This document shows, in pieces, positions 1 through 64,000 of a DNA stretch of 64,000 nt (its first letter is position 1; every line of letters starts with the position of its first letter). A program made the position numbers and the translations under genes. The notes under the pieces were generated by a model. It saw only the letters and a list, made by a program, of their open reading frames with translations, ran no database searches and was not told where the DNA came from. The DNA is from Lophium mytilinum. Taxonomy: Eukaryota. Location of the stretch: contig MU004181.1 of NCBI GenBank assembly GCA_010093605.1, forward strand, positions 992,001 to 1,056,000, given 5' to 3'.

Positions 1-247
1 TGGAAGTGGGATCACCCGCTCAATCGATTCGCGCCATTCGCCTCGGAGAGCAGCGGCGAAGAAGTCTGAGCTCTTGACGAGAAAGGAGTCGTGGATCAGA
101 AAATCCTGAGAGCGGTTTGTAGAGCTGACTCGAACAGTGACCACGGTCGATCCTATGCTAACTTGTGTTAGTATGCACGTATTTGTTCAACTGGATTCGG
201 AGAGCTTGCCCGACTGCCTGGGAGGCGGGACGCCGGACTTCGGTCAT
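1..247 (-). CDS. BTB/POZ-domain protein, 5' part; the gene runs off the window start
   Basis: Exon 157..1 translates to IGSTVVTVRVSSTNRSQDFLIHDSFLVKSSDFFAAALRGEWRESIERVIPLP, a typical fungal BTB N-terminus (F.IH..L...S.FF.AAL.G.W.ES). It is preceded by a TACTAAC branch point and TAG acceptor. The putative exon 1 (247..210, MTEVRRPASQAV) joins in frame through a GC-AG intron at 209..158 and is less certain. Confidence 0.75.
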
Positions 248-740
248 CTTGGCTTGCAAGAGTAATAAGATGAAAATAGGAGAGACAGCAGAGTGTGGCC
301 GAAGGATCTACGAAGTAGGCTGTGATATGATGTGATATGCTGTGGTGGTGGTTGTGGTTGTGAGGAGGGATGTCCTTGCTACGGTACGAAAGATTCAGCC
401 ATTTATATATTAGCTCCCCCAAAACTTGCTTGCTGTCAGTGAATCGACCACGAATTCCCATTTTCATCGTGTGGAAAAAGACACCGAATCGGGAGGGATG
501 GAGAATCCAGAGAGAGAAGAAAGGTAGCAGCAATGAGCTGCTACTCTTCAAGCAAAGCTTAACGGAGCTAGAACAAAGATGTTGAAAGCTCGTAGCGTTA
601 GCAATAGCACTAAAGCACACATAATCCATCAACTCGGTCACATCACGCTTCCAACGCCAAAGTCTTCATCCTAAAACCCACAAAAACAACACCCACCAAA
701 AAAACAAACCCTCAACCCTCACCCCATCTATCAGAAGAGC

Positions 741-747
741 AAAAAAA
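741..747 (-). terminator. RNA polymerase III oligo-T terminator of the tRNA gene
   Basis: A7 on the plus strand is T7 on the minus strand, just 3' of the tRNA discriminator base. Confidence 0.8.
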
Positions 748-750
748 GAT

Positions 751-888
751 TACTCGGACTGAGGTTTGAACTCAGGACCTTCAGTGCAACTAATGTTACT
801 GCTTTGGTATTAGTATTGAAAACCTCGAATGCGGTTTGGAACTGGGATAACCTACGACTGACGTGATAACCAACTACACCATCCGAGC
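751..888 (-). tRNA. tRNA-Val(AAC) with a 57-nt spliceosomal-type intron (855..799) and a 7-nt canonical tRNA intron (793..787)
   Basis: The spliced 74-mer GCTCGGA TG GTGT AGTTGGTTA TCAC G TCAGT CT-AAC-AC ACTGA AGGTC CTGAG TTCAAAC CTCAG TCCGAGT A folds into a complete cloverleaf. A box (TGGTGTAGTTGG) and B box (GTTCAAAC) are intact, the discriminator is A73, and a T7 terminator lies 3 nt downstream. Confidence 0.9.
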
Positions 889-1716
889 TTAATAAGCGGT
901 ATCAAATATAATTGCAGCTATCATCTAAGAGGCTCGGGAGGTGCGAGATGATGGCGTTGGTGATGATGTGTTGGCGGTGTGAATATTGCAAGGAGGAGTG
1001 GAGTAGGAAGTGTGAGGATGCCCCGCTGACCTTTCCGCATTCGGCTGGGGAGGGGGCAGTCAAATGATTTGACTGCGAGCTGTAGCATCTAATATTAGGG
1101 GGAACGCAACGTTATGTACATAGAGCGCCCCTGTTTTGCTACTAGCATCGATCGTTCTAGGTGATAGTCATGATCCAACAAATAATACTCTTTTTCTTCG
1201 CGATTCAAGATTTTCTACGTATAATGGAACGCATGTCAATTCAATAGCATTGTGATGTCCAACTACGGTTAGAGATCTGATCCTCATAATTTTTGAACAT
1301 TTCGACTGGATGTACGGCTGTACCTTCAAAAAGTTCACAAGTCAGCATAGAGGCACGAGTTTAGCATTGAAAGCCACGAAGAAGCGTGGCGCATATTCTT
1401 TACTTATTTGTACAATAGCAGTATTAATATCCTGGGTGGAGAGCATAACCAACTCGTAAATCCATCCCGCTGTATAGCCAAAGAAATCATGTCGATGAGA
1501 ACGTAAGCATATCCAGGCGCCATCCTAACCCGAGCCCAAGAAACCTGTCCTGTGAAGCCTAAAAGAAACCCCATAGAGTGAAACAAAAAAGAGATAGATG
1601 TGAAGGGCCGGCTATGAACACTCCTAATATCACAGGTGCTGAGCGTGAAGAGGTACGTATGCTTGCACTGTATCACGCTATACCCAAAAAGAAATCGATG
1701 AACCAACTGCCGTCTC

Positions 1717-3719
1717 TTAGTTCTTTTGCACAAACTCCTCAACCCGCATCGTCTCCCCACTTGGGCGGGGCGACACATCAACGACGCTGCTGTCGGGTGT
1801 CCACGCGGTGGAGGTGCTTGGTGTGTATTCCCTGAACCCGTTCACAACTACATCACTGCTGTCCTCGGCATCCTCATACGCCGGTGGCTCAGTACTACCA
1901 GACTCAGACCGGCAATCAGCCTCAGACCGGTAGTCCGGAAGGCTACTTGTGCGGCTCGGCGGCTCCGAGCTCATCACCGGCAGTTCCGCAATCGTGAAGG
2001 CTGGGTGCGAGTTCGGCTCCATACCCATGTGGATTTGTCTCTGCAGCTGCTCATGTTGAAGCGACGACATGGCTGAGCGCCCTTCCTCCGCTTGCACTAG
2101 ACTATTTACGACGCCATGCGCAGCTCGGAATTGTCTGATCTCTTCTTGCATCGCGGCCTCGAGGATGCTTTCTTGCTCGTTAATGAGCGCTCGTTTCTCC
2201 TCATAGTCGGCGATGCGTCCAAGATCGTGATTGCGGTACCACCAGCTAGCCCATGCCTGGCGGCGGGCAGCTCGACGGTATTGGCGTGCGGTGCGGCGCT
2301 CCTCTCTTGCAGCACGGCGGTCAGTGCGGGCGCGGAGGGTACAGCACCGGCGGTGGAGGAAAGCGACGAGGGCGGTCAGACCAAGGGCGGAGGCGAGAAT
2401 GCTCAGGGCTTTGACGAGGGGAGAGTGAGGTGGGGGAGGGGGACCGTGGTGATGGCCATGGTGAGGGGGGCCGTGATGTGGTGGTGGTGGAGGCGGAGGT
2501 GGAGGTCCAGGAGGATGGCCCTCAGGTGGTGGAGGAGGCGGCGGTGTGTGGGAACAGTTCCCGTTACACACCGCGTGTATTTGCTCCGGCAGGCCGTGAG
2601 TCTGCCAAACGGCGTGGTAGGGGTCGTTAGGCCCTCCCATCGGTGGAGGGGGGTGATGTGGACGGAGTCGAATATAAATGATCTTGACAGCGCCGTGTGC
2701 CTTTCGTGCAATCGTCTTAACTATGCATGTGAGGCTGTCACACTGCTTCAGCTCCGCTTTGAGACTAGCGGCGTCGTGCCGGAGATGTTCTCTGATGCGT
2801 TGCTTCTTCTCGCGGATCTGGTCCCGAAGTACTTTGGCCTGCTGTTGAAGGTGTTTGAGCTCGGCGATCTCCTCCTCGATAGAGTGGAATTTTAGTTGGG
2901 TTTCCTCGACAGTTCCCTCAGATAGACGTAAGTGTGCCGGCGGTTCTCGCCAGGAGTCGGAGAACTTCTGGTCGCCTGCGGTAGGATCGGGGAACAGTTC
3001 AAGCCTGAGTAGCTCCGGAGGAGACAACTGCTTGAAGGAGATGGTGAAACCAGAAGACTGTGGAATCGGCCTGCCATCAATGGCTTTGATATTCACGGTG
3101 AGAACTTGAGCATTCTCAGCGTCGGTAGGTGCGTCTTTAGATTCGGGACCCTCGAGGCAGGTTGAGCCCCAGGATAGGTCCAAGTCGTGTGTGCGGAACC
3201 ATTCATTTTTCTCTAGGTCAGACACTCCCTCAAAAGAACCTTCGCCGTGGCCGTGGTCGCCGGTCCATTCCTGAGCGAGGTAACGGCCATTAAGCGTGAT
3301 GTTAGAAACGCCACAGGGTGACTCGGATGAGAATGCCTGGAAGCTGAAGGTCTAATGAGGAGAGGTAAGCTTGAGTTCAATGATACTGCTGCCTGAGGTG
3401 TAAGGTAAGCACAGAGTATACGTACGAGGGACTCGTCATCGTGGCTGTTAGGCTCTTGGCTCAGACAGCCAGGACACGGGATGCTGAATGTCGCCGTTGC
3501 TTGCGAGTCTTGCAAGTCTAGATGTTATTTGTTAGCAGCTGCCTGGACGGAGTGGATATATAAGAGCAAGGGCGCACCAAGCTCGATGGTAGGATTTGTC
3601 GCTTCTGCATTGTCAAGATTCCCATGTCCCGGTGGACCCGGCGGTGGTGGGATGGCGGCAGAAGAGACGAGAGCTGGGAGAGCCCACGCCCAGGCCAGCG
3701 ACTTCAAAGAGGGCCGCAT
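1717..3719 (-). CDS. Hypothetical single-pass membrane protein (signal peptide, coiled coil, Pro/His-rich linker, TM helix, PY-like motifs in the tail)
   Basis: Signal-peptide exon MRPSLKSLAWAWALPALVSSAA, two GT-AG introns (second at 3424..3351), then the 502-aa ORF with TM segment ALSILASALGLTALVAFL and LPDY/PPAY motifs. Confidence 0.8.
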
Positions 3720-4467
3720 GGTTGAAAAGAAAGAAGAGAAAGAGCAGAACGACTAGGAGAAGAGCAAAGACAACAGAAGCACTACGATTTGGCTTAAAAA
3801 AATCTCCAGTCCCGGCGCGAGAGTAGTGAACAGCTGTCCCAGAGATCAGATTCCAGGCACCAGCAACTCGGGGAACCCTTCGTATTATTGGCGTCGACGC
3901 GAGAAACAGTCTAAGCCTGGCTGGGTGAGGGCTGATGCACAGCCTGCGTGCCCTGCCGCGTCACCTCGATGCGCCGAGTGGGGCCTCGAAGCTCATGGAG
4001 GCTTTCGCATCTCCTGGCAAAGCTTCAATTGCATCTTAATAGCTGCGTTGATAATAGTTAAATAGTAGTGACAGTGCGACAGAGCAGCGAGCGGTACCGA
4101 AGCTTGAGGGTATGAGGTACCGTGGAAGCATTTGAAAACACCACGTTTCGCTTGCGAGAACTGTAGCTCAACGTCCAAAATCGCGGTGGTACGTACCGTC
4201 CCTCTGCCGATTGGCCTCCACATCTGCAGGGCTGCAGCCTTGTCGCGGCCTCCCAGGGTTGGATTGATTCTGTGGTGACATGGCGCCCATTGGTCGAGGC
4301 CCTATAAAGCACGTGACTCATGCCAAGCGCTAAACACGCAACCCCGCGACTTTTCCGTCACACTATCAACACTGAAGGACCTACCGAGCCCACCAAAACC
4401 CCCGCATCCGACATATACGCACCTCAGCTCCTTCTCAGCGGTTCTCGGCGCAGACGCCCTCAGCAAA

Positions 4468-4983
4468 ATGGCACGTCCCCTCCCCCTCCTGCTTCCTTCA
4501 GCTCTATTCGCAACCTCGAACATCGCAGACAGGACCCTAGCTGACCTGTATCAAGCTTCCTCTCGGCCTCCTGACAGCTGCGCAAGGCCATGCGATGCTC
4601 GTGGAGCTCAAGAATGGCGAAACCCTTAATGGCCATCTTGTTAGCTGCGACACGTGGATGAACCTGACCTTGAAGGAGGTCGTCCAGACCAGCTCGGATG
4701 GAGACAAGTTCTTCAGGATTGCTGAAGTATACGTGCGCGGAAACAATGTACGTTTGGACAACTATTGGATCCTGGAACACCCACTAACAAGCTGCAGATT
4801 AAATACATGCGCGTTTCAGACGACATTGTCGACATCGTGAAGGAACAACAGGCCAAAGACCAGGCAGCGCGTGCGGCTCGGACCGGGCAAGACCAGAGGG
4901 GTGGACATGGTGGCAGAGGCGACCGTGGACGAGGAATGGGTCGTGGCGGCCGTGGACGTGGCCGTGGCAGAGGCGGTTCGTGA
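4468..4983 (+). CDS. LSM4: U6 snRNA-associated Sm-like protein Lsm4
   Basis: ATG at 4468, GC-AG intron 4471-4555, exon 4556-4747 ([42 protein letters not shown]...YVRGNN), intron 4748-4797, then IKYMRV... ending in an RGG tail. Confidence 0.95.
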
Positions 4984-5609
4984 GAGCCGAAGACGCGGAG
5001 GAAGACCGCCCTATAACGAACGCTTAGATGCGGGAAGTACGCCATGGAGAGGAGGTATTATGGCTCTTACTGCGCCTATTGCCTGCGCTGCACAGTCGGC
5101 GAGGCTGGCGTTATTCGAAAGAGGATATTGGTTCGCAAAGAGAACCTCAATGGGATTAATTCGCGAATATGGCTAATGACCATGCGGGTCATAGTGCAAA
5201 TCACCTCGGACAATCGAACTAGGCAAACGCTGAGGATGTAAGTGAGGTACAGTGCAAGACCACGAAGTTGGTTCTCCAGTTCCTCATCAATCAAAAAAAA
5301 CTACTCTCAATCGATTAGCTGTAAAACTGTCACTTTCATCAGTTTTTCTTGCGTGAGATAATACGCACGTCGGCAGCGCCTAGAAAGGGACACTGTTCAC
5401 CGCTCGTCTATGAAATTGCTCGTACCTTCGGCCTCTGCGACTCGACTGCTCACTCCTGCTGTTACGCCGAGCGGGGTAGTACCTGCCGTAGGTAAGCTTC
5501 CGAGTCTCGTTAAACCGCGAGAAGAGACCACCTCGGTTTGCTCAGCCCAATATTTTATGATCACTGGTGATAATCCCCCAAGCTCCACCATCAAACCCAT
5601 CATCTCACT

Positions 5610-6838
5610 ATGACGGACCTCAATATCAAAAAGAGCGACCTCGTCGGCCTGAAAGGCAAAGTCGTAGTCATCACTGGTAAGCCTAATCCCGACTCGCCCA
5701 GTTTGAGTTCGGGTTTGCTCACATTCATGCTACACCACAGGTGGATCTTCCGGAATTGGACTCGCAACCGCCCAGCTTCTCCTCAGCCTCGGAGCCCAAG
5801 TAGTCGTGGGAGACACCAACGCCCCACCCGAAGCCCTGCATGCCACGTTCCTCAAGACGGACGTGAGGGTCTGGGCCGACCAGGTCGCCCTGTTCAATAA
5901 GGCCATCGAGACGCACGGCGTCATCGACCATGTCTTCGCCAATGCAGGTACGTTTTCGCTGTCCAATCACTGCAAAGTCCGCTGTGTGGGGCTGCTGTAC
6001 ACCTGTCTGCAGCCGCCTGAGGTGACCCATCAAGTTTACCGGCTGTTCAAAGTCGTCAACTTTAGCTCTTTCACTTGAGTGCCTTCAGACAGTGGCAACG
6101 AACATCATGGAATCATGCATGAGCTGTTGTTTCTATTGACTTTCCTATGCTCACACATCTCCTGCAGGCGTCGCCAAAACCACCAGCCTCATCGACGATG
6201 AACTCGACAGCAACGGCAACCTCAAAGCCCCAGACCTCATCACCTACAACGTCAACCTGATCGGCTGCATGTACACAACACGCCTGGGCGTCTTCCACCT
6301 AAAGAAGAACCCAAAGGGCGGCAGTATCGTCGTCACCGGCTCAGCCTGCAGTACGCCCACCCCCCATGCCCCATCCAATACATAGAATCCCCCCACTAAC
6401 CCACCCCCAGGCTACCAAGGCTTCAGCGTCGTAGATTACTGCACCGCCAAACACGGCGTCCTCGGTCTCGTCCGCAGCGTCAAAGCGCAGCTCCCACCCG
6501 CTCTCAACATCCGCATCAACTGCCTCGCCCCGGAATGGACCGACACGGGCCTCGTCAAGAGCACCTTCTTCCGCTCGCTCGACGTCCCGGTGCAGGGCCC
6601 CGAGGTTGTTGCGCTGTCGGCAGCGCTCTGCATGGCGGATGGCGCGCGCAACGGCCAGCTGATTCTTTCGAAGGAGGGCAAGTTCAAGGAGCTCGAGGGT
6701 GGGTATATGCCGTGGTTGGTGACGCAGACGGGCGGCGAGAGCGTGTCGATTGAGGCGGCGTTGGCGAAGCTGCAGCTGAAGATCAAGGAGGTGGCAGAGG
6801 CGCCGGATGCGGAGGCGGGCGCTGAGGGAGGCGTGTAG
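5610..6838 (+). CDS. Short-chain dehydrogenase/reductase
   Basis: [13 protein letters not shown] Rossmann motif split by intron 5677-5740, DHVFANAG, 220-nt intron 5948-6167, and catalytic YCTAKHG (YxxxK). Confidence 0.9.
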
Positions 6839-7364
6839 TTGGAGGAGGAGCTTATGGCGATGCATGACGGGAGACGTGGTGTGGTTAGGGAGTTGGGGCA
6901 TACTCATGACCTCCGGATGCTAGAGAGTGGTTCTCGAGCTGGTTGAGGGAGAGTCTTATCTTAGCTAGGGATAGCCTGACATTAAATCATGATCTTCGAG
7001 CTCTATCCACCACTTTGATTGACAGGAGTTTCAGATGGCATATGGGCCATGAAAAAGGTGGTACTCTGCCTTTTGTGTATGGTAGATGAATGGCAGTGAA
7101 AATCGGCAGTTCACGAATTCGTGTTTGACACCGCTTGAGCTTCCTCCAAGATGCTACTACTAGTCTTGGAAATAGCAGGTTTGGCAAGCCTGATAGCTCT
7201 CCAGGCCACCTTGATGGTGCTAGACTGCTGGAGTGTGCCAGATATTTTCTGCCTAGCGAGAATGGCTGTCAGAGTATGTGTCTATTTTTATACATGTAGC
7301 TTCTACAATTGTGCACTGAGTCGTATTTTACAAGCCCAGCTCGCCCACATACACGCGTCACATT

Positions 7365-8727
7365 CTACCTCCTCTTCAGATACCAATTGAAAGCGAGCTG
7401 GTTCGTATCCACCGAGAAGGGGGACGGTACTTCTGAGAAGCCAGGCCTCGCAACAGGATGCCTGAGATACACCGCCGCGCAGATATTCTGGTTGACTTCT
7501 AGATATCGTGGAATGAAGGCAAACGCAGACATGTATGGTCTAGGTCGCCAGGGTGTGGCGTAAGGCTTCCTTCCATCCTCTTTATTCCAAACAGAGCCGA
7601 TCATAATCCTCTCTTCCGCGAACTCGAAAGCTTCTTGAATGAGGCTCATGTCCTCTCCTGTGGTTTCAGCAACGGGCGCGTACTCCCTTTTAATGAGGTC
7701 GAGCTGGTCCTCAAGGGTTTCGGTCGACAGATCTGTAGCACTCTTATGGAGAGAGATGGCTCGCTTGACCTCGTTGCGGAATCGTCGAAGATTCTTTCTC
7801 AACTTCGTGTGGACGCCATCCTTCGCCGAAAGGACCTTTTTCGTTCGCCTCATCAGGATAAGTAGGCGCTTCCTCAACGCTTCGGGACTTGCGTCTGGTG
7901 CGCTTATGATCTCGGCTTGCTTGGACTCGCCATCTATACTAACTGGTCCGACCTTGGCGGCTTTGCTTACTTTGGTCTGCTTGGGACCTGTGGCATGGGC
8001 GGCCTTCAGCTTGCGGTATCTTTGGCGGGTAGCTCTCGTCCTAGTCTTCGAGGCACCCGTGGCGAACAGAACGCGTTCGGGTTCGACTTGGAACATGTCC
8101 CCAGGGTTTAGCTGGTAGCCTGGGTATATCATCTAGAAAGATGGTCAGCAACCGGTATTCATGGACTCTCACCAACAGCATTTGAGACGCACCCTCTTTC
8201 CATTGACCTTGACGTAGCCATGGACGACGAACTGCCTCGCCTGCCGCGCACTGCTTGCGAATAACGACCTCCATACAGCCATGTCGAGTCGTCTCTCTAG
8301 CGGGTAGTATGTCATCTGCATGTATGGGGTTGGCGGCCGCGCCCTCTCTGCCCTCTCCACGTCCGCACCGGAGCCTCGTCCTTCAGCTTGCTCAGAGCCG
8401 TCGTTCTGAGCTAAGTATTTGTGGTCCATGGGAACAACGGCCGGGATGTTGCGGCGGAACAGGCGCTCCCACTGCTTCTCGCGGACCTGCTCGCCATGGT
8501 ATGCGCGCGTGATGGACTTGGCCTTCCATTTCTGCTGGAAGTAGGTGCCGCGGGTTTGGGTCGATGTGGCTTCGCGGAGGCGTGAGAGGTTGTATAGGGT
8601 CCACCGACTCCAGTCCTGGCGGACTTTCTAGGAAAGAAAAGGGTCAGTTGTGTCAATTGAGCGGAAGCTGTGGGAAGCTAGAGGGTCTCACAATCTTCTT
8701 CAGACCATGGAACCTCCTCGACCGCAT
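7365..8727 (-). CDS. NAM9: Mitochondrial small-subunit ribosomal protein uS4m
   Basis: [11 protein letters not shown] start, FQQKWKAK...[14 protein letters not shown]4 motif [35 protein letters not shown], and C-terminal [23 protein letters not shown]. Confidence 0.95.
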
Positions 8728-9067
8728 ATTTGAAAGCGGCGGCAGGGGCAATTGGAGATAGGGAGATGGCGTGTATCGATGTTGGATGTCTGCATGAATT
8801 CTCTCAGTTCGCGATGATCACGTGTGCCATGTCGGTGCTGGGGTTTCTTTTTGCCGGCGAATGGCCCGGGCGATCCCTGCCGGCTAGAACTAGCGCCCGG
8901 CGCAAATTTCTGAGGTTGATTGAGCTCCCCACCAAAGCTCCATCCAGTTCACTTCCTCACTTCACCACCACGCTGCAGAAATCTTTCAATCAGCTTTCCT
9001 TTTTCAAAATCCGTCTTGCTGGCATCGCAAAATCTATCCAAAAGTACGATACAGCTTCTCTACCACC

Positions 9068-10576
9068 ATGTCCGACGATACTGCCACTGCGGCAGCTGCG
9101 ACTGCCCCTCCCCAGGAAGAGCAGGTGAAGGCCGCTGAATCTGTTGATGAACCGACGCCCGAAAAAGCCACTACCCCAGCTGAAACTAAGCTGCCCTCGA
9201 CCGATTCTACCCCTGAGAAGAAGACTGCGGAAGACAAGGTCGAAGCTGAGAAGCCCAAGGACGAAAAGGTCCATGGCGACAAAAACTCCAATGGGAAGAG
9301 GGAGTTCAATGGCAACCGGGAGGGCAGATCATACAATAACAGACAGGCTAATGTCAAGACGAAGTTCGAGGACCTTCCAGAGTCCAAGGACCCCGAAGAG
9401 ATTCGCAAGCAGGTCAGCAACTACATTGCTGCTACAATTGGCCCCATGCTAACTCACTTAGGCTGAGTTCTACTTCAGTGACTCAAACCTTCCCGGGGAC
9501 AAGTATCTGTATGAGCTCGTCGGCGGACCCGAGAACAAGGCTGTTCCAATCAGCATCATTGCCAGTTTCAAGCGCATGCAGCGCTTCAAACCATTCTCCG
9601 CTGTCGTGGCTGCGCTTGAGGACAGCAAAATTCTTGAGGTGGTCAACGGCGACCAAGTCAAGCGCAAGGATCCGATCGCCATCACGGCTTCCTACGACCT
9701 CGATCCCCGTGCCCAGCTCATGGCGGAGAATGACGTTGCCCAGCCGCGCAGCATCTACGCCAAGGGCTTCGGCGAAGAAGGCTCCACGACGCAATTCGAC
9801 ATCGAGGCGTTGTTCGAGCCATTCGGACCTATCAAAGCCGTTCGTCTTCGTCGCACCCGCGACAAGGAATTCAAAGGCAGCGTCTTCGTTGAGTTCGCGG
9901 ACGAGAGCCTGATGGAGGCATTCCTGGCGCTGGAGACTAAGCCTAAGTGGAACGGGGAGGATCTCAAGATCATGACCAAGAAAGAGTACTGCCTTGCCAA
10001 GCTCAAGGACATCGACGAGGGCCGCGTTCAGCCCAACGTGAACAAACCATCATACTACAAGAAGCCTCAGAATGACGGTGATTGGAAGAGCGGCCGCAAA
10101 GACTTCCAACGTAGCGGGGAGTTTCGAGGCCGGGGTGGTCGTGGTGGTCGTGGTGGCCGTGGCCGCGGGCGTGGTGGCGAGAGGCGTGGAGGTCGTGACG
10201 GCGATAGACGTGATGGTCGTGATGGCAGAGACGGCCGCGATGGTCGCAATGGACGGCGGGACAGGTCTAGGTCTCCCCGTGGACCAAAGCTCGATGCCCA
10301 GTAAGTCTTTCAAAACTTTTGACTTGATATAGAAGCTAACAAGGGCTCAGGGGGATTCCAATCGTCCAAGTTCTTACGCCTCCCATTTCCAAGCCGGCTG
10401 ACTCCGCTCCCAACTCCGCTGGAAAGAAAGCATCTCCAGTCCCAGAGAAGAAGGCTGAGGCAGGAGCGGATGCCGCAGCTACTTCAACCAAGAAGCGCTC
10501 TCGAGAAGATGACGCCCCGGAGGCGCAGTCTCCTCAAGAGAAGAAAGCCAAGACCGAGGTTTCTGCTGAAGCGTAG
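9068..10576 (+). CDS. LHP1: La autoantigen homolog (La motif, RRM, RGG/RDG repeats)
   Basis: EIRKQ|AEFYFSDSNL La motif, FKRMQRF, RRM with RSIYAKGF and FKGSVFVEF, and a last exon with a KKRSRE...KKAK NLS-like tail. Confidence 0.92.
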
Positions 10577-10980
10577 GCGAGATAGCGAGACAGATCAGTC
10601 GCACGGTGTTTCCTTTGTTTTCTATTTCAACGGAACTGCACAGGCATTTGGGTTTGATTTCGATCTTCTGCATCAGGCGGGTATCATTTTAACGGCGTGA
10701 ATGAGTCACGAGGCTTCACACGGGTGAAGATCAGCATCATTTCCTTTGGCTTGCTCTATCACAACATCCGTATGAATTGGATGGAAAAAATCGGACGTTC
10801 CTCATTAGGGTACTTCTGCTTAAGGGTATGATACCACATTGCTGTAAAGCAACCGAAACCAGTTGCTACGTAGATGATCGGCTTTGAAGCCAGAGGCTCT
10901 AGTCATTATATTCATGACAGAATCAACAGATATCTACAATATTCCCTTCTCTGTTCATTGTGACCGGTCTCGATTCCACT

Positions 10981-12393
10981 CTATACATCTCTTTCGACCC
11001 GAACGAGGTTCATCAGGTTATTCATCATTGCTGTATCGGGTTTGTTGAATCTTAGCGTAACTTCAACGGCGCTCTGACTGTCCGGGACCGCCGGCGAACA
11101 AGCGTAGCCACTGTTGCCGTTGGCCATTAGTCCGGATGGATAGTTACTTATCGATGGTGAGTTGTCGTACGGCCATCTCGATGGGAAAACTGTTGCAGAA
11201 TATGCTGACTGTGACGAGTTGAGGGAGTCGAATCCGGGCTGGGAGTATCCAGCTACAGTGCCGACACCAGGATAGAGAGACGGATCCGCCATGCTCTCTT
11301 GCCAGGGCCAGCTAGTAACGGCCGCGAAATCGAGCTGTTCGAAGCTGTTGTCTGACGACATGGACGTAAGGCTGCCAAGATCGGACCCATTTGTTGACGC
11401 ACAGACTGACTCTAAGGGCGTCCAGCTCATTGAAGATGAGTCGTCAACGGCCAAGGAGGAGCAGTGATCAAAGTTCGGAGTTCTTGGGGAGCGACCAAAG
11501 CTGACACTGACCCCAGAGTCGTCGTCCAGCCCATCGCTGTCAATGCTTTCGTCCTCGAGATCCTTCTCAAGGCTATCGAGATTTAGAGACCTTCTCTCTC
11601 TGTTGAATAGTTCCAGTCCTTGGTGTTGAGAGCGTCGGAGTAGCACCGTCCAGCGATTCTTGATGCAGTTCTTGGACCGACTGGCGAAATGGGCTTGTTG
11701 GATTTCTTTCCAATGGCGCCCATATCGCTCGACTGCTTTCAGGAGCACGTCATCCTACAGTTCTCGGTGATTAGCTGACATTCGGAGAACCAGACATTGA
11801 TCAGAGGGGAATACCTCTTCTCCCTTCCACTCACTCCGGTCAAGTTCCGGATTCAGGGACTGTTGCCACCGCTTGGCACATTCTAACCACCATCAGCGTG
11901 GAGTCTTTCGAATGATAGAAGAGGACAAGCTTACGGTCTGCACTTCTTGAACCAACAATCTCGGCGACCAAGGTCCACCTGTTCTGGCCATTAGATACTT
12001 GTCCTTGAAGACGAGAATGAGAGCGTGCTTACCGTTGGCCATGTCGTTCGACTCCAGTGGTAAGGAGAGCATCTTCAGTCTTTGCCCACTGGCCCTTCTT
12101 CAGACCCCCGGCGACAGCATTATGCCAACGTTTTCGGCAGTCTTTGTTTGTTCTTCCAGGCAGGTTTGAAGCAACACTGATGGAATTTAGTTTCCGCTTG
12201 TTTATTATTGAGTCCTATTCGACATACCGACACCAATCTTTGACTTCTCCAAGGGTCACTACATCTTCAAGTCAGAACCGTCAAGCAGAGAAAGGGGTTC
12301 TCATATAAGCAAGGCCAACATACACTGCATCGACACCTCCGCCTTGAGAACCTGATCCTCCGCCAACGTCCACTTCCTCGGTTGTCTCGCCAT
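10981..12393 (-). CDS. Myb-like DNA-binding transcription factor (multiple repeats, several short exons)
   Basis: MARQPRKWTLAED start, LPGRTNKDCRKRWHN, KKGQWAKTEDALL, CAKRWQQSLNP and YGRHWKEI...RSKNCIKNRW. Confidence 0.9.
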
Positions 12394-13866
12394 GAATACT
12401 GAAGGAGAAGAAGCACAAAATGTATCCGCAACGCGTATGCTAATGTAAAAGAACAAGAACCCTCGCCTTCTCTACAGCCGTGAAATACGTATAATCTCGC
12501 TAGAACCAACCACAGATCCCTCCCGGCAAACACCAGAATCCTTCGCCATATATACCACCCCTCCGCCCCGAAACGACCCGGCCATGCCCCCCCTTCCAAC
12601 CCAGGAATAGCAACCATAACGCTGACCCAAGTTATCGAACCACTCGCACTGCAATAAGACCGACGCAATCCTAACACTTAGAAACAAACCGGTCGGGCGC
12701 GCGCACCTATCGCTGCCTGGTTTACTTGCAACCTGCACGCTCCGTGGTTGGTGACTGCACCGCTTCTTTCTCTCGGGTGCGGGTTGAGACATGGACATGC
12801 GAGGCATCAGCTGCGGCGACGACACCGCCTTGTCAGCGGAGAACCGTGGGAGAGGGAGGCGCGCCCATTCAGAGGAGGGGGAGTGGCTGGGCAGGACGTG
12901 GGCTAGGGAGCTTGTGGGAGGGGAGAGGGGGTTTGATAGGTGGGGAGGGGGGGATGGGGAGGGTTAGAGGGACACGGGATGCTGTGTGATGGGGTGGTGC
13001 GACGTCGGTGTCTTTGTTGCCATGGCTTCACCGGTTCATGGTGCACGTGGGTGGGTGGGCGAGGGGAGATGATGGGGAGCTTGACTGGAATTGATGGTGA
13101 GAGGAATTGGGAAAGGTGATGGAATGGGGTAATGTGAGAGGTTTGGTAGAGGATGGTGGGTTAATCAAAAGGGCTCCCTATGCTTCTTCCAAACATCAGA
13201 ACCCTTCCACGTGCTAAAAGAAGATCCCAATAACCACCAAAGCAACCTCCGATGCCCATTATCCTCAACCGGCACCCTCAGTGATTGCGGTGAGCCACAT
13301 ATCCCCCCTGCCCTCCCACTTCCGCCCAGATTCGGCATCGCCGTTGCAGAGCCTCCCCCGTACGACCTCTGCCTCCCTCGACCGGCTGCCCCTTCCCATT
13401 CAAGTATAACACCTACCAGCAATTCCTTAACATATTTCGATATACTAATGACGTAAGAACAAGATTATAACTGAACCAGGTACTGAAACACGCCCTCCGT
13501 GCGGACCGGGACCACGTTGCCACGGGCATAAAGAAACCATCAGCGCCGCGCGTGGGCTGCCAGGCTGCGGAGCATCTCCCGCATTCGGAGATAACGCACG
13601 TACCCGAACGTTAGGTAGGACAAGCAGGAGGCTGGCGGTGAGGACGTCGAGACGCGGCCGTTGTGTGTAACAAGTCTCGAATGCGGTGGCACTGTGTATG
13701 CAGCATGCAGCCCTACAAGCCTACTAGGCTTCAGTCACTCGTGCATGAGCACGCTCAATCAATTGCCGAGAAAGGGGTTCAGTAATCAATAACAGAATGT
13801 ACATTCATATTTCGTGGCTTCTTGTCCTTCTTAGTATTTACCGTGGTCAGGTCCCTCCCTCCCTCC

Positions 13867-16284
13867 TCAGCGTGGGCCGTGAGTAGCTGCCTCGTAGTTT
13901 GGTGGAGGCGGACTGACGTCGCGCCAGCTACTTGCTTCTCCCCTCTCGATCCCGCGGCCTCGTGGTGAGGTGGGTGGGCTGATGTCGCCCATGTGCCCTC
14001 CTCCGACTTTCGGGTTCAGCTCCCGCGAGACGTCTCGAGTAAGCAACGAACGCGGCGGGCTGATGTCGCGATACGCTCCGCCTGCAAGATGCTGCTGGGA
14101 CGAGTCGGCTTCGAGCGGCGATACCTGTGGTAGCGGCTGGGGTGCCAGGTAGGCGTTGGTGGCTCTGGGCAGCTCGGGCATCGAGTAGCCGTCTTCTTGC
14201 AGGACCTTGACCTGCGCGCCGCGCCTTCTCCGCCTCCATCTCATGAATGCGAATATGATACCGGCGATAAGTAAGACTAGAGGGGGGGGGTGTGTTAGCT
14301 GACACTCGGATGAGGGGAGGGAGGAGCAAGGTAAAGCATCGAAGGGGAACTCACTACCGCCGATTGTGACGCCGACACCGACTCCTGCCTTTGCGCCTTT
14401 GCTGAGGCCTCCGCCAGATGAACTGTAACCTCCTAGGTACGGCGAAGCGTAATGATTATCAGTACAGTTCATACTACCTTGGATATGGCCGTTATCTTTG
14501 AGTTCCTCGAAGATGCTACAGTCCCCCATGTAATTACTTGAGTTGACTACGACTGAGTGGGTTATGTTGGTCAAAGAGAACATCTCGACGACCGTGAAGC
14601 TCCCATTTAGATAGACGCTGCCGTTGATTGTTTGCAGGCTCCGTAGGCCATCGAAGTCGAAAAGCTCTGTCATGGGTTAGCATAGTCTGGTTGGTAAGAT
14701 GCTGCGTCATCCATGAATATACAGTGTTTTGACTCTGCCTAAAGACACCTAGCAAGTGTACTAATTCTCCAAAGTCATGAACTTTCATCGAAAGTGGACT
14801 TCCGCGACCTCAAGCAGCAGCAGACAAGTGGGTACAGGTCTAAGACAAGAAGTTTGAGATAGATAAAACAACTCACCGGGATTCATCGTGACGTTCAAGG
14901 TCCACCAGGGTAAAGCCTCGGGGTCCCAATCTGCCCCGATACTCTTGAGTTCTGGCATCGAGATGTTGTTGAGAACATTGTTTCCCCAGAAGTTGACGGC
15001 GTGATATCCGGTTTCATTTTTGTCATCCAGGTCGAAGCCCTTAATACCGCCAGATAGGGCGCCGATGCTTCCAAGAGTCGCAAACTCAATTGTTCGTAGT
15101 TCTTCATTGAGGGAAAAGTCTACGCCCTCGCCAATTGCCCCAAGCTTTGGCGCCGTGAAGTGCGTAATGTTCGTTTCCGATATCTCGAGCGTACCGCCAA
15201 CGTATTGTAGTGAAGGGAGGGAAAGAATTGTGAGGTTCCCGTTCTTGGCAAGCCTGAAATCCTTGTCGATGCCCGAAAGCTTTGGTGGACTGAAAGATTT
15301 GATGGTAGTGGCCTCAAGATATACGCCGCCCCCCACTGCACTGAGCGAGCCGACCGTGAAGCTATCATGAACCCGAGTCAAGTTCAAGTCTCCTGCCACG
15401 GACTGAATACCTGACAGATTAAAGGATGCATCGCCAAGGCTAATATTGTGGAGAAAGTCGCCCACGATGAGCAGCGAGAGGAAGCCAAGTTTGTCGTTGC
15501 CCAATATCGTCAGACTTCCTCCTAGAATATGAACCGGGAGGGTGACATTCGTAAGGTTCGTATTGCTGGTTATGTTGAGACCACCGGTGATATTGGACAG
15601 GTTCGGAGCATTGATTCGCTGAAGACGACCTACGCTTCCGACGCTAAAGTCTCCCACCACATTTTTGAGGGCCTCGTCGAAGTTGAGAGTATCGTCGACG
15701 AAGTCTGGGCCGACAGAGATTGTTCCGGTTATAGTCGTACATCCTGAGAACTTGTGCAAATCATCTGAGCTTGAGATCGAATAGCTGGAATTGCCAGGAG
15801 GAGTTGAGACCGTGCAGTCTGTAATATGATGTTAGAACTTGTATGAACTAGAAATTTTGCAAGGCCCTGCTGTATATCTTTGTACACTTGTCTACCGATG
15901 CGTAAAAGGGCATGTCAGTGTACAGAGACCTGAGACAACGCATTGCAGGGCATGCAGCCTCTCATCATGAAGACAGGAGAGAAATTAACGGGAGGCCATA
16001 AAGAACAGCTGAGTAGACCACAGTGAAAGAGTAGACACGTCGGGGTCGGCGTAGTTGGCTTGCTGTCTTCATAGGATTGTTCGAAATGGTAGACTCTGGA
16101 ATCGTCAAGATGTCCCAAAACACTCTGGACCTCAAAAAGCAGTGAATTTGGGGCGTAGATAGACGTATGAGGAAGTATTGAACAGTATGAAAGTATTACC
16201 TTGAGGAGTGGGCGTGCCCTGAGCTGAAGCCTGAGCGAATAGGGTCGCCAAAAAAGCGCCATAGAGTATCGAAAGTGAACCCAT
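13867..16284 (-). CDS. Ecm33/Sps2-like receptor L-domain cell-surface protein with C-terminal TM helix and cytosolic tail
   Basis: Signal-peptide exon MGSLSILYGAFLATLFAQASAQ (16284..16200), 381-nt intron, GCTTITG followed by repeated LxxVGGxLxI units, then GLSKGAKAGVGVGV and a TM helix, ending in PPPNY. Confidence 0.8.
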
Positions 16285-17355
16285 CGTCGCAGCGACATGC
16301 GTGGAAGGTTGGGAGAAACGCTAAAAGGATTGGAGGGGCCAGCCATGTTATGGTATGAGCTTGTCAGCACTCAGCATACCCGCCTGGCATCTGAAGCTAA
16401 GAAAGGAACAGTAACCATGACTACTGGCGATCTTAACACGGCCAGGGTTTTCGGATAGACAAACCGTATAAGAGCTATGTTTGGGCTGCAGAAGTCCAAT
16501 GAGAGGAGCCGCGAAGTGGACCGGTCCGTTTTGGGAGAGAGCACTGCCCGAAGGATTCATAGACAACTATTGGGATTGGTTGGGCGAGGACGATCGGCGA
16601 GGCAGAATTCGAGAGCATAGCCTCGTTCGTTGCATTCACGAGACGGCGGCTCGGTCATCGGAAGCTTACTTGAGGGTTTACTCAAAGATTCGAGAGAGCC
16701 TACGGTCCTACGTTAGTGCCCAATACCTCGATTGGCGATTTAGTAGATGGACGCGCGGAGGCACAAATTGATGTTATTGCTAGAGTCGTAACGGCTTCGT
16801 CGTCAAAATTACTCTTCAACACTGTGAAATTTTCTTTCGTGTCGTCCGAGTCCATATTAGTATCGCAATCAATGCCACGTACTGCTCTAATGGGGTTGTG
16901 TTTGTCTATATGTTTGCATACTCGCTCTACTGGATAAGTTCTTGAAACGAGGCTTAGCTGAAGGTCCCTCCGCATTGGACGCCCTTAATGCGCGATATGA
17001 TCCTGCGCTGAATTGAAATCGGAGGGGATGGCCTGATGGGACGCCTCTGTGAAGTGGCCATGACTGACGGAGTAGATGGACTACATCGTGGTGTGTGGAG
17101 TAGTAATAAAGTGGCAGGGTACTTTATAATGTGTGGCTTGCGCTAACCTAATTCGACCTTGCAAGCACATCAACCGTGTGGAGCAACTTGAACGTGCAAA
17201 TATGTAATTAGTAAGTTGTACAACTAGCATTCGTGTAATAAGTACAATAAGCATGCGGCTGTTGTCTAACGGGCCCAGCCAAAAATGTATTTAGCAATCC
17301 CTCCCGGAAATTCCACTTCAAACGCAGTATTCTAGCAGTCTTAAAAACCACACAA

Positions 17356-19293
17356 TCAATACTTCTTATTCCTCTCAATCTTCGCATATTCCCCCAACGT
17401 TCTCTTGTCTTCGAAAACAATTTCCAGGCTCTCGTCTTTGTTAGCGAGTATCGCCACCGGCTCGCGGAAGATGCCGATTGTCTCAATGCCAGCGCTCGTA
17501 TGGCCATTGGGCGACTTTGAGTTCAGTGCCAGAGCCGTGATTTCGGAGATTGAGTCCCAGCTGTTGGAGCTCACGCCCGACCAGATGCTATAAAGAATGA
17601 ACGAGAGTACAAAGACGCAATAGATAAAAAGAATGCACATGGCGATAATGACCGGAGCCGACTGTGCCGCGTAACCCATGCCCGACCAGCTCATGTCGAC
17701 GGTGAAGTTTGTTAGAGTTGTATTCCCAAAGAAGTCGGTGACAGACGTTGCCATACTCGTCGCAATCAGTCCAGCGATGAGTCCTGGGCCGGTTGTAAAA
17801 CTCGGCCCAAAAAGATCCTGAAATGTGGTCCAATTGAAGGCGAATAATGACGTGGTGTCGGCAGCGCTTGCGAGCTCTACCCATGAGGGATCGATGGAAA
17901 CGATCTCGTCCCAGGATGATGCATTCTGCCATGACGATAATTCTGGATATGCGACAGGAGGTTCACTCCGCGAGTATGTTATCGTTGAGGGAAGCCATGC
18001 AGCTTTTACTGTGCAGTTGACGTAGTAAATGTTCGAATTGACTGGTGACTTCAATACCAAGAACGCAAGTACAGAGAACTCTTCGCGGTATCGCTCTGGA
18101 GGTTTTAACCAGAAAATGCCAGGAACCGAAGCATCTGTAACGTTGAGAGACTCGATTGCTTGGCGGTAAGTGGTATTCGTATGGAAAGGCCCCGTCGAAG
18201 ACTTAAACTCTATGAAATTATCTTCAGCATCCACCGAGCCCGGGTACCAATCTCCGCAGATGGGCGCAACATATGGTGCTTTGGAGAGTAAGGTAGCTGA
18301 AGTGCTAGAACGGGCCAGGTTTGCCAGGGGTCCAGAACCGCCGAGCGCTTCGTAGAGAGCAAACGTGGATGATAACAGCGGGGCCCATGCAATGACACCG
18401 TAACCGGTGCTAAGGTCGACATATGTGACATTGAGGATGCTACTCAGTCCTTGAGAAGTAGTCCTAGGGTTATTCGTCCAGGTGGTATCTGTTATGGCCC
18501 TATAATCACTTGAGGATGTCAGCTAAATATTTGTGGCACAGCAGAGGAAATAGCTTGGGTCGTCTTACGCGCTGCCGTTGTACGATGGCGTTAATTCTTT
18601 GGGAAAAAGGCTAATTTGAGGCAGAGACACGACGGATATTGCCGTGCCTACTGCTATATTTACATGCCGGGGAAGCATCAAAATTGCGCTCGATGGGCCT
18701 ACTGATGCGGCTAACAGAACGCTAAAAACGATAGTCAAGACAAGCAGCAGCTTCCTTTGCGTGGTGAGGTGTCTCGAGGTGAGCGATCCAAGAAGCTCTG
18801 GTGACCATATATAGGAAATGCTGGAGACTTGAAGAGCGGCGAAAAGAGATCCAAAAGGAATAGATCGGCGTTCCACAGCTTCGTAACGAATGTAGGTGAC
18901 CAGAGCGGCGGCAATGGACGCCTGCATCATGATTTCGTGAATTTTAGCCACGAACTGGAGAGTCGCATATCCAGAGTTTTAATCCACGCGTGCAGTCCGG
19001 AGGTTGAAAGAAAGAAGAATAAAACAAGCGGCCACGGGGATGAAGTGCACTAAACAACGGGTGAGGGCGATGGAACGGTCTCGCTGAATTGGTATTTTTC
19101 GATCTTCGGTGCCTCCTCGCCAGGGACTAAGGAGATCGATGATCTGTAATCCAGAGCTCTTGAAGAAGACGGTGGCATGATTTGATGTCCAGCGTCTCCA
19201 GCCTCGGCAAGTGGACGAGGGAGCCGGAGTGGATTCTTTAAGAACATCTGAAGATTCATTAGCCTGGAATGATAGACTCCGAGGGTCGGTCAT
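17356..19293 (-). pseudogene. Multi-pass membrane protein of a fungal hypothetical family, interrupted by an in-frame TAA at 18981..18979
   Basis: The frame reads ...NLRTARVD*NSGYATLQFVAKIHEIMMQAS...AASVGPSSAILMLPR and, after one intron, ...SSNSWDSISEITALALNS. There is no credible intron around the stop. Confidence 0.65.
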
Positions 19294-19724
19294 TTTGGTT
19301 TTGGGATGTCGTATGGTAGTAATTTCCTCAACAGGCAGAAGGGTAAAATATGGCACCGCGGGAGGCTTAGTTTTAAGAAAGCGGGAAAGAGGCTGAGCAA
19401 GTGCTATCCAGAGCCGCAGATGGCTTTCAACCTTGGAAAGTGGGTGTTTGACGAGGCTGGCCAATCGTGGTCATGACTGCACGTGGCTTGCCTAGAGGGG
19501 TCAGATAAGGAAGTCAGGCTGAGAAAAAGATCACGTGCTGGGCCACAGAATCAGCTGTGTCAAAAGCCCTCGAACGTAGGTAGCAATCAAACAACATAAC
19601 TCTCTGTAGCTTGTACTCAACACGAGGCATAAACTCTCCGTGTAACATTATAAGACAAGTCATTGAAGCGAACACGCCGCATTCCCTACCTACCTATCCA
19701 TATATCTGCAACGCTACTCACCCT

Positions 19725-21715
19725 CTACAGCTTCGCCTTACTAATACTCCTATCATCCCAATGCGGCAGCTTCATAGTCCCATGGTCGTTAAGATGCTTA
19801 TGCATATCAAAAGCGTTCCACAGCAAATGCGGCTCATGCCCCCACCCCTTCCTCAAACACTCGAACTCCGCCTTCTCAAAGTAATCTAGGAGGATCGGCT
19901 GGTAGTCAGGATGAGCGCATTTGTTGATGATGACTCGAGCACGCTCGCGTGGGGAGAGCCCCCTGACATCGGCGAGGCCTTGCTCGGTGACGACGACGTC
20001 GAGGTCGTGTTCGGTTTGGTCTACATGCGTACACATGGGTACGATGCAGGAAACGCCGGTGGGATCGGTTTTAGACGGTCGTGTGGAAGGGGTGTGCATG
20101 ATTGAGTATTTTGAGGAACGTAGGAAATCGGCGGAGCCGCCGAGGCCGTTGAGCATTCGGGAGCCCATGACGCAGGTGCTGTTTGCGTGCGCGTAGATGT
20201 CGACTTCGACCGGCTTTGGGCTTGTCAGCATAATTCACTTACTGCTGGTGTTGAGGGATAGACGTACTGTGTTCATCCCGATCACACCGAGCCGACGGAT
20301 GATTTCAGGGGAGTTCGAGACTTGCTGAGACCGGAGTAGGAGCTTTGGTGCATAGTCTTTCCAGCCCTTGTAGAATCGTTCAAAACCGTCCGGCGAGAAT
20401 CGAATACTGGTTGCAGTTGCAAAATCGAGATTGCCGCTGTCAAACAGATCTAGGAACGAATCCTGAAGAACCTCCGTCCAGACTTTCAGGTTCTTGAAGT
20501 TCGCACCACCGGACTAGATTCTGTCAGTGAGTTCCTATCATCTGGCTCGAGGACAGAGTATCTGGCATATTGACTTACTGCAAGCCCGCCGACAACGGCG
20601 TTGGCGATGTTTCCGATTCCCGATTGGATAGGGAGAAGATTCTCCGGTAGTCTTCCATGCTTGACCTCATGTTTCAAGAACTCAATCAGATTCGCAGCAA
20701 TAGCTCGCGAGGTCTCGTCTTCGGGGGCATTCGGTTGCGTTTGATCCGGATAGTCCGATTCCACAATCGCGACGACTCGTTCCGGATCGATGGGAATATG
20801 CGGAGTACCGATGCGATCCTCTGGCGCCATGATCTGAGCGCACAACCATCAGTCCCATCATCTAGTACACCGATGGGATACATACCAAATACGGTTTCCG
20901 GCGCGGTGGCAGATCCGTCATCGTGATGTCGTGTAAGCCTTCGAAGGAGGGAGCGGCCGTATTCACTTCAATGATGATCTGCACCATTCATCAGTCAATC
21001 TTCCATCCAATCTTTCTCAACCTCACCCACCTTATCCGCCATCTGAATCAACTCCGGACTCGCTCCCACACTCGCCCCGGGAATGATCCCGCCATCTTCA
21101 GTAATCGCACTCGCCTCCACGATCGTGACGTCCAGCCTCTGATTCGGCTTATGCATCGTATAGAACCCATACATCAGATCGACCGGAAACATGCTGAGAT
21201 GCTTATCAAAGAACTTGATATTGCCGTTGTTGATGCCTTTCGCGATTTCCTTTCCGACCTGGTGAGGGGACCGCCGCTCAATCATGTTGTTCCGCGCCCA
21301 GCGATTCTCGGTTTCGGCGCCGGAGGACGCACCCACAAAGAGGTTGTATTTGAGTTTGCCTTGGAGGTTATTCTTTTCGACATGGTCGGCGAGGGCGGTG
21401 GGGATCATCTGGAAAGCGGATCAATACGCGCAATGTGAGACGACAGCTCGAGATCAAAGCCCTCTAGAAACCATAGAAGCTTGGAAATGACTAACCTTTG
21501 GGTATCCGACTCCAGTAAACCTTCAAACAACACAGTAAGCCTAGATTCATTGAACATAAAAGCTTCATCGGCTCCCTCGGAAGCTCCAGCACTCACCCAC
21601 TCCAGCCCACATACGCGCCATTCGGAAAGTGATGGATCAGATCCTCCGCCTTTGCAATCTTGTTCAGATAGCTCGGCCGCCTCACACGGCTCTTCAGCAG
21701 CGCAGATGCAGACAT
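19725..21715 (-). CDS. ACH1: Acetyl-CoA hydrolase / succinyl-CoA:acetate CoA-transferase
   Basis: [60 protein letters not shown] and GWGHEPH. Confidence 0.96.
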
Positions 21716-22753
21716 TGTGGGCTCAATTGAAGCTTCTCTACGTTTGAGATCACCCCACCACAGCACAGCTTTGCGGAGCTCTCGCGAAAACCCAAGCGTA
21801 CAGACGACTCGAACAAGAGACCAGTATTAAGAGAGAGAGAGAAGAAACGTAAGGAAAGCTCCCTGGCACCGTCTACGAGCTTGAGAAGAGTGGAGAGGGG
21901 AAGAATTGAAGGATAGAGGTTCAGGTTCAGAAACGCGGATGTTATTCCACGCCCGGTTATTATCCAATGACGCGGGGAGCTTGATTCTAGGTAAGGCCGC
22001 TCCGCTCCGCCTCGGATGACCTTTTTCGACGTGAACCCTTGTATCCCTGTATTACTCGGAGCAAACTCGGTGAGTTGAAACGCTGAATAAATTTCACTGT
22101 ACCTATTTGGTAAGCGGTCGAGTTTTTTATATGTAGGGACATTTCTCCACGCCCAGTGGGTGCGATAACCACACACTCACTTAGGCAGCCAATAAGCATG
22201 TTGAAAGTGCGATCCATTAATCGTTAAATCCATGCGACCGTAGCTACGTCTCTGCGCGTCAACTCGTGCGTGTCTGTTCGTCCTCCGTCTACGCCCAAGA
22301 GGCTGATCCAGACGGCCAAGCTTCCCCCAATTCAAGCATATCCACATATGTACACAAGAAAGCAGCTGTGCAACGCCGTCATGATGGGCCGTGATGCAAG
22401 AAGGAGTCGAAATAACGGTAGAAAAGTAGAAAAGGTCATTATGCGATGTGTGTTGAGGTGCTGATCGGTAAGGGATTGGGGGCACAACCTAGACGCTGGC
22501 TCACGTGATGGTGTTGTAGTCTGGCTCCCCTGTCTCTAATGAGGCCCATGGCACGGATACGGTTGCTGACTCCCAGCCCGCGCACTGAATACTATGGCTA
22601 GCTCTGAACTCCGATGATAGAGACGACGTTATTGAGGTCTCGGTATTTGATTCGATCCAGCCCAGAAGGTTAGGAGTCGGGAGCACATTTCGACAAGGAT
22701 AAAGGGGACGACGTGGACCCTCACGGGCGGGCTCAGTAGTACTTTGGTTGGGG

Positions 22754-24330
22754 TCACCGCTTGTTCGGCGGTTGTACTGGTATCTCATCGTCGCTCTCCC
22801 CTAGACGCGAGTTGTGTGAATAGCCCGCGTTGAATCGCATCTTTTGCACTACGTTGTGGGATCCATTGGCCATAGCCCGAACGTCATCCGGCTCGCTGCT
22901 ACTGCTCCCATTACGGTTCTCGAAAACAACGCGTTTCGCGGCTGGAAACTCGCTCCTGAGTGGACTCGGCTGCGTGTCAGCACTCGTATGAGCAAGGCGA
23001 TTCGAGTTGTTCGGACTGCTCATGAAAAGAAGTGTGTCCACTGCGTCCTTTTCGGCCTGTTGACTAGGCATACGGAGAATCCCTGCTCGAGGGATCGTAG
23101 TCGGGGTACTTGGAGCACCAACATCGCTATAGTACTTCCGCTGGGTAGAGAGCATCGGTGGCACATTAGTGGAATTAGAACGACGATTACGGCGAGACAC
23201 AATGTCTGCTGCTGGTGCTAAAGCGGGTGCGTGAGAAGCGTTACCCCCAGTATACATCAGGCGTGCTTGTGGAAGAGGCTGAGAGGGCCCCAACCGCCAA
23301 CTGGCTGCTGTAGATGTCAGCAAGCGTGTAGTTACATGAATGAAGGGATGCCACATACAAGGTGGTGTCCCGTTGAGGGATCGTGGGATACCATTAGGAC
23401 TAGCCTGGCTAGGCGAGGCCATGTACTGGTCTGACGTCTCAGAAACACCGCTCGGTCTTCGGCGACGCTCTGGAAACCTTGGGGAATCCAGCGATCGCCT
23501 TCCTGGTAGTCCAATAGGCGAGCCTCTCTGCGAAGGAAGTTCCTCGAGCTCATCAATCGTATGTTTCTCCCATCCATTCTGCACCTTAACCATGGCATAA
23601 GACAAGCGAGTCTTGAGTTGGGCGGATAACTGCAGCAAACGCGGTTAGCCGTTGACGTCAATGCACAGGCACCGGAAATCTTAAAAGAACGTACTTCGCC
23701 AATCCTACTCGCATTGGAGTCAGTACTTGTGTTCCTCGAGTGTCCCCCGCGCACTGGAGCACGCATGGGACTGTCCATCGTGCTGTTCGACCCGGCCGAC
23801 TTGACCGTGCCACTGGCAGTTCTCTTCGATGACGGTGCCAAGAATGGAGCATCCATGGACATTGGGCTTGTTGCCGTCGCACTCCCGCTTCCACTGCTGT
23901 TCTGGCGCAAGTCGGTATTCAGTGGCGGGGCGATCGGACGTGATTGCTGCTGCGGGCGCGGTCGAGGCGGCGAGGCAGTCACGGACTGGCTGGAATCGAA
24001 TCCCTGGGACTGACTGGAGGGCTCATTTGAAGATGTCGGAGAGGTGAGTTCGGTGTCGGCGCCGGTGGAGTTTGAGATATTGCTCAAGGACGACAAAAGC
24101 CGTGGGGCACCAAAGCCGCTCGAGGCAGCAGAGACAAACGACTCCTGGGAATTTGGCACGCCATCGCGTCGCGTGGTCGTCGTAATGGTGGACGAGTGCT
24201 GGGGATTGATGGCTTCTGGCAGACGTGTTGGGCGTGCGGGACTCATGCTGAACTCGGCAGGCTTCATCACCCCATGCCGCGGGCTGGCAGTTTCCAGCGG
24301 AGTGACTACCTGGGGCGAAATTGCTTGCAT
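22754..24330 (-). CDS. Whi5/Nrm1-family G1/S transcriptional repressor
   Basis: GTB/Whi5 motif LSAQLKTRLSYAMVKVQNGWEKHTIDELE in an S/P-rich protein with many SP/TP sites. Two introns; start codon uncertain. Confidence 0.85.
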
Positions 24331-25233
24331 CAGAGGTTTGGTATGGAAAGGAGATTTCTAGGTTGACAGAGGCCAGCGGTCGAAAATGGTGCACAGAAGA
24401 CAGCGTTCCTTCGCGATGTCTGGCTTGGAGGCGGGCGGGCCACGACGCGTGGGCTGTGGTATTTTGGCGCGTTCGGCCGGGGTGCTAGAGTCTGTGCTGC
24501 GATGCGCTGGACGGCGGAGCGCGGGCGGAATCGCGTGGTGGATGAAAGCAGCGCTCAGCACTCGGGGCGACGATAAAGCGGAGAGCATGCGTGGTCACAT
24601 GGAGACTCATTAGGGCATCGGGGCAATAAAAGAAAGGAGGCGGCCCAATCGCGTGGTGAGACTTTTCGACGGCTCCAAGGTCACCTCCTAAGCTCCCCGC
24701 CCGTTCATCAATCCATCAGGGCAACGAGATCGTGCTCGCAACTGTCACGGACAGGCTGATTGCGCAATCTCGGGCGCGAAAAAGCATCTCTGTCGGGACG
24801 TGACGTGACGGAGGTGCATGGCTATCACCGGCGGACAGGGCCATCGCGAAATGCCTTTACTTGATGCAGCAGGGCAGCAAGCATCGCGCCAATCGACCAC
24901 TCCGATGCCGCTGCCTTTGATCGAATCTGCACTACAAGTAACACAAGCCCCGCGACGCAGGCAAACCACCACCCATGGAACGGAACGCCGATGCTCCAAG
25001 ATGTCGTGAAGGACAGCAACGCCACCATGCAGCCAGCCGCCGTTGTAACGCGCCGTTATTCATCTCGCTACTGTGCCAGGGTCTTCCCGGCCACTATATC
25101 GAGATCGATATGCACCACCACGCTGTATAGTGAAGGGAGCAGAGACCCAGATCAAGTGAATGCTGAACAGATGGTATGACCACCTCTTGGTATAATCTAG
25201 AAATACTCCCACAGCCTCAACAGTCCTGCACAC

Positions 25234-28200
25234 CTACTTCTTCCTCTTACCTCCTCCTCCTCCGTCCCCCTGAGTCTTGCGCTTTTTCCCTTCCCGCCGC
25301 CAGTACTCCTCCTTTTCGCGCTTCTCGCGCTCCGCCCGCTTTTGGTCGTTCTCGGCCACCTTCTGCCGGTACGGTTCTCTCCTCTTCTCCTGCGCTGCCC
25401 TCCGCTTCTCCACCTTCTCGCTGCGGAGCGCTATGACTTGGTGCATAAGCGTCCGCGCTTTCTTCTCGTCAATCGTGGCCACCACCGCACGCTTCTGCAT
25501 GTATGTGTCCTTCTTCTGCGGCTTCATCTGCGTGGGCTGCGACTTGAATGGCAGCTCTACCGCGAGCTTCTTAGGGATCCTCAGGGGGTTGAAATGCCGG
25601 GCCTCTCGTTCGACGGGTCGATATGCCGAGTTCTTCTGCAGCGGCGTTGGTATCCCTTCTGCTGCTCGCACTTGTCCGGTGAGACGCATGCCTTTCCACC
25701 CGGTGCTTTCGCCCTCGTCTTGCGCGCTTGGAGCTTCCAGCAGGTTCATGACCGGGTTGTAGAATCGGTGTGGCTTGACAGGATACCAGGCCCGCAAGAA
25801 AACAATATCACTCATCAAAACCTTGTCCTCGAATGTAGCACGGAAGTTGCCTTCTGGTTTGCTCAACGCTCTCTTGATCTGACCCCGTATGCCCGAGACT
25901 GTGCGGATGCTGGCGCCTTCGAACTTGGCGATTTCTAGAGCTGTTTGAAACATATCCTTGATGAAGGCTGTGTTTTTGAAGATCTTGTAGGGGTGTCCGG
26001 TCAGCTTGAGCTTCTTGACGATTTCCGTGCTTTCGTCAACGTTCAGAACAACGCCAGTGGCCGCAATTCGAAATCCGGGATTCTTGTTCGAAAGAGACTG
26101 CACACAGCAGAAGCCAGTATTTGGTGCAATCAGAGGTCCGTAGAATGTACCAAAGCAATGCATGTGCTCTGGTGTGTACTTGAGCATACGATTACGCGTC
26201 CGTGAATCCGAAATGCTGTAAAGTGGCATGGTCTGAAACCTTCTCCACCCAAGAGAGAAAATAAGGGGGTCGTTGGTTTTGAGGATCTTCTTGTGCCACC
26301 TATGCCGCTTGATGCGAACTTGAACAAAGCCAAATCGCTCCTCGGTCGGCGTGAGACCTCCCACAATAATGGGGAAGCGAGGGTTGAAGTTGGCAGAAAA
26401 CTCGTACGGCACTTGCTCGAGCACAATTCGAGCGTATGTCCCCGCCTTGTGCCCCTCAACGCGTATCCGTGATGTCTCGTCCAGTTGGTCAAACTCGGCC
26501 CGGTTGATACCCAGTTGCTTTTGAATCTGAGCCTTCTGAGCATCGTACCAGTCATCTTCGCCGAATTCTTGTTCCTCCTTGCCCTGTTCCCGCCGGGCGT
26601 TCGCTTTGTCGTTGGTGAAACCCTCTCGATCTTCCTCTTCGAATCTGAGCTTTAATTCCTCCTTTCTTCGCGCATTCTTTTCACGCTCCTCTTCGATCTT
26701 CTTAGCCTCGTCGTTCCCGCTCGCAGCGGTCTTATTTGTTCCGAAAGACTCCCCAGTCTCCAGATCCTCGAACTCTCCGTCGCCTTCATCATCTTCATTG
26801 AACCCCTCAAAATCGCCGCCTTCTTCGTCATTTTCCTTTTCTCCCAACAGGTTTGAAGAAGCGAATCGTCTTCGAATTGCCTCGATGTTGTCTTCGTCGG
26901 TCCATTTCTGCTCCAGCTCTTCGTAGTTATACACGGGTATTGCGCGGTCCTCTAAATCAGCTGATTTACCCTCGCCCGGGGCTTTCTTGAAGAAATCGTC
27001 ATCCTCATCGCCACCTTCTTCCTCGTGAACTTCATCATCGGCGTCCCCTTTCCACCTTTTTAGCACTTCCGCTGGAGACAATGATTCATTGTAGAACATG
27101 CGAACAAGTTCTGTAGTCCGGTAAGGGGTCCGGTGACCGTGAAAGCTCTTCGCGTTACCAGCCAGATTTTGTTTCCATCGTAGAGCCCCATCATCGTCTT
27201 CTTCGCCTGAGATATCTGAATCATCTTCGTCTAGCTCTTGGTCCTCCACAGATGATACTGAACCCAAATCAGAATCGCTGTCGGCAAAGGCTACTTCATC
27301 GTCGTCGGCCCCGTTGGCACGTTTCTGGTCTGTTTGCTTCTTGAATGCCCGTCCCAGGCGATCGTCAGAGACTCCCTCGGTGTCCAGATAACCAGTGTCG
27401 TCCTCGTCACCGCTACCAACATCCGCATCAATCTCGTCATCGCTGCCGCTTTCGAAGCCTTCGTCCTCATCCACATCATCATGGCCATCTCTTTCGACAA
27501 TTCGTGCATGCCGTCGTGATTTCCGACCAGTGTTTCCGTCATCTGCATCTGCATCTTTGTCAAAGACCTGTCCTCCACTGAAGAGTCTCATTCCCGCGTC
27601 CGCTTCTCCCAATAGTCTTCTTCCGCCTTGCAGCCCAACCACTAGTTGTTCGCCCAAGCCTCGTTCTTCGTCTGAGTCGTCGTCGTGGTTAAAATTCGAT
27701 GTTTTGACATCGATGTAAACGGCGTCCTTGTCTACGAGTACACCACCCACATCGGACATAGGAGCGAACAGAATCTTCTGCTTCTCGCCCAGGCGCCGCC
27801 GCGTTGTCTTTCCTGTAGCTTTTGCGAAAGCCTGGTCCTGGTAGGGAGTCGGACAAGGGTCTGGTAATGCTTCGGTCGAAGAAACATTCAGATCGCCTAC
27901 ACCAGGGACATGGACCCGGGCCCCTTGAGCGGGAAAATTCGTTCCTCGGAGATATCCATATAGCGCGATAGTCCTGTCGCACTTGGGGTCCTCTTCTATC
28001 GCCGTCGGCGGAGTGATATCCAGAAATCTGTCTGCTAAGCAGTACGGATGAGCATTACGCCACACCAGAGGGCGTGGATTCTTCATGACTGAAAGAAATC
28101 TTGAAAGATTGAGGACTTCCCTGTCTGGATAGCGTCCATTAACTACTCCAGACAGGTAGAAAAGTTTTGCGCCCTGGTATAACTCGCTCCAGAACCGGTG

Positions 28201-28812
28201 TTTTAGCCGTTTCTTCTGCATCTTCAATGTGTCTTGTTTCTTGAAGAAGTCCAGATGCGTCAGAATTCCAAACACATTTCCAGGCATGCCGCTGGCCGAC
28301 AGCACGTTCAAGAACTCCATTGTCTCCATCTCGAATCCATAGTTTCCATCAATCATAAGTAGCACAATATCCACAATCTTCGCAATGTCGATCATGCTGG
28401 CAAGAGAGTCAGCGGGGCATTCTATAAATGTCAACCGTCGTCGTTTCGATGTCACAACAGTGAGAGGGCCGGTGGGCGCGGAAAGGGTCTGTTTGGTGTA
28501 TCGGCGGATTAACGATTTGATCAGGGTCGTCTTCCCAACTCCCGGCGGTCCCACTACCGCTACTATTATAGGCGGCGCCTCCTCTGGCAGCCTATCCACC
28601 AGAGGGACATGGAGTCGCTTTTCCTTGACGTCGTGGGAGCGGGCAGCCTGCTTCTGCAGTCTACCAGGGCCGGAGTATGCGAAAGCTTTTGGGTTTGGGC
28701 CTGTAGGCGGTCAGTTGGAATTTATAGAAGGCAATGGGGTGGGCTGCTTGCCTCCAGAGTGCGGCTTCTTCTCCTTTGTCTTGCGATGCGCCCTGTTGGC
28801 CTGGTCGTCCAT
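25234..28812 (-). CDS. BMS1: Ribosome biogenesis GTPase Bms1
   Basis: MDDQANRAHRKTKEKK exon, GC-AG intron 28751..28701, P-loop GPPGVGKTT, acidic linker, and C-terminal RIKRHRWHKKILKTNDPL...SGIRGQIKRA. Confidence 0.97.
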
Positions 28813-29296
28813 GTTGGTGTTGTGCTTCGACCTTCGCGAGCTCGCCGAAATTTTAGGACATGGCCGGGAAAATTGACGGGCCGCTAAATCAGATGTAGTC
28901 TAGCGTTGATCTAATCTAAGGTTATCGTACCCCGCTTTTTGATCTGCGAGGCTGGAGGCGTCGAAAGGGTCCATCTTTCGATGTCTTGTGCATGGTGAAA
29001 GTCTACACGGCAATAATCCCATCCGTAGCTCTGAATCAGGTGTTGCACTGATGCTACTCACCTACTATGCCGGGATGTCGCGCTTAATAGCGGGCTGCAC
29101 GTTATCGGCTGACGCCGCCTGGCACGTCATCGAGCGGGAGTAAGGGCCTTGGTTGGAGGGGCTGAGGGGCAGTAGGGAGCGTTCCGAATACAAAAGCCTG
29201 GTCCTCTTCCTTTCAATCCTGAAGCCATACCACACGAAACACCAGCAAACCAAAGATCCTACTCATAAACCCCTTCCCAACTACTCAACATCCAAA

Positions 29297-29659
29297 ATGC
29301 CTTCTGTCAACGTGAGTGCTAGGCCGTATCTCGAAGACTGCTCGAGTCGCTAAATGCTCCCCAGGTTACCCTGAAGTCGGGCGCGAACGCATCTGAGCTC
29401 GAGAAGTAAGTCGTAGCACTCTGTGTGTAGCTCATAGACTAACACTTTACAGTGCTAAAAAGACTGTCACCGACAAGGGCGGCAAGATCACCAACGAGTT
29501 CAAGCTGATCAAGGGATTCACGTAAGCTCCACATTCACAGACTCGTAGAGCCTATAACTAACCTTTCGTAGTGCCGAGTTCCCAGCGGATAGTGTCAGCG
29601 CCCTGGAATCGAACGACCACATCACCGTCGAGGCCGACTCGGAAGTCAAGACCCAGTAG
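29297..29659 (+). CDS. Small peptidase inhibitor I9-like (protease B inhibitor-like) protein, about 70 aa, 4 exons
   Basis: Spliced product MPSVN|VTLKSGANASELEN|AKKTVTDKGGKITNEFKLIKGFT|AEFPADSVSALESNDHITVEADSEVKTQ, with three GT-AG introns. Confidence 0.85.
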
Positions 29660-30220
29660 AGAAAGATACCCAGCTGTCCGCCAAGCACACCTGAACTCCG
29701 CCTTCGATTCTATATATCATACTAGACACGATGGTGTGCAAATCAATGGAGTGTATGCAATGCTTCTAGAAGCTGTTACGGTGCCTTTAGGACTTGTAAT
29801 AAACCTTTGCCTTGAACCACTCGGTAGAATACCAGATACCCTCAGGTTGACCCTACATGTACTGAGAAAGTGTGTCATGAGAACAAAAGTGCTTAACCAT
29901 AGGTCTATGCGCACTTGCTTGCCGATGTCATGGCTGCCTCAACGCACTTTATAATGATGGTGAATGAGACGAAGTTCATCAACTTAAATAATCGGTAAAC
30001 TCAATAGGTGACTTCAGACTTTAGTCAATAGGGCTATATAGGTCCAAGAGATACAACATTCTAAACTACACTTCTTTGCTTTTTGCCAATGATCAGACGA
30101 CTTGATGGATCTGCATGTGCAAAAGGAAGCATGTCTCACGTGACCGTTGTGATCACACCGCAAAGCCGAAGCCACAACGCTTGTAGCAAGCTTTCTCTTT
30201 ACAACGATGTGAAAGCGACA

Positions 30221-31709
30221 ATGCCAATCGTGCAACGACCTCTGGTCATTCAGTCACATCTAATAAGACAATATTGCCCCCTCCAGACTCGTACAAGGAA
30301 GGCTGGCATCTCCCGCCGGCAATTGCATCAACATCATGGTCTCCGCACCAAAACAGTCACGGATGAGGATATCAAGCGTCTGGCTTCTAAACCGCTACAC
30401 CCATTGACTCTTGCAGACCTAGTCAAGTACGGAATATGCTTTTACGGACTCTCGAAATTAAAGGAACTGACCGAAGTACAGGCATGGACGCCCACCCCTC
30501 TCCGCACAGGCGCTGTTCAGCTCTGCAAACTTCACCCTCTCAACCCTCCCCACGCGCCTCGCCCACCGCATCCAATCCCTCCGAAACCTCCCGTTCATAG
30601 TCGTTTCGAACCCACAGATCAATAAAATCCATAACAATTACATCCATTCGCTTTCGACACTGCTACCATGGGCTGAACAGGAAGTTACCACTCTAGAGGA
30701 CGAGATCAAGTTCACGGAAGTGATGGCGGATCTCGTCCAGACCCATGCAAATACGATATCTATACTGGCTCGAGGATTCTTAGAGGCTAGGAAATACATC
30801 AGCCCGCGAGAAGTGACGCGGTTCCTGGACGAACACCTACGGGCTCGAATCGGCACGAGGCTGATTGCAGAGCAGCATATAGCGCTGCACTTCTCCTCGC
30901 AACCACATCGCGAGCTTTCGCCCCACGATGACTCCTTGAATCCTGGCGCTAGCTGGATTGGCGTCATCGACACCAAGCTCCGCCCGGCGAGCATCGTTCG
31001 CCATTGCGAGGCTACCGTCTCTGAGATATGTGAGCTCAAGTACGGTGTCCGTCCACATTTAACAATTAATGGTGAGCCCGAGTATGCGTTCGCACATGTG
31101 CCAGTACATCTCGAGTACATCATCACGGAACTCCTCAAGAATGCCTTCCGCGCTACAGTGGAGCGTGGTATGGAGCGCGAGCCCATTGAGGTTACCATCG
31201 CACCCTTGCCGGAAGACTCCGTCTGCGAAGAGAAAGAAAACACCCAGCAAGCGCATGTTACAAACGCCGGTCAAGGCAATGTTGACGTTGCGTCCAAATA
31301 CTTCACAGGCCAGGATGTGGCGGATACTGCGTCTGCGACCTTATCTGAGACGATTCGCCCGCTGGCGCACTCGACGCCTGGAGTTACAATCAGGATTCGC
31401 GACAGAGGAGGCGGCATCTCGCCTGAAAACTACGAGCATATTTGGGATTACAGCTTCACTACGTTCAACGAGGACCAAATCTCGAATTCGATCTCCGGTG
31501 GGAGCCGATCTAGCAGTGGGATGGACGCCCTCAACGCTATTTCGGGGGCCGGTGGAGACGGGGTAAATAGCCTTGCCGGGCTGGGCTATGGCTTACCGCT
31601 CGGTAGAGCGTATGCAGAATACTTCGGCGGGGGTATTGCAGTACAGAGTATGTGGGGATGGGGCACAGATGTTTATCTGAGTCTGAGAGGTGTGGGCATG
31701 CTTGAGTGA
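30221..31709 (+). CDS. Mitochondrial pyruvate dehydrogenase / branched-chain alpha-ketoacid dehydrogenase kinase
   Basis: PLTLADLVK|HGRPP, ARIGTRLIAEQH, ELLKNAFRAT (N box), IRDRGGGI (G1) and AGLGYGLPLGRAYAEYFGG (G2). Confidence 0.93.
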
Positions 31710-32905
31710 GGGAGGCGAAGGAAGTATGGGTCAATCCCGAAGGCGGAAGGCCTTGATTCGTTACGAGGCTGATTCGACAATCAAACAATCGAACTTTCAT
31801 ATACACGACGGTTTCTCGCGTTCCCCTTCCTTATGCACACCAAAGAATTTGGTACCAGTGGCGAGCGCCGTAGTTTGGCGGGCAAAATCCGTCGTTTTAT
31901 TTTCAATATCTAACCCAACAGGACCAGAAAATGGTTTCGTTAATGCGCTGGCTTTAAAGGAGAAGGAGTGAAAAGAAACATTCATGACGAGCTTCCAGGA
32001 TGTCACCGACACTCTGACATGGATCGAAAAAGGCCCCCATTCGACTCACCACGTCAAAACAGGTTAGCATAATCCTCCACCCGGTGATTCCTTCGACTTC
32101 CGATCTCACTTTTCTATTCTTAGACTATTCTCCAGGCTGCCTACCTAACCTCTTTGCGGATGCTTCCCGCTCTGGCAGTTTTCGAAGCGTTTAAGATCGC
32201 GTGGAACCGGCTTTCCGACCCCATGTCATCCGACACCGCCACACCATGTACCCGGCCATAGCCCTAGATACAGGCACAATCCAAGGAGAGCGAGTGGGTT
32301 TCTTGAAATCCACGACCAACGACGTCCAAACACGCACCGTGGTCTTGCATGTGCCATGCCTCCAGCGTCCAGCCAATAGCCGAACAGATCTCCTGTTCCA
32401 ACTCCTGATTTTTCAGCATCGTCCCCACTTTTTCTTTACATCTAATCTAGAATCTCCTGAATCCGGTATTCAGGCCCATGGTAGCAGTGACGGAACAATG
32501 CGTTTTCACATTCTGCCCTGAAAGATCCGAAGACAGGAACTCCTCACGCCAATAGATTGCTTAAGCTCCCGTAAGACCCATGTGCTATTGAGGCTTAGCT
32601 CTCATTGTTGTTTCAGCGTAAGCCCCAAGCGCGTACCACCGCAGCATAGGGCTGTGCCTCAATTATCACGGGTGGCTGTCCATGGATGGGCCCACCATAG
32701 TGTTCCTCGATGCCGTCTCCAATATTAGGGGAAGCGATTGTTGTCAACCGGGGAGCTGAATCATAACCCAGAGTAGGCAGATTGTATAAAGACCTGATGT
32801 CGCTACCACCTCTAGTGCACACGCCTGCACGCTATCTTTTGCTCTCTCTAGTTCTTCCTTCATATCCCTCCTATCCTTCTATCCTTCCCTCCCGTCTCCG
32901 GCGTC

Positions 32906-34088
32906 ATGCGCACTTCCTCGCTCTTATTTTCCGTCCTTGCGTCCCTTACGTTTGTGGCAGCATCACCACTCATCGTGCGTCAAAGAGCATCTTTTCCGAA
33001 CCCGGAACCTTGCACAGGGAACTGCACCGGCGGTATACATGATCCAAGTGTGATCAAGCGCCCTGATGGAAAATGGTATCGACTCTCAACCGGCGGAGAC
33101 ATCGCTATTGCTTCTGCCCCAAGTCTGACCGGTCCTTGGGAGTATTTGGGAGCTATGCTGCCGGGCGGACCCAAGATCCATGTATCTGACAAGCAAGACA
33201 CTTGGGTTTGTGTTCCACCGAATTATGACTGGCTGAATAAGCCATTTGCAATTATCTCACAGCCTTGCTGACCATCTCAGGCCCCCGACGTCAGCTTCAT
33301 TGATGGCACATATTATGCGTTCTATGCGGTCAGCTACATTGGCTTCCAGAATTCGCAAATTGGAGTTGCGACCAGTGAAACACTAGAACCAGGTTCATGG
33401 ACGGACCACGGAAGTCTCGGGATACCACTATCAAAAGATTACAATCTCATTGACCCGAATCTTTTCCAAGAGTCTTCTACTGCACCAATTTACTTCAGCT
33501 TCGGGTCCGCGTGGGATGGAGTCTTTCAGACTACTCTGGATAGCTCGACTCTGGCACTCGATTCGGCGACCTCTTCCGTCAATCTTGCATCAAACTCCAC
33601 CGTGCCGCCAGGGCAGACTTGGCCTGGCGTTACTGAGGGCTCGTACCAGTTCTGGTGGCCTGTCGGAGGCCGGAAATACTACTATCTGTTCTTCTCATCA
33701 GGGGCTTGCTGCAATGTCCCGCCTAACCTTGCCCAGCCCGGTGATGAGTACAAGGTTATGGTGTGCCGGTCCACTAGCCAGAGCGGTCCTTTTTTGGACA
33801 AGGCTGGTCGTAATTGCGCGACTGAGAATGGCGGCACACTGGTTTTGTCCAGCCATGGCGATGTCTATGCCCCAGGTGGGCAAGGGGTGTTGTATGACTC
33901 CACTCTCAAAAAGCCAGTAATCTATTACCATTATGGTGAGTTGCCGTTTCCAAATATCGGTCTTTGGTGAGATCACAAATGCTGATTACATGGCAGTGAA
34001 ACCAAGTATTGGGTACGACTCAAGCCAGTTCCAGTTTGGGTATAATTACCTAGATTTCTCGTCCGGTTGGCCGGTCTTAACTACATAA
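32906..34088 (+). CDS. Secreted GH43 endo-1,5-alpha-L-arabinanase
   Basis: Signal peptide, FPNPEPCTGNC...IHDPSVI, W|APDV, YNLIDPN, EGSYQF and YAPGGQG. Two introns. Confidence 0.92.
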
Positions 34089-34257
34089 GAGAGAGGAGCA
34101 TGGCGTAGATTTCACCTCGCAGATTGCTATTTAGCATCGGAGTTATTGGGTTACGGAAAGGCAAACGATGTCAAGACATAATGAACACTATTTAGAGATT
34201 CCCATAGACTGTAAAGTAGAGTAATAATCTGAGCTTTGTACTTGTATTTACAGTGCA

Positions 34258-34344
34258 ACGCGGCTGGGCGACAGTGAATTTATAAGTGCGCACGCCCCAC
34301 CCTACCCAATTAACGCGACGACATCCCTGCCAGTTTTCACGCGT
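34258..34344. promoter_or_regulatory. Cluster of MCB-like elements upstream of POL3
   Basis: ACGCGT at 34339-34344, ACGCGA at 34313-34318 and ACGCGG at 34258-34263, all within about 210 bp of the ATG. MCBs are the established G1/S elements of fungal replication genes. Confidence 0.55.
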
Positions 34345-34470
34345 TATGGCGTTCTCCAACCGTGACTTCAGAGCACCCTCCCTCCGACAACATCACACGC
34401 CGCACCAGCATCAACTCACCCATCTTCTCGTAACGCATGGACATTCTATCGTACTTCACATAGAAGCAAT

Positions 34471-37400
34471 ATGCCTTCCACTACCACCCCAATGAAACGA
34501 GTCCTCACGGAGGGAGGCAAGACGAGGGGCAATATACTCGCCTCACCACGCTCCGCCAAAAAGATGAAGCTCAACGGGTCGTTCAAGGAAAGCAACGGCG
34601 CTTCTCTCAGAGCCCCGAACGGGCGCCCGGGTCTCGCGTCCAGCCAGCCGAAGAGTCAGTTCGAGGAGCAGCTTGAGAAGCTGACCCAAGAAATCAGCGG
34701 TCTCAAGGAGAACAACTCTGAGCGGGACCAACAATGGGAGCGACCTAGCTTGGGCGACTTCGACGGGAAGAAAGACAGTCTCTGCTTCCAGCAGATTGAG
34801 GCCGAAGAGGGTACCCTCAATGGGGGCAAGACCACCGTGAAGCTGTTTGGTGTCACTGAGGTGAGTGGCCTATTCCATCGAGAGTATATTAGGCGCTAAT
34901 TAGCATTGCGAACAGACAGGGCACTCAGTTCTCTTGCACGTTACCGACTTCCGCCACTACATGTACGTTGCTGCTCCAGTAGGGTTTGAACACGCCGATT
35001 GCCAGCCCTTGAAGGCATACCTCGAGACCCGGCTAGAGATACATGCGCCGGCAGTACACTCGGTCCAGCTCGTGGCAAGAGAGAACATATACGGGTATCA
35101 AGGAAACAAGCAAAGCCCTTACATCAAAATCACTGCCACCGACCCAAAATACCTCAACGGAAAGTACGGCATTCGCAATGCTTTTGAAACCGGCAATGCG
35201 AACTACAAAGGCCTGTGGAAAGGACACACGGATGGGATTTTGACATTTGACGAGATTCAATACGTTTTGCGGTTCATGATCGATTGCCATGTATGACTTC
35301 CTCCATACTTATCCCGATCAACGCTAATGACCTTAGATTGCTGGTATGTCGTGGGTCGAGGTTCCTGCGAGCAAATTCCACATGATTCCGGAAAGAGAAC
35401 GTCACTCGAACTGCCAGATCGAAGCATCTGTACACTATAAGGACCTTATAGCACATCCTATTGACGGGGAATGGGCAAAGATGGCTCCACTTCGGATCCT
35501 TTCCTTCGATATCGAATGTGCAGGCCGCAAAGGAATCTTTCCCGAGGCCGAGCACGACCAGGTCATTCAAATTGCAAATGTCGTTACCAAGTACGGATCA
35601 GATAAACCCTTCGTTCGCAACGTCTTCTCCTTAGACACTTGCAGCCAAATTGTAGCCACGCAAATATTCGAGTTCGCAAATGAGGCTCAGATGCTCTTGA
35701 AATGGAGAGACTTCTTGGAAGAGGTTGATCCTGATGTCATCATCGGGTACAACATCTCCAATTTCGACTTTCCGTATCTCCTAGACCGAGCTAAGCACTT
35801 GAAAGTAGCGAAATTCCCGTATTGGTCAAGACTCAAGAATGTTCAGTCTGTCTCTAAAGGAACGAACTTCTCCAGCAAGCAAATGGGGAACAGAGAAACG
35901 AAGGCGACCAACACAAACGGAAGACTCCAACTTGATCTCTTGCAGCTAGTCCAGAGGGATCATCAGTTGCGGAGTTACACTCTCAACTCCGTTTGCGCAC
36001 ATTTCTTGAAAGAACAGAAAGAAGACGTTCATCATACCATGATCACAGAACTATTCAATGGAGATGCCAATTCTCGTCGAAGATTAGCCGTGTACTGTCT
36101 CAAGGACGCATATCTCCCCCAGAGATTGCTGGACAAGCTTATGTGCCTAGTCAACTACACAGAAATGGCCAGAGTCACGGGAGTTCCGTTCAATTTCCTT
36201 CTGGCTCGAGGTCAGCAAATCAAATTCCTCAGTCAGTTATTCCGGAAGGCTTTAGAGCAGAATCTTGTCATCCCCAACCTCCGGAACGAATCATCGGACG
36301 ATCAGTATGAAGGAGCGACTGTCATCGAACCCACTCGTGGATACTATGACGTGCCCATTGCAACTCTCGACTTTGCTTCACTTTACCCCAGCATCATTCA
36401 GGCTCACAATCTGTGCTACACAACCCTTCTCGACAAGAACAAGGTGGAAGCACACAAATTGGTCAAAGACAAGGACTATATCCTCACTCCAAACGGTGAT
36501 ATGTTCTGCACTTCCGATGTACGCAAAGGTCTTTTGAGTCAGATTCTTGAAGAGCTACTCGGCGCACGAAAGCGAGCCAAGAGAGAGTTGGCTGTTGAAA
36601 CGGACCCATTCAAGAAAGCTGTGCTCAATGGTCGTCAACTAGCTCTGAAGATCAGCGCTAACAGTGTCTACGGTCTTACTGGTGCCACGAACGGAAAGCT
36701 TCCATGCCTGGCCATTGCTAGTAGTACCACCAGCTATGGTCGACAAATGATTGAGAAGACCAAAGACGAGGTTGAAAAGAGGTACACCATAGCTAACGGA
36801 TATACGCATGATGCCCAAGTCATCTACGGCGACACGGACTCCGTGATGGTCAAATTTGGCACGAGGGATCTAGCGGAGTCAATGAAGCTTGGCCAAGAAG
36901 CTGCAAATTACGTTTCTGATAGTTTTATCAAGCCGATCAAACTCGAGTTCGAAAAAGTGTACTTTCCTTATCTTCTGATCAACAAGAAGCGATACGCTGG
37001 TCTATACTGGACGAATCCCAACAACTGGGACAAGATGGACACCAAGGGTATCGAGACGGTCCGACGAGACAACTGCAGGCTGGTCCAAACGGTTATTGAG
37101 ACGTCTCTACGCATGATGCTTATTGAGCAAGACGTCCAGGGTGCCCAAGAGTAGGATCCCTCAAATCTAGATTCTTCAAAATGCTAACATGATTGCAGTT
37201 TTGTCAAAGAAACCATCTCCGACCTTTTACAGAATAAGGTTGATTTGTCGAACCTCGTCATTACCAAGGCCTTGTCAAAAGACAAATACGAAAACGTCCA
37301 AGCTCATGTCGAATTGGCAAAAAGGATGAAGAAGCGCGATGCTGGATCTGCACCTGCTCTAGGCGATCGTGTTGCTTATGTCATTGTCAAGGGTGCAGCT

Positions 37401-37937
37401 GGTTCGAAGAATTATGAAAAGTCAGAGGACCCGATCTATGTCCTAGAGAACAACATTCCGATCGACACTAGATACTATCTCGACAACCAACTGGCAAAGC
37501 CACTGGGTCGTATCTTCGAACCAATTCTGGGTGAGAAGAAAGCCGGCCAGCTTCTCACGGGTGACCACACCCGCAGCATAATCGTTGCCGCCCCGACCAA
37601 CAGCGGGCTCATGAGGTTCGCCAAGAAGACGCAGACATGCATGGGTTGCAGAAAGCCCCTCACTAGCCCCATGGAGAAGGAGGGCGCTGTTTGTGAGAAC
37701 TGCAGACCACGCTTCGGTGAGCTTTATCAAAAGACCCTCTCGAAGGTCTCGGAACTCGAGGTCAGGTTTGCCAGGCTGTGGACTCAGTGTCAGAGGTGCC
37801 AGGGGAGCATTCACTGCGAGGTGATTTGCAGTAGTAAGGATTGCCCGATTTTCTACATGCGGATGAAGGCGAAGAAGGATGTCGAAGATGCGGGGAAGGA
37901 GCTCGTGCGATTCGACAAAGATGCTACGATATGGTAA
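34471..37937 (+). CDS. POL3: DNA polymerase delta catalytic subunit
   Basis: Exonuclease motif SFDIEC, polymerase motifs [17 protein letters not shown] and YGDTDS, and C-terminal CysA/CysB clusters. Three introns. Confidence 0.98.
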
Positions 37938-38194
37938 ACGGGTCGGTAATGCCGCGTCTGCTCAAGCCGGCCATCGGTGCATCATTGGCGTTCATGTGGC
38001 AGTTTCTCCTTTCATTCAATAAGTTCAGCTAGCGTTCGTGTTCTACAGTACCGTTTCTCTTTATTATTATCCCATGTGCTCAGTTCTAATCTTAGGGTTG
38101 CTACAGGTATGTATGTCATCCATGCGGATGCAATGAGAACTTTCAAGGCGTATGTAGGAACGAATAGGACGAATGCGGCTTCTATATTCGCGAT

Positions 38195-40370
38195 CTACTC
38201 CTTTTTGAACATGTACCGCCCTGTATGTACACTCACTGGCCTCCCTGCTTTTTCTAGACATCCGCGAGCGAGATCCATCAGCAGTAGGTCGCTACCTGTC
38301 ATTTCGTTTAGCAGACTCCTCCATCAAGTACCAGACGGGTGTCTTGACGCGAACTTACCTGGCAAAGCTAGCAACCCAACTGCCACCGGCAACATCTCCT
38401 CTCTCCCGCTGATCACGGATTGGTAAGGTATCTCTCCAATCGGTACGACGAGTTCCGGTGCTTCTAAAATAGGGCTTAATGTTAGGGTAGTCACTCCTGA
38501 CGGAGCGTGGAACGGAGGCGGAGGCTGGTCCCGATACCGAGGAGATACATTCTCAATCGGTAGGATAACGAGTGCATTTCGCTTTTCGGATGCCATTATG
38601 GCGGAAAGGAACCACTGGCGATAGACGTTGATGCGGCGAACGGCCTCGTCGCGTTGGGCGGGGTCTATCTTTGAAGCGGACTCCCTAATTGGTGTCAGCT
38701 ATGTGGACGAGCGTTCATGTGAGTAAATGTAATTATACCATTGTGCTCGGACTGGTGGGCTAACGTATGGCTGTTTGTTGAATTTGCTCTGGTAGTCGGT
38801 TCGAAAACTGTCTAGTGCGTGGTAATCGTCGTACCAGAACGCATCTTTGGTTGCCTGCAAGTATCAGCTTGTGGATTTTGGGTCTGCAAACGCGGCTCAC
38901 ATCTTTCATGAAGTCACTTTGTGATTCACTGGCAGCTTCTTGAGGCGGTGCGCGTGACCATTCGTCCGCGAAGGACACTGCCTCTTGTTGAATACCCAAG
39001 AACGATTCCAGATCACCTACGAAATCTTGAGCGAGCTTTCGTTGGGCCGGGTTGATGCTTTCCCAGAAGTCCGATGGCCAAATCAATGCTGAGATAGGTT
39101 TCAGGTTTTTCGTCGATATACGACTGCCGTACCAAGCTGAAGCGAAGCTGCGCATCTGTTGTAGGTTCCGCCCCAGGAAGGAGGGGGTATCGAACAATCT
39201 AATTGTTCGTTAATCACGGGACACAAGCGCAGCGGGATCAAACACACTTGAAGCTCGAGACAAGGCCGTCCACGGGAACGAGTCCGAAAGTTGGACGCAT
39301 CGCGAAGCAACCATTCCATAATCCAGGGCGCCTACCGCTACCACTAGCTTTGCTCATTTTAGTACCTAACGCGAGATTCGAAAGAAGATTTGACATACTG
39401 TCAGATCCTATAGCAATATCGAGCCAGTCATACGCCCCAATAGCCGCGCCGCTACCACTACTGCTACCAGCTGGAGACTGGTAACCATCTGCTCTAGCAT
39501 TCCAAGGGGCCTGGTAGTCAATACACTGTGTCGGCTCCTCCCACGCCGCAAACGACACCAACTTCGCCGTTCCGACGATGACAGCCCCAGCGGCCACTAA
39601 CTGCTGGATACAAGTCGCCGTCTTCTCTCTCGACGGATACGTCTCCAAGTACGCCTTGTTACCTAGACTCGTCCTCAGCCCCTTCAAATGAAAATTATCT
39701 TTCACAAGCACCCTCAACCCAGCAAGCGGCGCGCCCATAAATGCAAAATACCCCAGCCGCGACGGCACCGCCACACTCACTCCCTCATGCGTCCTTCCCA
39801 CCTCCAGCCTCTCAAACGCATCTCTAGCCTTCATTTCCCCCGGCCGCAGCGCCTCCACAAACGCCCCCGCGGAATCAGAATACACGCGCCACACTTTCCA
39901 CAGCTTCTTCTGCATGATCACGTACGGCCCCGGCTGCAAGTCTGGCACCGCGCGCTGGTCGAGATACACGACCCAGCGCGTGCCGAACGCCTCGAGCTGC
40001 TGCTGGGCGTCGGCGCCCATCTCGACACCGGCGCCGGGTGGGTCGAGGAAGAGCAGCTCGGCGAGGAACTCGGGGCGGAAGACGTCGTCGGCGGTGGTGA
40101 AGGTGGAGACTAGGGTGCGGAGGTAGGCGGCGGTTATGGGGGTGCCTGGGGTGGATTTGATGACGGTGCAGAGGGTGGGTTCTTGGCGGTCGACTGTGAC
40201 GGCTTCCTAGGGGGTGTTAGGGGTGGGTAGATGCGGAGAGGGGAGGGGATGCTGACGGATTGGGAGGAAACTAGGTACGTGACGGGGCCGAGGGCGAAGG
40301 TGCGGGTTGAGGTCAACCACACGGGGTCGCCGGAGCCTACGCGGAGGCGGCTGCGGGCTTCTTGCTCCAT
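38195..40370 (-). CDS. Amidase signature family protein
   Basis: VLVKDNF (Lys), PAGSSSGS (cis-Ser) and IGSD|TSGSGRRP (nucleophile Ser). Several introns. Confidence 0.88.
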
Positions 40371-40783
40371 GGATGTGAGTCTTTTCTCTTATGTAGATCT
40401 TCTAATGGACTTTTAGGATTGTTGCTGCTTCGGGACACCCGGCATACGGGGAAGGAAATTTCTGTCGTAGCAGATTTTATATGGAAGTAAAAGAGAAAGA
40501 GAAAGGGAGAATGACGCGAAGATCGTTACTCTTTCACCTATGCCAAGGCATGTACATGTTGCTGTCTTTCCGGGAAGAAGAGTATGACGTAAGGAGCTCA
40601 GGAGAGAAAAGAATGATCAGAGAGCAAAGACGTGATTTGCGAGGTTCGCTCTACTTTGTACTTACGCGGGGTATAAAACACGCGGGGCACAAAGGTAGTG
40701 GCACACCCGATTAAGCGAGGTGGCGAGGTATGAACTCTCCCTCTTAGTTCTAAAAGCAGTAACTAAGATACTGCAGCTCAGAT

Positions 40784-42739
40784 TCAAACTACTTTCACTG
40801 TGGTCTCCGGTACATCATCGAATAGGTCCACTTCAGCTTTTTCAGCCAGTTCGGGAACAGTTTGCACTAACCCAACTCTTTCAAAAGCCCCCTTTACAGT
40901 TCTTGATGGCTGCAAGACTATAGCGATGTACGCAAAACCGCTGCCAGTCCCAACCAATGCACAGAGTACTTTCAGCTGCCGACGGATGTCAAGGTCGATA
41001 TCCCAATGCACACCAATAATTGTGACGGTACCGCAGACGATAGGTGTGCGACGATTCTCCCAAACGACCAAGCCCTCCACACATCGTGTCTTCAAGGTGA
41101 TATAACCTGATTTTATAGCTCCAGTAGGGTCTACTCCAACGGGCTCACACGACGCTTCTACCAATTTAGCATGCGGAACACTGAGTCTCCAATGGTTCTC
41201 AACCCAATCTTGGATACCCGGACACTTCGGCTTGACTTGTCCACCCTGATGGGTTTCTAGGGAAGTCCATGACCATGTTGGAGCGCGATACGTCGGCGTG
41301 CGTTTCCGATACGTGCTGACCATATTATCTTCCCTAACATCGGGCCAGACTGGTCTCGGAAGCCAAATCAAAGATTCTAGTAGGTCGTCCTTCCATACTC
41401 CAGCAAGATAAATGCCTGTGCCTCTAGCCTGCATGTATTTAGCCAGTCCGGATATTGCGGGCAAGCGGTCAGAATCATATGTTATGTCTTTCCTTGAATA
41501 GATTGAAAGAAGGCTACGCCATCCACCGAATCGCTCTATGGCGTCGTCGGAATGCGCCCTCTCCCAGAAGTCCTTGTCCAAGTCGTTGATGTTCTGGTAC
41601 TCGTAATCCTCCTGCATACACTCGCACTTTTGGCCGCTTCGGCATTTCCACAGCAACTCCTTTCCTGTGAAGAAGATGCTCCGTTGCGGGAGTAGCTGCT
41701 CTTGGAATGCCCACGCGCGGGTTGAGAGTGCGGAGGGAGCCTCGTACTCTAGATAAGGACCAGGAATCAAAGTATCATGGGATGGTGATTTCCGGGCGAT
41801 TATCTTGGAAGAATGGCCATCACGATTGATGTAGTCGAAGTCCACAATTTCATCGGATTGCGCTACACTTTTGTCCCACTTCTTGCTCCATAGTCCGCCT
41901 TGACAATCGGCAGCATTGCTAGCAAACAAGACGACGGACGCGTTCTGGTATATTGATGCCATTCTCGAAGCTTCAATTTCCCAGTCAGGCCCATCATCTT
42001 GAAGAATACACAGCGAGTCAATCCAAATATACTGAATGTTGATGGCTCTACAGACGATGATCGCGTGCTGGAAGTTGATTGGTAGCGCGGTGAACGGAAT
42101 ACTGCTCTGGTGCTTCGCGACGTTGCTCTTCATAGTTTTGAGAAAAGTAGTCTTACCCCAGCAGTGGCTCAGAGCGGCATACTGGCCCTCTTCGCCGCTG
42201 GAAATATGGAGAAATGGATCATATCCTTCTGCACTCTTCTTGCCTACGTTAATAACGCGGGTAGGCAAGACTGTATTCCCTCTCTTACAAGCAGAATGAT
42301 TCTCATCACAGTCCTTCAACCACTCTGAAAGCACCGCCCTAAATCCAGTCTTTCGGGAAGCAGAGGGCGTTCTATAAGGATACAAAATGATCCAGTCTGG
42401 AGGCGACGTGTTGTACAAGTAATGCAGATGCACTTCTTGGTTTCCAATGACCCGACGGTCCTCTTTCGCGTCGCCAAGCACAAGCCGGACCATCTGATAG
42501 TGCTCTTCCAGGCGAACAAGGACGAACGATGCGTCTTCTTCTAGGGCTGGATGTAGTTGTATACAGGCTTGATATAGTATTTGGCACTTCAGACATCCCC
42601 GATCTCCAGAGATTCCAAGATTGGAGAGCGACCTTAGCGGTTCTTCGTAATCTTCGGGGCTGAAGTCGGTACTCGTTGTGTTGCAAAACACACTGCAGAA
42701 CGTGCCCCCGGACAGGAATGACTCTTTTCCTGTCATCAT
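40784..42739 (-). CDS. HET-domain heterokaryon-incompatibility protein, intronless
   Basis: LPTRVINV, YAALSHCWG, YIWIDSLCILQDD, MASIYQNA, LSTRAWAFQEQLL, DRLPAISGLA and APTWSW. Confidence 0.93.
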   Translation of the reverse strand: MMTGKESFLSGGTFCSVFCNTTSTDFSPEDYEEPLRSLSNLGISGDRGCLKCQILYQACIQLHPALEEDASFVLVRLEEHYQMVRLVLGDAKEDRRVIGNQEVHLHYLYNTSPPDWIILYPYRTPSASRKTGFRAVLSEWLKDCDENHSACKRGNTVLPTRVINVGKKSAEGYDPFLHISSGEEGQYAALSHCWGKTTFLKTMKSNVAKHQSSIPFTALPINFQHAIIVCRAINIQYIWIDSLCILQDDGPDWEIEASRMASIYQNASVVLFASNAADCQGGLWSKKWDKSVAQSDEIVDFDYINRDGHSSKIIARKSPSHDTLIPGPYLEYEAPSALSTRAWAFQEQLLPQRSIFFTGKELLWKCRSGQKCECMQEDYEYQNINDLDKDFWERAHSDDAIERFGGWRSLLSIYSRKDITYDSDRLPAISGLAKYMQARGTGIYLAGVWKDDLLESLIWLPRPVWPDVREDNMVSTYRKRTPTYRAPTWSWTSLETHQGGQVKPKCPGIQDWVENHWRLSVPHAKLVEASCEPVGVDPTGAIKSGYITLKTRCVEGLVVWENRRTPIVCGTVTIIGVHWDIDLDIRRQLKVLCALVGTGSGFAYIAIVLQPSRTVKGAFERVGLVQTVPELAEKAEVDLFDDVPETTVKVV

Positions 42740-43464
42740 GAAGCCTGGGGGCTCGCCGCTGAATTCGCTTGGTGTAGTCGAATCACACGCAAAGACGCAG
42801 TGAACTGAGCTACCGTTCCCCCATCATTCATTTGAAAAGAGATAAATTGTGTACTTAGCTTGATCTTATCGTCCTTGAGTCGCTGCCACGTCACTTTTCG
42901 CTACTGTAACGTATCACGTGGCTTTCACGTGATATTTGGACAGCAGGTAGCCCGATTTGATGCTTGTCAACTACTGGATCTTATTAGTGTTAAGGGATAC
43001 CTTTTAGAGGCTATAAAAGCATCATATTTTCATTATGAGATTGCCTGCTTTGGGTATATGCTTCTCCAATGCCGCCTCATACGCTGACAAAGACCTAGCT
43101 GACATCGGTGAACAGGTCGTACAAGCGTGGGGTTCAAAGCCTCAATGAAGTCCATACATGAAGCATGCACAGTGTTGCCTTCTCTCGTGGGGGCTTGCAT
43201 GCCGAAGAGTGAGGCTGCTGCCCACCGGTCAGAGAATCCGGACTAGCGTGGAGGCATCTCGAACATCCCCCCATGTGACTTCGCGGTGTTGGAGAAAGAG
43301 GCTGATTTTAACACAAAGTACTTTTCTATTGATTTGATCCCGCTCCGAATACCCCCACTCCCTATGTCACAAGCAAGGCAAACACAGCCGCGCCCGCAGG
43401 ATGAGCTTGTCTCGTATCTGCACAACCCACGCACAGCCCGAGGCGCACATTGCTGCCTTCTTCC

Positions 43465-46400
43465 TCATCTAGACCAGAAGACTACGGTCTTATCGAAGTC
43501 CTCGTCTATTAGTTCCTCTACAGGCCGCGTGTCCTTCGGCCTGATTTCTTGATACAGCGTCCAGCTGGTTTGGAGCTCTTCCGCCGCCTCATTTTTCCGG
43601 CCTAGAAGTCGCAAAGTCTTCGCTCGTTTGAAGTGCGCACGCGCCTTCTCTGGCTTGTAAGCCTCGCGGTCACCGTAGGCTCGTAGAGCCTGATCTAACA
43701 GAGTACTGGAAGGAGCGTCGTTGATTAGCTGAAGTGCTGTTCGTGGGAGTGTAAAAGAGGTGCTTACAGTGCTGTGTCAATCTGGTCTTTGCGAATGCAA
43801 TGTTCGGCTACTTTGATGCACTGCGACGGTGAGTGATAGTAAAAAATCTAGAGGTTAGGAGACCTACGATGTCTGCAGTCCGATGATGATTGTTTCCCAA
43901 TGTGTTTTTGTAGTGAAGCAGCGCCTTGCGATGGAATTCTAGGCTTTCTTCCATATGTCCTTGGGTTGCTTTGACATTTCCGATAGCGTGGAAGAACCTG
44001 CCAGTGCTAAGAAACATGTCAGTTTCAGCTTTATTCTTTCAGTGTCCTCTCCTGACTTACATGAAAGACTCCTTGTCGTCCATCCCAAAATGAGCCTGCC
44101 GATATGACAGTCCCTTTCAACAAATTAGCTTCTGCGCGACCGCGTGGAAACATCATGTTGCTTACCTCCGTCAAAATAATGAGAGCCCTCTCGCATCTAT
44201 TCGTCAACCAATACGCCTGGCCTAGATTGACGACTGGTAGCGATATCCACACTTGCTTGAAATTGTCCACCTTATGCATCGCAAGGATCGCGCTGCGAAA
44301 GCAATCCTCTCCTTCCTCCCACAATTCATTGATCATCTTCGCCGTCCCAAGCTGGTTCCAGGATATTCCAAGACGCCAATCGATTCCAGGTGGTCGTCCT
44401 TCAAAGTCCTGTATCATCATGGTGTTGAAAAGGCTATGATGCCTTAAAGCGTCTTTAGGACAGTTCGTTTCTGTAGCTATGCAACCCCGATTGTGGTGTA
44501 ATTCGGCCAGAACCGCATCTACCTCTTGTTCGGAAATCACGTTTCTTCCTCCGGCTCGTGGTGCTAGAACTTGCGGCATGTTGGCAGAATTTGATCGAAC
44601 TCGGGTAAGTAATGATGAGCTTGTGGCTCCAGAATCTGTGTCTGGTGAACGATGGACCAAAAATATTTGCTCGCAAAGTGGAATCTCATTGGTTTCGAAT
44701 CTTGAAAGTGGCTCGGCAAACGTGACAGTATGGGGTGTTGCAGAGGGTTGGGGTGTTGGCGACGATGCTGCCAGCGCTTTATTTCCTGTGGTCAACTCTG
44801 CCTGAATGAATGCCAGCTCGCACTGGGTGGGTTCTTCGATGTCCGTAGTGGGCTTCGGGAGCAGGCCCTTGATCGACTCGCATATGTACTGTGCAGTGTC
44901 ATAGAAGCCCTCTGCTTCAGACGAGCCACCACGTTCATGCTGATACCTGTAACGAAACGTCGTTAGAGGACCCAAGCAGCGAAAGGACAAGAGACACTTA
45001 CCAGCCAGCATCCATCAACAGCTTCGCGTATTCAAAATCTCCCGCCACATTATCCGGGTCGGGTGCGAAAGGCTTTGATAGCTCCCTAAGCCGAATGATA
45101 TGAGGGTATAGGTCTGCGCACTTCGACCAACGGGAAATACTATGTCGCCACGTGAAAGGCTGGTTCACCGTTAGCATCGTTACTACGGACTAGGTTTGGT
45201 AATTTCAAATCATACCTGGTAGGGCCAAACAGACGAAATAAGTCGAACAGCGGCGTCAAAGGTTTCCCTATATTGAGACCGACTCATACGCAGGCGTGCA
45301 ACGTCTTGCACGAGACGATGAATGAATAGAGTCTGCATCCTCGCATTTCCGCCGACAATGGAGGATTGAATGAGTTCAGTCCTTGCGACGCTATACGCTT
45401 TGATAGACTTGGGGTACTCCTTCAAGTTGACAGTATCAGCAAACGACGTTAGTATGTGCTCCGGTATGCTATCGGGATCCAGCATGGAGATCACATCTAG
45501 CAGAGCTTTTCCTTCCTTAAGATTCTCAAGCGCCCAGACAGACGCTAGGTTGTGACCATAGTTTGCCTTGGTAGTCAAACCATCCACCTGGAACTTGAAC
45601 ATTGCTTCTTTCTTTTCTCGTTCGTTGTACGCTCGGATGAAGTCTGAAAAAGTCAGGTCTGAGTTTGTGATGAAGCGGGCCATCTGGGTCAGAGCGAGCG
45701 GTAGCCCACCAAATCTTTTGGAGATGGTGATAGCATCCTCTTCGTCTTCCTTCGACGCGCCACGCTTCGTCATTTTCAAGAGGAAGCCGGCTCCGTCTTC
45801 CGGGCTAAATGGTTTGAGACCCAGAGATGCTGTCCAGGGAAGAGGATCGCGGCTTGTTATGAGGATGGAACCCGAGCCTCCTAGAGGCCAAAAGACGTTC
45901 AAGAGCTCTGGCCTATCGGCTCCATCGTAGACTAGTAACCATGACGCCAGTGGTCCTTCGTCGTTGCTATCTCTTCTGGTCTCTCTCCTATTCTTTGTGG
46001 GCTGTGCCTTCAAAGGATGAGCAAGCCACATCTTAACCCGTTCTCTAGTCAATACGTGATCCTTTGCTTCCGGCGAGTCCTGTCCAACCAAGCCGAGAGC
46101 AAGTGCAATGCTGCTGAAGTCCTCTGAAAGCTTGGACTGCTCGTCCGCGTGAACCCAGAAGACTGCATCAAATAGCCTTTTGTTATTACAAACAAACTCG
46201 GTCGCGAGCTGAGATTTGCCCATGCCGCCGGCTCCGGTAATCGCAAATGTTTTGAGCAAGGAGTACTCTTCGGGACCCTCCTCAGGTCTCGAAGCACACA
46301 GAGCGTTCTCTATTTCTGTCAACTCTTTTGTGCGGCCAAAGAAAGATCGATTGCGGCCGAAGGGCATCAAGTGGCAAGGGAACCGAACTTCGGATCGATC

Positions 46401-48369
46401 GGTGCTTGCGTCAGACATGTAGAACACTTGAACAAAAGCTTGTAGGCGTTTGTCGTTATCGTGTCCTTCGTACTCAACTTTAGGGATGAAGCCCCATTCG
46501 AGACTCTTTTCACCCTCTACTTGCGCCAAATCAGACTCATCGTCGGGGGTCAAGTTAGGGCCTTCGTCCTCAAAATCAAGGGGTGACTGGTCATCATCAT
46601 GGTCGATAGTGCTACCTCTGCCGTTACGAGATGCAGTGCGTACACTGGAAGCGTCGTCCTCGACGTCTTCGGACCAGGGGAGAGACCGAACCGCGACTTC
46701 TTGGAGGTGAGCGGCTAAATGGTTTGCCACAAAGGTGGATGCTGCTTTGCTTTTTCGCTGTCGGGTAGTATAGTCCGAGTCATGTGGCGACTCAAGGCCT
46801 TCTAAGAGCTCCTTCGGGGGCTCTAAGCCGCAGAGAGGACATGCCAAAAAGATGTTTTGTGAAGGTCTTGCGTTCATATGCCTGAGTTGGGAGACTTGGA
46901 CATCTGTAAATGTACCTGGATGGTCCAGGTTCATATGATCGACGAAATCAGTCTCAGCTTCGAATACCTCGGGAGATTTTCCATGCATAGTGCAGTGCCA
47001 CTGTCTTGCGTGCTCCCATTCCATATGAGAGATCCATGATTCACGGTTTGAGAATAGGTGGTCGGCCCGGGAACAATTATCGAATACGCAGACGTAGCAT
47101 TCTAAGTCCTGGAGAACGTGAACCCTCCACCGAGTCGGTGTTGATTCCTTCACAGGAAGAATCATACAACAATACGGACATTCAAATTCTTTGCTCGAAG
47201 GCAATAGCTTTGGCGGAGGTGGGACTTGGACTGCATCTGTATGGGGACCAGCAAACACAGTAGATGGCGCTTTTGTTGATGGTGCGAGAACGGAGTCGGC
47301 TCTGAACGCACGAGGGAATGCAGATGCCGTGGTACCAGAGATGGTACTACGGTCCGGCTTTACAGTCAGTTTCGAGACTGTTGAAGACGCAGGCTGGGCC
47401 GCTGGAACCAAAGTGTTTCGTGAGACCTGACTTGCACCCCATAAAGGTATTATTTTCGAAACGGTAGGAGTTAAGCCTTTGCTACCAAGTTTGCTCTGGT
47501 GTCTCCGGCGGAAGATGAAACGGCGCCTGCGCAAAAGCATGGCTTTGCTTATCCTGTCAAGTAATGCAGCATCCGCGTCTGGGAAACGATGCTTGACGAA
47601 ACTACGAGCGAAAAGCCCGAAATTTGGACTGAAGTCATTTCCTGCTTCATCTTTGATCACTCTGATATCGGCCTTAAGATTCTGCGTGGCTTGGGATGGT
47701 TTACGGATAGCCTAAGCGATCAAAATCAGAACTGTTTAAGATGAGATCGAACGGAGCGCATACCGTAGTGAACCTGAAGAGCCTGTCCACGACTTGCTCT
47801 ACGGAACGTAGTCGCTCTTCAAAAGGGGGTAGGGTCTCTGACTTGGTGTCGCTTTCCGAGTCCAGATCAGACGCGGAGGCAGAATAGTAAGACTGCGGTG
47901 CAGCAGAAGATACAGAATGACTTGAGACGGAAGTGGTATCATCGAAATATCCTGAAGCTTCCGCAGGATCTTCTTCGTGGTCATCGCTGGCTCCATAAGC
48001 GCTTTGGTGGATGTAAGTTGCTACTCTTCTTGTTAGTTGGACGTAAGATATTAGTGTCGTGGAGACTAAAAGTAGAGGTGTCCTGTATCATCACGTACCC
48101 CTTTGAAGGTGATCTTGCAGCCCATCGAGAAGACCTTTGACAAGAAGTTTTGGCTGATGCTCTTCGCGGAGCCGATGATCTAGCGATGCATGGCCCGCTG
48201 CGAATACTCCGATGTTTCCGGCCCAGATATTGAAGCGGCCGTGCTGGTCATCCAAGGCTGAAATCAACGCAGCCTTCTCATGTGGTGCATCTTCAGATAA
48301 CAGTGTCTTCAAGCGATTGAAAAGGACTACACAAGCCGAAGCCTGTGTTTCTAATGTCCTCTTATCCAT
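43465..48369 (-). CDS. Fungal NLR-like STAND protein: N-terminal helical domain, C2H2-type zinc fingers, NB-ARC, TPR repeats
   Basis: RFNIWAGNIG...SLDHRLR N-terminus; FECPYC...WRVHVLQDLECYVC...HMEWEH zinc fingers; RNRSFFGR; Walker A GAGGMGKS; Walker B LLVYDGAD; LITSRD; GGLPLALTQ; TPR-like HNRGCIA and ISWNQLG; ends FDKTVVFWSR*. Confidence 0.88.
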
Positions 48370-48752
48370 CGAGAGGTTGCAACATGAGAAAATGACGGGT
48401 ACAAGAGCTTGAACGGTGAAGTTTCGATACTGCAGCCAGGGTGCTCAAGGAAAGAGGCGAAGGGGCGGGCACGTTTTCAACTGACCGGTTCTGAAAATAC
48501 AGTGAACAGCGATTGGTTGATCCCGCAGGGCGAGACTAACACAAGGCAGACATGCGAAGAGAAAATGGTGAGCAGGCTGGAGGATTATTTCGTGGTTCGC
48601 ATTGCTGCAAGCCGTAAGGCAAACCGGTGGGCTGTGTTAAGCCTCGGGCAACCCCCACATCGCCGGACGAGAGCATATGTATAGAGCCTGGGAGGAAGAA
48701 TTCTGTATTCCTCTCGGCCTTGACACTGTTATTACACATTTCACACCTCATT

Positions 48753-50621
48753 ATGTCTGGAGCCGAAGTCGGTTTGCTGTTAGCAATAATACCTATCTTA
48801 GTCAACGCTGCCGAGCATTCAAAGAGAGTATGCCGTCCAGTGCGTGCAGCACTCCACCCTTCTGATGCGGCTGAGAAGCTTGCGGACTTTTTCCAAGACC
48901 TTCATATCGAAGTTAATTTCCTCGACATAACCATCAATAACCTCATTCGTGACCTACCAATGCTTTCGGAAGATCAGGCTCGACGGCTTGGTGATTTTTC
49001 GAAGCCCAGCAGCTGGGAAAGTCCCGAAATCACAACCGCGCTGGAGGATAGATTAGGCGCGTCTTACAAGGCGTTTGCGGCTACAGTACAAGCAGCGCTT
49101 CGGATCTTGGAGGATATCCTGAGTGGTCAAACTCTCGAGAGTCTCAAAAAACATGGAGCTGTCGCGGTAAGCGGAAGCCGGGTATCCCATTTCGCATACA
49201 CTAACAACTTTCCTTCACAGAACCCAAGCGACAAGTATAGCAAGCTCTCTATTTTGAGGCGAAATATCACCCACGGAGACAACAAAAGTTCTCTCTTACG
49301 CAGAGTCCAGTTCAGTACCAGAGAGGACAAGCGAAAGCGCTCGCTCAAAAGACTCACCAAAAATAATCACAACCTAGAGAGGCTCCTCAGTCAGACACAA
49401 GAGCCACCCAGCACTAAACTTTCGCGTAAAGCAGCTCCGAAAGGGCAATTCTGGAAGTTTTTGCATAACCTCTACGATGCAATGGTTCGACAGCTGTCAT
49501 GTGGCTGCCCACCGTATCACCAAGGAAGAGTGGATATGGTGAAAAGCTTGCAAAGTTCACTCTGCGAATCTTCTGCGACAGTGGATCTGGATGTCTTTTT
49601 ATCGCGAAAGCTGATGGATGATTACGAGACTACGAGGTGGCATGGTAGCACTATTAGCATCAACCTTGAGAAGTGAGTCCGATATTTGCTCTCTTCTGGG
49701 CCCTACTGTGAGCTAACAGCTTGATGTAGTTTGTCTACGCCAAAAGTATGCGTCAGCTTCGCCCAGGACGTTGACGAAGACGGTGCAAGTCGTACAAGGG
49801 CAGACAGTGTCATAGAACCACGGTCTCCAGATTTGCCAGAAGAAGCAATTGAGAACATTTGCCATCTGATGGAAGTTGCGTACGAAAATGAGTGCAAGCT
49901 GCGGATGCTCTTTGACAGTAACCAGCTATTCCGCGCGAAATCCCTGAGCCAGCATCGCGGTCTCGGCCAAGGAACATCTCTCGGAAAGCTGCTCCGAGAA
50001 AAGAGGAAGTTGACGTTGAAGCAGAAGAGAGTGTTGGCAGTCGTCTTAGCCCACGCTATGCTTCAATACCATGGCAGCCCTTGGATGAGCGATGAGTGGT
50101 CCAAAGACCAAGTCGAGTTCTTTTGTGATCAATCTGGGTGCGACACGCTCAATATCCAGCGGCCATACATATCGACGCACTTCCTCGAGTCGTCAGGTCA
50201 GGCCGTAACGCCAGACTATGCCCTGCACCAATACCCGGCTGTCTTAGCGTTGGGCATCATGCTACTAGAGATCCATCTCGGGGACACGATTGAGTCGAGG
50301 AGGAAGCCCGACGAAGACTGTGGTAAGGATGGTCGTGTGAACGTCAACACAAACTTGTTCACGGCCCACCGGATTCTCAAGGACTCTTGTGACGATATGT
50401 ATGGCAATTACAGTAATGCTATCCGAGCTTGCCTTGACCAGAGTATATTCCTAGGCATGGACGAGGACGACTTCCGACAAGCGCTCTATAGCAACATCGT
50501 GGCTCCGCTGGAGGAAGAGTTGAAGACGGGATTTCAGATGAACGTTAGCCACGTGTGGGAAGGCGGGAATCTCAGTTCTGTGCAGGTGATTGCAGGACAG
50601 ATGGCGGCGTGTGTTCTCTGA
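48753..50621 (+). CDS. HeLo-like N-terminal domain plus degenerate kinase-like (DUF7580-like) domain protein
   Basis: Hydrophobic N-terminus MSGAEVGLLLAIIPILVNAAEH, CGCPPYH, LAVVLAHAMLQYHGSPWM...W, LALGIMLLEI, IRACL and YSNIVAPLE. Introns at about 49167-49220 and 49673-49729. The family assignment rests on motif recall only. Confidence 0.75.
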
Positions 50622-51417
50622 CGCCCAGGGTGTTCTTGGATTGTTGATCATGTGAAACTTTGGGGGTGTGCGTTGGCGTTCTCCTGTACGTATAACTGGT
50701 CTGAGGGCGTTGTATATCCTGGGTATTGCTTTTTGGTCGCGGAAATAGGGCATGCATGCATTAACCTCCCGCACCTCTCAATGCATCTCATCGGGCCACG
50801 CGCGCAACCTGCTGCCAAGTCTTGAATTGTGCCGCTCACCGAACGTAGTGCGACACCCTCCTACCTACACTGCTGTGCTTCACGTCGTCGACTTTGAAGC
50901 TTCGTTGAAGAGAATGGCAACCGTCATGCGGCCTTGACGCGTGAGGCAGAGAGGCGCCCGACACCTTACGGTATCTGGCAAGGCACGCAATCGCAAGGCT
51001 GACCCCTCCCTCACCGCTGCGGCGATGACTTGTCGTCGCACGAGCGATTTCGGGCTCGAATAATATCCGGATAACCTCCAGCTCCCTCTGCTCGCCAACT
51101 GACCTCTCTCGAACCTCCTCTTCAATTCGGACCTCAAGCCATTGCCATAAGTCTGCGGATTGCCATTAAGCCTCTGGATTGCTGAACACTGCAAAGCTCG
51201 AAGAACAGTCCCGTGAGAGATCCGGAAGAAGTAGGAACCTTCCAACCTAGCAATTGCGTCCGATTGAGACTCAATGGTGTCATAGCACTCGGCTTCTACC
51301 AATCGACAGTGACAAATACTCCCATTGAGCAGCCTCTTGAACAAGTAAGTGGTACGAGGTCTTACGTAGACGGAGTGCGTCAGCCGCTAACTTGCCAATC
51401 TTAGAGAGTTCATCACC

Positions 51418-51648
51418 ATGACTACCTCTACCGAACAATCCAGCGAGAAGCCAGCTGTCGTAAAGGCTCAGCCCTGGAAGGCCGTCTGGCCTGCTCCTCG
51501 CGAGTCGCAGCCTCAAGCCCAGATCTTCGGCTTCAAGAAGGGAGAAGTCATGGTCTTCGACGGCAACGCAGGCAACTTCTTCGTGAGGGACGGCTGGGCT
51601 TTGGAACAAGAGAGTGGGAAGGCTTCAAACCCAACTCCCGAAGCTTGA
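51418..51648 (+). CDS. Hypothetical 76-aa protein with a 5'-UTR intron
   Basis: CACCATG context, coding-like codon usage, and a canonical upstream intron at 51345-51404 (GTAAGT..GCTAAC..TAG). Confidence 0.55.
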   Translation: MTTSTEQSSEKPAVVKAQPWKAVWPAPRESQPQAQIFGFKKGEVMVFDGNAGNFFVRDGWALEQESGKASNPTPEA

Positions 51649-51984
51649 GGACAGCATGGGCGACTGGCGACTCCTGTAGTTGCGCTGGAGCTTCGACAAC
51701 GGACATAAATGATACGAGCTTGGGCGTGATGCCCAATTGAACAGGAGTATGGCAATTCATATAGGAGTGAGGTGTTGGTGGCAGTCTGATTAAGCTCGGT
51801 CTAGCGTACCAGAATGATGGCAGCTAGCAAACATCCAATTTCCCTTGACCCACTTTCGCCACCTATATTTGAATCTGGCACTTCGTTGTGACATGATTGG
51901 TTGGAATTGCAGTAATATATAGGTATATCTGTACCGACTAACACCTGAGAGCACGCACTCATTCCTGCCTCGAGTTATGCATGC

Positions 51985-52945
51985 CTATTCACCATCAAAT
52001 CCCCCATAATACACTAATGCGCGAACCTCGATGCTTTCACGGGGAGCAGCATCTTTGTCCGCTAGTGGGTTCGGAAACGCCGTATGCGGCACCGACTTGA
52101 CATCTGCTGTGGTATCCGATTGCAAGAATACCCACGCCTCGGACGGCTGCTGGCCTGAAAGGTAGACCCATTCGTGCCGAGGAGAATAGTACAATTGGCG
52201 GTTTTCCACCACGTAGTCTGGATAAACGAGGTCGCAGGGCTCCAGGTCTGTTTCAGGCTTGATCGAACGTGGATCACACATGGCCAGAGGCCAGTCTTTC
52301 ACTGGGCCCTTCAGTGGTTTCCATACATTGACACACTGCACTCGATCTTTCAAGACTTCGTCGGCGTTGTCCCTGTTGAGTTTCTGGACCATGTCTCGTG
52401 CCCATTCAGGCGTAGTATCTAACCAAGTCAGTTAGAGACTCAGCATTCGTCGCGAGAAGTGCTTACCGACATGAGCCATTGAGGTCGGCTGATTGTACCT
52501 ATACGGCTTGCCAGTTGAAATAGGGAACTCGTCATGCCTCTTCCTGACCTGATTTAGTTAGTCTCGATAGCCTCAAATCGATGGTACTTCATACAGTATG
52601 TTCGAAAATCTGCACATGTACTGCTCCTAAGAAAGCGCAAAGACTGTCCGCAACTTCTCGTAGATAGACGTTGATAAGCTTCTCTTCATCGTCGTAGTCA
52701 TCGTAACTCATTTTACTCTCAAGGCTCATGATTGTGAATCCATTTTTCTCGAAAGAGAGATCTTTCAACCGAGGACGAATATCGCGAATCGTAACATCAT
52801 GCTTCTCGAGGACGATGTTCGATCGCGGAAAGTCATTTGGCGGTGTGAAGCGCAGTGAGTAGGGCTTCTCATCGTGATAGAGGTCATTTCTCTTCAAGAA
52901 GTAGATCGAAGTCTGGGGATCAGTTTCTGGAACTGCTCCAGGCAT
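51985..52945 (-). CDS. AsaB/CmcJ/NvfI-family putative Fe(II)/2-oxoglutarate oxygenase
   Basis: EKPY, IRDIR...SFEKNGF, FEHTV|RKR, AHV|DTT (HxD), NVWKPLKGPVKDWPLAMCD, VPHTAF and RESIEVR. Confidence 0.85.
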
Positions 52946-53210
52946 CTTGGTTCTGTTCGAACGTTCTATGTTGCATAACGAAGGAGAGATGGGAGGATGA
53001 GGCTCGGGCGCTGCAGATGGCCGAGTCCAGTGATCAGCCTTGCAGCGCAATCAGCGCAAGCTTCGCGCTAAGCTGCAAGTGGTGTAACCTTTTGTATTTT
53101 ATCGAGCGGCACAATCAACAATACGACTTGTCAATATGAAAGGTACGTTTCTCCACTCAATACATCATTTTACAAGCTAATTGTGTTTTGCTTTTTGAAG
53201 GCCTTGGCCC

Positions 53211-54362
53211 TCAGTAAGTAGCCTCCAATCTCCTGACCAGATATTCTCCACTGTTCACCCCCTCATATTTCTTGCTTACAGACTCATACGTTCCCGGGAT
53301 CGCGTCAATAAGTTTGTCAAAGTTTGGATTGCAAAAGTACGCCACCGAATAACGTGCCGGGTGAGTATCTCCAACTTCTTGGCCTTTCTTCAGAGGAGGC
53401 TCTACTACCCGATGCTTGGTGCTCTTGATAGTGTCATTCGACCATCTTGCGAGCAAGTCCCCGGCATTGACGACGATCGTGCCTGGAATAGGGGTTGCAT
53501 CCACGAAGGTGTTGTTGGGTGAGAGGACTTGGAGACCTCCTCGATCGTCCTGGAAGAGTAGCGTCAAGGAACCTATCGAGTCAGCGAACTCCTTTAGAAC
53601 TTTCCATGCCCTAAATACTCACCATAATCCGTGTGTTCGCCTGCTCTAACCTGCTGTAGACCGTCATCTCTCTTGAAGACATCCCTCTTCACTGCTGGGT
53701 AGTGCAGTAGTCTCAGGGTATTGTCGCCTTGGTCCGTGAAACTGTCGAACCACGCGGAATCAATGCCCAAACCAAGGGCTATTGCCCTCATAACTTCGAC
53801 GTGCAAGTCCTTGCAAAGCCCGTGGAACTGCAGCATCAACTTCTTGAATGCCTTTCCCTCATCGTCAAACTTATCCGGCCACATGTTAGGGCATCCCTCT
53901 TCGCCTTCCCTGCCAATCTCCAGGCTCTCCTTCAAGTCTGGTACGGCCGCACGTAGGGCCTCGACATCTCCTTTATCGGCCAGTTGTGTAACTTTCTCGC
54001 GGCCGTGGGCAGCATAACCGCGATTGGCTTTCGCGCTATACCACGCAAGCTCGTCCTTTTGCTTCTGGGCGCGCTCAAAGAACCTGGCCGAGGAAGAGAA
54101 GACATTGGAGACTTCTGTTGCGGGTAGGCCGTGATTTTTGAGGTAAATGAATCCAGCCTGCTGGAAGCCCTTCAGAAGAGCGTCCGCAGTTGTCTTCTTT
54201 TCGGATGAAGTGCCATTGAGGAATAGGGAGAAGTCAATGAGCTATATGGAGGCAACGATCAGCACCTTCAAAAGTAACAAATAAGACATATGTAACTCGG
54301 TTACTTACAGGTATGGAAAGGTTGTCTTTCTCGACTGCACTGTCTACTGCTACTGGAGCCAT
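53211..54362 (-). CDS. Thymine 7-hydroxylase (thymine dioxygenase; IPNS-like 2OG-Fe(II) oxygenase)
   Basis: IP|LIDFS, AGFIYLKNHG, NRGY, DLKESLEIG, RAGEHTDYG (HxD), STKHRV and RYSVAYF. Divergent from IDCase, as in the known fungal thymine-salvage gene pair. Confidence 0.85.
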
Positions 54363-54589
54363 GGTCTATACAAAGAGGCGAAGAGGCGTTGCGGGGTGGT
54401 GGCGGGGTAAGTCTGCAGATTGGGAAATATACTTTCAATTAGCTCTGACCAGCGAGCGCCAGTAGTCGTATGATATTCAGGTGAGGCATTAATGTATCGT
54501 AGGGCGCCGACCTCCGCAGCTTCTCGACCGTGAACCCTTGGGTTCTCTGGGCAAGGCGGGGCAGGAATGACCCCAAGAGGAAGTTGACC

Positions 54590-54604
54590 GATAAAGGAGA
54601 TAAG
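54590..54604 (+). promoter_or_regulatory. Tandem GATA (AreA/Nit2-type) sites in the T7H/IDCase divergent promoter
   Basis: GATAAA at 54590 and GATAAG at 54599. Short motifs, function inferred. Confidence 0.35.
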
Positions 54605-54776
54605 CGAGTGAAAGGTGGGGCAATTGAGCTTTTCGTAAACAGTGTGACAGCATCACTACTCCAGGACCCTCGGGTATTCACAAAACTTCAGCCATTGCGC
54701 CTAAAGTACACCTCAAACTTCGTCGGGAAACAGCCATACACTCATTAGGTTGCTGTCGCAGAGACAATACCTGATC

Positions 54777-55925
54777 ATGGTCGTCGTCGACGTGCACACT
54801 CATGTGTACCCTCCCACTTATGTGGAGCTCCTCCGCAATCGCTCCTCCGTCCCTTACATCCGCACCTTTCCAGAGACGGGAGATGTTGCTCGAATGGTCA
54901 TTCTGCCTGGAGAAGATGACCCCAATACCCCATCAACCGCTCGAGGCCGGCCAGTAGGCTCCGAGTACTGGGACATCGCACAGAAGATTGCTTTCATGGA
55001 CACTCATAAGATTGACGTATCCGTTATATCGCTGGCCAACCCTTGGCTAGACTTTCTACCGTCAAATGAGGCGGGAGATGTAGCGCAGAAGATCAACGAC
55101 GATGTCAACGATCAATGCTCGAAATACCCGGGTCGGTTATACGCGTTCGGGACCTTACCTCTTTCCGCGCCAATAGACGTGATCGTGAAAGAGATTGAAA
55201 GATTATCAAAGATGAAGTACATGCGAGGGATCATAATTGGGACTTCGGGACTAGGCCAGGGACTGGATGATCTCAAACTTGACCCCATTTACGCCGCTCT
55301 GGAAAAGCATAGCTCACTCATCTTTCTACACCCGCATTATGGACTCCCACAATCGGTATATGGACCTCGTGCCAATGAATACGGACATGTGTTACCACTG
55401 GCGATGGGGTTTCCGTTAGAAACAACAATCGCAGTGACGAGAATGCTGTTAAGTGGAGTATGGGACCGTTTTCAGAACTTGGAAGTACTCATTGCCCACT
55501 CTGGTGGCACACTCCCCTTTTTGGCTGGACGGATAGAGAGTTGTGTCAGTCACGATGCACATATGAAGAAGGAGGGCAAGTTGGAAGGGAGGAGGCCCAT
55601 CTGGGACATCTTCAAGAAGAATATCTACCTGGATGCTGTCATTTACTCTGAAGTGGGATTGAAAGCTGCCGTTGAAGCCTCCGGTGCCGATCGCCTGCTT
55701 TTCGGTAAGCCCTTAATCAGTTCGGTCTTTTTCTTGAATTCAGATCGCTGATATATTATAGGAACCGATCATCCATTCTTTCCACCTCTCGAAGAAGAGG
55801 CAACGAAATGGGAGAGCGTCAGTACCAATTACTCGGCTATAGAAGCAGCCTTCCCGCAAGACGATAAGGCGGCGAAGGATGTGTTGGGCGGCAACGCCGT
55901 AAGAATCCTGCGGCTCGAGCAATAG
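54777..55925 (+). CDS. Iso-orotate (uracil-5-carboxylate) decarboxylase, amidohydrolase superfamily
   Basis: DVHTH (HxH), SVISLANPWLDF, FLHPHYGLP, GHVLPLAMGFPLETTIA, AHSGGTLPFL and FG|TDHPFF. Confidence 0.9.
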
Positions 55926-56529
55926 ATCATTTACATATTTGTGGCTTTCACATGTTCGAGATTCACGTGCATATTCTCGAGTTGTCTCGAGAAGAGTTTC
56001 AAAGATAATATCTTGCATGGCGCGGCGTTATATATTTAGACACTCCGTATTGATGTAGCCTAGTAGCCCGACTTAGCATTTCGAAATCAGCCTCAAGCTA
56101 TTTATCCCCCTTCATTGTCACAAAGAATTATACTTACTATCCGTCTAATTCATAGTTTTCAGAACTTCACATATTGTACGGAATTCCCATCGCAAAGGGC
56201 ACCTCAAAAATCTAGAGGGATCTATGCAAATTGATGCTTCTCGATTCTCCAACTTACAATCCGGGAAACTTTACATGTTAATCAGTTAATTCAAGATGCA
56301 CTGAAGCAACTTCAAAAGTGGTACTGTCTATTGATGGTTGATGGTTGGTTATGATTGGTCAGACTTTATTCTACGGTGAGCGCATTGATCCAGCCGCGCA
56401 ATTAAATCCATGTCTGGAACGGCGTATCTGGCTTATTAACTTAGCAGGCACCTCCATTGCATACTCAGAACTTTCCTTCTGTTCCGCCCTCTTTCTAACT
56501 TTCCTTCACCACACTCGTTATGTGACAGG

Positions 56530-57645
56530 ATGTCATTCCGGAGACGGTGTACTCCTAGGTTCGCAGTGACTTTGCTGCTATTATGGCTCCTTTTAGCCCT
56601 CCTCATCCACCTCAAGAGAGAGCTCTGGGATGCTCTGGGACCGGGCGACGCGTTTAACGACGCGGACTTAGAACTCGACGACATTGCAGGCGGCAAGACG
56701 GCAGCTGTAGGGCCAGAATCTCGACGAACGGCCGTGGTCGTGGCCAGCCAGAAATCGGAGAACTCTACCTGGCTCTCTAGCTACTTTCCTGAATGGGAGA
56801 AGAACATATACGCGGTAGACGACCCTTCTGCCCCATTGACAGTCCCGAAAAACAAGGGCCGGGAGTCCATGGTATACTTGACGTAGGTCAACTCGTTGTC
56901 ATCCCTATGCACTCGCTGACTGGAACCTAGGTACATCATTGAAAAATATGATGATCTTCCTGACAATGTCCTCTTTATCCACCCGAACCGATACCAATGG
57001 CATAACGATGATCCTGACTATGATGGCCTGCCCATGCTTCGACATTTCCAGATACCATACCTCGAGCAGGAAGGCTACGTGAACATTCGTTGCGCGTGGT
57101 CGTTAGGATGTCCAGAGGAGATCAAACCTCTAGGTCAAGAGGGGGAGCATCGAGCTGCGGTGCATGCTGGCGGTGACTACAAGCAAGCATTCGAGGTTCT
57201 GTTTCCAGAGAAAGAAGTCCCAAAAATCGTGGGCGTGTCCTGCTGCGCCCAGTTTGCGGTTACAAAAGAAAAGATACGAGAAAGGCCTAAGAGCGACTAT
57301 GAGCGCTATCGTGAGTGGCTTCTAGAGACGCCGCTTGTGGATTCAATTAGCGGACGGATCTTCGAATATTCGTGGCACAGTGAGTCTAGATTACGTCTTT
57401 TTCACAATATCCAATCACTCCAAGTCAGCTGCTAACTCCGCACAGTGGTATTTGGCAAAGATGCAGTGCACTGCCCCTCCCCTAAAGAATGCTACTGCAA
57501 GGTTTTTGGGGCATGTGATTTGGAATGCGAGAAGTCTTCCTGCACTGGACGCTACATCCTTCCTCCATTTTCGAGTCTTCCAGTGGGCTGGCCTTCGATT
57601 GGCTGGGAAGGAGAGTCTCGAAACAGGAGTGCCCCGGAAACATAA
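56530..57645 (+). CDS. DUF3431-family type II membrane protein
   Basis: N-terminal TM helix, PKNKGRESMVYLT|YII, YQWHNDD, CCAQFAV and SGRIFEYSWH. Confidence 0.88.
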
Positions 57646-59043
57646 CGCATACCCGCACGCTACCTTCCTTCTTCAAGATATCTACGCGCCGTCCAAGCAC
57701 CGGACATGGCAAGCCGTATCGCCCTCGGGACGGAGATGATGTACAGAGTATGCAGTCACCCCACTGATCTGGGGGTATCCGCGAACACGTCACTATATCA
57801 CGGCCGATTTTCGGCACGGCGTAGCACGAAGATAGAAGGTCTGTGTTACGCGAGCTATTGGATTCTCAAGGTTGCCCGACACCAATGCCTCAGCGCAAGC
57901 CGTTCGCAGGAACGAGAACCTTTGCACAAGGCAACCCAATATTTAAAAGGCTGTTCGCAGACACATGAAAGAGGAGAAAGAAAGTGAGGCAGCCATTCAC
58001 AGACAGCGAGGACATAGACTCTGTGAGGCAAAGCGGGGGGGTCGATATGCACGCTGCAAAGACTGCAGAAAGCATGCAAGCTCAGAGGAGCCGCACGCAA
58101 AACGGGGCGTAAGTGCGTGGGACCAGGAACTGCAGGCATTGAGCCTATCAAATTAGTGTCTTCCCACTTCTGTACAACACTGCAAGGTCGATCGATGCAG
58201 ATAGGATGAATGCCCTGCTGTTGTGTGATATGTGGTCTGCCATCTGGCAGAAATCATCAGGCTGAGACGTTTGGTCCCCCCTCACCCCCGCAAAGATGCG
58301 TGGTACTGCAAGGCTGAGCACAACGGAGGTCTTGTCCTAGGATTGTGTTCAATATGATTGGTCAGACCGACAATCAGCCGGTACGACGCCCGTTTAGTGC
58401 GCGAGTTGCTGATTGGCGGCGTTTCCGATTTTGAGCCTCATTATCGACCAGGCCATGCAGACATTTCCCATAGACTTCTCAAGAACGCCCGGGACGGCTG
58501 TGTACAATCTTGTGCACATACATTCCCGTGGTCATGTGGTTTCACCATGAGGCTCCGCCAGGTACGTACCTCCGGCCTTTCCGGTTTCGCCATGTCGCCC
58601 GGCGTGTCCAGCTGCCCTTGCTGCGCCCTTCGTAACTTAATGTCCGCATCAGGCTGATCTTAGATGATGAAACTGACTCGCCCGAGCGTGTCTCGCACGT
58701 CAAGTGCAACAATGCGGCTCTTCAAACAGCAGAGCCGCATTGGAGCCAATTCAAAAGGACCATCTTCGAGGCACCCCCCAAAACCTGCACAAGGCCGAAA
58801 GTAGGACTTGGACTAAATTTCCGGTGAACGTCTCCCTCTGTACCACATACCCAAGCCTTGTAATTTTCTCTGCTTACTTCTCTTCCGCCTTTGTTTGCTC
58901 GCTGCATTGTGGTAATATACAAATGGGCATGCTCTCACCGCCACGCCACCGTTCCCATATCGGCATAGCCTCCTCACCATCTCTTAATTTAAACCTCCCT
59001 TGTTTCTCTCTCGATCTCTTTACCAGACATCTAGGCAAAGTTC

Positions 59044-61047
59044 ATGCCTCGCACCCTCGATAGGTTGCCCTTCGATGTGCTGTTTTGTATTGCTTCTTCT
59101 CTTACCTTTGACGATATCGTCAGCTTAAGTCTGACATGTCGCCAACTGAGGCTCTTACTGAACGAGGGTACACTATGTCGGCGAACTATCGAAGTAAGTA
59201 ATCTGAGTAATCTGACCCTGCAGCGTGTTGCCATATTACGCCGTAAGCTTACATCCACTCAGACCCATGTTTCCTACAGCAAAGAAGCAAAACTTGCTCA
59301 AGAAAAGAAGATTACATATCGAGACGCTGTTCAGCGCATCTATGAACGGCGTGAAGCCTTTGCAAAAGCATCTCCTTCTTCAGCCTCTATTCTAGGCCAT
59401 GGGTCTGCCTTCCTTTATAAGCAAGGCATTCTTTGTTACATTTCTGGAAGTTCTATCCGAGTCGTGGACATCCATGCATCATCAAGTGCTCCAAGGACAA
59501 TTGAGCTGTCTCCCATCATCAGCAGTGTAGTTTCTGCTGGGCTTGCTGATGGCAAAATTTCTCTACTCAGCTACAGTGATGAGATCTTGGCCTTGCACTA
59601 CGAGCGGAAGGCGAAGTCTGTCGACAACTGGCTGTTAGCTATCAGCACCAAGGCCGACACACCAGACGCCGAGAGACTTGTGACCAAGATTGAGCTCGAA
59701 TCAAGCAGCAAGCTCTTTGCCCGTAATAACGCCTCATTCCTGTATTACGGCACACACTCAGGCGTTGGAACACATGGGCATCACGAGTGGAGAATTGATG
59801 GAGTTTCCTTGGATGCGGAGCACGCCATCCCAGCAGGCACCCCGCCGTTGCAGTTGGAAAACTTCGTGGGGTCTGACATGGGCTCGACGGTAGCGTTCGA
59901 AATCCACGATAATTACTTTTACGCACTATCGAACCAGACATCCTTCGACGTGGAGGAAGTTGATTGGACATCATTCTATCACTGTGTGCGCTTCCCCCTC
60001 GAACGAACGTCGAGCAACGCCCCGGAAACCAACGACCGGATATATCGCCGGCAGCATGCAGAGGGCCCTATCAACGACTCCTGGACTGACATGAGCATGC
60101 AAGCGGACGAATCCACCAACGCACTCACGATCGTTGAGTCTCGTCGAGAATGGAAAGACGGAGGCAGCCAGCAAACCCGGACTTTCTATACCCAAGAAAT
60201 CACGTTCCCACCATCCTCAACACCATGTTCCCAGACCTCATCGCCCGCCGTCGGACCATCCGCCGGCCCAGCACTCCCACCCGACGACCCCTTCGTAGCC
60301 TTGCTCGCCAGCGATAACAACGCCCACTGGGCGCCCACCCAGCGTCGCTACGAGCGCTTTACCCACCCCGAATACGGGCCTGACCTCAACGACCCCGCGC
60401 GCGCCTTCATCCTCGCTCGCACCAAGCTGCGCGCCTACAACCTATCCTGCCGCTCCTTCATCGACTTCGTCGAAGACGACAAATGCTGCAGCGGCAAGCC
60501 CATCTATGCTGCGCCCTGCCTCCGCCTGCGGATCGGCTCGCGGCGTCTCGGGCCTGCGCTTCCCGACGACTACGAGCAGCCGCAGCCGCAGCCTGCTGTC
60601 TCGAGCAAGGGCAAGGAACCGCTGAGATACGAGGTCCCCCCGCTACTACCCTCCTCGAAATCCGCCCCCGAAGACTGCTTCGACTACGCGCCGATAACGA
60701 TGTGGCCGCCGCCCGCGAACGCCTGCCCCTGTGCTGCGAGGCTGCATGGGATTCTCAACCCGCCGCTGCCTGCGGGGTCTGCGTACGGCAAGACGCTCGT
60801 GGGGGTGGTGGATGAGCGTAGTCTGGTGTATATGCTGCGGCCGGCGCGGTCGTATGGGGATGATGATGCGGGCGGGCCGATTGTGCTGATCAGCTTTGAT
60901 CGCGCGATTGGGAGGGTGCGGACGGGGGAGGAGGGTGCGAACGATGGGGTGGATAGTGTGATGGGGGACGGAGGGAGTGAGATCCAGATACGGAGTCGAT
61001 GGGTTGCTGGGAGGGCGGAGGCTTGTAGGGATGGGACGTGTTGCTGA
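59044..61047 (+). CDS. F-box domain protein
   Basis: LDRLPFDVLFCIASSL...LSLTCRQL F-box at the N-terminus. Probable in-frame 69-nt intron at 59194-59262. Confidence 0.85.
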   Translation: MPRTLDRLPFDVLFCIASSLTFDDIVSLSLTCRQLRLLLNEGTLCRRTIEVSNLSNLTLQRVAILRRKLTSTQTHVSYSKEAKLAQEKKITYRDAVQRIYERREAFAKASPSSASILGHGSAFLYKQGILCYISGSSIRVVDIHASSSAPRTIELSPIISSVVSAGLADGKISLLSYSDEILALHYERKAKSVDNWLLAISTKADTPDAERLVTKIELESSSKLFARNNASFLYYGTHSGVGTHGHHEWRIDGVSLDAEHAIPAGTPPLQLENFVGSDMGSTVAFEIHDNYFYALSNQTSFDVEEVDWTSFYHCVRFPLERTSSNAPETNDRIYRRQHAEGPINDSWTDMSMQADESTNALTIVESRREWKDGGSQQTRTFYTQEITFPPSSTPCSQTSSPAVGPSAGPALPPDDPFVALLASDNNAHWAPTQRRYERFTHPEYGPDLNDPARAFILARTKLRAYNLSCRSFIDFVEDDKCCSGKPIYAAPCLRLRIGSRRLGPALPDDYEQPQPQPAVSSKGKEPLRYEVPPLLPSSKSAPEDCFDYAPITMWPPPANACPCAARLHGILNPPLPAGSAYGKTLVGVVDERSLVYMLRPARSYGDDDAGGPIVLISFDRAIGRVRTGEEGANDGVDSVMGDGGSEIQIRSRWVAGRAEACRDGTCC

Positions 61048-62782
61048 TGGTTATGTAGCTTACGTCTTGCGAGGAATGAAAGATTATTTTATATCACATT
61101 TGTGATTGGGTGACTGCATGTGCAACCCATCTGTTATTACTTCAAACTCGGGACCAGTTTGACTCAGAAGGCTCTCGCCTCAAGGATTCCAGATCTTTCA
61201 TGTGTACACGGGCTCGGATATTACCAAACCCTCGAGTTTCATTTGCAGGGCGACAGAAGAATACTGAGACAGTCACGTATCGGTGAGGGCCATCACATAA
61301 GCTGGAAAGAACTGCCAATGCGTACCACACAGCACACATGAGACGAAAACGCACCGCGAATTAAGTCCTTATCACCACACAGCAAAACTAGTGTAGGGAA
61401 CGACATCTTGCAGGAAGGCATCAAAACACCATACCAGCGCCGCGCCAACAAGAGCCCTGGAATCTTCTAAGACGACAGGTCTCGATCGCCCATTGACCCT
61501 CCTCAAGCAACTCAATCCTTCGTCTTCTTCACTCGACGATGCCTTTTTTGTCCTTTCCCTCTTCGTATCGTACGTAATGTTGGCCACATGTTACTAGATT
61601 TTGGGGATCATGTAGCTGCGATCGTTGTATTGGGACGTCAAAACTTTACGGAGGTGATCATGGGGGCCGGGCTTCGTATAAGGGTAGGCCGGGAATTGGT
61701 ATGCATGGTATAGCGTGCCTACGATTGCTGGGAACGATGTGGGGTGTAATGGGTATGACGGGTGATGCCGCAGCGAGCAGAGTCGACAAAAGAGGCGCGG
61801 TAAGAGGAAGATGGGTGATAGTGTCAAAGAACGGGGAGCGAGGATTGAAACGTCCTTGTCTAGATCAACTGCAGTGTCCAAATTCCCGGCACTAGCATTC
61901 ATTCCAATCTGCTCCGATACCCAGATAGATAAGCTCTCTCCCAAAAACTGGGCTACATACAAGGCCCCACAGATCACAGCCTTTAGATACCATATGCCAC
62001 CATGCAAAATATCCCATTCCGTTCTGGACCAGAAAAAAAGGCCTCCCCACAGGGGGGTCCTATATGTCTTTGTAGAGTACCAAAGTGAGAGAAGGGAAAC
62101 AGTATCAAAGAAACGACCGGAAAAACAACATGGTTTAGATGCATATGTGAATTCGAAACGATGAGCGAAAATGTGAAGAGTAAGTTGAAAAGGGAAAATG
62201 GGGGGTATGCCACACGATACGCCGAAGTTTGGGAACCGTTTTTGTAGTAATGAGGAGAAGTGAGGCGAACAAAGGAGCAACGAGGACGAGAAGAACTCAT
62301 CCCCATCAGTGAAAGATGCCCGAATTTAGCACTAGGAGATTCATTAAGACGACCCCACACGAATGTGAAAGCCATGACACAGGAGACACAAGATTCCACA
62401 GCACGACTAAGAAGACAAGCTCTGGGGAAAGAGGTGCCGGCCTACAGTATGAGAGAGAAAATTACAGAAACCGCCACAATAGTGAGAAAGGATTTCCGAG
62501 CTTGAAGTAAGTATCCCTAACAAAGACCCTTGAGACTTCTTTCCCCACACCTTGAATAAAACAATCCGACCCGAGAAACATTTTGGGGACATAAAAGCAA
62601 GCAAGACAGGCATAGGCAGTCAACAGGAAAGACCGCGCCCCAGGGACAGACAGTTTAATCGGGAGAAACACCTAACCGGTACTGGAGGATAAGTATCCAA
62701 GGGTACCCACGTAAACAGCCAAGCACATGGAGAAGATAGATACTCTGGATGCAGCTAATGAATCGAAGGAAAAGCGGTGCGC

Positions 62783-64000: not shown

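What the first reader, a model, noticed from the sequence alone, without database searches (positions are those of the whole stretch)
751..888. tRNA-Val(AAC) gene with an apparent spliceosomal intron inside the anticodon loop
Seen: the minus strand reads ...TCAGT C | GTAGGT tatcccagttccaaaccgcattcgaggttttcaa TACTAAT accaaag CAG | T AAC A [ttagttg] C ACTGA... The 57-nt segment at 855..799 has a U2-type donor, a branch point (815..809) and a CAG acceptor, with size and spacing like the mRNA introns in this window. Precise removal restores C32-U33-A34A35C36-A37, and the body matches Val (A73, C38, short variable loop). All stems, both boxes and the terminator are intact, which argues against a decaying pseudogene. 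Established: spliceosomal introns occur in fungal U6 snRNA (a Pol III transcript) and in ascomycete nuclear rRNA, whereas tRNA introns are normally cut by the SEN endonuclease at 37/38. I know of no described spliceosomal intron in a tRNA. Inference: this pre-tRNA is processed by the spliceosome, and standard tRNA finders would miscall it as Leu(TAG), undetermined or pseudo.
Basis: partly seen in the sequence, partly recalled or inferred. Interest (0 to 1): 0.93.

Follow-up and report, generated by a model that had tools for sequence, protein, structure and literature searches.

The report
Spliceosomal intron inside a tRNA-Val gene
A valine tRNA gene of the fungus Lophium mytilinum is split in its anticodon loop by an ordinary mRNA-type intron that is cut out of RNA at the predicted bases and recurs in other fungi, which I did not find described for any tRNA; whether a working tRNA results is still open.

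Summary
Minus strand 888..751 is a full cloverleaf with a 57-nt GT..AG segment (855..799) between C32 and U33. Contigs of the one public run found (X1) join 798 to 856 and skip exactly those 57 bases. The same run skips three introns in the two neighbouring genes, so it holds cDNA.

A metagenome scan found 3 loci. All 3 are tRNA-Val(AAC)-like genes with a 50-58 nt intron at the same site. All have a donor GTRAGK, a CTAAC branch point 9-12 nt before YAG, and a T-run after A73. Removing the intron in silico gives ARAGORN Val(AAC) in 3 of 3. Seven stem pairs carry compensatory changes.

The spliced RNA seen is a long transcript that runs through the tRNA and its T7 terminator into a BTB-domain gene. 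It is neither a pre-tRNA nor a mature tRNA. The window's copy keeps 7 extra bases at 37/38. L001 and L003 have a 5-nt T loop.

Best reading: a conserved family of tRNA-Val genes carrying a true spliceosomal intron. The intron is real (~0.9). A decoding tRNA as the product is unproven (~0.4). Five literature searches found no such case.

The parts
751..888 (-). tRNA-Val(AAC)-like gene: cloverleaf body plus 64 inserted bases in the anticodon loop
   Evidence: Sequence read. ARAGORN -if model spans c[751,888], score 101.7. After in-script removal of both inserts it is called Val(aac), score 114.5.
856..888 (-). 5' exon: positions 1-32 (acceptor 5' strand, D arm with A-box-like TGGTGTAGTTGG, anticodon stem 5' strand, C32)
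   Evidence: 32 of 33 bases are identical to L001/L003 and 28 of 33 to L002.
799..855 (-). 57-nt spliceosomal-type intron (GT..AG) between C32 and U33
   Evidence: The run X1 contig joins 798 to 856: skips 57, ends CT..AC on +, side 115, both 0. Homologous introns of 56, 58 and 50 nt sit at the same site in L001, L003 and L002.
850..855 (-). 5' splice site GTAGGT
   Evidence: Relatives have GTGAGG, GTGAGT and GTAAGT.
809..815 (-). Branch-point motif TACTAAT; the branch A is 11 nt from the intron's end
   Evidence: Relatives have TACTAAC (L001, L003) and GCTAAC (L002) 9-12 nt before the acceptor.
799..801 (-). 3' splice site CAG
794..798 (-). U33-A34-A35-C36-A37: anticodon AAC with its flanking loop bases
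   Evidence: The same TAACA follows the acceptor in L001-L003, but this was required by the search pattern.
787..793 (-). Seven extra bases TTAGTTG between A37 and C38. They are specific to this genome among the 4 copies. Either a mini tRNA-type intron or a disabling insertion.
   Evidence: Absent from 3 of 3 relatives. Retained in the cDNA contig, with no letters left out. They pair with UAAC as GUAAC-AUUA-GUUGC in the MFE fold. The antepenultimate base is U, so the A-I rule read is not met.
751..786 (-). 3' exon remainder: C38, anticodon stem 3' strand, variable loop AGGTC, T arm with B-box-like GAGTTCAAACC, acceptor 3' strand, A73
741..747 (-). T7 run, 3 nt after A73 (Pol III terminator-like)
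   Evidence: T5, T6 and T7 runs lie 2-5 nt after A73 in L001, L003 and L002. The cDNA contig reads through it.
1..970 (-). Stretch covered by the spliced cDNA contig (record 1, 1597 nt; 736 nt continue beyond window base 1): pieces 970-856, 798-210 and 157-1
   Evidence: table 8.
1..247 (-). Start of the BTB-domain gene: ATG at 247, GC-AG intron at 209..158, then exon 157..1
   Evidence: The in-script translation of the spliced contig reads MTEVRRPASQAVG|IGSTVV.... This equals the N-terminus of the window's own 236-aa protein P0141 (PF00651) and is 82% identical to a Mytilinidion resinicola BTB protein.

Best explanation
The locus belongs to a conserved family of nuclear tRNA-Val(AAC) genes of filamentous ascomycetes. 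In this family the anticodon loop is interrupted, between C32 and U33, by a true U2-type spliceosomal intron. SHOWN: (1) The intron has donor, branch point and acceptor like the neighbouring mRNA introns. (2) It is removed from RNA in vivo at exactly those bases. (3) Intron position and splice signals are kept in two further lineages although the intron body has diverged to random level. (4) The exons stay tRNA-shaped through compensatory changes. INFERRED: selection has kept an RNA that must fold as a cloverleaf after the spliceosome has removed the intron, most simply a tRNA-Val. The primary transcript may be a Pol III pre-tRNA, as for the intron-bearing U6 snRNA of fission yeast. It may instead be a Pol II transcript from which RNase P and RNase Z would release the tRNA. 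In this genome the only RNA seen is of the second kind: a long transcript running into the BTB-domain gene. The window's own copy carries 7 further bases at 37/38. Its end product is therefore either matured in two steps (spliceosome, then tRNA endonuclease) or, more likely, impaired as a decoder.
For: The run X1 contig joins 798|856 and skips 799-855 with GT..AG ends on the minus strand. Three other joints in the same run validate it as cDNA: 158-209, 3352-3425 and 3518-3577. The first restores the exact N-terminus of protein P0141. The metagenome scan gave 3 hits; 3 of 3 are complete tRNA-like genes with the intron at 32/33. Several features were not required by the search pattern. CACTGAAGGTC follows TAACA in 3 of 3. 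Donor positions +3 to +6 are RAGK in 3 of 3. CTAAC lies 9-12 nt before the acceptor in 3 of 3. A pyrimidine precedes AG in 3 of 3. A T5-T7 run follows A73 in 3 of 3. After in-script intron removal ARAGORN calls Val(aac) in 3 of 3 loci, with scores 103.4, 103.4 and 111.4. On covariation over the 4 sequences, 95.2% of 84 cells are paired and 7 of 21 pairs change on both sides. 0 of 500 shuffles reach this, and slid controls pair only 24-41%. By region, window vs L002 is exon 1 28/33, intron 22 same/27 different and exon 2 27/41. Window vs L001 is exon 1 32/33, intron 37/52 and 5' flank 10/22. The three genomic contexts differ: a BTB gene downstream here, a divergent HET-domain gene in L002, and ORF-free DNA in L001/L003. 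The signals are therefore not kept for one host mRNA. No bulge-helix-bulge is seen in 4 of 4 constrained folds. No T run longer than 4 occurs in any of the 4 introns.
Against: The spliced RNA seen is not a pre-tRNA. The contig bridges the tRNA 5' end by 82 nt, reads through T7 and continues into the BTB coding sequence. Contigs can also merge overlapping transcripts. No mature tRNA, CCA end or lariat was seen. Each lineage has a blemish. The window has a 14-nt loop after splicing, which ARAGORN then calls Asn(att) with an odd intron. L001/L003 have a 5-nt T loop, TTAGT, and no B box. L002 has U53-A61 where G53-C61 is near-universal (recalled). The pattern forced 18 + 7 bases including GT and AG, so decayed copies could not be found. 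L001 and L003 are 90% identical and count as one lineage, which leaves 3 lineages in all. Concerted evolution with intron-less paralogs could keep the exons tRNA-shaped without selection on these copies, and no genome was available to test this. Run X1 is RNA only by the tool's guess plus my argument from its joints.
Confidence: 0.55

Rival explanations
1. Relic reading. An inactivated tRNA-Val gene now lies in the leader of a Pol II transcript. The inserted segment is simply a leader intron of that mRNA or ncRNA, no tRNA is made, and the cloverleaf looks intact because of recent origin or gene conversion from functional Val(AAC) paralogs.
For: The only spliced RNA seen is the long transcript running into the BTB gene. 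The window copy has 7 extra bases in the loop that no relative has. L001/L003 have lost the T loop and B box. The spliced contig is continuous across both tRNA ends, so uncleaved molecules exist.
Against: The intron with its signals is kept in three unrelated genomic contexts. Window vs L002 introns are at random-level identity (22/49), while the exons stay paired through 7 compensatory pairs. T-run terminators follow A73 in 4 of 4. Gene conversion would tend to erase the intron and repair the T loop.
Confidence: 0.25
2. Processing-module reading. The family is a tRNA-shaped element selected for a role other than decoding. For example, it may fold only after splicing and then be cut by RNase P and RNase Z. 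This would release a tRNA-like small RNA and uncap the downstream RNA, coupling splicing to the fate of the host transcript.
For: Stems are conserved, but the loops that matter for decoding or for the tRNA elbow vary: a 14-nt anticodon loop here and a 5-nt T loop in L001/L003. The element lies in a long leader with 10 upstream ATGs before the BTB start. In L001/L003 about 500 nt downstream of the element are co-conserved at 90%.
Against: The anticodon loop CTAACAC is exactly restored in 3 of 3 relatives, although TAACA was forced by the pattern. Pol III-type terminators are kept in 4 of 4. No cleavage products were seen. The contexts of the 3 lineages share nothing downstream.
Confidence: 0.15
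3. tRNA-endonuclease reading. The 57-nt segment is a tRNA-type intron at a non-canonical position, cut by the SEN complex at a bulge-helix-bulge as in red algae and nucleomorphs, and its GT..AG ends are coincidental.
For: Ectopic tRNA introns exist in some eukaryotes (recalled, not checked in a call).
Against: Constrained folds of 4 of 4 pre-tRNAs show no two 3-nt bulges separated by 4 bp at the splice sites, and the folds differ between loci. Donor, branch point and acceptor motifs are conserved, whereas tRNA introns have no conserved terminal motifs (PMC10275265 section 11). Removal is seen in a long transcript that still holds both tRNA flanks.
Confidence: 0.03
4. Artefact or chance: an assembly error, or a run that does not hold RNA.
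For: Run X1 is labelled RNA only by a guess.
Against: There are four joints with GT/GC..AG ends. One restores the annotated protein's reading frame. Three independent metagenome contigs show the same architecture.
Confidence: 0.02

Closest known systems
mRNA-type (spliceosomal) intron of the U6 snRNA gene of Schizosaccharomyces pombe and other fungi (Tani & Ohshima 1989, 1991; seen as passages and references in the review PMC5855946)
   Same: An ordinary GT-AG intron of about 50 nt inside a short, structured non-coding RNA gene of Pol III type. Exon and intron sizes are comparable (sizes recalled). The intron body is not conserved apart from the splice sites.
   Different: The host is a tRNA, which is not part of the spliceosome, so the reverse-splicing-at-the-active-site explanation does not apply directly. 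The review's list of ncRNA hosts (U6, U2, U5, U1, rRNA) does not include tRNA. Splicing of a Pol III transcript is not shown here.
Spliceosomal introns in nuclear rDNA of ascomycetes (Bhattacharya et al. 2000; seen only as a citation in PMC5855946)
   Same: A spliceosomal intron in a non-Pol II, highly structured RNA gene of Pezizomycotina.
   Different: The host is rRNA (Pol I). Here the host is a tRNA and the intron sits in the anticodon loop.
Canonical eukaryotic tRNA introns cut by SEN/TSEN (review PMC10275265, section 11 read in full)
   Same: They interrupt the anticodon loop, are short, and must be removed before the tRNA can work.
   Different: Canonical introns lie between 37 and 38, have no terminal sequence motifs, and need the A-I pair and a bulge-helix-loop. 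The 57-nt intron lies at 32/33 with GT, CTAAY and YAG and no such structure. Only the window's extra 7 nt are at 37/38, and they fail the A-I rule.
Ectopic tRNA introns of Cyanidioschyzon merolae and nucleomorphs (recalled; no call)
   Same: tRNA introns outside 37/38 in eukaryotes.
   Different: Those are bulge-helix-bulge introns removed by the tRNA endonuclease. This one has spliceosomal signals and no BHB.
tRNA-like elements inside Pol II transcripts that RNase P and RNase Z cut out, such as MALAT1 mascRNA (recalled; no call)
   Same: A cloverleaf embedded in a long transcript.
   Different: No cleavage is shown here. The element here has a Pol III terminator and box A/B-like motifs, and it must be spliced before it can fold.

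Membership tests
U2-type spliceosomal intron | GT (or GC) at the 5' end and AG at the 3' end | tested here: met
   GTAGGT...CAG at 855..799. Relatives have GTGAGG/GTGAGT/GTAAGT ... CAG/CAG/TAG; GT and AG were forced by the pattern in the relatives.
U2-type spliceosomal intron | Branch-point motif CTRAY a short distance upstream of the acceptor | tested here: met
   CTAAT is 11 nt from the 3' end. CTAAC lies 9-12 nt from it in 3 of 3 relatives and was not forced. Local mRNA introns have CTAAC at 10 and 14 nt in 2 of 3.
U2-type spliceosomal intron | Precise removal from RNA in vivo with exon ligation | tested here: met
   The run X1 contig joins 798 to 856 and skips 57 nt, with both=0.
U2-type spliceosomal intron | Lariat intermediate and dependence on snRNPs | not testable with these tools
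   Needs lariat RT-PCR, branch-point mutants or splicing inhibition.
Nuclear tRNA-Val(AAC) gene | Cloverleaf with 7/4/5/5-bp stems kept across relatives | tested here: met
   ARAGORN models. 95.2% of cells are paired and 7 pairs are compensatory.
Nuclear tRNA-Val(AAC) gene | 7-nt anticodon loop with U33 and AAC after intron removal | tested here: not met
   In the window, removing the 57 nt leaves a 14-nt loop. ARAGORN then calls Asn(att) with a 7-nt odd intron, and calls Val(aac) only after TTAGTTG is also removed. The feature is met in L001, L002 and L003 (3 of 3).
Nuclear tRNA-Val(AAC) gene | Canonical 7-nt T loop (TTCRANY) and G53-C61 (consensus recalled) | tested here: inconclusive
   The window has TTCAAAC with G53-C61, so it is met. 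L001/L003 have the 5-nt loop TTAGT, so it is not met. L002 has TTCGAGT but U53-A61.
Nuclear tRNA-Val(AAC) gene | Match to the Rfam tRNA model | tested here: not met
   No match at gathering score or at E<=10 on the unspliced DNA. The spliced form could not be given to that tool.
Nuclear tRNA-Val(AAC) gene | Mature, CCA-ended, aminoacylated product | not testable with these tools
   Only one run was found, kept as contigs.
Canonical SEN-type tRNA intron | Position between N37 and N38 (PMC10275265) | tested here: not met
   The 57-nt intron lies between 32 and 33. Only the 7-nt TTAGTTG is at 37/38.
Canonical SEN-type tRNA intron | A-I pair: C32/U32 with the antepenultimate A/G of the intron; bulge-helix-loop | tested here: not met
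   For TTAGTTG the antepenultimate base is U. For the 57-nt intron no BHB or BHL appears in constrained folds.
Spliceosomal intron in a Pol III-transcribed ncRNA gene (U6 type) | The spliced substrate is the Pol III transcript | not testable with these tools
   The spliced RNA seen bridges 82 nt upstream of the tRNA and reads through the T7 run. It is therefore not a standard Pol III product. Pol III transcripts would hardly be represented in such contigs.
Introner-like element (multi-copy mobile intron) | Several near-identical copies in one genome | tested here: inconclusive
   There is no second copy in the 64-kb window; the best other match is 12 nt. The rest of the genome is not held.

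The most novel reading that the evidence does not exclude
In a clade of filamentous ascomycetes a nuclear tRNA-Val(AAC) lineage can only mature after the spliceosome removes an intron from its anticodon loop. This would be the first tRNA whose biogenesis depends on the spliceosome. In Lophium mytilinum the gene would be a nested two-intron case needing both the spliceosome (32/33) and the tRNA endonuclease (37/38). The precursor may even be a Pol II transcript shared with a protein-coding gene.
Probability: 0.35. Interest if true: 0.95.

Novelty: new variant of a known kind. Interest (0 to 1): 0.86.

Why it matters
Textbook tRNA biology keeps the two nuclear splicing systems apart. The review read places eukaryotic tRNA introns at 37/38, without terminal motifs, removed by SEN. 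The U6 review seen lists U6, U2, U5, U1 and rRNA as the non-coding hosts of spliceosomal introns, not tRNA. Here a spliceosomal intron sits in an anticodon loop, is excised in vivo and is conserved across fungal lineages. This makes three questions directly testable. Can the spliceosome act on tRNA precursors? Can tRNAs be born from Pol II transcripts in fungi? How are spliceosomal introns gained by structured RNAs? It also exposes an annotation blind spot: the standard finders run here missed or miscalled the gene, so Val(AAC) gene counts in fungal genomes may be wrong.

Tried and rejected
- Default finders. ARAGORN default finds 0 tRNAs in the window. Rfam finds 0 matches at gathering score, and on 650-1000 at E<=10 only two chance-level hits (mir-9418, sR23). 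ARAGORN with free intron position gives an implausible 93-nt Gly(acc) model.
- Whole genome. None is held for the window. Records behind L001-L003 are not held either. Paralogs, uninterrupted Val(AAC) genes and the Mytilinidion ortholog therefore could not be examined.
- Sequencing runs. No RNA holder is listed as RNA on record; one run (X1) is listed as RNA by guess. Stretches of 1-4000 without contig cover, and the lack of a listed contig over 799-855, are not evidence of anything. Contig depth was not used to rank anything. Seven contig pieces were not shown by the tool.
- Other collections. The uninterrupted probe and the intron pattern found 0 stretches in genome contigs and 0 in viral contigs, as expected for prokaryote and virus collections.
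- BHB or tRNA-endonuclease route for the 57-nt intron: rejected.
- Introner-like repeat: no second copy in the window.
- Rfam on L001-L003: four sub-threshold chance hits only.
- Pfam. There is no hit on the 52-aa exon of the BTB gene. The 165-aa stop-to-stop frame 168-665 is not a gene, with only a sub-threshold MG3 hit.
- Earlier notes of this scan. Nothing on this genome or on look-alike sequence. The word search returned only phage and bacterial tRNA intron notes of other kinds.
- Taxon of L002. A neighbouring HET-domain protein places it in Pezizomycotina, but the best named hits (54%, 35% and 34% identity, in different classes) do not fix the class.
- Literature. Searches found no report of a spliceosomal intron in a tRNA. 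The one phrase hit (bioRxiv 10.64898/2026.07.09.736142) reads 'non-spliceosomal tRNA introns'. Searches were format errors.

Full report
WHAT IS THERE. The minus strand 888..751 reads as a complete cloverleaf. It has:
- acceptor GCTCGGA/TCCGAGT with G1-U72
- D arm GTGT-AGTTGGTTA-TCAC
- anticodon stem TCAGT/ACTGA
- variable loop AGGTC
- T arm CTGAG-TTCAAAC-CTCAG
- A73, and a T7 run three bases later (747-741)

Seventy-one bases lie between U31 and A39. They are C32, a 57-nt segment (855..799: GTAGGT ... TACTAAT ... CAG), then TAACA, then TTAGTTG, then C38. No single excision gives a 7-nt loop with U33.

- ARAGORN default finds nothing.
- Rfam finds nothing.
- ARAGORN with the intron fixed at 37/38 calls Leu(tag) with G33, score 101.7.
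- After in-script removal of the 57 nt it calls Asn(att) with an odd 7-nt intron.
- After TTAGTTG is also removed it calls Val(aac), score 114.5.

From memory, the body (D arm, CTAACAC loop, AGGTC) is very like animal tRNA-Val(AAC). This is recalled, not tested.

WHOSE GENOME. The neighbouring 544-aa frame (1717-3351, minus) is 100% identical to a hypothetical protein of Lophium mytilinum. Its best relatives are other Dothideomycetes. No whole genome is held.

THE INTRON IS REALLY SPLICED. One public run holds the stretch (X1; 'RNA?' by the tool's guess; kept as contigs). Laid on window 1-4000, a 1597-nt contig lies on 1-157, 210-798 and 856-970. It skips 158-209 (GC..AG on the minus strand) and exactly 799-855 (GT..AG on the minus strand, 57 nt, no positional ambiguity).

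A second contig skips 3352-3425 and 3518-3577 (both GT..AG) in the neighbouring gene. These four joints show that the run holds cDNA. The 158-209 joint restores the frame MTEVRRPASQAVG|IGSTVV. That is the N-terminus of the window's own 236-aa BTB-domain protein P0141 (PF00651), and it is 82% identical to a Mytilinidion resinicola protein.

The tRNA intron resembles these mRNA introns, which are 52, 74 and 60 nt with CTAAC 10 and 14 nt from the end in 2 of 3. Here the intron is 57 nt with CTAAT at 11 nt.

WHICH RNA WAS SPLICED. It was not a pre-tRNA. The contig bridges the tRNA's 5' end by 82 nt, runs through the T7 run and continues into the BTB coding sequence (ATG at 247), with 736 nt beyond the window. 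The tRNA therefore lies in a leader of at least 666 nt after splicing, holding 10 upstream ATGs. Alternatively it lies in an upstream non-coding transcript that overlaps the BTB mRNA, because contigs can merge transcripts. The 7 extra bases are retained in this RNA (tables 3-4).

IT IS CONSERVED. One metagenome scan asked for 18 bases of the 5' exon plus GT, a 40-70 nt gap, and AGTAACA. It found 3 loci. All 3 are tRNA-like genes with an intron between C32 and U33:
- L001: gene 1484-1611, intron 1517-1572, 56 nt, GTGAGG..TACTAAC..CAG
- L003: gene 1484-1613, intron 1517-1574, 58 nt, GTGAGT..TACTAAC..CAG
- L002: gene 197-74 on the minus strand, intron 164-115, 50 nt, GTAAGT..GCTAAC..TAG

In all 3, removing the intron leaves the exact loop C-TAACA-C without the window's extra 7 bases. 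ARAGORN then calls Val(aac) with scores 103.4, 103.4 and 111.4.

The following features were not forced by the pattern, and each is present in 3 of 3 loci:
- CACTGAAGGTC after TAACA
- a full cloverleaf
- donor positions +3 to +6
- CTAAC 9-12 nt before the acceptor
- a pyrimidine before AG
- a T5-T7 run 2-5 nt after A73

L002 has a different acceptor stem (GGTTGCG/CGCAATC) and T stem (CCCAT/ATGGG). L001/L003 differ from the window by the compensatory change G5-C68 to A5-U68.

Over the 4 sequences, 95.2% of 84 cells pair and 7 of 21 pairs change on both sides. 0 of 500 shuffles reach this, and slid controls pair 24-41%.

By region:
- window vs L002: exon 1 28/33, intron 22 same/27 different, exon 2 27/41
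- window vs L001: exon 1 32/33, intron 37/52 aligned, 5' flank 10/22

The exons and splice signals are therefore constrained, while the intron body and the flanks are not.

The genomic contexts differ. Here a BTB gene lies downstream. In L002 a divergently oriented HET-domain gene (PF06985) lies nearby, which places L002 in Pezizomycotina but does not fix the class. L001/L003 lie in ORF-free DNA. The signals are thus not kept for the sake of one host mRNA.

WHAT SPEAKS AGAINST A WORKING DECODER. Each lineage has a blemish:
- The window has a 14-nt loop after splicing. The 7 nt pair with UAAC (GUAAC-AUUA-GUUGC). They fail the A-I rule, which requires C32/U32 paired with the antepenultimate A/G of the intron (PMC10275265, section 11), because the antepenultimate base here is U.
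- L001/L003 have a 5-nt T loop (TTAGT) and no B box.
- L002 has U53-A61 where G53-C61 is near-universal (recalled).

L001 and L003 are 90% identical over about 640 nt that start 22 nt upstream of the tRNA, with unrelated flanks. They count as one lineage and may be copies of a repeat.

The pattern could not find decayed copies. Scans of prokaryote and viral collections found nothing, as expected. Concerted evolution with intron-less paralogs remains an untested alternative to direct selection.

ALTERNATIVES TESTED:
- tRNA-endonuclease route. Constrained folds of 4 of 4 precursors show no bulge-helix-bulge at the splice sites, and the folds differ between loci.
- Introner-like repeat. There is no second copy in the window.
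- Known RNA downstream. Rfam finds nothing in L001-L003.

COMPATIBILITY WITH POL III. This is read directly from the sequence. Box A-like and box B-like motifs are in the window copy (consensus recalled). AT-rich TATA-like elements lie 15-38 nt upstream in all 4 copies. No T run longer than 4 occurs in any intron. Terminator runs follow all 4 genes. This permits Pol III transcription but does not show it.

KNOWN PRECEDENTS. The U6 review (passages and references seen) lists spliceosomal introns in U6, U2, U5, U1 and rRNA genes. tRNA is not in that list. The tRNA review (section 11 read in full) states that eukaryotic tRNA introns lie between N37 and N38 and lack conserved terminal motifs. Searches found no report of a spliceosomal intron in a tRNA. 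The only phrase hit reads 'non-spliceosomal tRNA introns'. Subscription-journal papers are not in the library, so a prior report cannot be excluded.

VERDICT. That selection keeps a cloverleaf RNA whose maturation needs the spliceosome is the best reading (0.55 as stated). That the product is a decoding tRNA is about 0.4 for the family and lower (about 0.3) for the window's own copy. Rivals are a relic exapted into a Pol II leader (0.25), a non-decoding processing module (0.15), an endonuclease intron (0.03) and an artefact (0.02).

Noticed in passing
window 158-209 (minus strand): The first intron of the BTB-domain gene has a non-canonical GC donor (GCAAGC...TTAG, 52 nt). It is confirmed by the cDNA joint and by the frame of protein P0141.
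   Followed up: yes
window 248-970 (minus strand): The RNA contig upstream of the BTB start codon is at least 666 nt after splicing and holds 10 ATGs. It is either a very long uORF-laden leader or two overlapping transcripts merged by the contig.
   Followed up: partly
window 833-843 versus 763-772 (minus strand): Inside the intron, AGTTCCAAACC nearly repeats the T-arm / box B stretch AGTTCAAACC, with one extra C. It may be a relic duplication or a second box-B-like element. By my rough estimate it is borderline against chance.
   Followed up: no
L001 1464-2100 and L003 1464-2120: A block of about 640 nt, 90% identical between two contigs, starts 22 nt upstream of the tRNA-like gene and runs about 500 nt past it. 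It has indels of 14, 3 and 19 nt, no ORF, no Rfam match and unrelated flanks. It could be a repeat (SINE-like) or a conserved non-coding transcript headed by the tRNA.
   Followed up: partly
L002 1-70 and 638-1678: Directly downstream of the L002 tRNA lies a run of more than 60 nt of T/C-rich low-complexity DNA. Upstream, in divergent orientation, is a HET-domain (PF06985, PF26639) gene whose closest named relatives belong to different fungal classes.
   Followed up: partly
window 168-665 (minus strand): The 165-aa stop-to-stop frame between the tRNA and the BTB start is not the gene. The real coding sequence starts at 247 in another frame.
   Followed up: yes

Follow-up and report, generated by a model that had tools for sequence, protein, structure and literature searches.

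Introns of tRNA genes are described as endonuclease substrates at position 37/38. A gene in a 64-kb stretch of Lophium mytilinum DNA (the whole stretch analyzed is referred to as the window henceforth) raises the question of whether a tRNA can depend on the spliceosome as well, and in which order two splicing machines would then act on it. In one account, the three types of nuclear intron are commonly presented as unrelated, and each is assigned substrates of its own (PMC12530127). A reading of the sequence alone (the original prediction) had proposed that, in this gene, a spliceosomal-type intron and a very short tRNA-type intron flank a micro-exon carrying the anticodon, and that the spliceosome has to act first. 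Here, we evaluate this proposal using RNA data, structure prediction, and related loci.

Results

Layout of the tRNA-Val gene

The segment 751..888 on the minus strand is a tRNA-Val(AAC) body of 138 nt with two interruptions, 57 nt at 32/33 and 7 nt at 37/38; 74 nt are left after removing both. All features of the gene given below are on the minus strand. The 5' exon (856..888) holds tRNA nucleotides 1–32, namely the 5' strand of the acceptor stem, the D arm, the 5' strand of the anticodon stem, and C32. It is followed by a 57-nt GT..AG intron between nucleotides 32 and 33 (799..855), a 5-nt micro-exon, TAACA, with U33, the anticodon A34-A35-C36, and A37 (794..798), and a 7-nt insert, TTAGTTG, at 37/38, which is a putative tRNA-type intron (787..793). 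The 3' exon (751..786) comprises nucleotides 38–73, with C38, the 3' strand of the anticodon stem, the variable loop AGGTC, the T arm, the 3' strand of the acceptor stem, and A73. G1, C32, C38, and A73 were located at 888, 856, 786, and 751, respectively, and the coordinates of the original prediction proved exact on this strand. The exons and the insert were delimited from the sequence, the micro-exon also by comparison with relatives, and the 57-nt intron by its splice signals and by an exact skip in an RNA contig.

After both pieces were removed in silico, 20 of the 21 stem pairs were standard, and the molecule showed the canonical T-loop TTCAAAC, the discriminator A73, and the anticodon loop CTAACAC with U33. 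G1-U72 is a wobble pair, and a U13-U22 mismatch is common to this gene and the four related loci described below (5/5). The D arm and the variable loop are, we assume, typical of eukaryotic tRNA-Val, in agreement with the Val call made by ARAGORN for one of these relatives, L002. Compared by inspection with the general A-box and B-box consensus, the gene contains TGGTGTAGTTGG and GAGTTCAAACC as its A and B box, spaced 64 nt wider than in an uninterrupted gene. A run of seven T residues (741..747), resembling a Pol III terminator, lies 3 nt past the discriminator, and TATATTT (904..910), located 16–22 nt upstream of tRNA +1, is a possible upstream promoter element.

Default ARAGORN reported no gene in the whole 64-kb window, and an Rfam cmscan of 650..1000 at E ≤ 10 returned two chance-level matches and no tRNA. 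When introns were allowed, ARAGORN found the body c[751,888] and labelled it 'Gly(acc)', as the single intron available to the program cannot model this gene. Excision of both pieces in silico gave tRNA-Val(aac) with a score of 114.5 and the loop CTAACAC. With the 57 nt alone excised, the program called Asn(att) and put a 7-nt intron elsewhere. By reading, only the 37/38 placement of the insert yields both the loop CTAACAC and Val(aac); other registers give G37 or A33.

Excision of the 57-nt intron from the leader of a BTB mRNA

The RNA evidence consisted of one assembled contig from one public run (X1), which carries the tentative label 'RNA?' and was mapped on window positions 1..8000. Depth in this region exceeded 2000 at its highest and was 0 in two intergenic bins. 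We take X1 to be a transcriptome because of these zero-depth intergenic bins and of eight intron-like joints in addition to the one at the tRNA gene. The contig, 1597 nt long at a depth of 92.3, matched the window with 0 mismatches and 0 gaps and joined 798 to 856, skipping exactly 57 nt with CT..AC ends on the plus strand. Its segments were 856..970, 210..798 (unbroken), 1..157, and 736 nt past the start of the window. The mean depth of bin 802..1068 was 39.8, which equals the contribution of the contig's 115 nt alone; therefore, no X1 contig retains the 57-nt intron.

This contig is the mRNA of a BTB/POZ-domain gene with the entire tRNA in its leader. It is composed of a 666-nt leader, 714 nt of coding sequence, and a trailer of about 217 nt. 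The leader corresponds to 248..970 once the 57 nt are removed, and the BTB gene starts in 1..247 with its first ATG at 247, as judged from the reading frame. The first coding intron of the gene (158..209) is a 52-nt GC..AG intron (GCAAGC...ACTAAC...TAG) seen as the X1 joint 157->210. The transcript begins at least 82 nt upstream of the tRNA, passes the T7 run, and continues into the BTB gene. The 52-aa second-exon part of the frame was 100% identical to a 236-aa protein, P0002, carrying PF00651 (BTB/POZ), and the BTB protein shares 82% identity with a BTB protein of Mytilinidion resinicola. The BTB label derives from precomputed PF00651 assignments on P0002 and P0003; a Pfam search with the 52-aa fragment alone gave no match. 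The splice is thus seen in the leader of a Pol II-type mRNA rather than in a Pol III pre-tRNA, a setting that the original prediction had not foreseen.

The intron opens with the 5' splice site GTAGGT and closes with CAG; its branch sequence, TACTAAT, occupies 815..809 and places the branch A 11 nt before the 3' end. These signals match those of the neighbouring introns supported by X1, which have GTACGT or GTGCGC at their 5' sites and CTAAC. A GTRRGK 5' site, CTAAY at 9–12 nt before the 3' end, and YAG were present in the window gene and in each of its four relatives. In a bulge-helix-bulge, two 3-nt bulges with the cut sites are separated by a 4-bp helix. A script that searched four registers around 32/33 found none of the five loci able to form a 4-bp central helix, and in the window gene at most one of the four central pairs could form; a bulge-helix-bulge reading of the 57 nt was dropped on this ground. 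A T4 run within the intron might weaken transcription by Pol III.

Given these splice signals, the excision from an mRNA-like RNA, and the fact that the 7 nt were kept there, the spliceosome is the only reasonable reading for the 57 nt. We therefore consider it almost certain that this intron is real and removed in vivo, and the predicted spliceosomal-type intron at 32/33 is borne out. Neither the intron nor the tRNA unit had a further copy in the 64-kb window.

Across positions 1..8000, X1 gave nine joints in total, of which seven were GT..AG, one was GC..AG, and one was odd (GG..AA). The odd joint skips 85 nt at 4470–4554, where neither strand offers a GT..AG reading; a non-canonical intron, a difference between strains, or an artefact of assembly could account for it. 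At 7169–7211, several X1 contigs break with different loose ends on both sides, which suggests a repeat boundary or alternative transcript forms. Large open reading frames at 25234–28599, 35346–37154, 40784–42739, 45210–47660, and 59044–61047 contain, respectively, a Bms1/Tsr1 ribosome-biogenesis GTPase, a family B DNA polymerase, a HET domain, NB-ARC with DUF7779, and an F-box domain. The gene content of the window is typical of a filamentous ascomycete.

The 7-nt insert and the order of splicing

The 7 nt were retained in the X1 contig. The intermediate that the original prediction had called for, with the 57 nt out and the 7 nt in, is accordingly the sole RNA form seen, and the RNA concerned is mRNA-like, where products of the endonuclease would not be expected. 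The X1 contigs included neither a form without the 7 nt, nor a free 81-nt intermediate, nor a mature tRNA; such contigs drop rare and small RNAs and are hence uninformative on mature tRNA.

In the minimum-energy fold of the 81-nt RNA, from which the 57 nt had been removed in silico, a cloverleaf was obtained whose anticodon stem is extended by a UAAC/GUUG helix closed by the loop AUUA, with C32 and C38 unpaired opposite each other. The original prediction had held that TTAG of the insert pairs with C32–A35, a sequence that exists only after the first splice. This pairing was rejected: it would leave a hairpin loop of 2 nt, and the folds pair U33–C36 with GUUG instead. The UAAC/GUUG hairpin lies wholly within the micro-exon and the insert, and the unspliced 138-nt RNA already folds with it; therefore, it does not depend on the first splice. 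The argument for ordered splicing from TTAG pairing thus fails. The order itself, with the spliceosome first, fits the only RNA form seen and would follow from geometry, because the first splice creates the anticodon loop and the stem geometry, and no anticodon loop exists before it. A regulatory or quality-control point, as the original prediction suggested for this order, would be a further possibility.

In yeast, nucleotide 32 must pair with the third-last base of the intron (the anticodon-intron pair). At the 3' cut site of the 7-nt insert, the fold contained no 3-nt bulge, and C32, which faces a U at the third-last insert base, stays unpaired. By our own estimate, pairing with the anticodon of the kind observed would arise in roughly 2% of random 7-mers. 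We place the probability that the window copy, with its extra 7 nt, makes a working tRNA a little under one half, and this copy may have become disabled recently within a family that works.

Related loci in other filamentous ascomycetes

Metagenome contigs were scanned once with a fixed pattern consisting of part of the Val D arm, Y-GT at 32/33, AG-TNACA, and the variable loop. The scan could detect only 32/33 introns in Val-like genes, so the common 32/33 position is partly imposed by the pattern; as to signals, only GT and AG were specified, and the extended 5' site, the branch site, and the T-run were free to vary. Six loci were returned, and four of them (L001, L002, L004, and L005) are tRNA-Val-like genes with a GT..AG intron at 32/33. 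The other two, L003 and L006, were rejected as family members, as neither has a tRNA body. L003 is a bacterial coding sequence, and this same sequence, again with no tRNA body, was the sole match to the pattern in prokaryote genomes totalling 596 billion bases.

L001 and L005, with introns of 56 and 58 nt, have a body like that of the window gene with a compensated acceptor pair and a shortened T-loop. L002 (intron of 50 nt) has a different Val-AAC body and no second insert. L004 (intron of 49 nt) has a Val-CAC body, a TCACA micro-exon, and a 16-nt insert at 37/38. TAACA directly follows the intron in the other four of the five loci, and a T-run follows the gene in all five. Standard stem pairs numbered 20 of 21 in each locus, and the window gene, L002, and L004 had canonical T-loops. 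A second insert at 37/38 is thus present in two of the five loci; the closest relatives of the window gene (L001, L005, and L002) have none. In the 16-nt insert of L004, GUGA pairs with the anticodon, and the minimum-energy fold of L004 minus its 32/33 intron is likewise a cloverleaf with an anticodon-insert helix. Its sequence also permits a U32-A pair at the place where C32 faces U in the window gene. The layout proposed originally, with the anticodon on a 5-nt piece ahead of a short 37/38 insert, was therefore not only confirmed by the coordinates in the window but found again in L004.

Comparison of the window gene with L001 showed identity at 67 of 74 exon positions and at 41 of 64 intron columns (Fisher p = 1.9e-4); with the L005 intron, 40 of 65 columns were identical. 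As the exons are better kept than the alignable intron, they have been constrained since the intron was already in place. The 5' exon differs from that of L001 and L005 at a single site (32 of 33 nt identical), G5 to A5, and the acceptor pair G5-C68 is replaced by A5-U68, a compensated change. L001 and L005 have identical exons and different introns. Their T-loop is 5 nt long, ARAGORN did not recognise them as tRNA, and this branch may not decode. For the family as a whole, we think it probable that a working tRNA is made.

The tRNA-like genes of L001 and L005 form the head of a block of 640–660 bp (L001:2964-3581 and L005:2964-3602) that is about 90% identical between the two loci, the head with its intron being followed by about 470 non-coding nt. 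The flanks of the block are unrelated, AT-rich, and nearly free of open reading frames. The block could represent either a SINE-like repeat or a transcript unit that is conserved and non-coding. A conserved open reading frame within it was considered and dropped, as a 14-nt indel, identified by eye, breaks the frame.

A protein disulfide isomerase encoded next to L004 is 74–80% identical to Chaetothyriales proteins, a HET protein next to L002 is 78% identical to a protein of Bisporella (Helotiales), and the HET, NB-ARC, and BTB genes neighbouring the window gene point to Dothideomycetes. This suggests that the loci fall in three classes of filamentous ascomycetes, each placement being drawn from single neighbouring proteins. 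In blastn and tblastx comparisons of window positions 1..5000 with all loci, the tRNA itself was the only match, and the flanks were not syntenic. The loci are homologous genes, with no orthologous placement implied.

Intron-aware ARAGORN called the window gene Gly and L004 Phe, missed L001 and L005, and was correct for L002 alone; two of the three detected genes were mis-typed and two of the five loci were missed. In fungal genomes, many genes of this kind may have been overlooked or given the wrong label.

The spliced Val(AAC) loop of the window gene (794–798 with 856) reads CUAAC, which is the branch-site consensus of the local introns; the same is true of L001, L005, and L002, and not of L004. 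As a speculation, the intron may have entered by reverse splicing, with the CUAAC loop luring the U2 snRNP.

Discussion

Proposed pathway and alternatives

The reading that we favour, at somewhat better than an even chance, is that a U2-type spliceosomal intron separates C32 from U33 in a tRNA-Val(AAC) gene, one of a filamentous-ascomycete family with such introns. The spliceosome would first remove the 57 nt, so that the transcript holds an 81-nt tRNA-shaped unit with UAAC paired to GUUG of the insert; this unit would be released by RNase P and RNase Z, and tRNA-Val would be obtained once the tRNA splicing endonuclease and ligase had taken out the 7 nt. Either the observed Pol II read-through transcript or a Pol III transcript that is spliced in the manner of fission-yeast U6 could serve as substrate. 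A wider proposal, which we advance tentatively, is that an old tRNA-Val lineage in Dothideomycetes, Eurotiomycetes, and Leotiomycetes needs the spliceosome to form its anticodon loop, and that some members need spliceosome and tRNA endonuclease in obligatory order around the 5-nt anticodon exon. If so, the availability of a valine tRNA would depend on the capacity for mRNA splicing and, at this locus at least, on transcription by Pol II.

The observation of a long Pol II-type transcript alone, with the 7 nt kept in it, would also be expected if the window copy were a disabled tRNA gene, in which the intron is real but serves the BTB mRNA alone, as an intron of its 5' leader, and the 7 nt are not removable; other members of the family may still work. 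We regard this as unlikely. It is in keeping with an insert that is unique among the closest relatives and shows no bulged 3' cut site in the fold, and with the defective T-loop already found in L001 and L005. tRNA-Val genes are normally multi-copy, in which case one loss costs little. However, the stems, the T-loop, the discriminator, the T-run, and the upstream TATA-like element are all intact, the GUUG of the insert pairs with U33–C36 as real tRNA introns do with the anticodon, a match seldom produced by chance, and L004 combines a second 37/38 insert and a 32/33 intron in an otherwise normal Val-CAC body. The same mRNA leader, together with the L001/L005 block, with its unrelated, AT-rich, ORF-poor flanks and its 5-nt T-loop amid perfectly conserved exons, could alternatively mean that the tRNA-shaped unit does not decode. 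Its role would then be structural, as a module of Pol II transcripts, or it would belong to a SINE-like mobile element; it could be an RNase P/Z site controlling the downstream mRNA, with the intron kept so that folding follows splicing. This seems improbable, as no canonical tRNA feature, anticodon loop and discriminator A included, is missing from the window gene, L002, and L004, the window bears no similarity to the L001/L005 block outside the tRNA, and the unit occurs once in the 64-kb window.

Two further readings dispense with the spliceosome. A single canonical intron of 69 nt, cut after the sixth loop base, would give G33 and the anticodon UAG on the Val body, and ARAGORN does accept this form when excised in silico, as Leu(tag) with G33 and a score of 109.2; this in-silico form corresponds to the aberrant product that the original prediction expected if the endonuclease acted first. 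The score of 109.2 is below the 114.5 of the Val form. U33 is nearly universal in tRNAs, and a Leu anticodon on a class-I Val body is unexpected. Moreover, a 69-nt intron explains neither the exact 57-nt splice nor the TAACA that follows the intron in four of the five loci, and we give this reading almost no weight. That both interruptions are instead bulge-helix-bulge introns cut by the endonuclease in a fixed order, as in Cyanidioschyzon merolae or archaea, is scarcely more credible: C. merolae does have nuclear tRNA genes whose ectopic and multiple introns are removed in order (PMC3728597), but the five loci share spliceosomal signals in place of a central helix at 32/33, and the 57 nt leave an mRNA-like transcript while the 7 nt stay.

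Comparison with known systems

If the favoured two-machine pathway is correct, one 74-nt RNA depends on two splicing machines. A true spliceosomal intron in a tRNA gene would extend to tRNA the list of host genes formed by U6, U1, U2, U5, and rRNA, and it would then have to be asked which RNAs supply tRNA maturation, Pol III transcripts or Pol II read-through transcripts. Intron gain by reverse splicing, like ordered processing, could also be tested directly in this family. A literature search, with most subscription journals outside its range, turned up neither a paper describing a tRNA gene with a spliceosomal intron nor a minimum length for fungal tRNA introns.

Among fungal genes known to carry spliceosomal introns are the Pol III gene U6 and the U1, U2, U5, and rRNA genes, and tRNA is unlisted in the available text of that source (PMC5855946). 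The U6 introns of fission yeast and many fungi, like those of U1, U2, U5, and rRNA, resemble the 57-nt intron in combining GT..AG ends and a branch site within a small, structured, Pol III-like non-coding gene, and, as far as that text goes, they too occur in several lineages with intron sequences unconserved between distant ones (PMC5855946). Here, by contrast, the host is a tRNA, and the rationale offered for snRNAs, their proximity to the spliceosome's active site, is not obviously applicable; the splice is seen in a Pol II-type mRNA leader, and in two of the five loci a tRNA-type insert lies 5 nt further on. Introner-like elements, which are multi-copy in Dothideomycetes, were also compared, and no second copy of the intron was found within the 64-kb window.

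The second interruption can be compared with canonical tRNA introns. The 7-nt insert of the window gene and the 16-nt insert of L004 share their 37/38 position with these introns, and both contain bases complementary to the anticodon. In contrast to them, the fold of the window insert has no bulged 3' site, and its 7 nt fall below the 11–69 bp given for the endonuclease introns of C. merolae in the available part of PMC3728597. The multi-intron tRNAs of C. merolae and archaea likewise carry more than one interruption, one of them non-canonical in the anticodon region, and a fixed order is expected, on the evidence of the same partial text (PMC3728597). Those introns, however, are bulge-helix-bulge structures that are all cut by the endonuclease, whereas the 32/33 intron of the window gene has no such motif, carries spliceosomal signals, and is removed from an mRNA-like transcript. 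The stwintrons of Pezizomycotina, the same fungal group, provide a parallel for the order of events, in that the second excision follows only after the first, as described in the available part of PMC5639578. In stwintrons both steps are spliceosomal and take place in mRNAs; in the tRNA-Val gene described here, the second step would putatively be carried out by another machine, on a tRNA.
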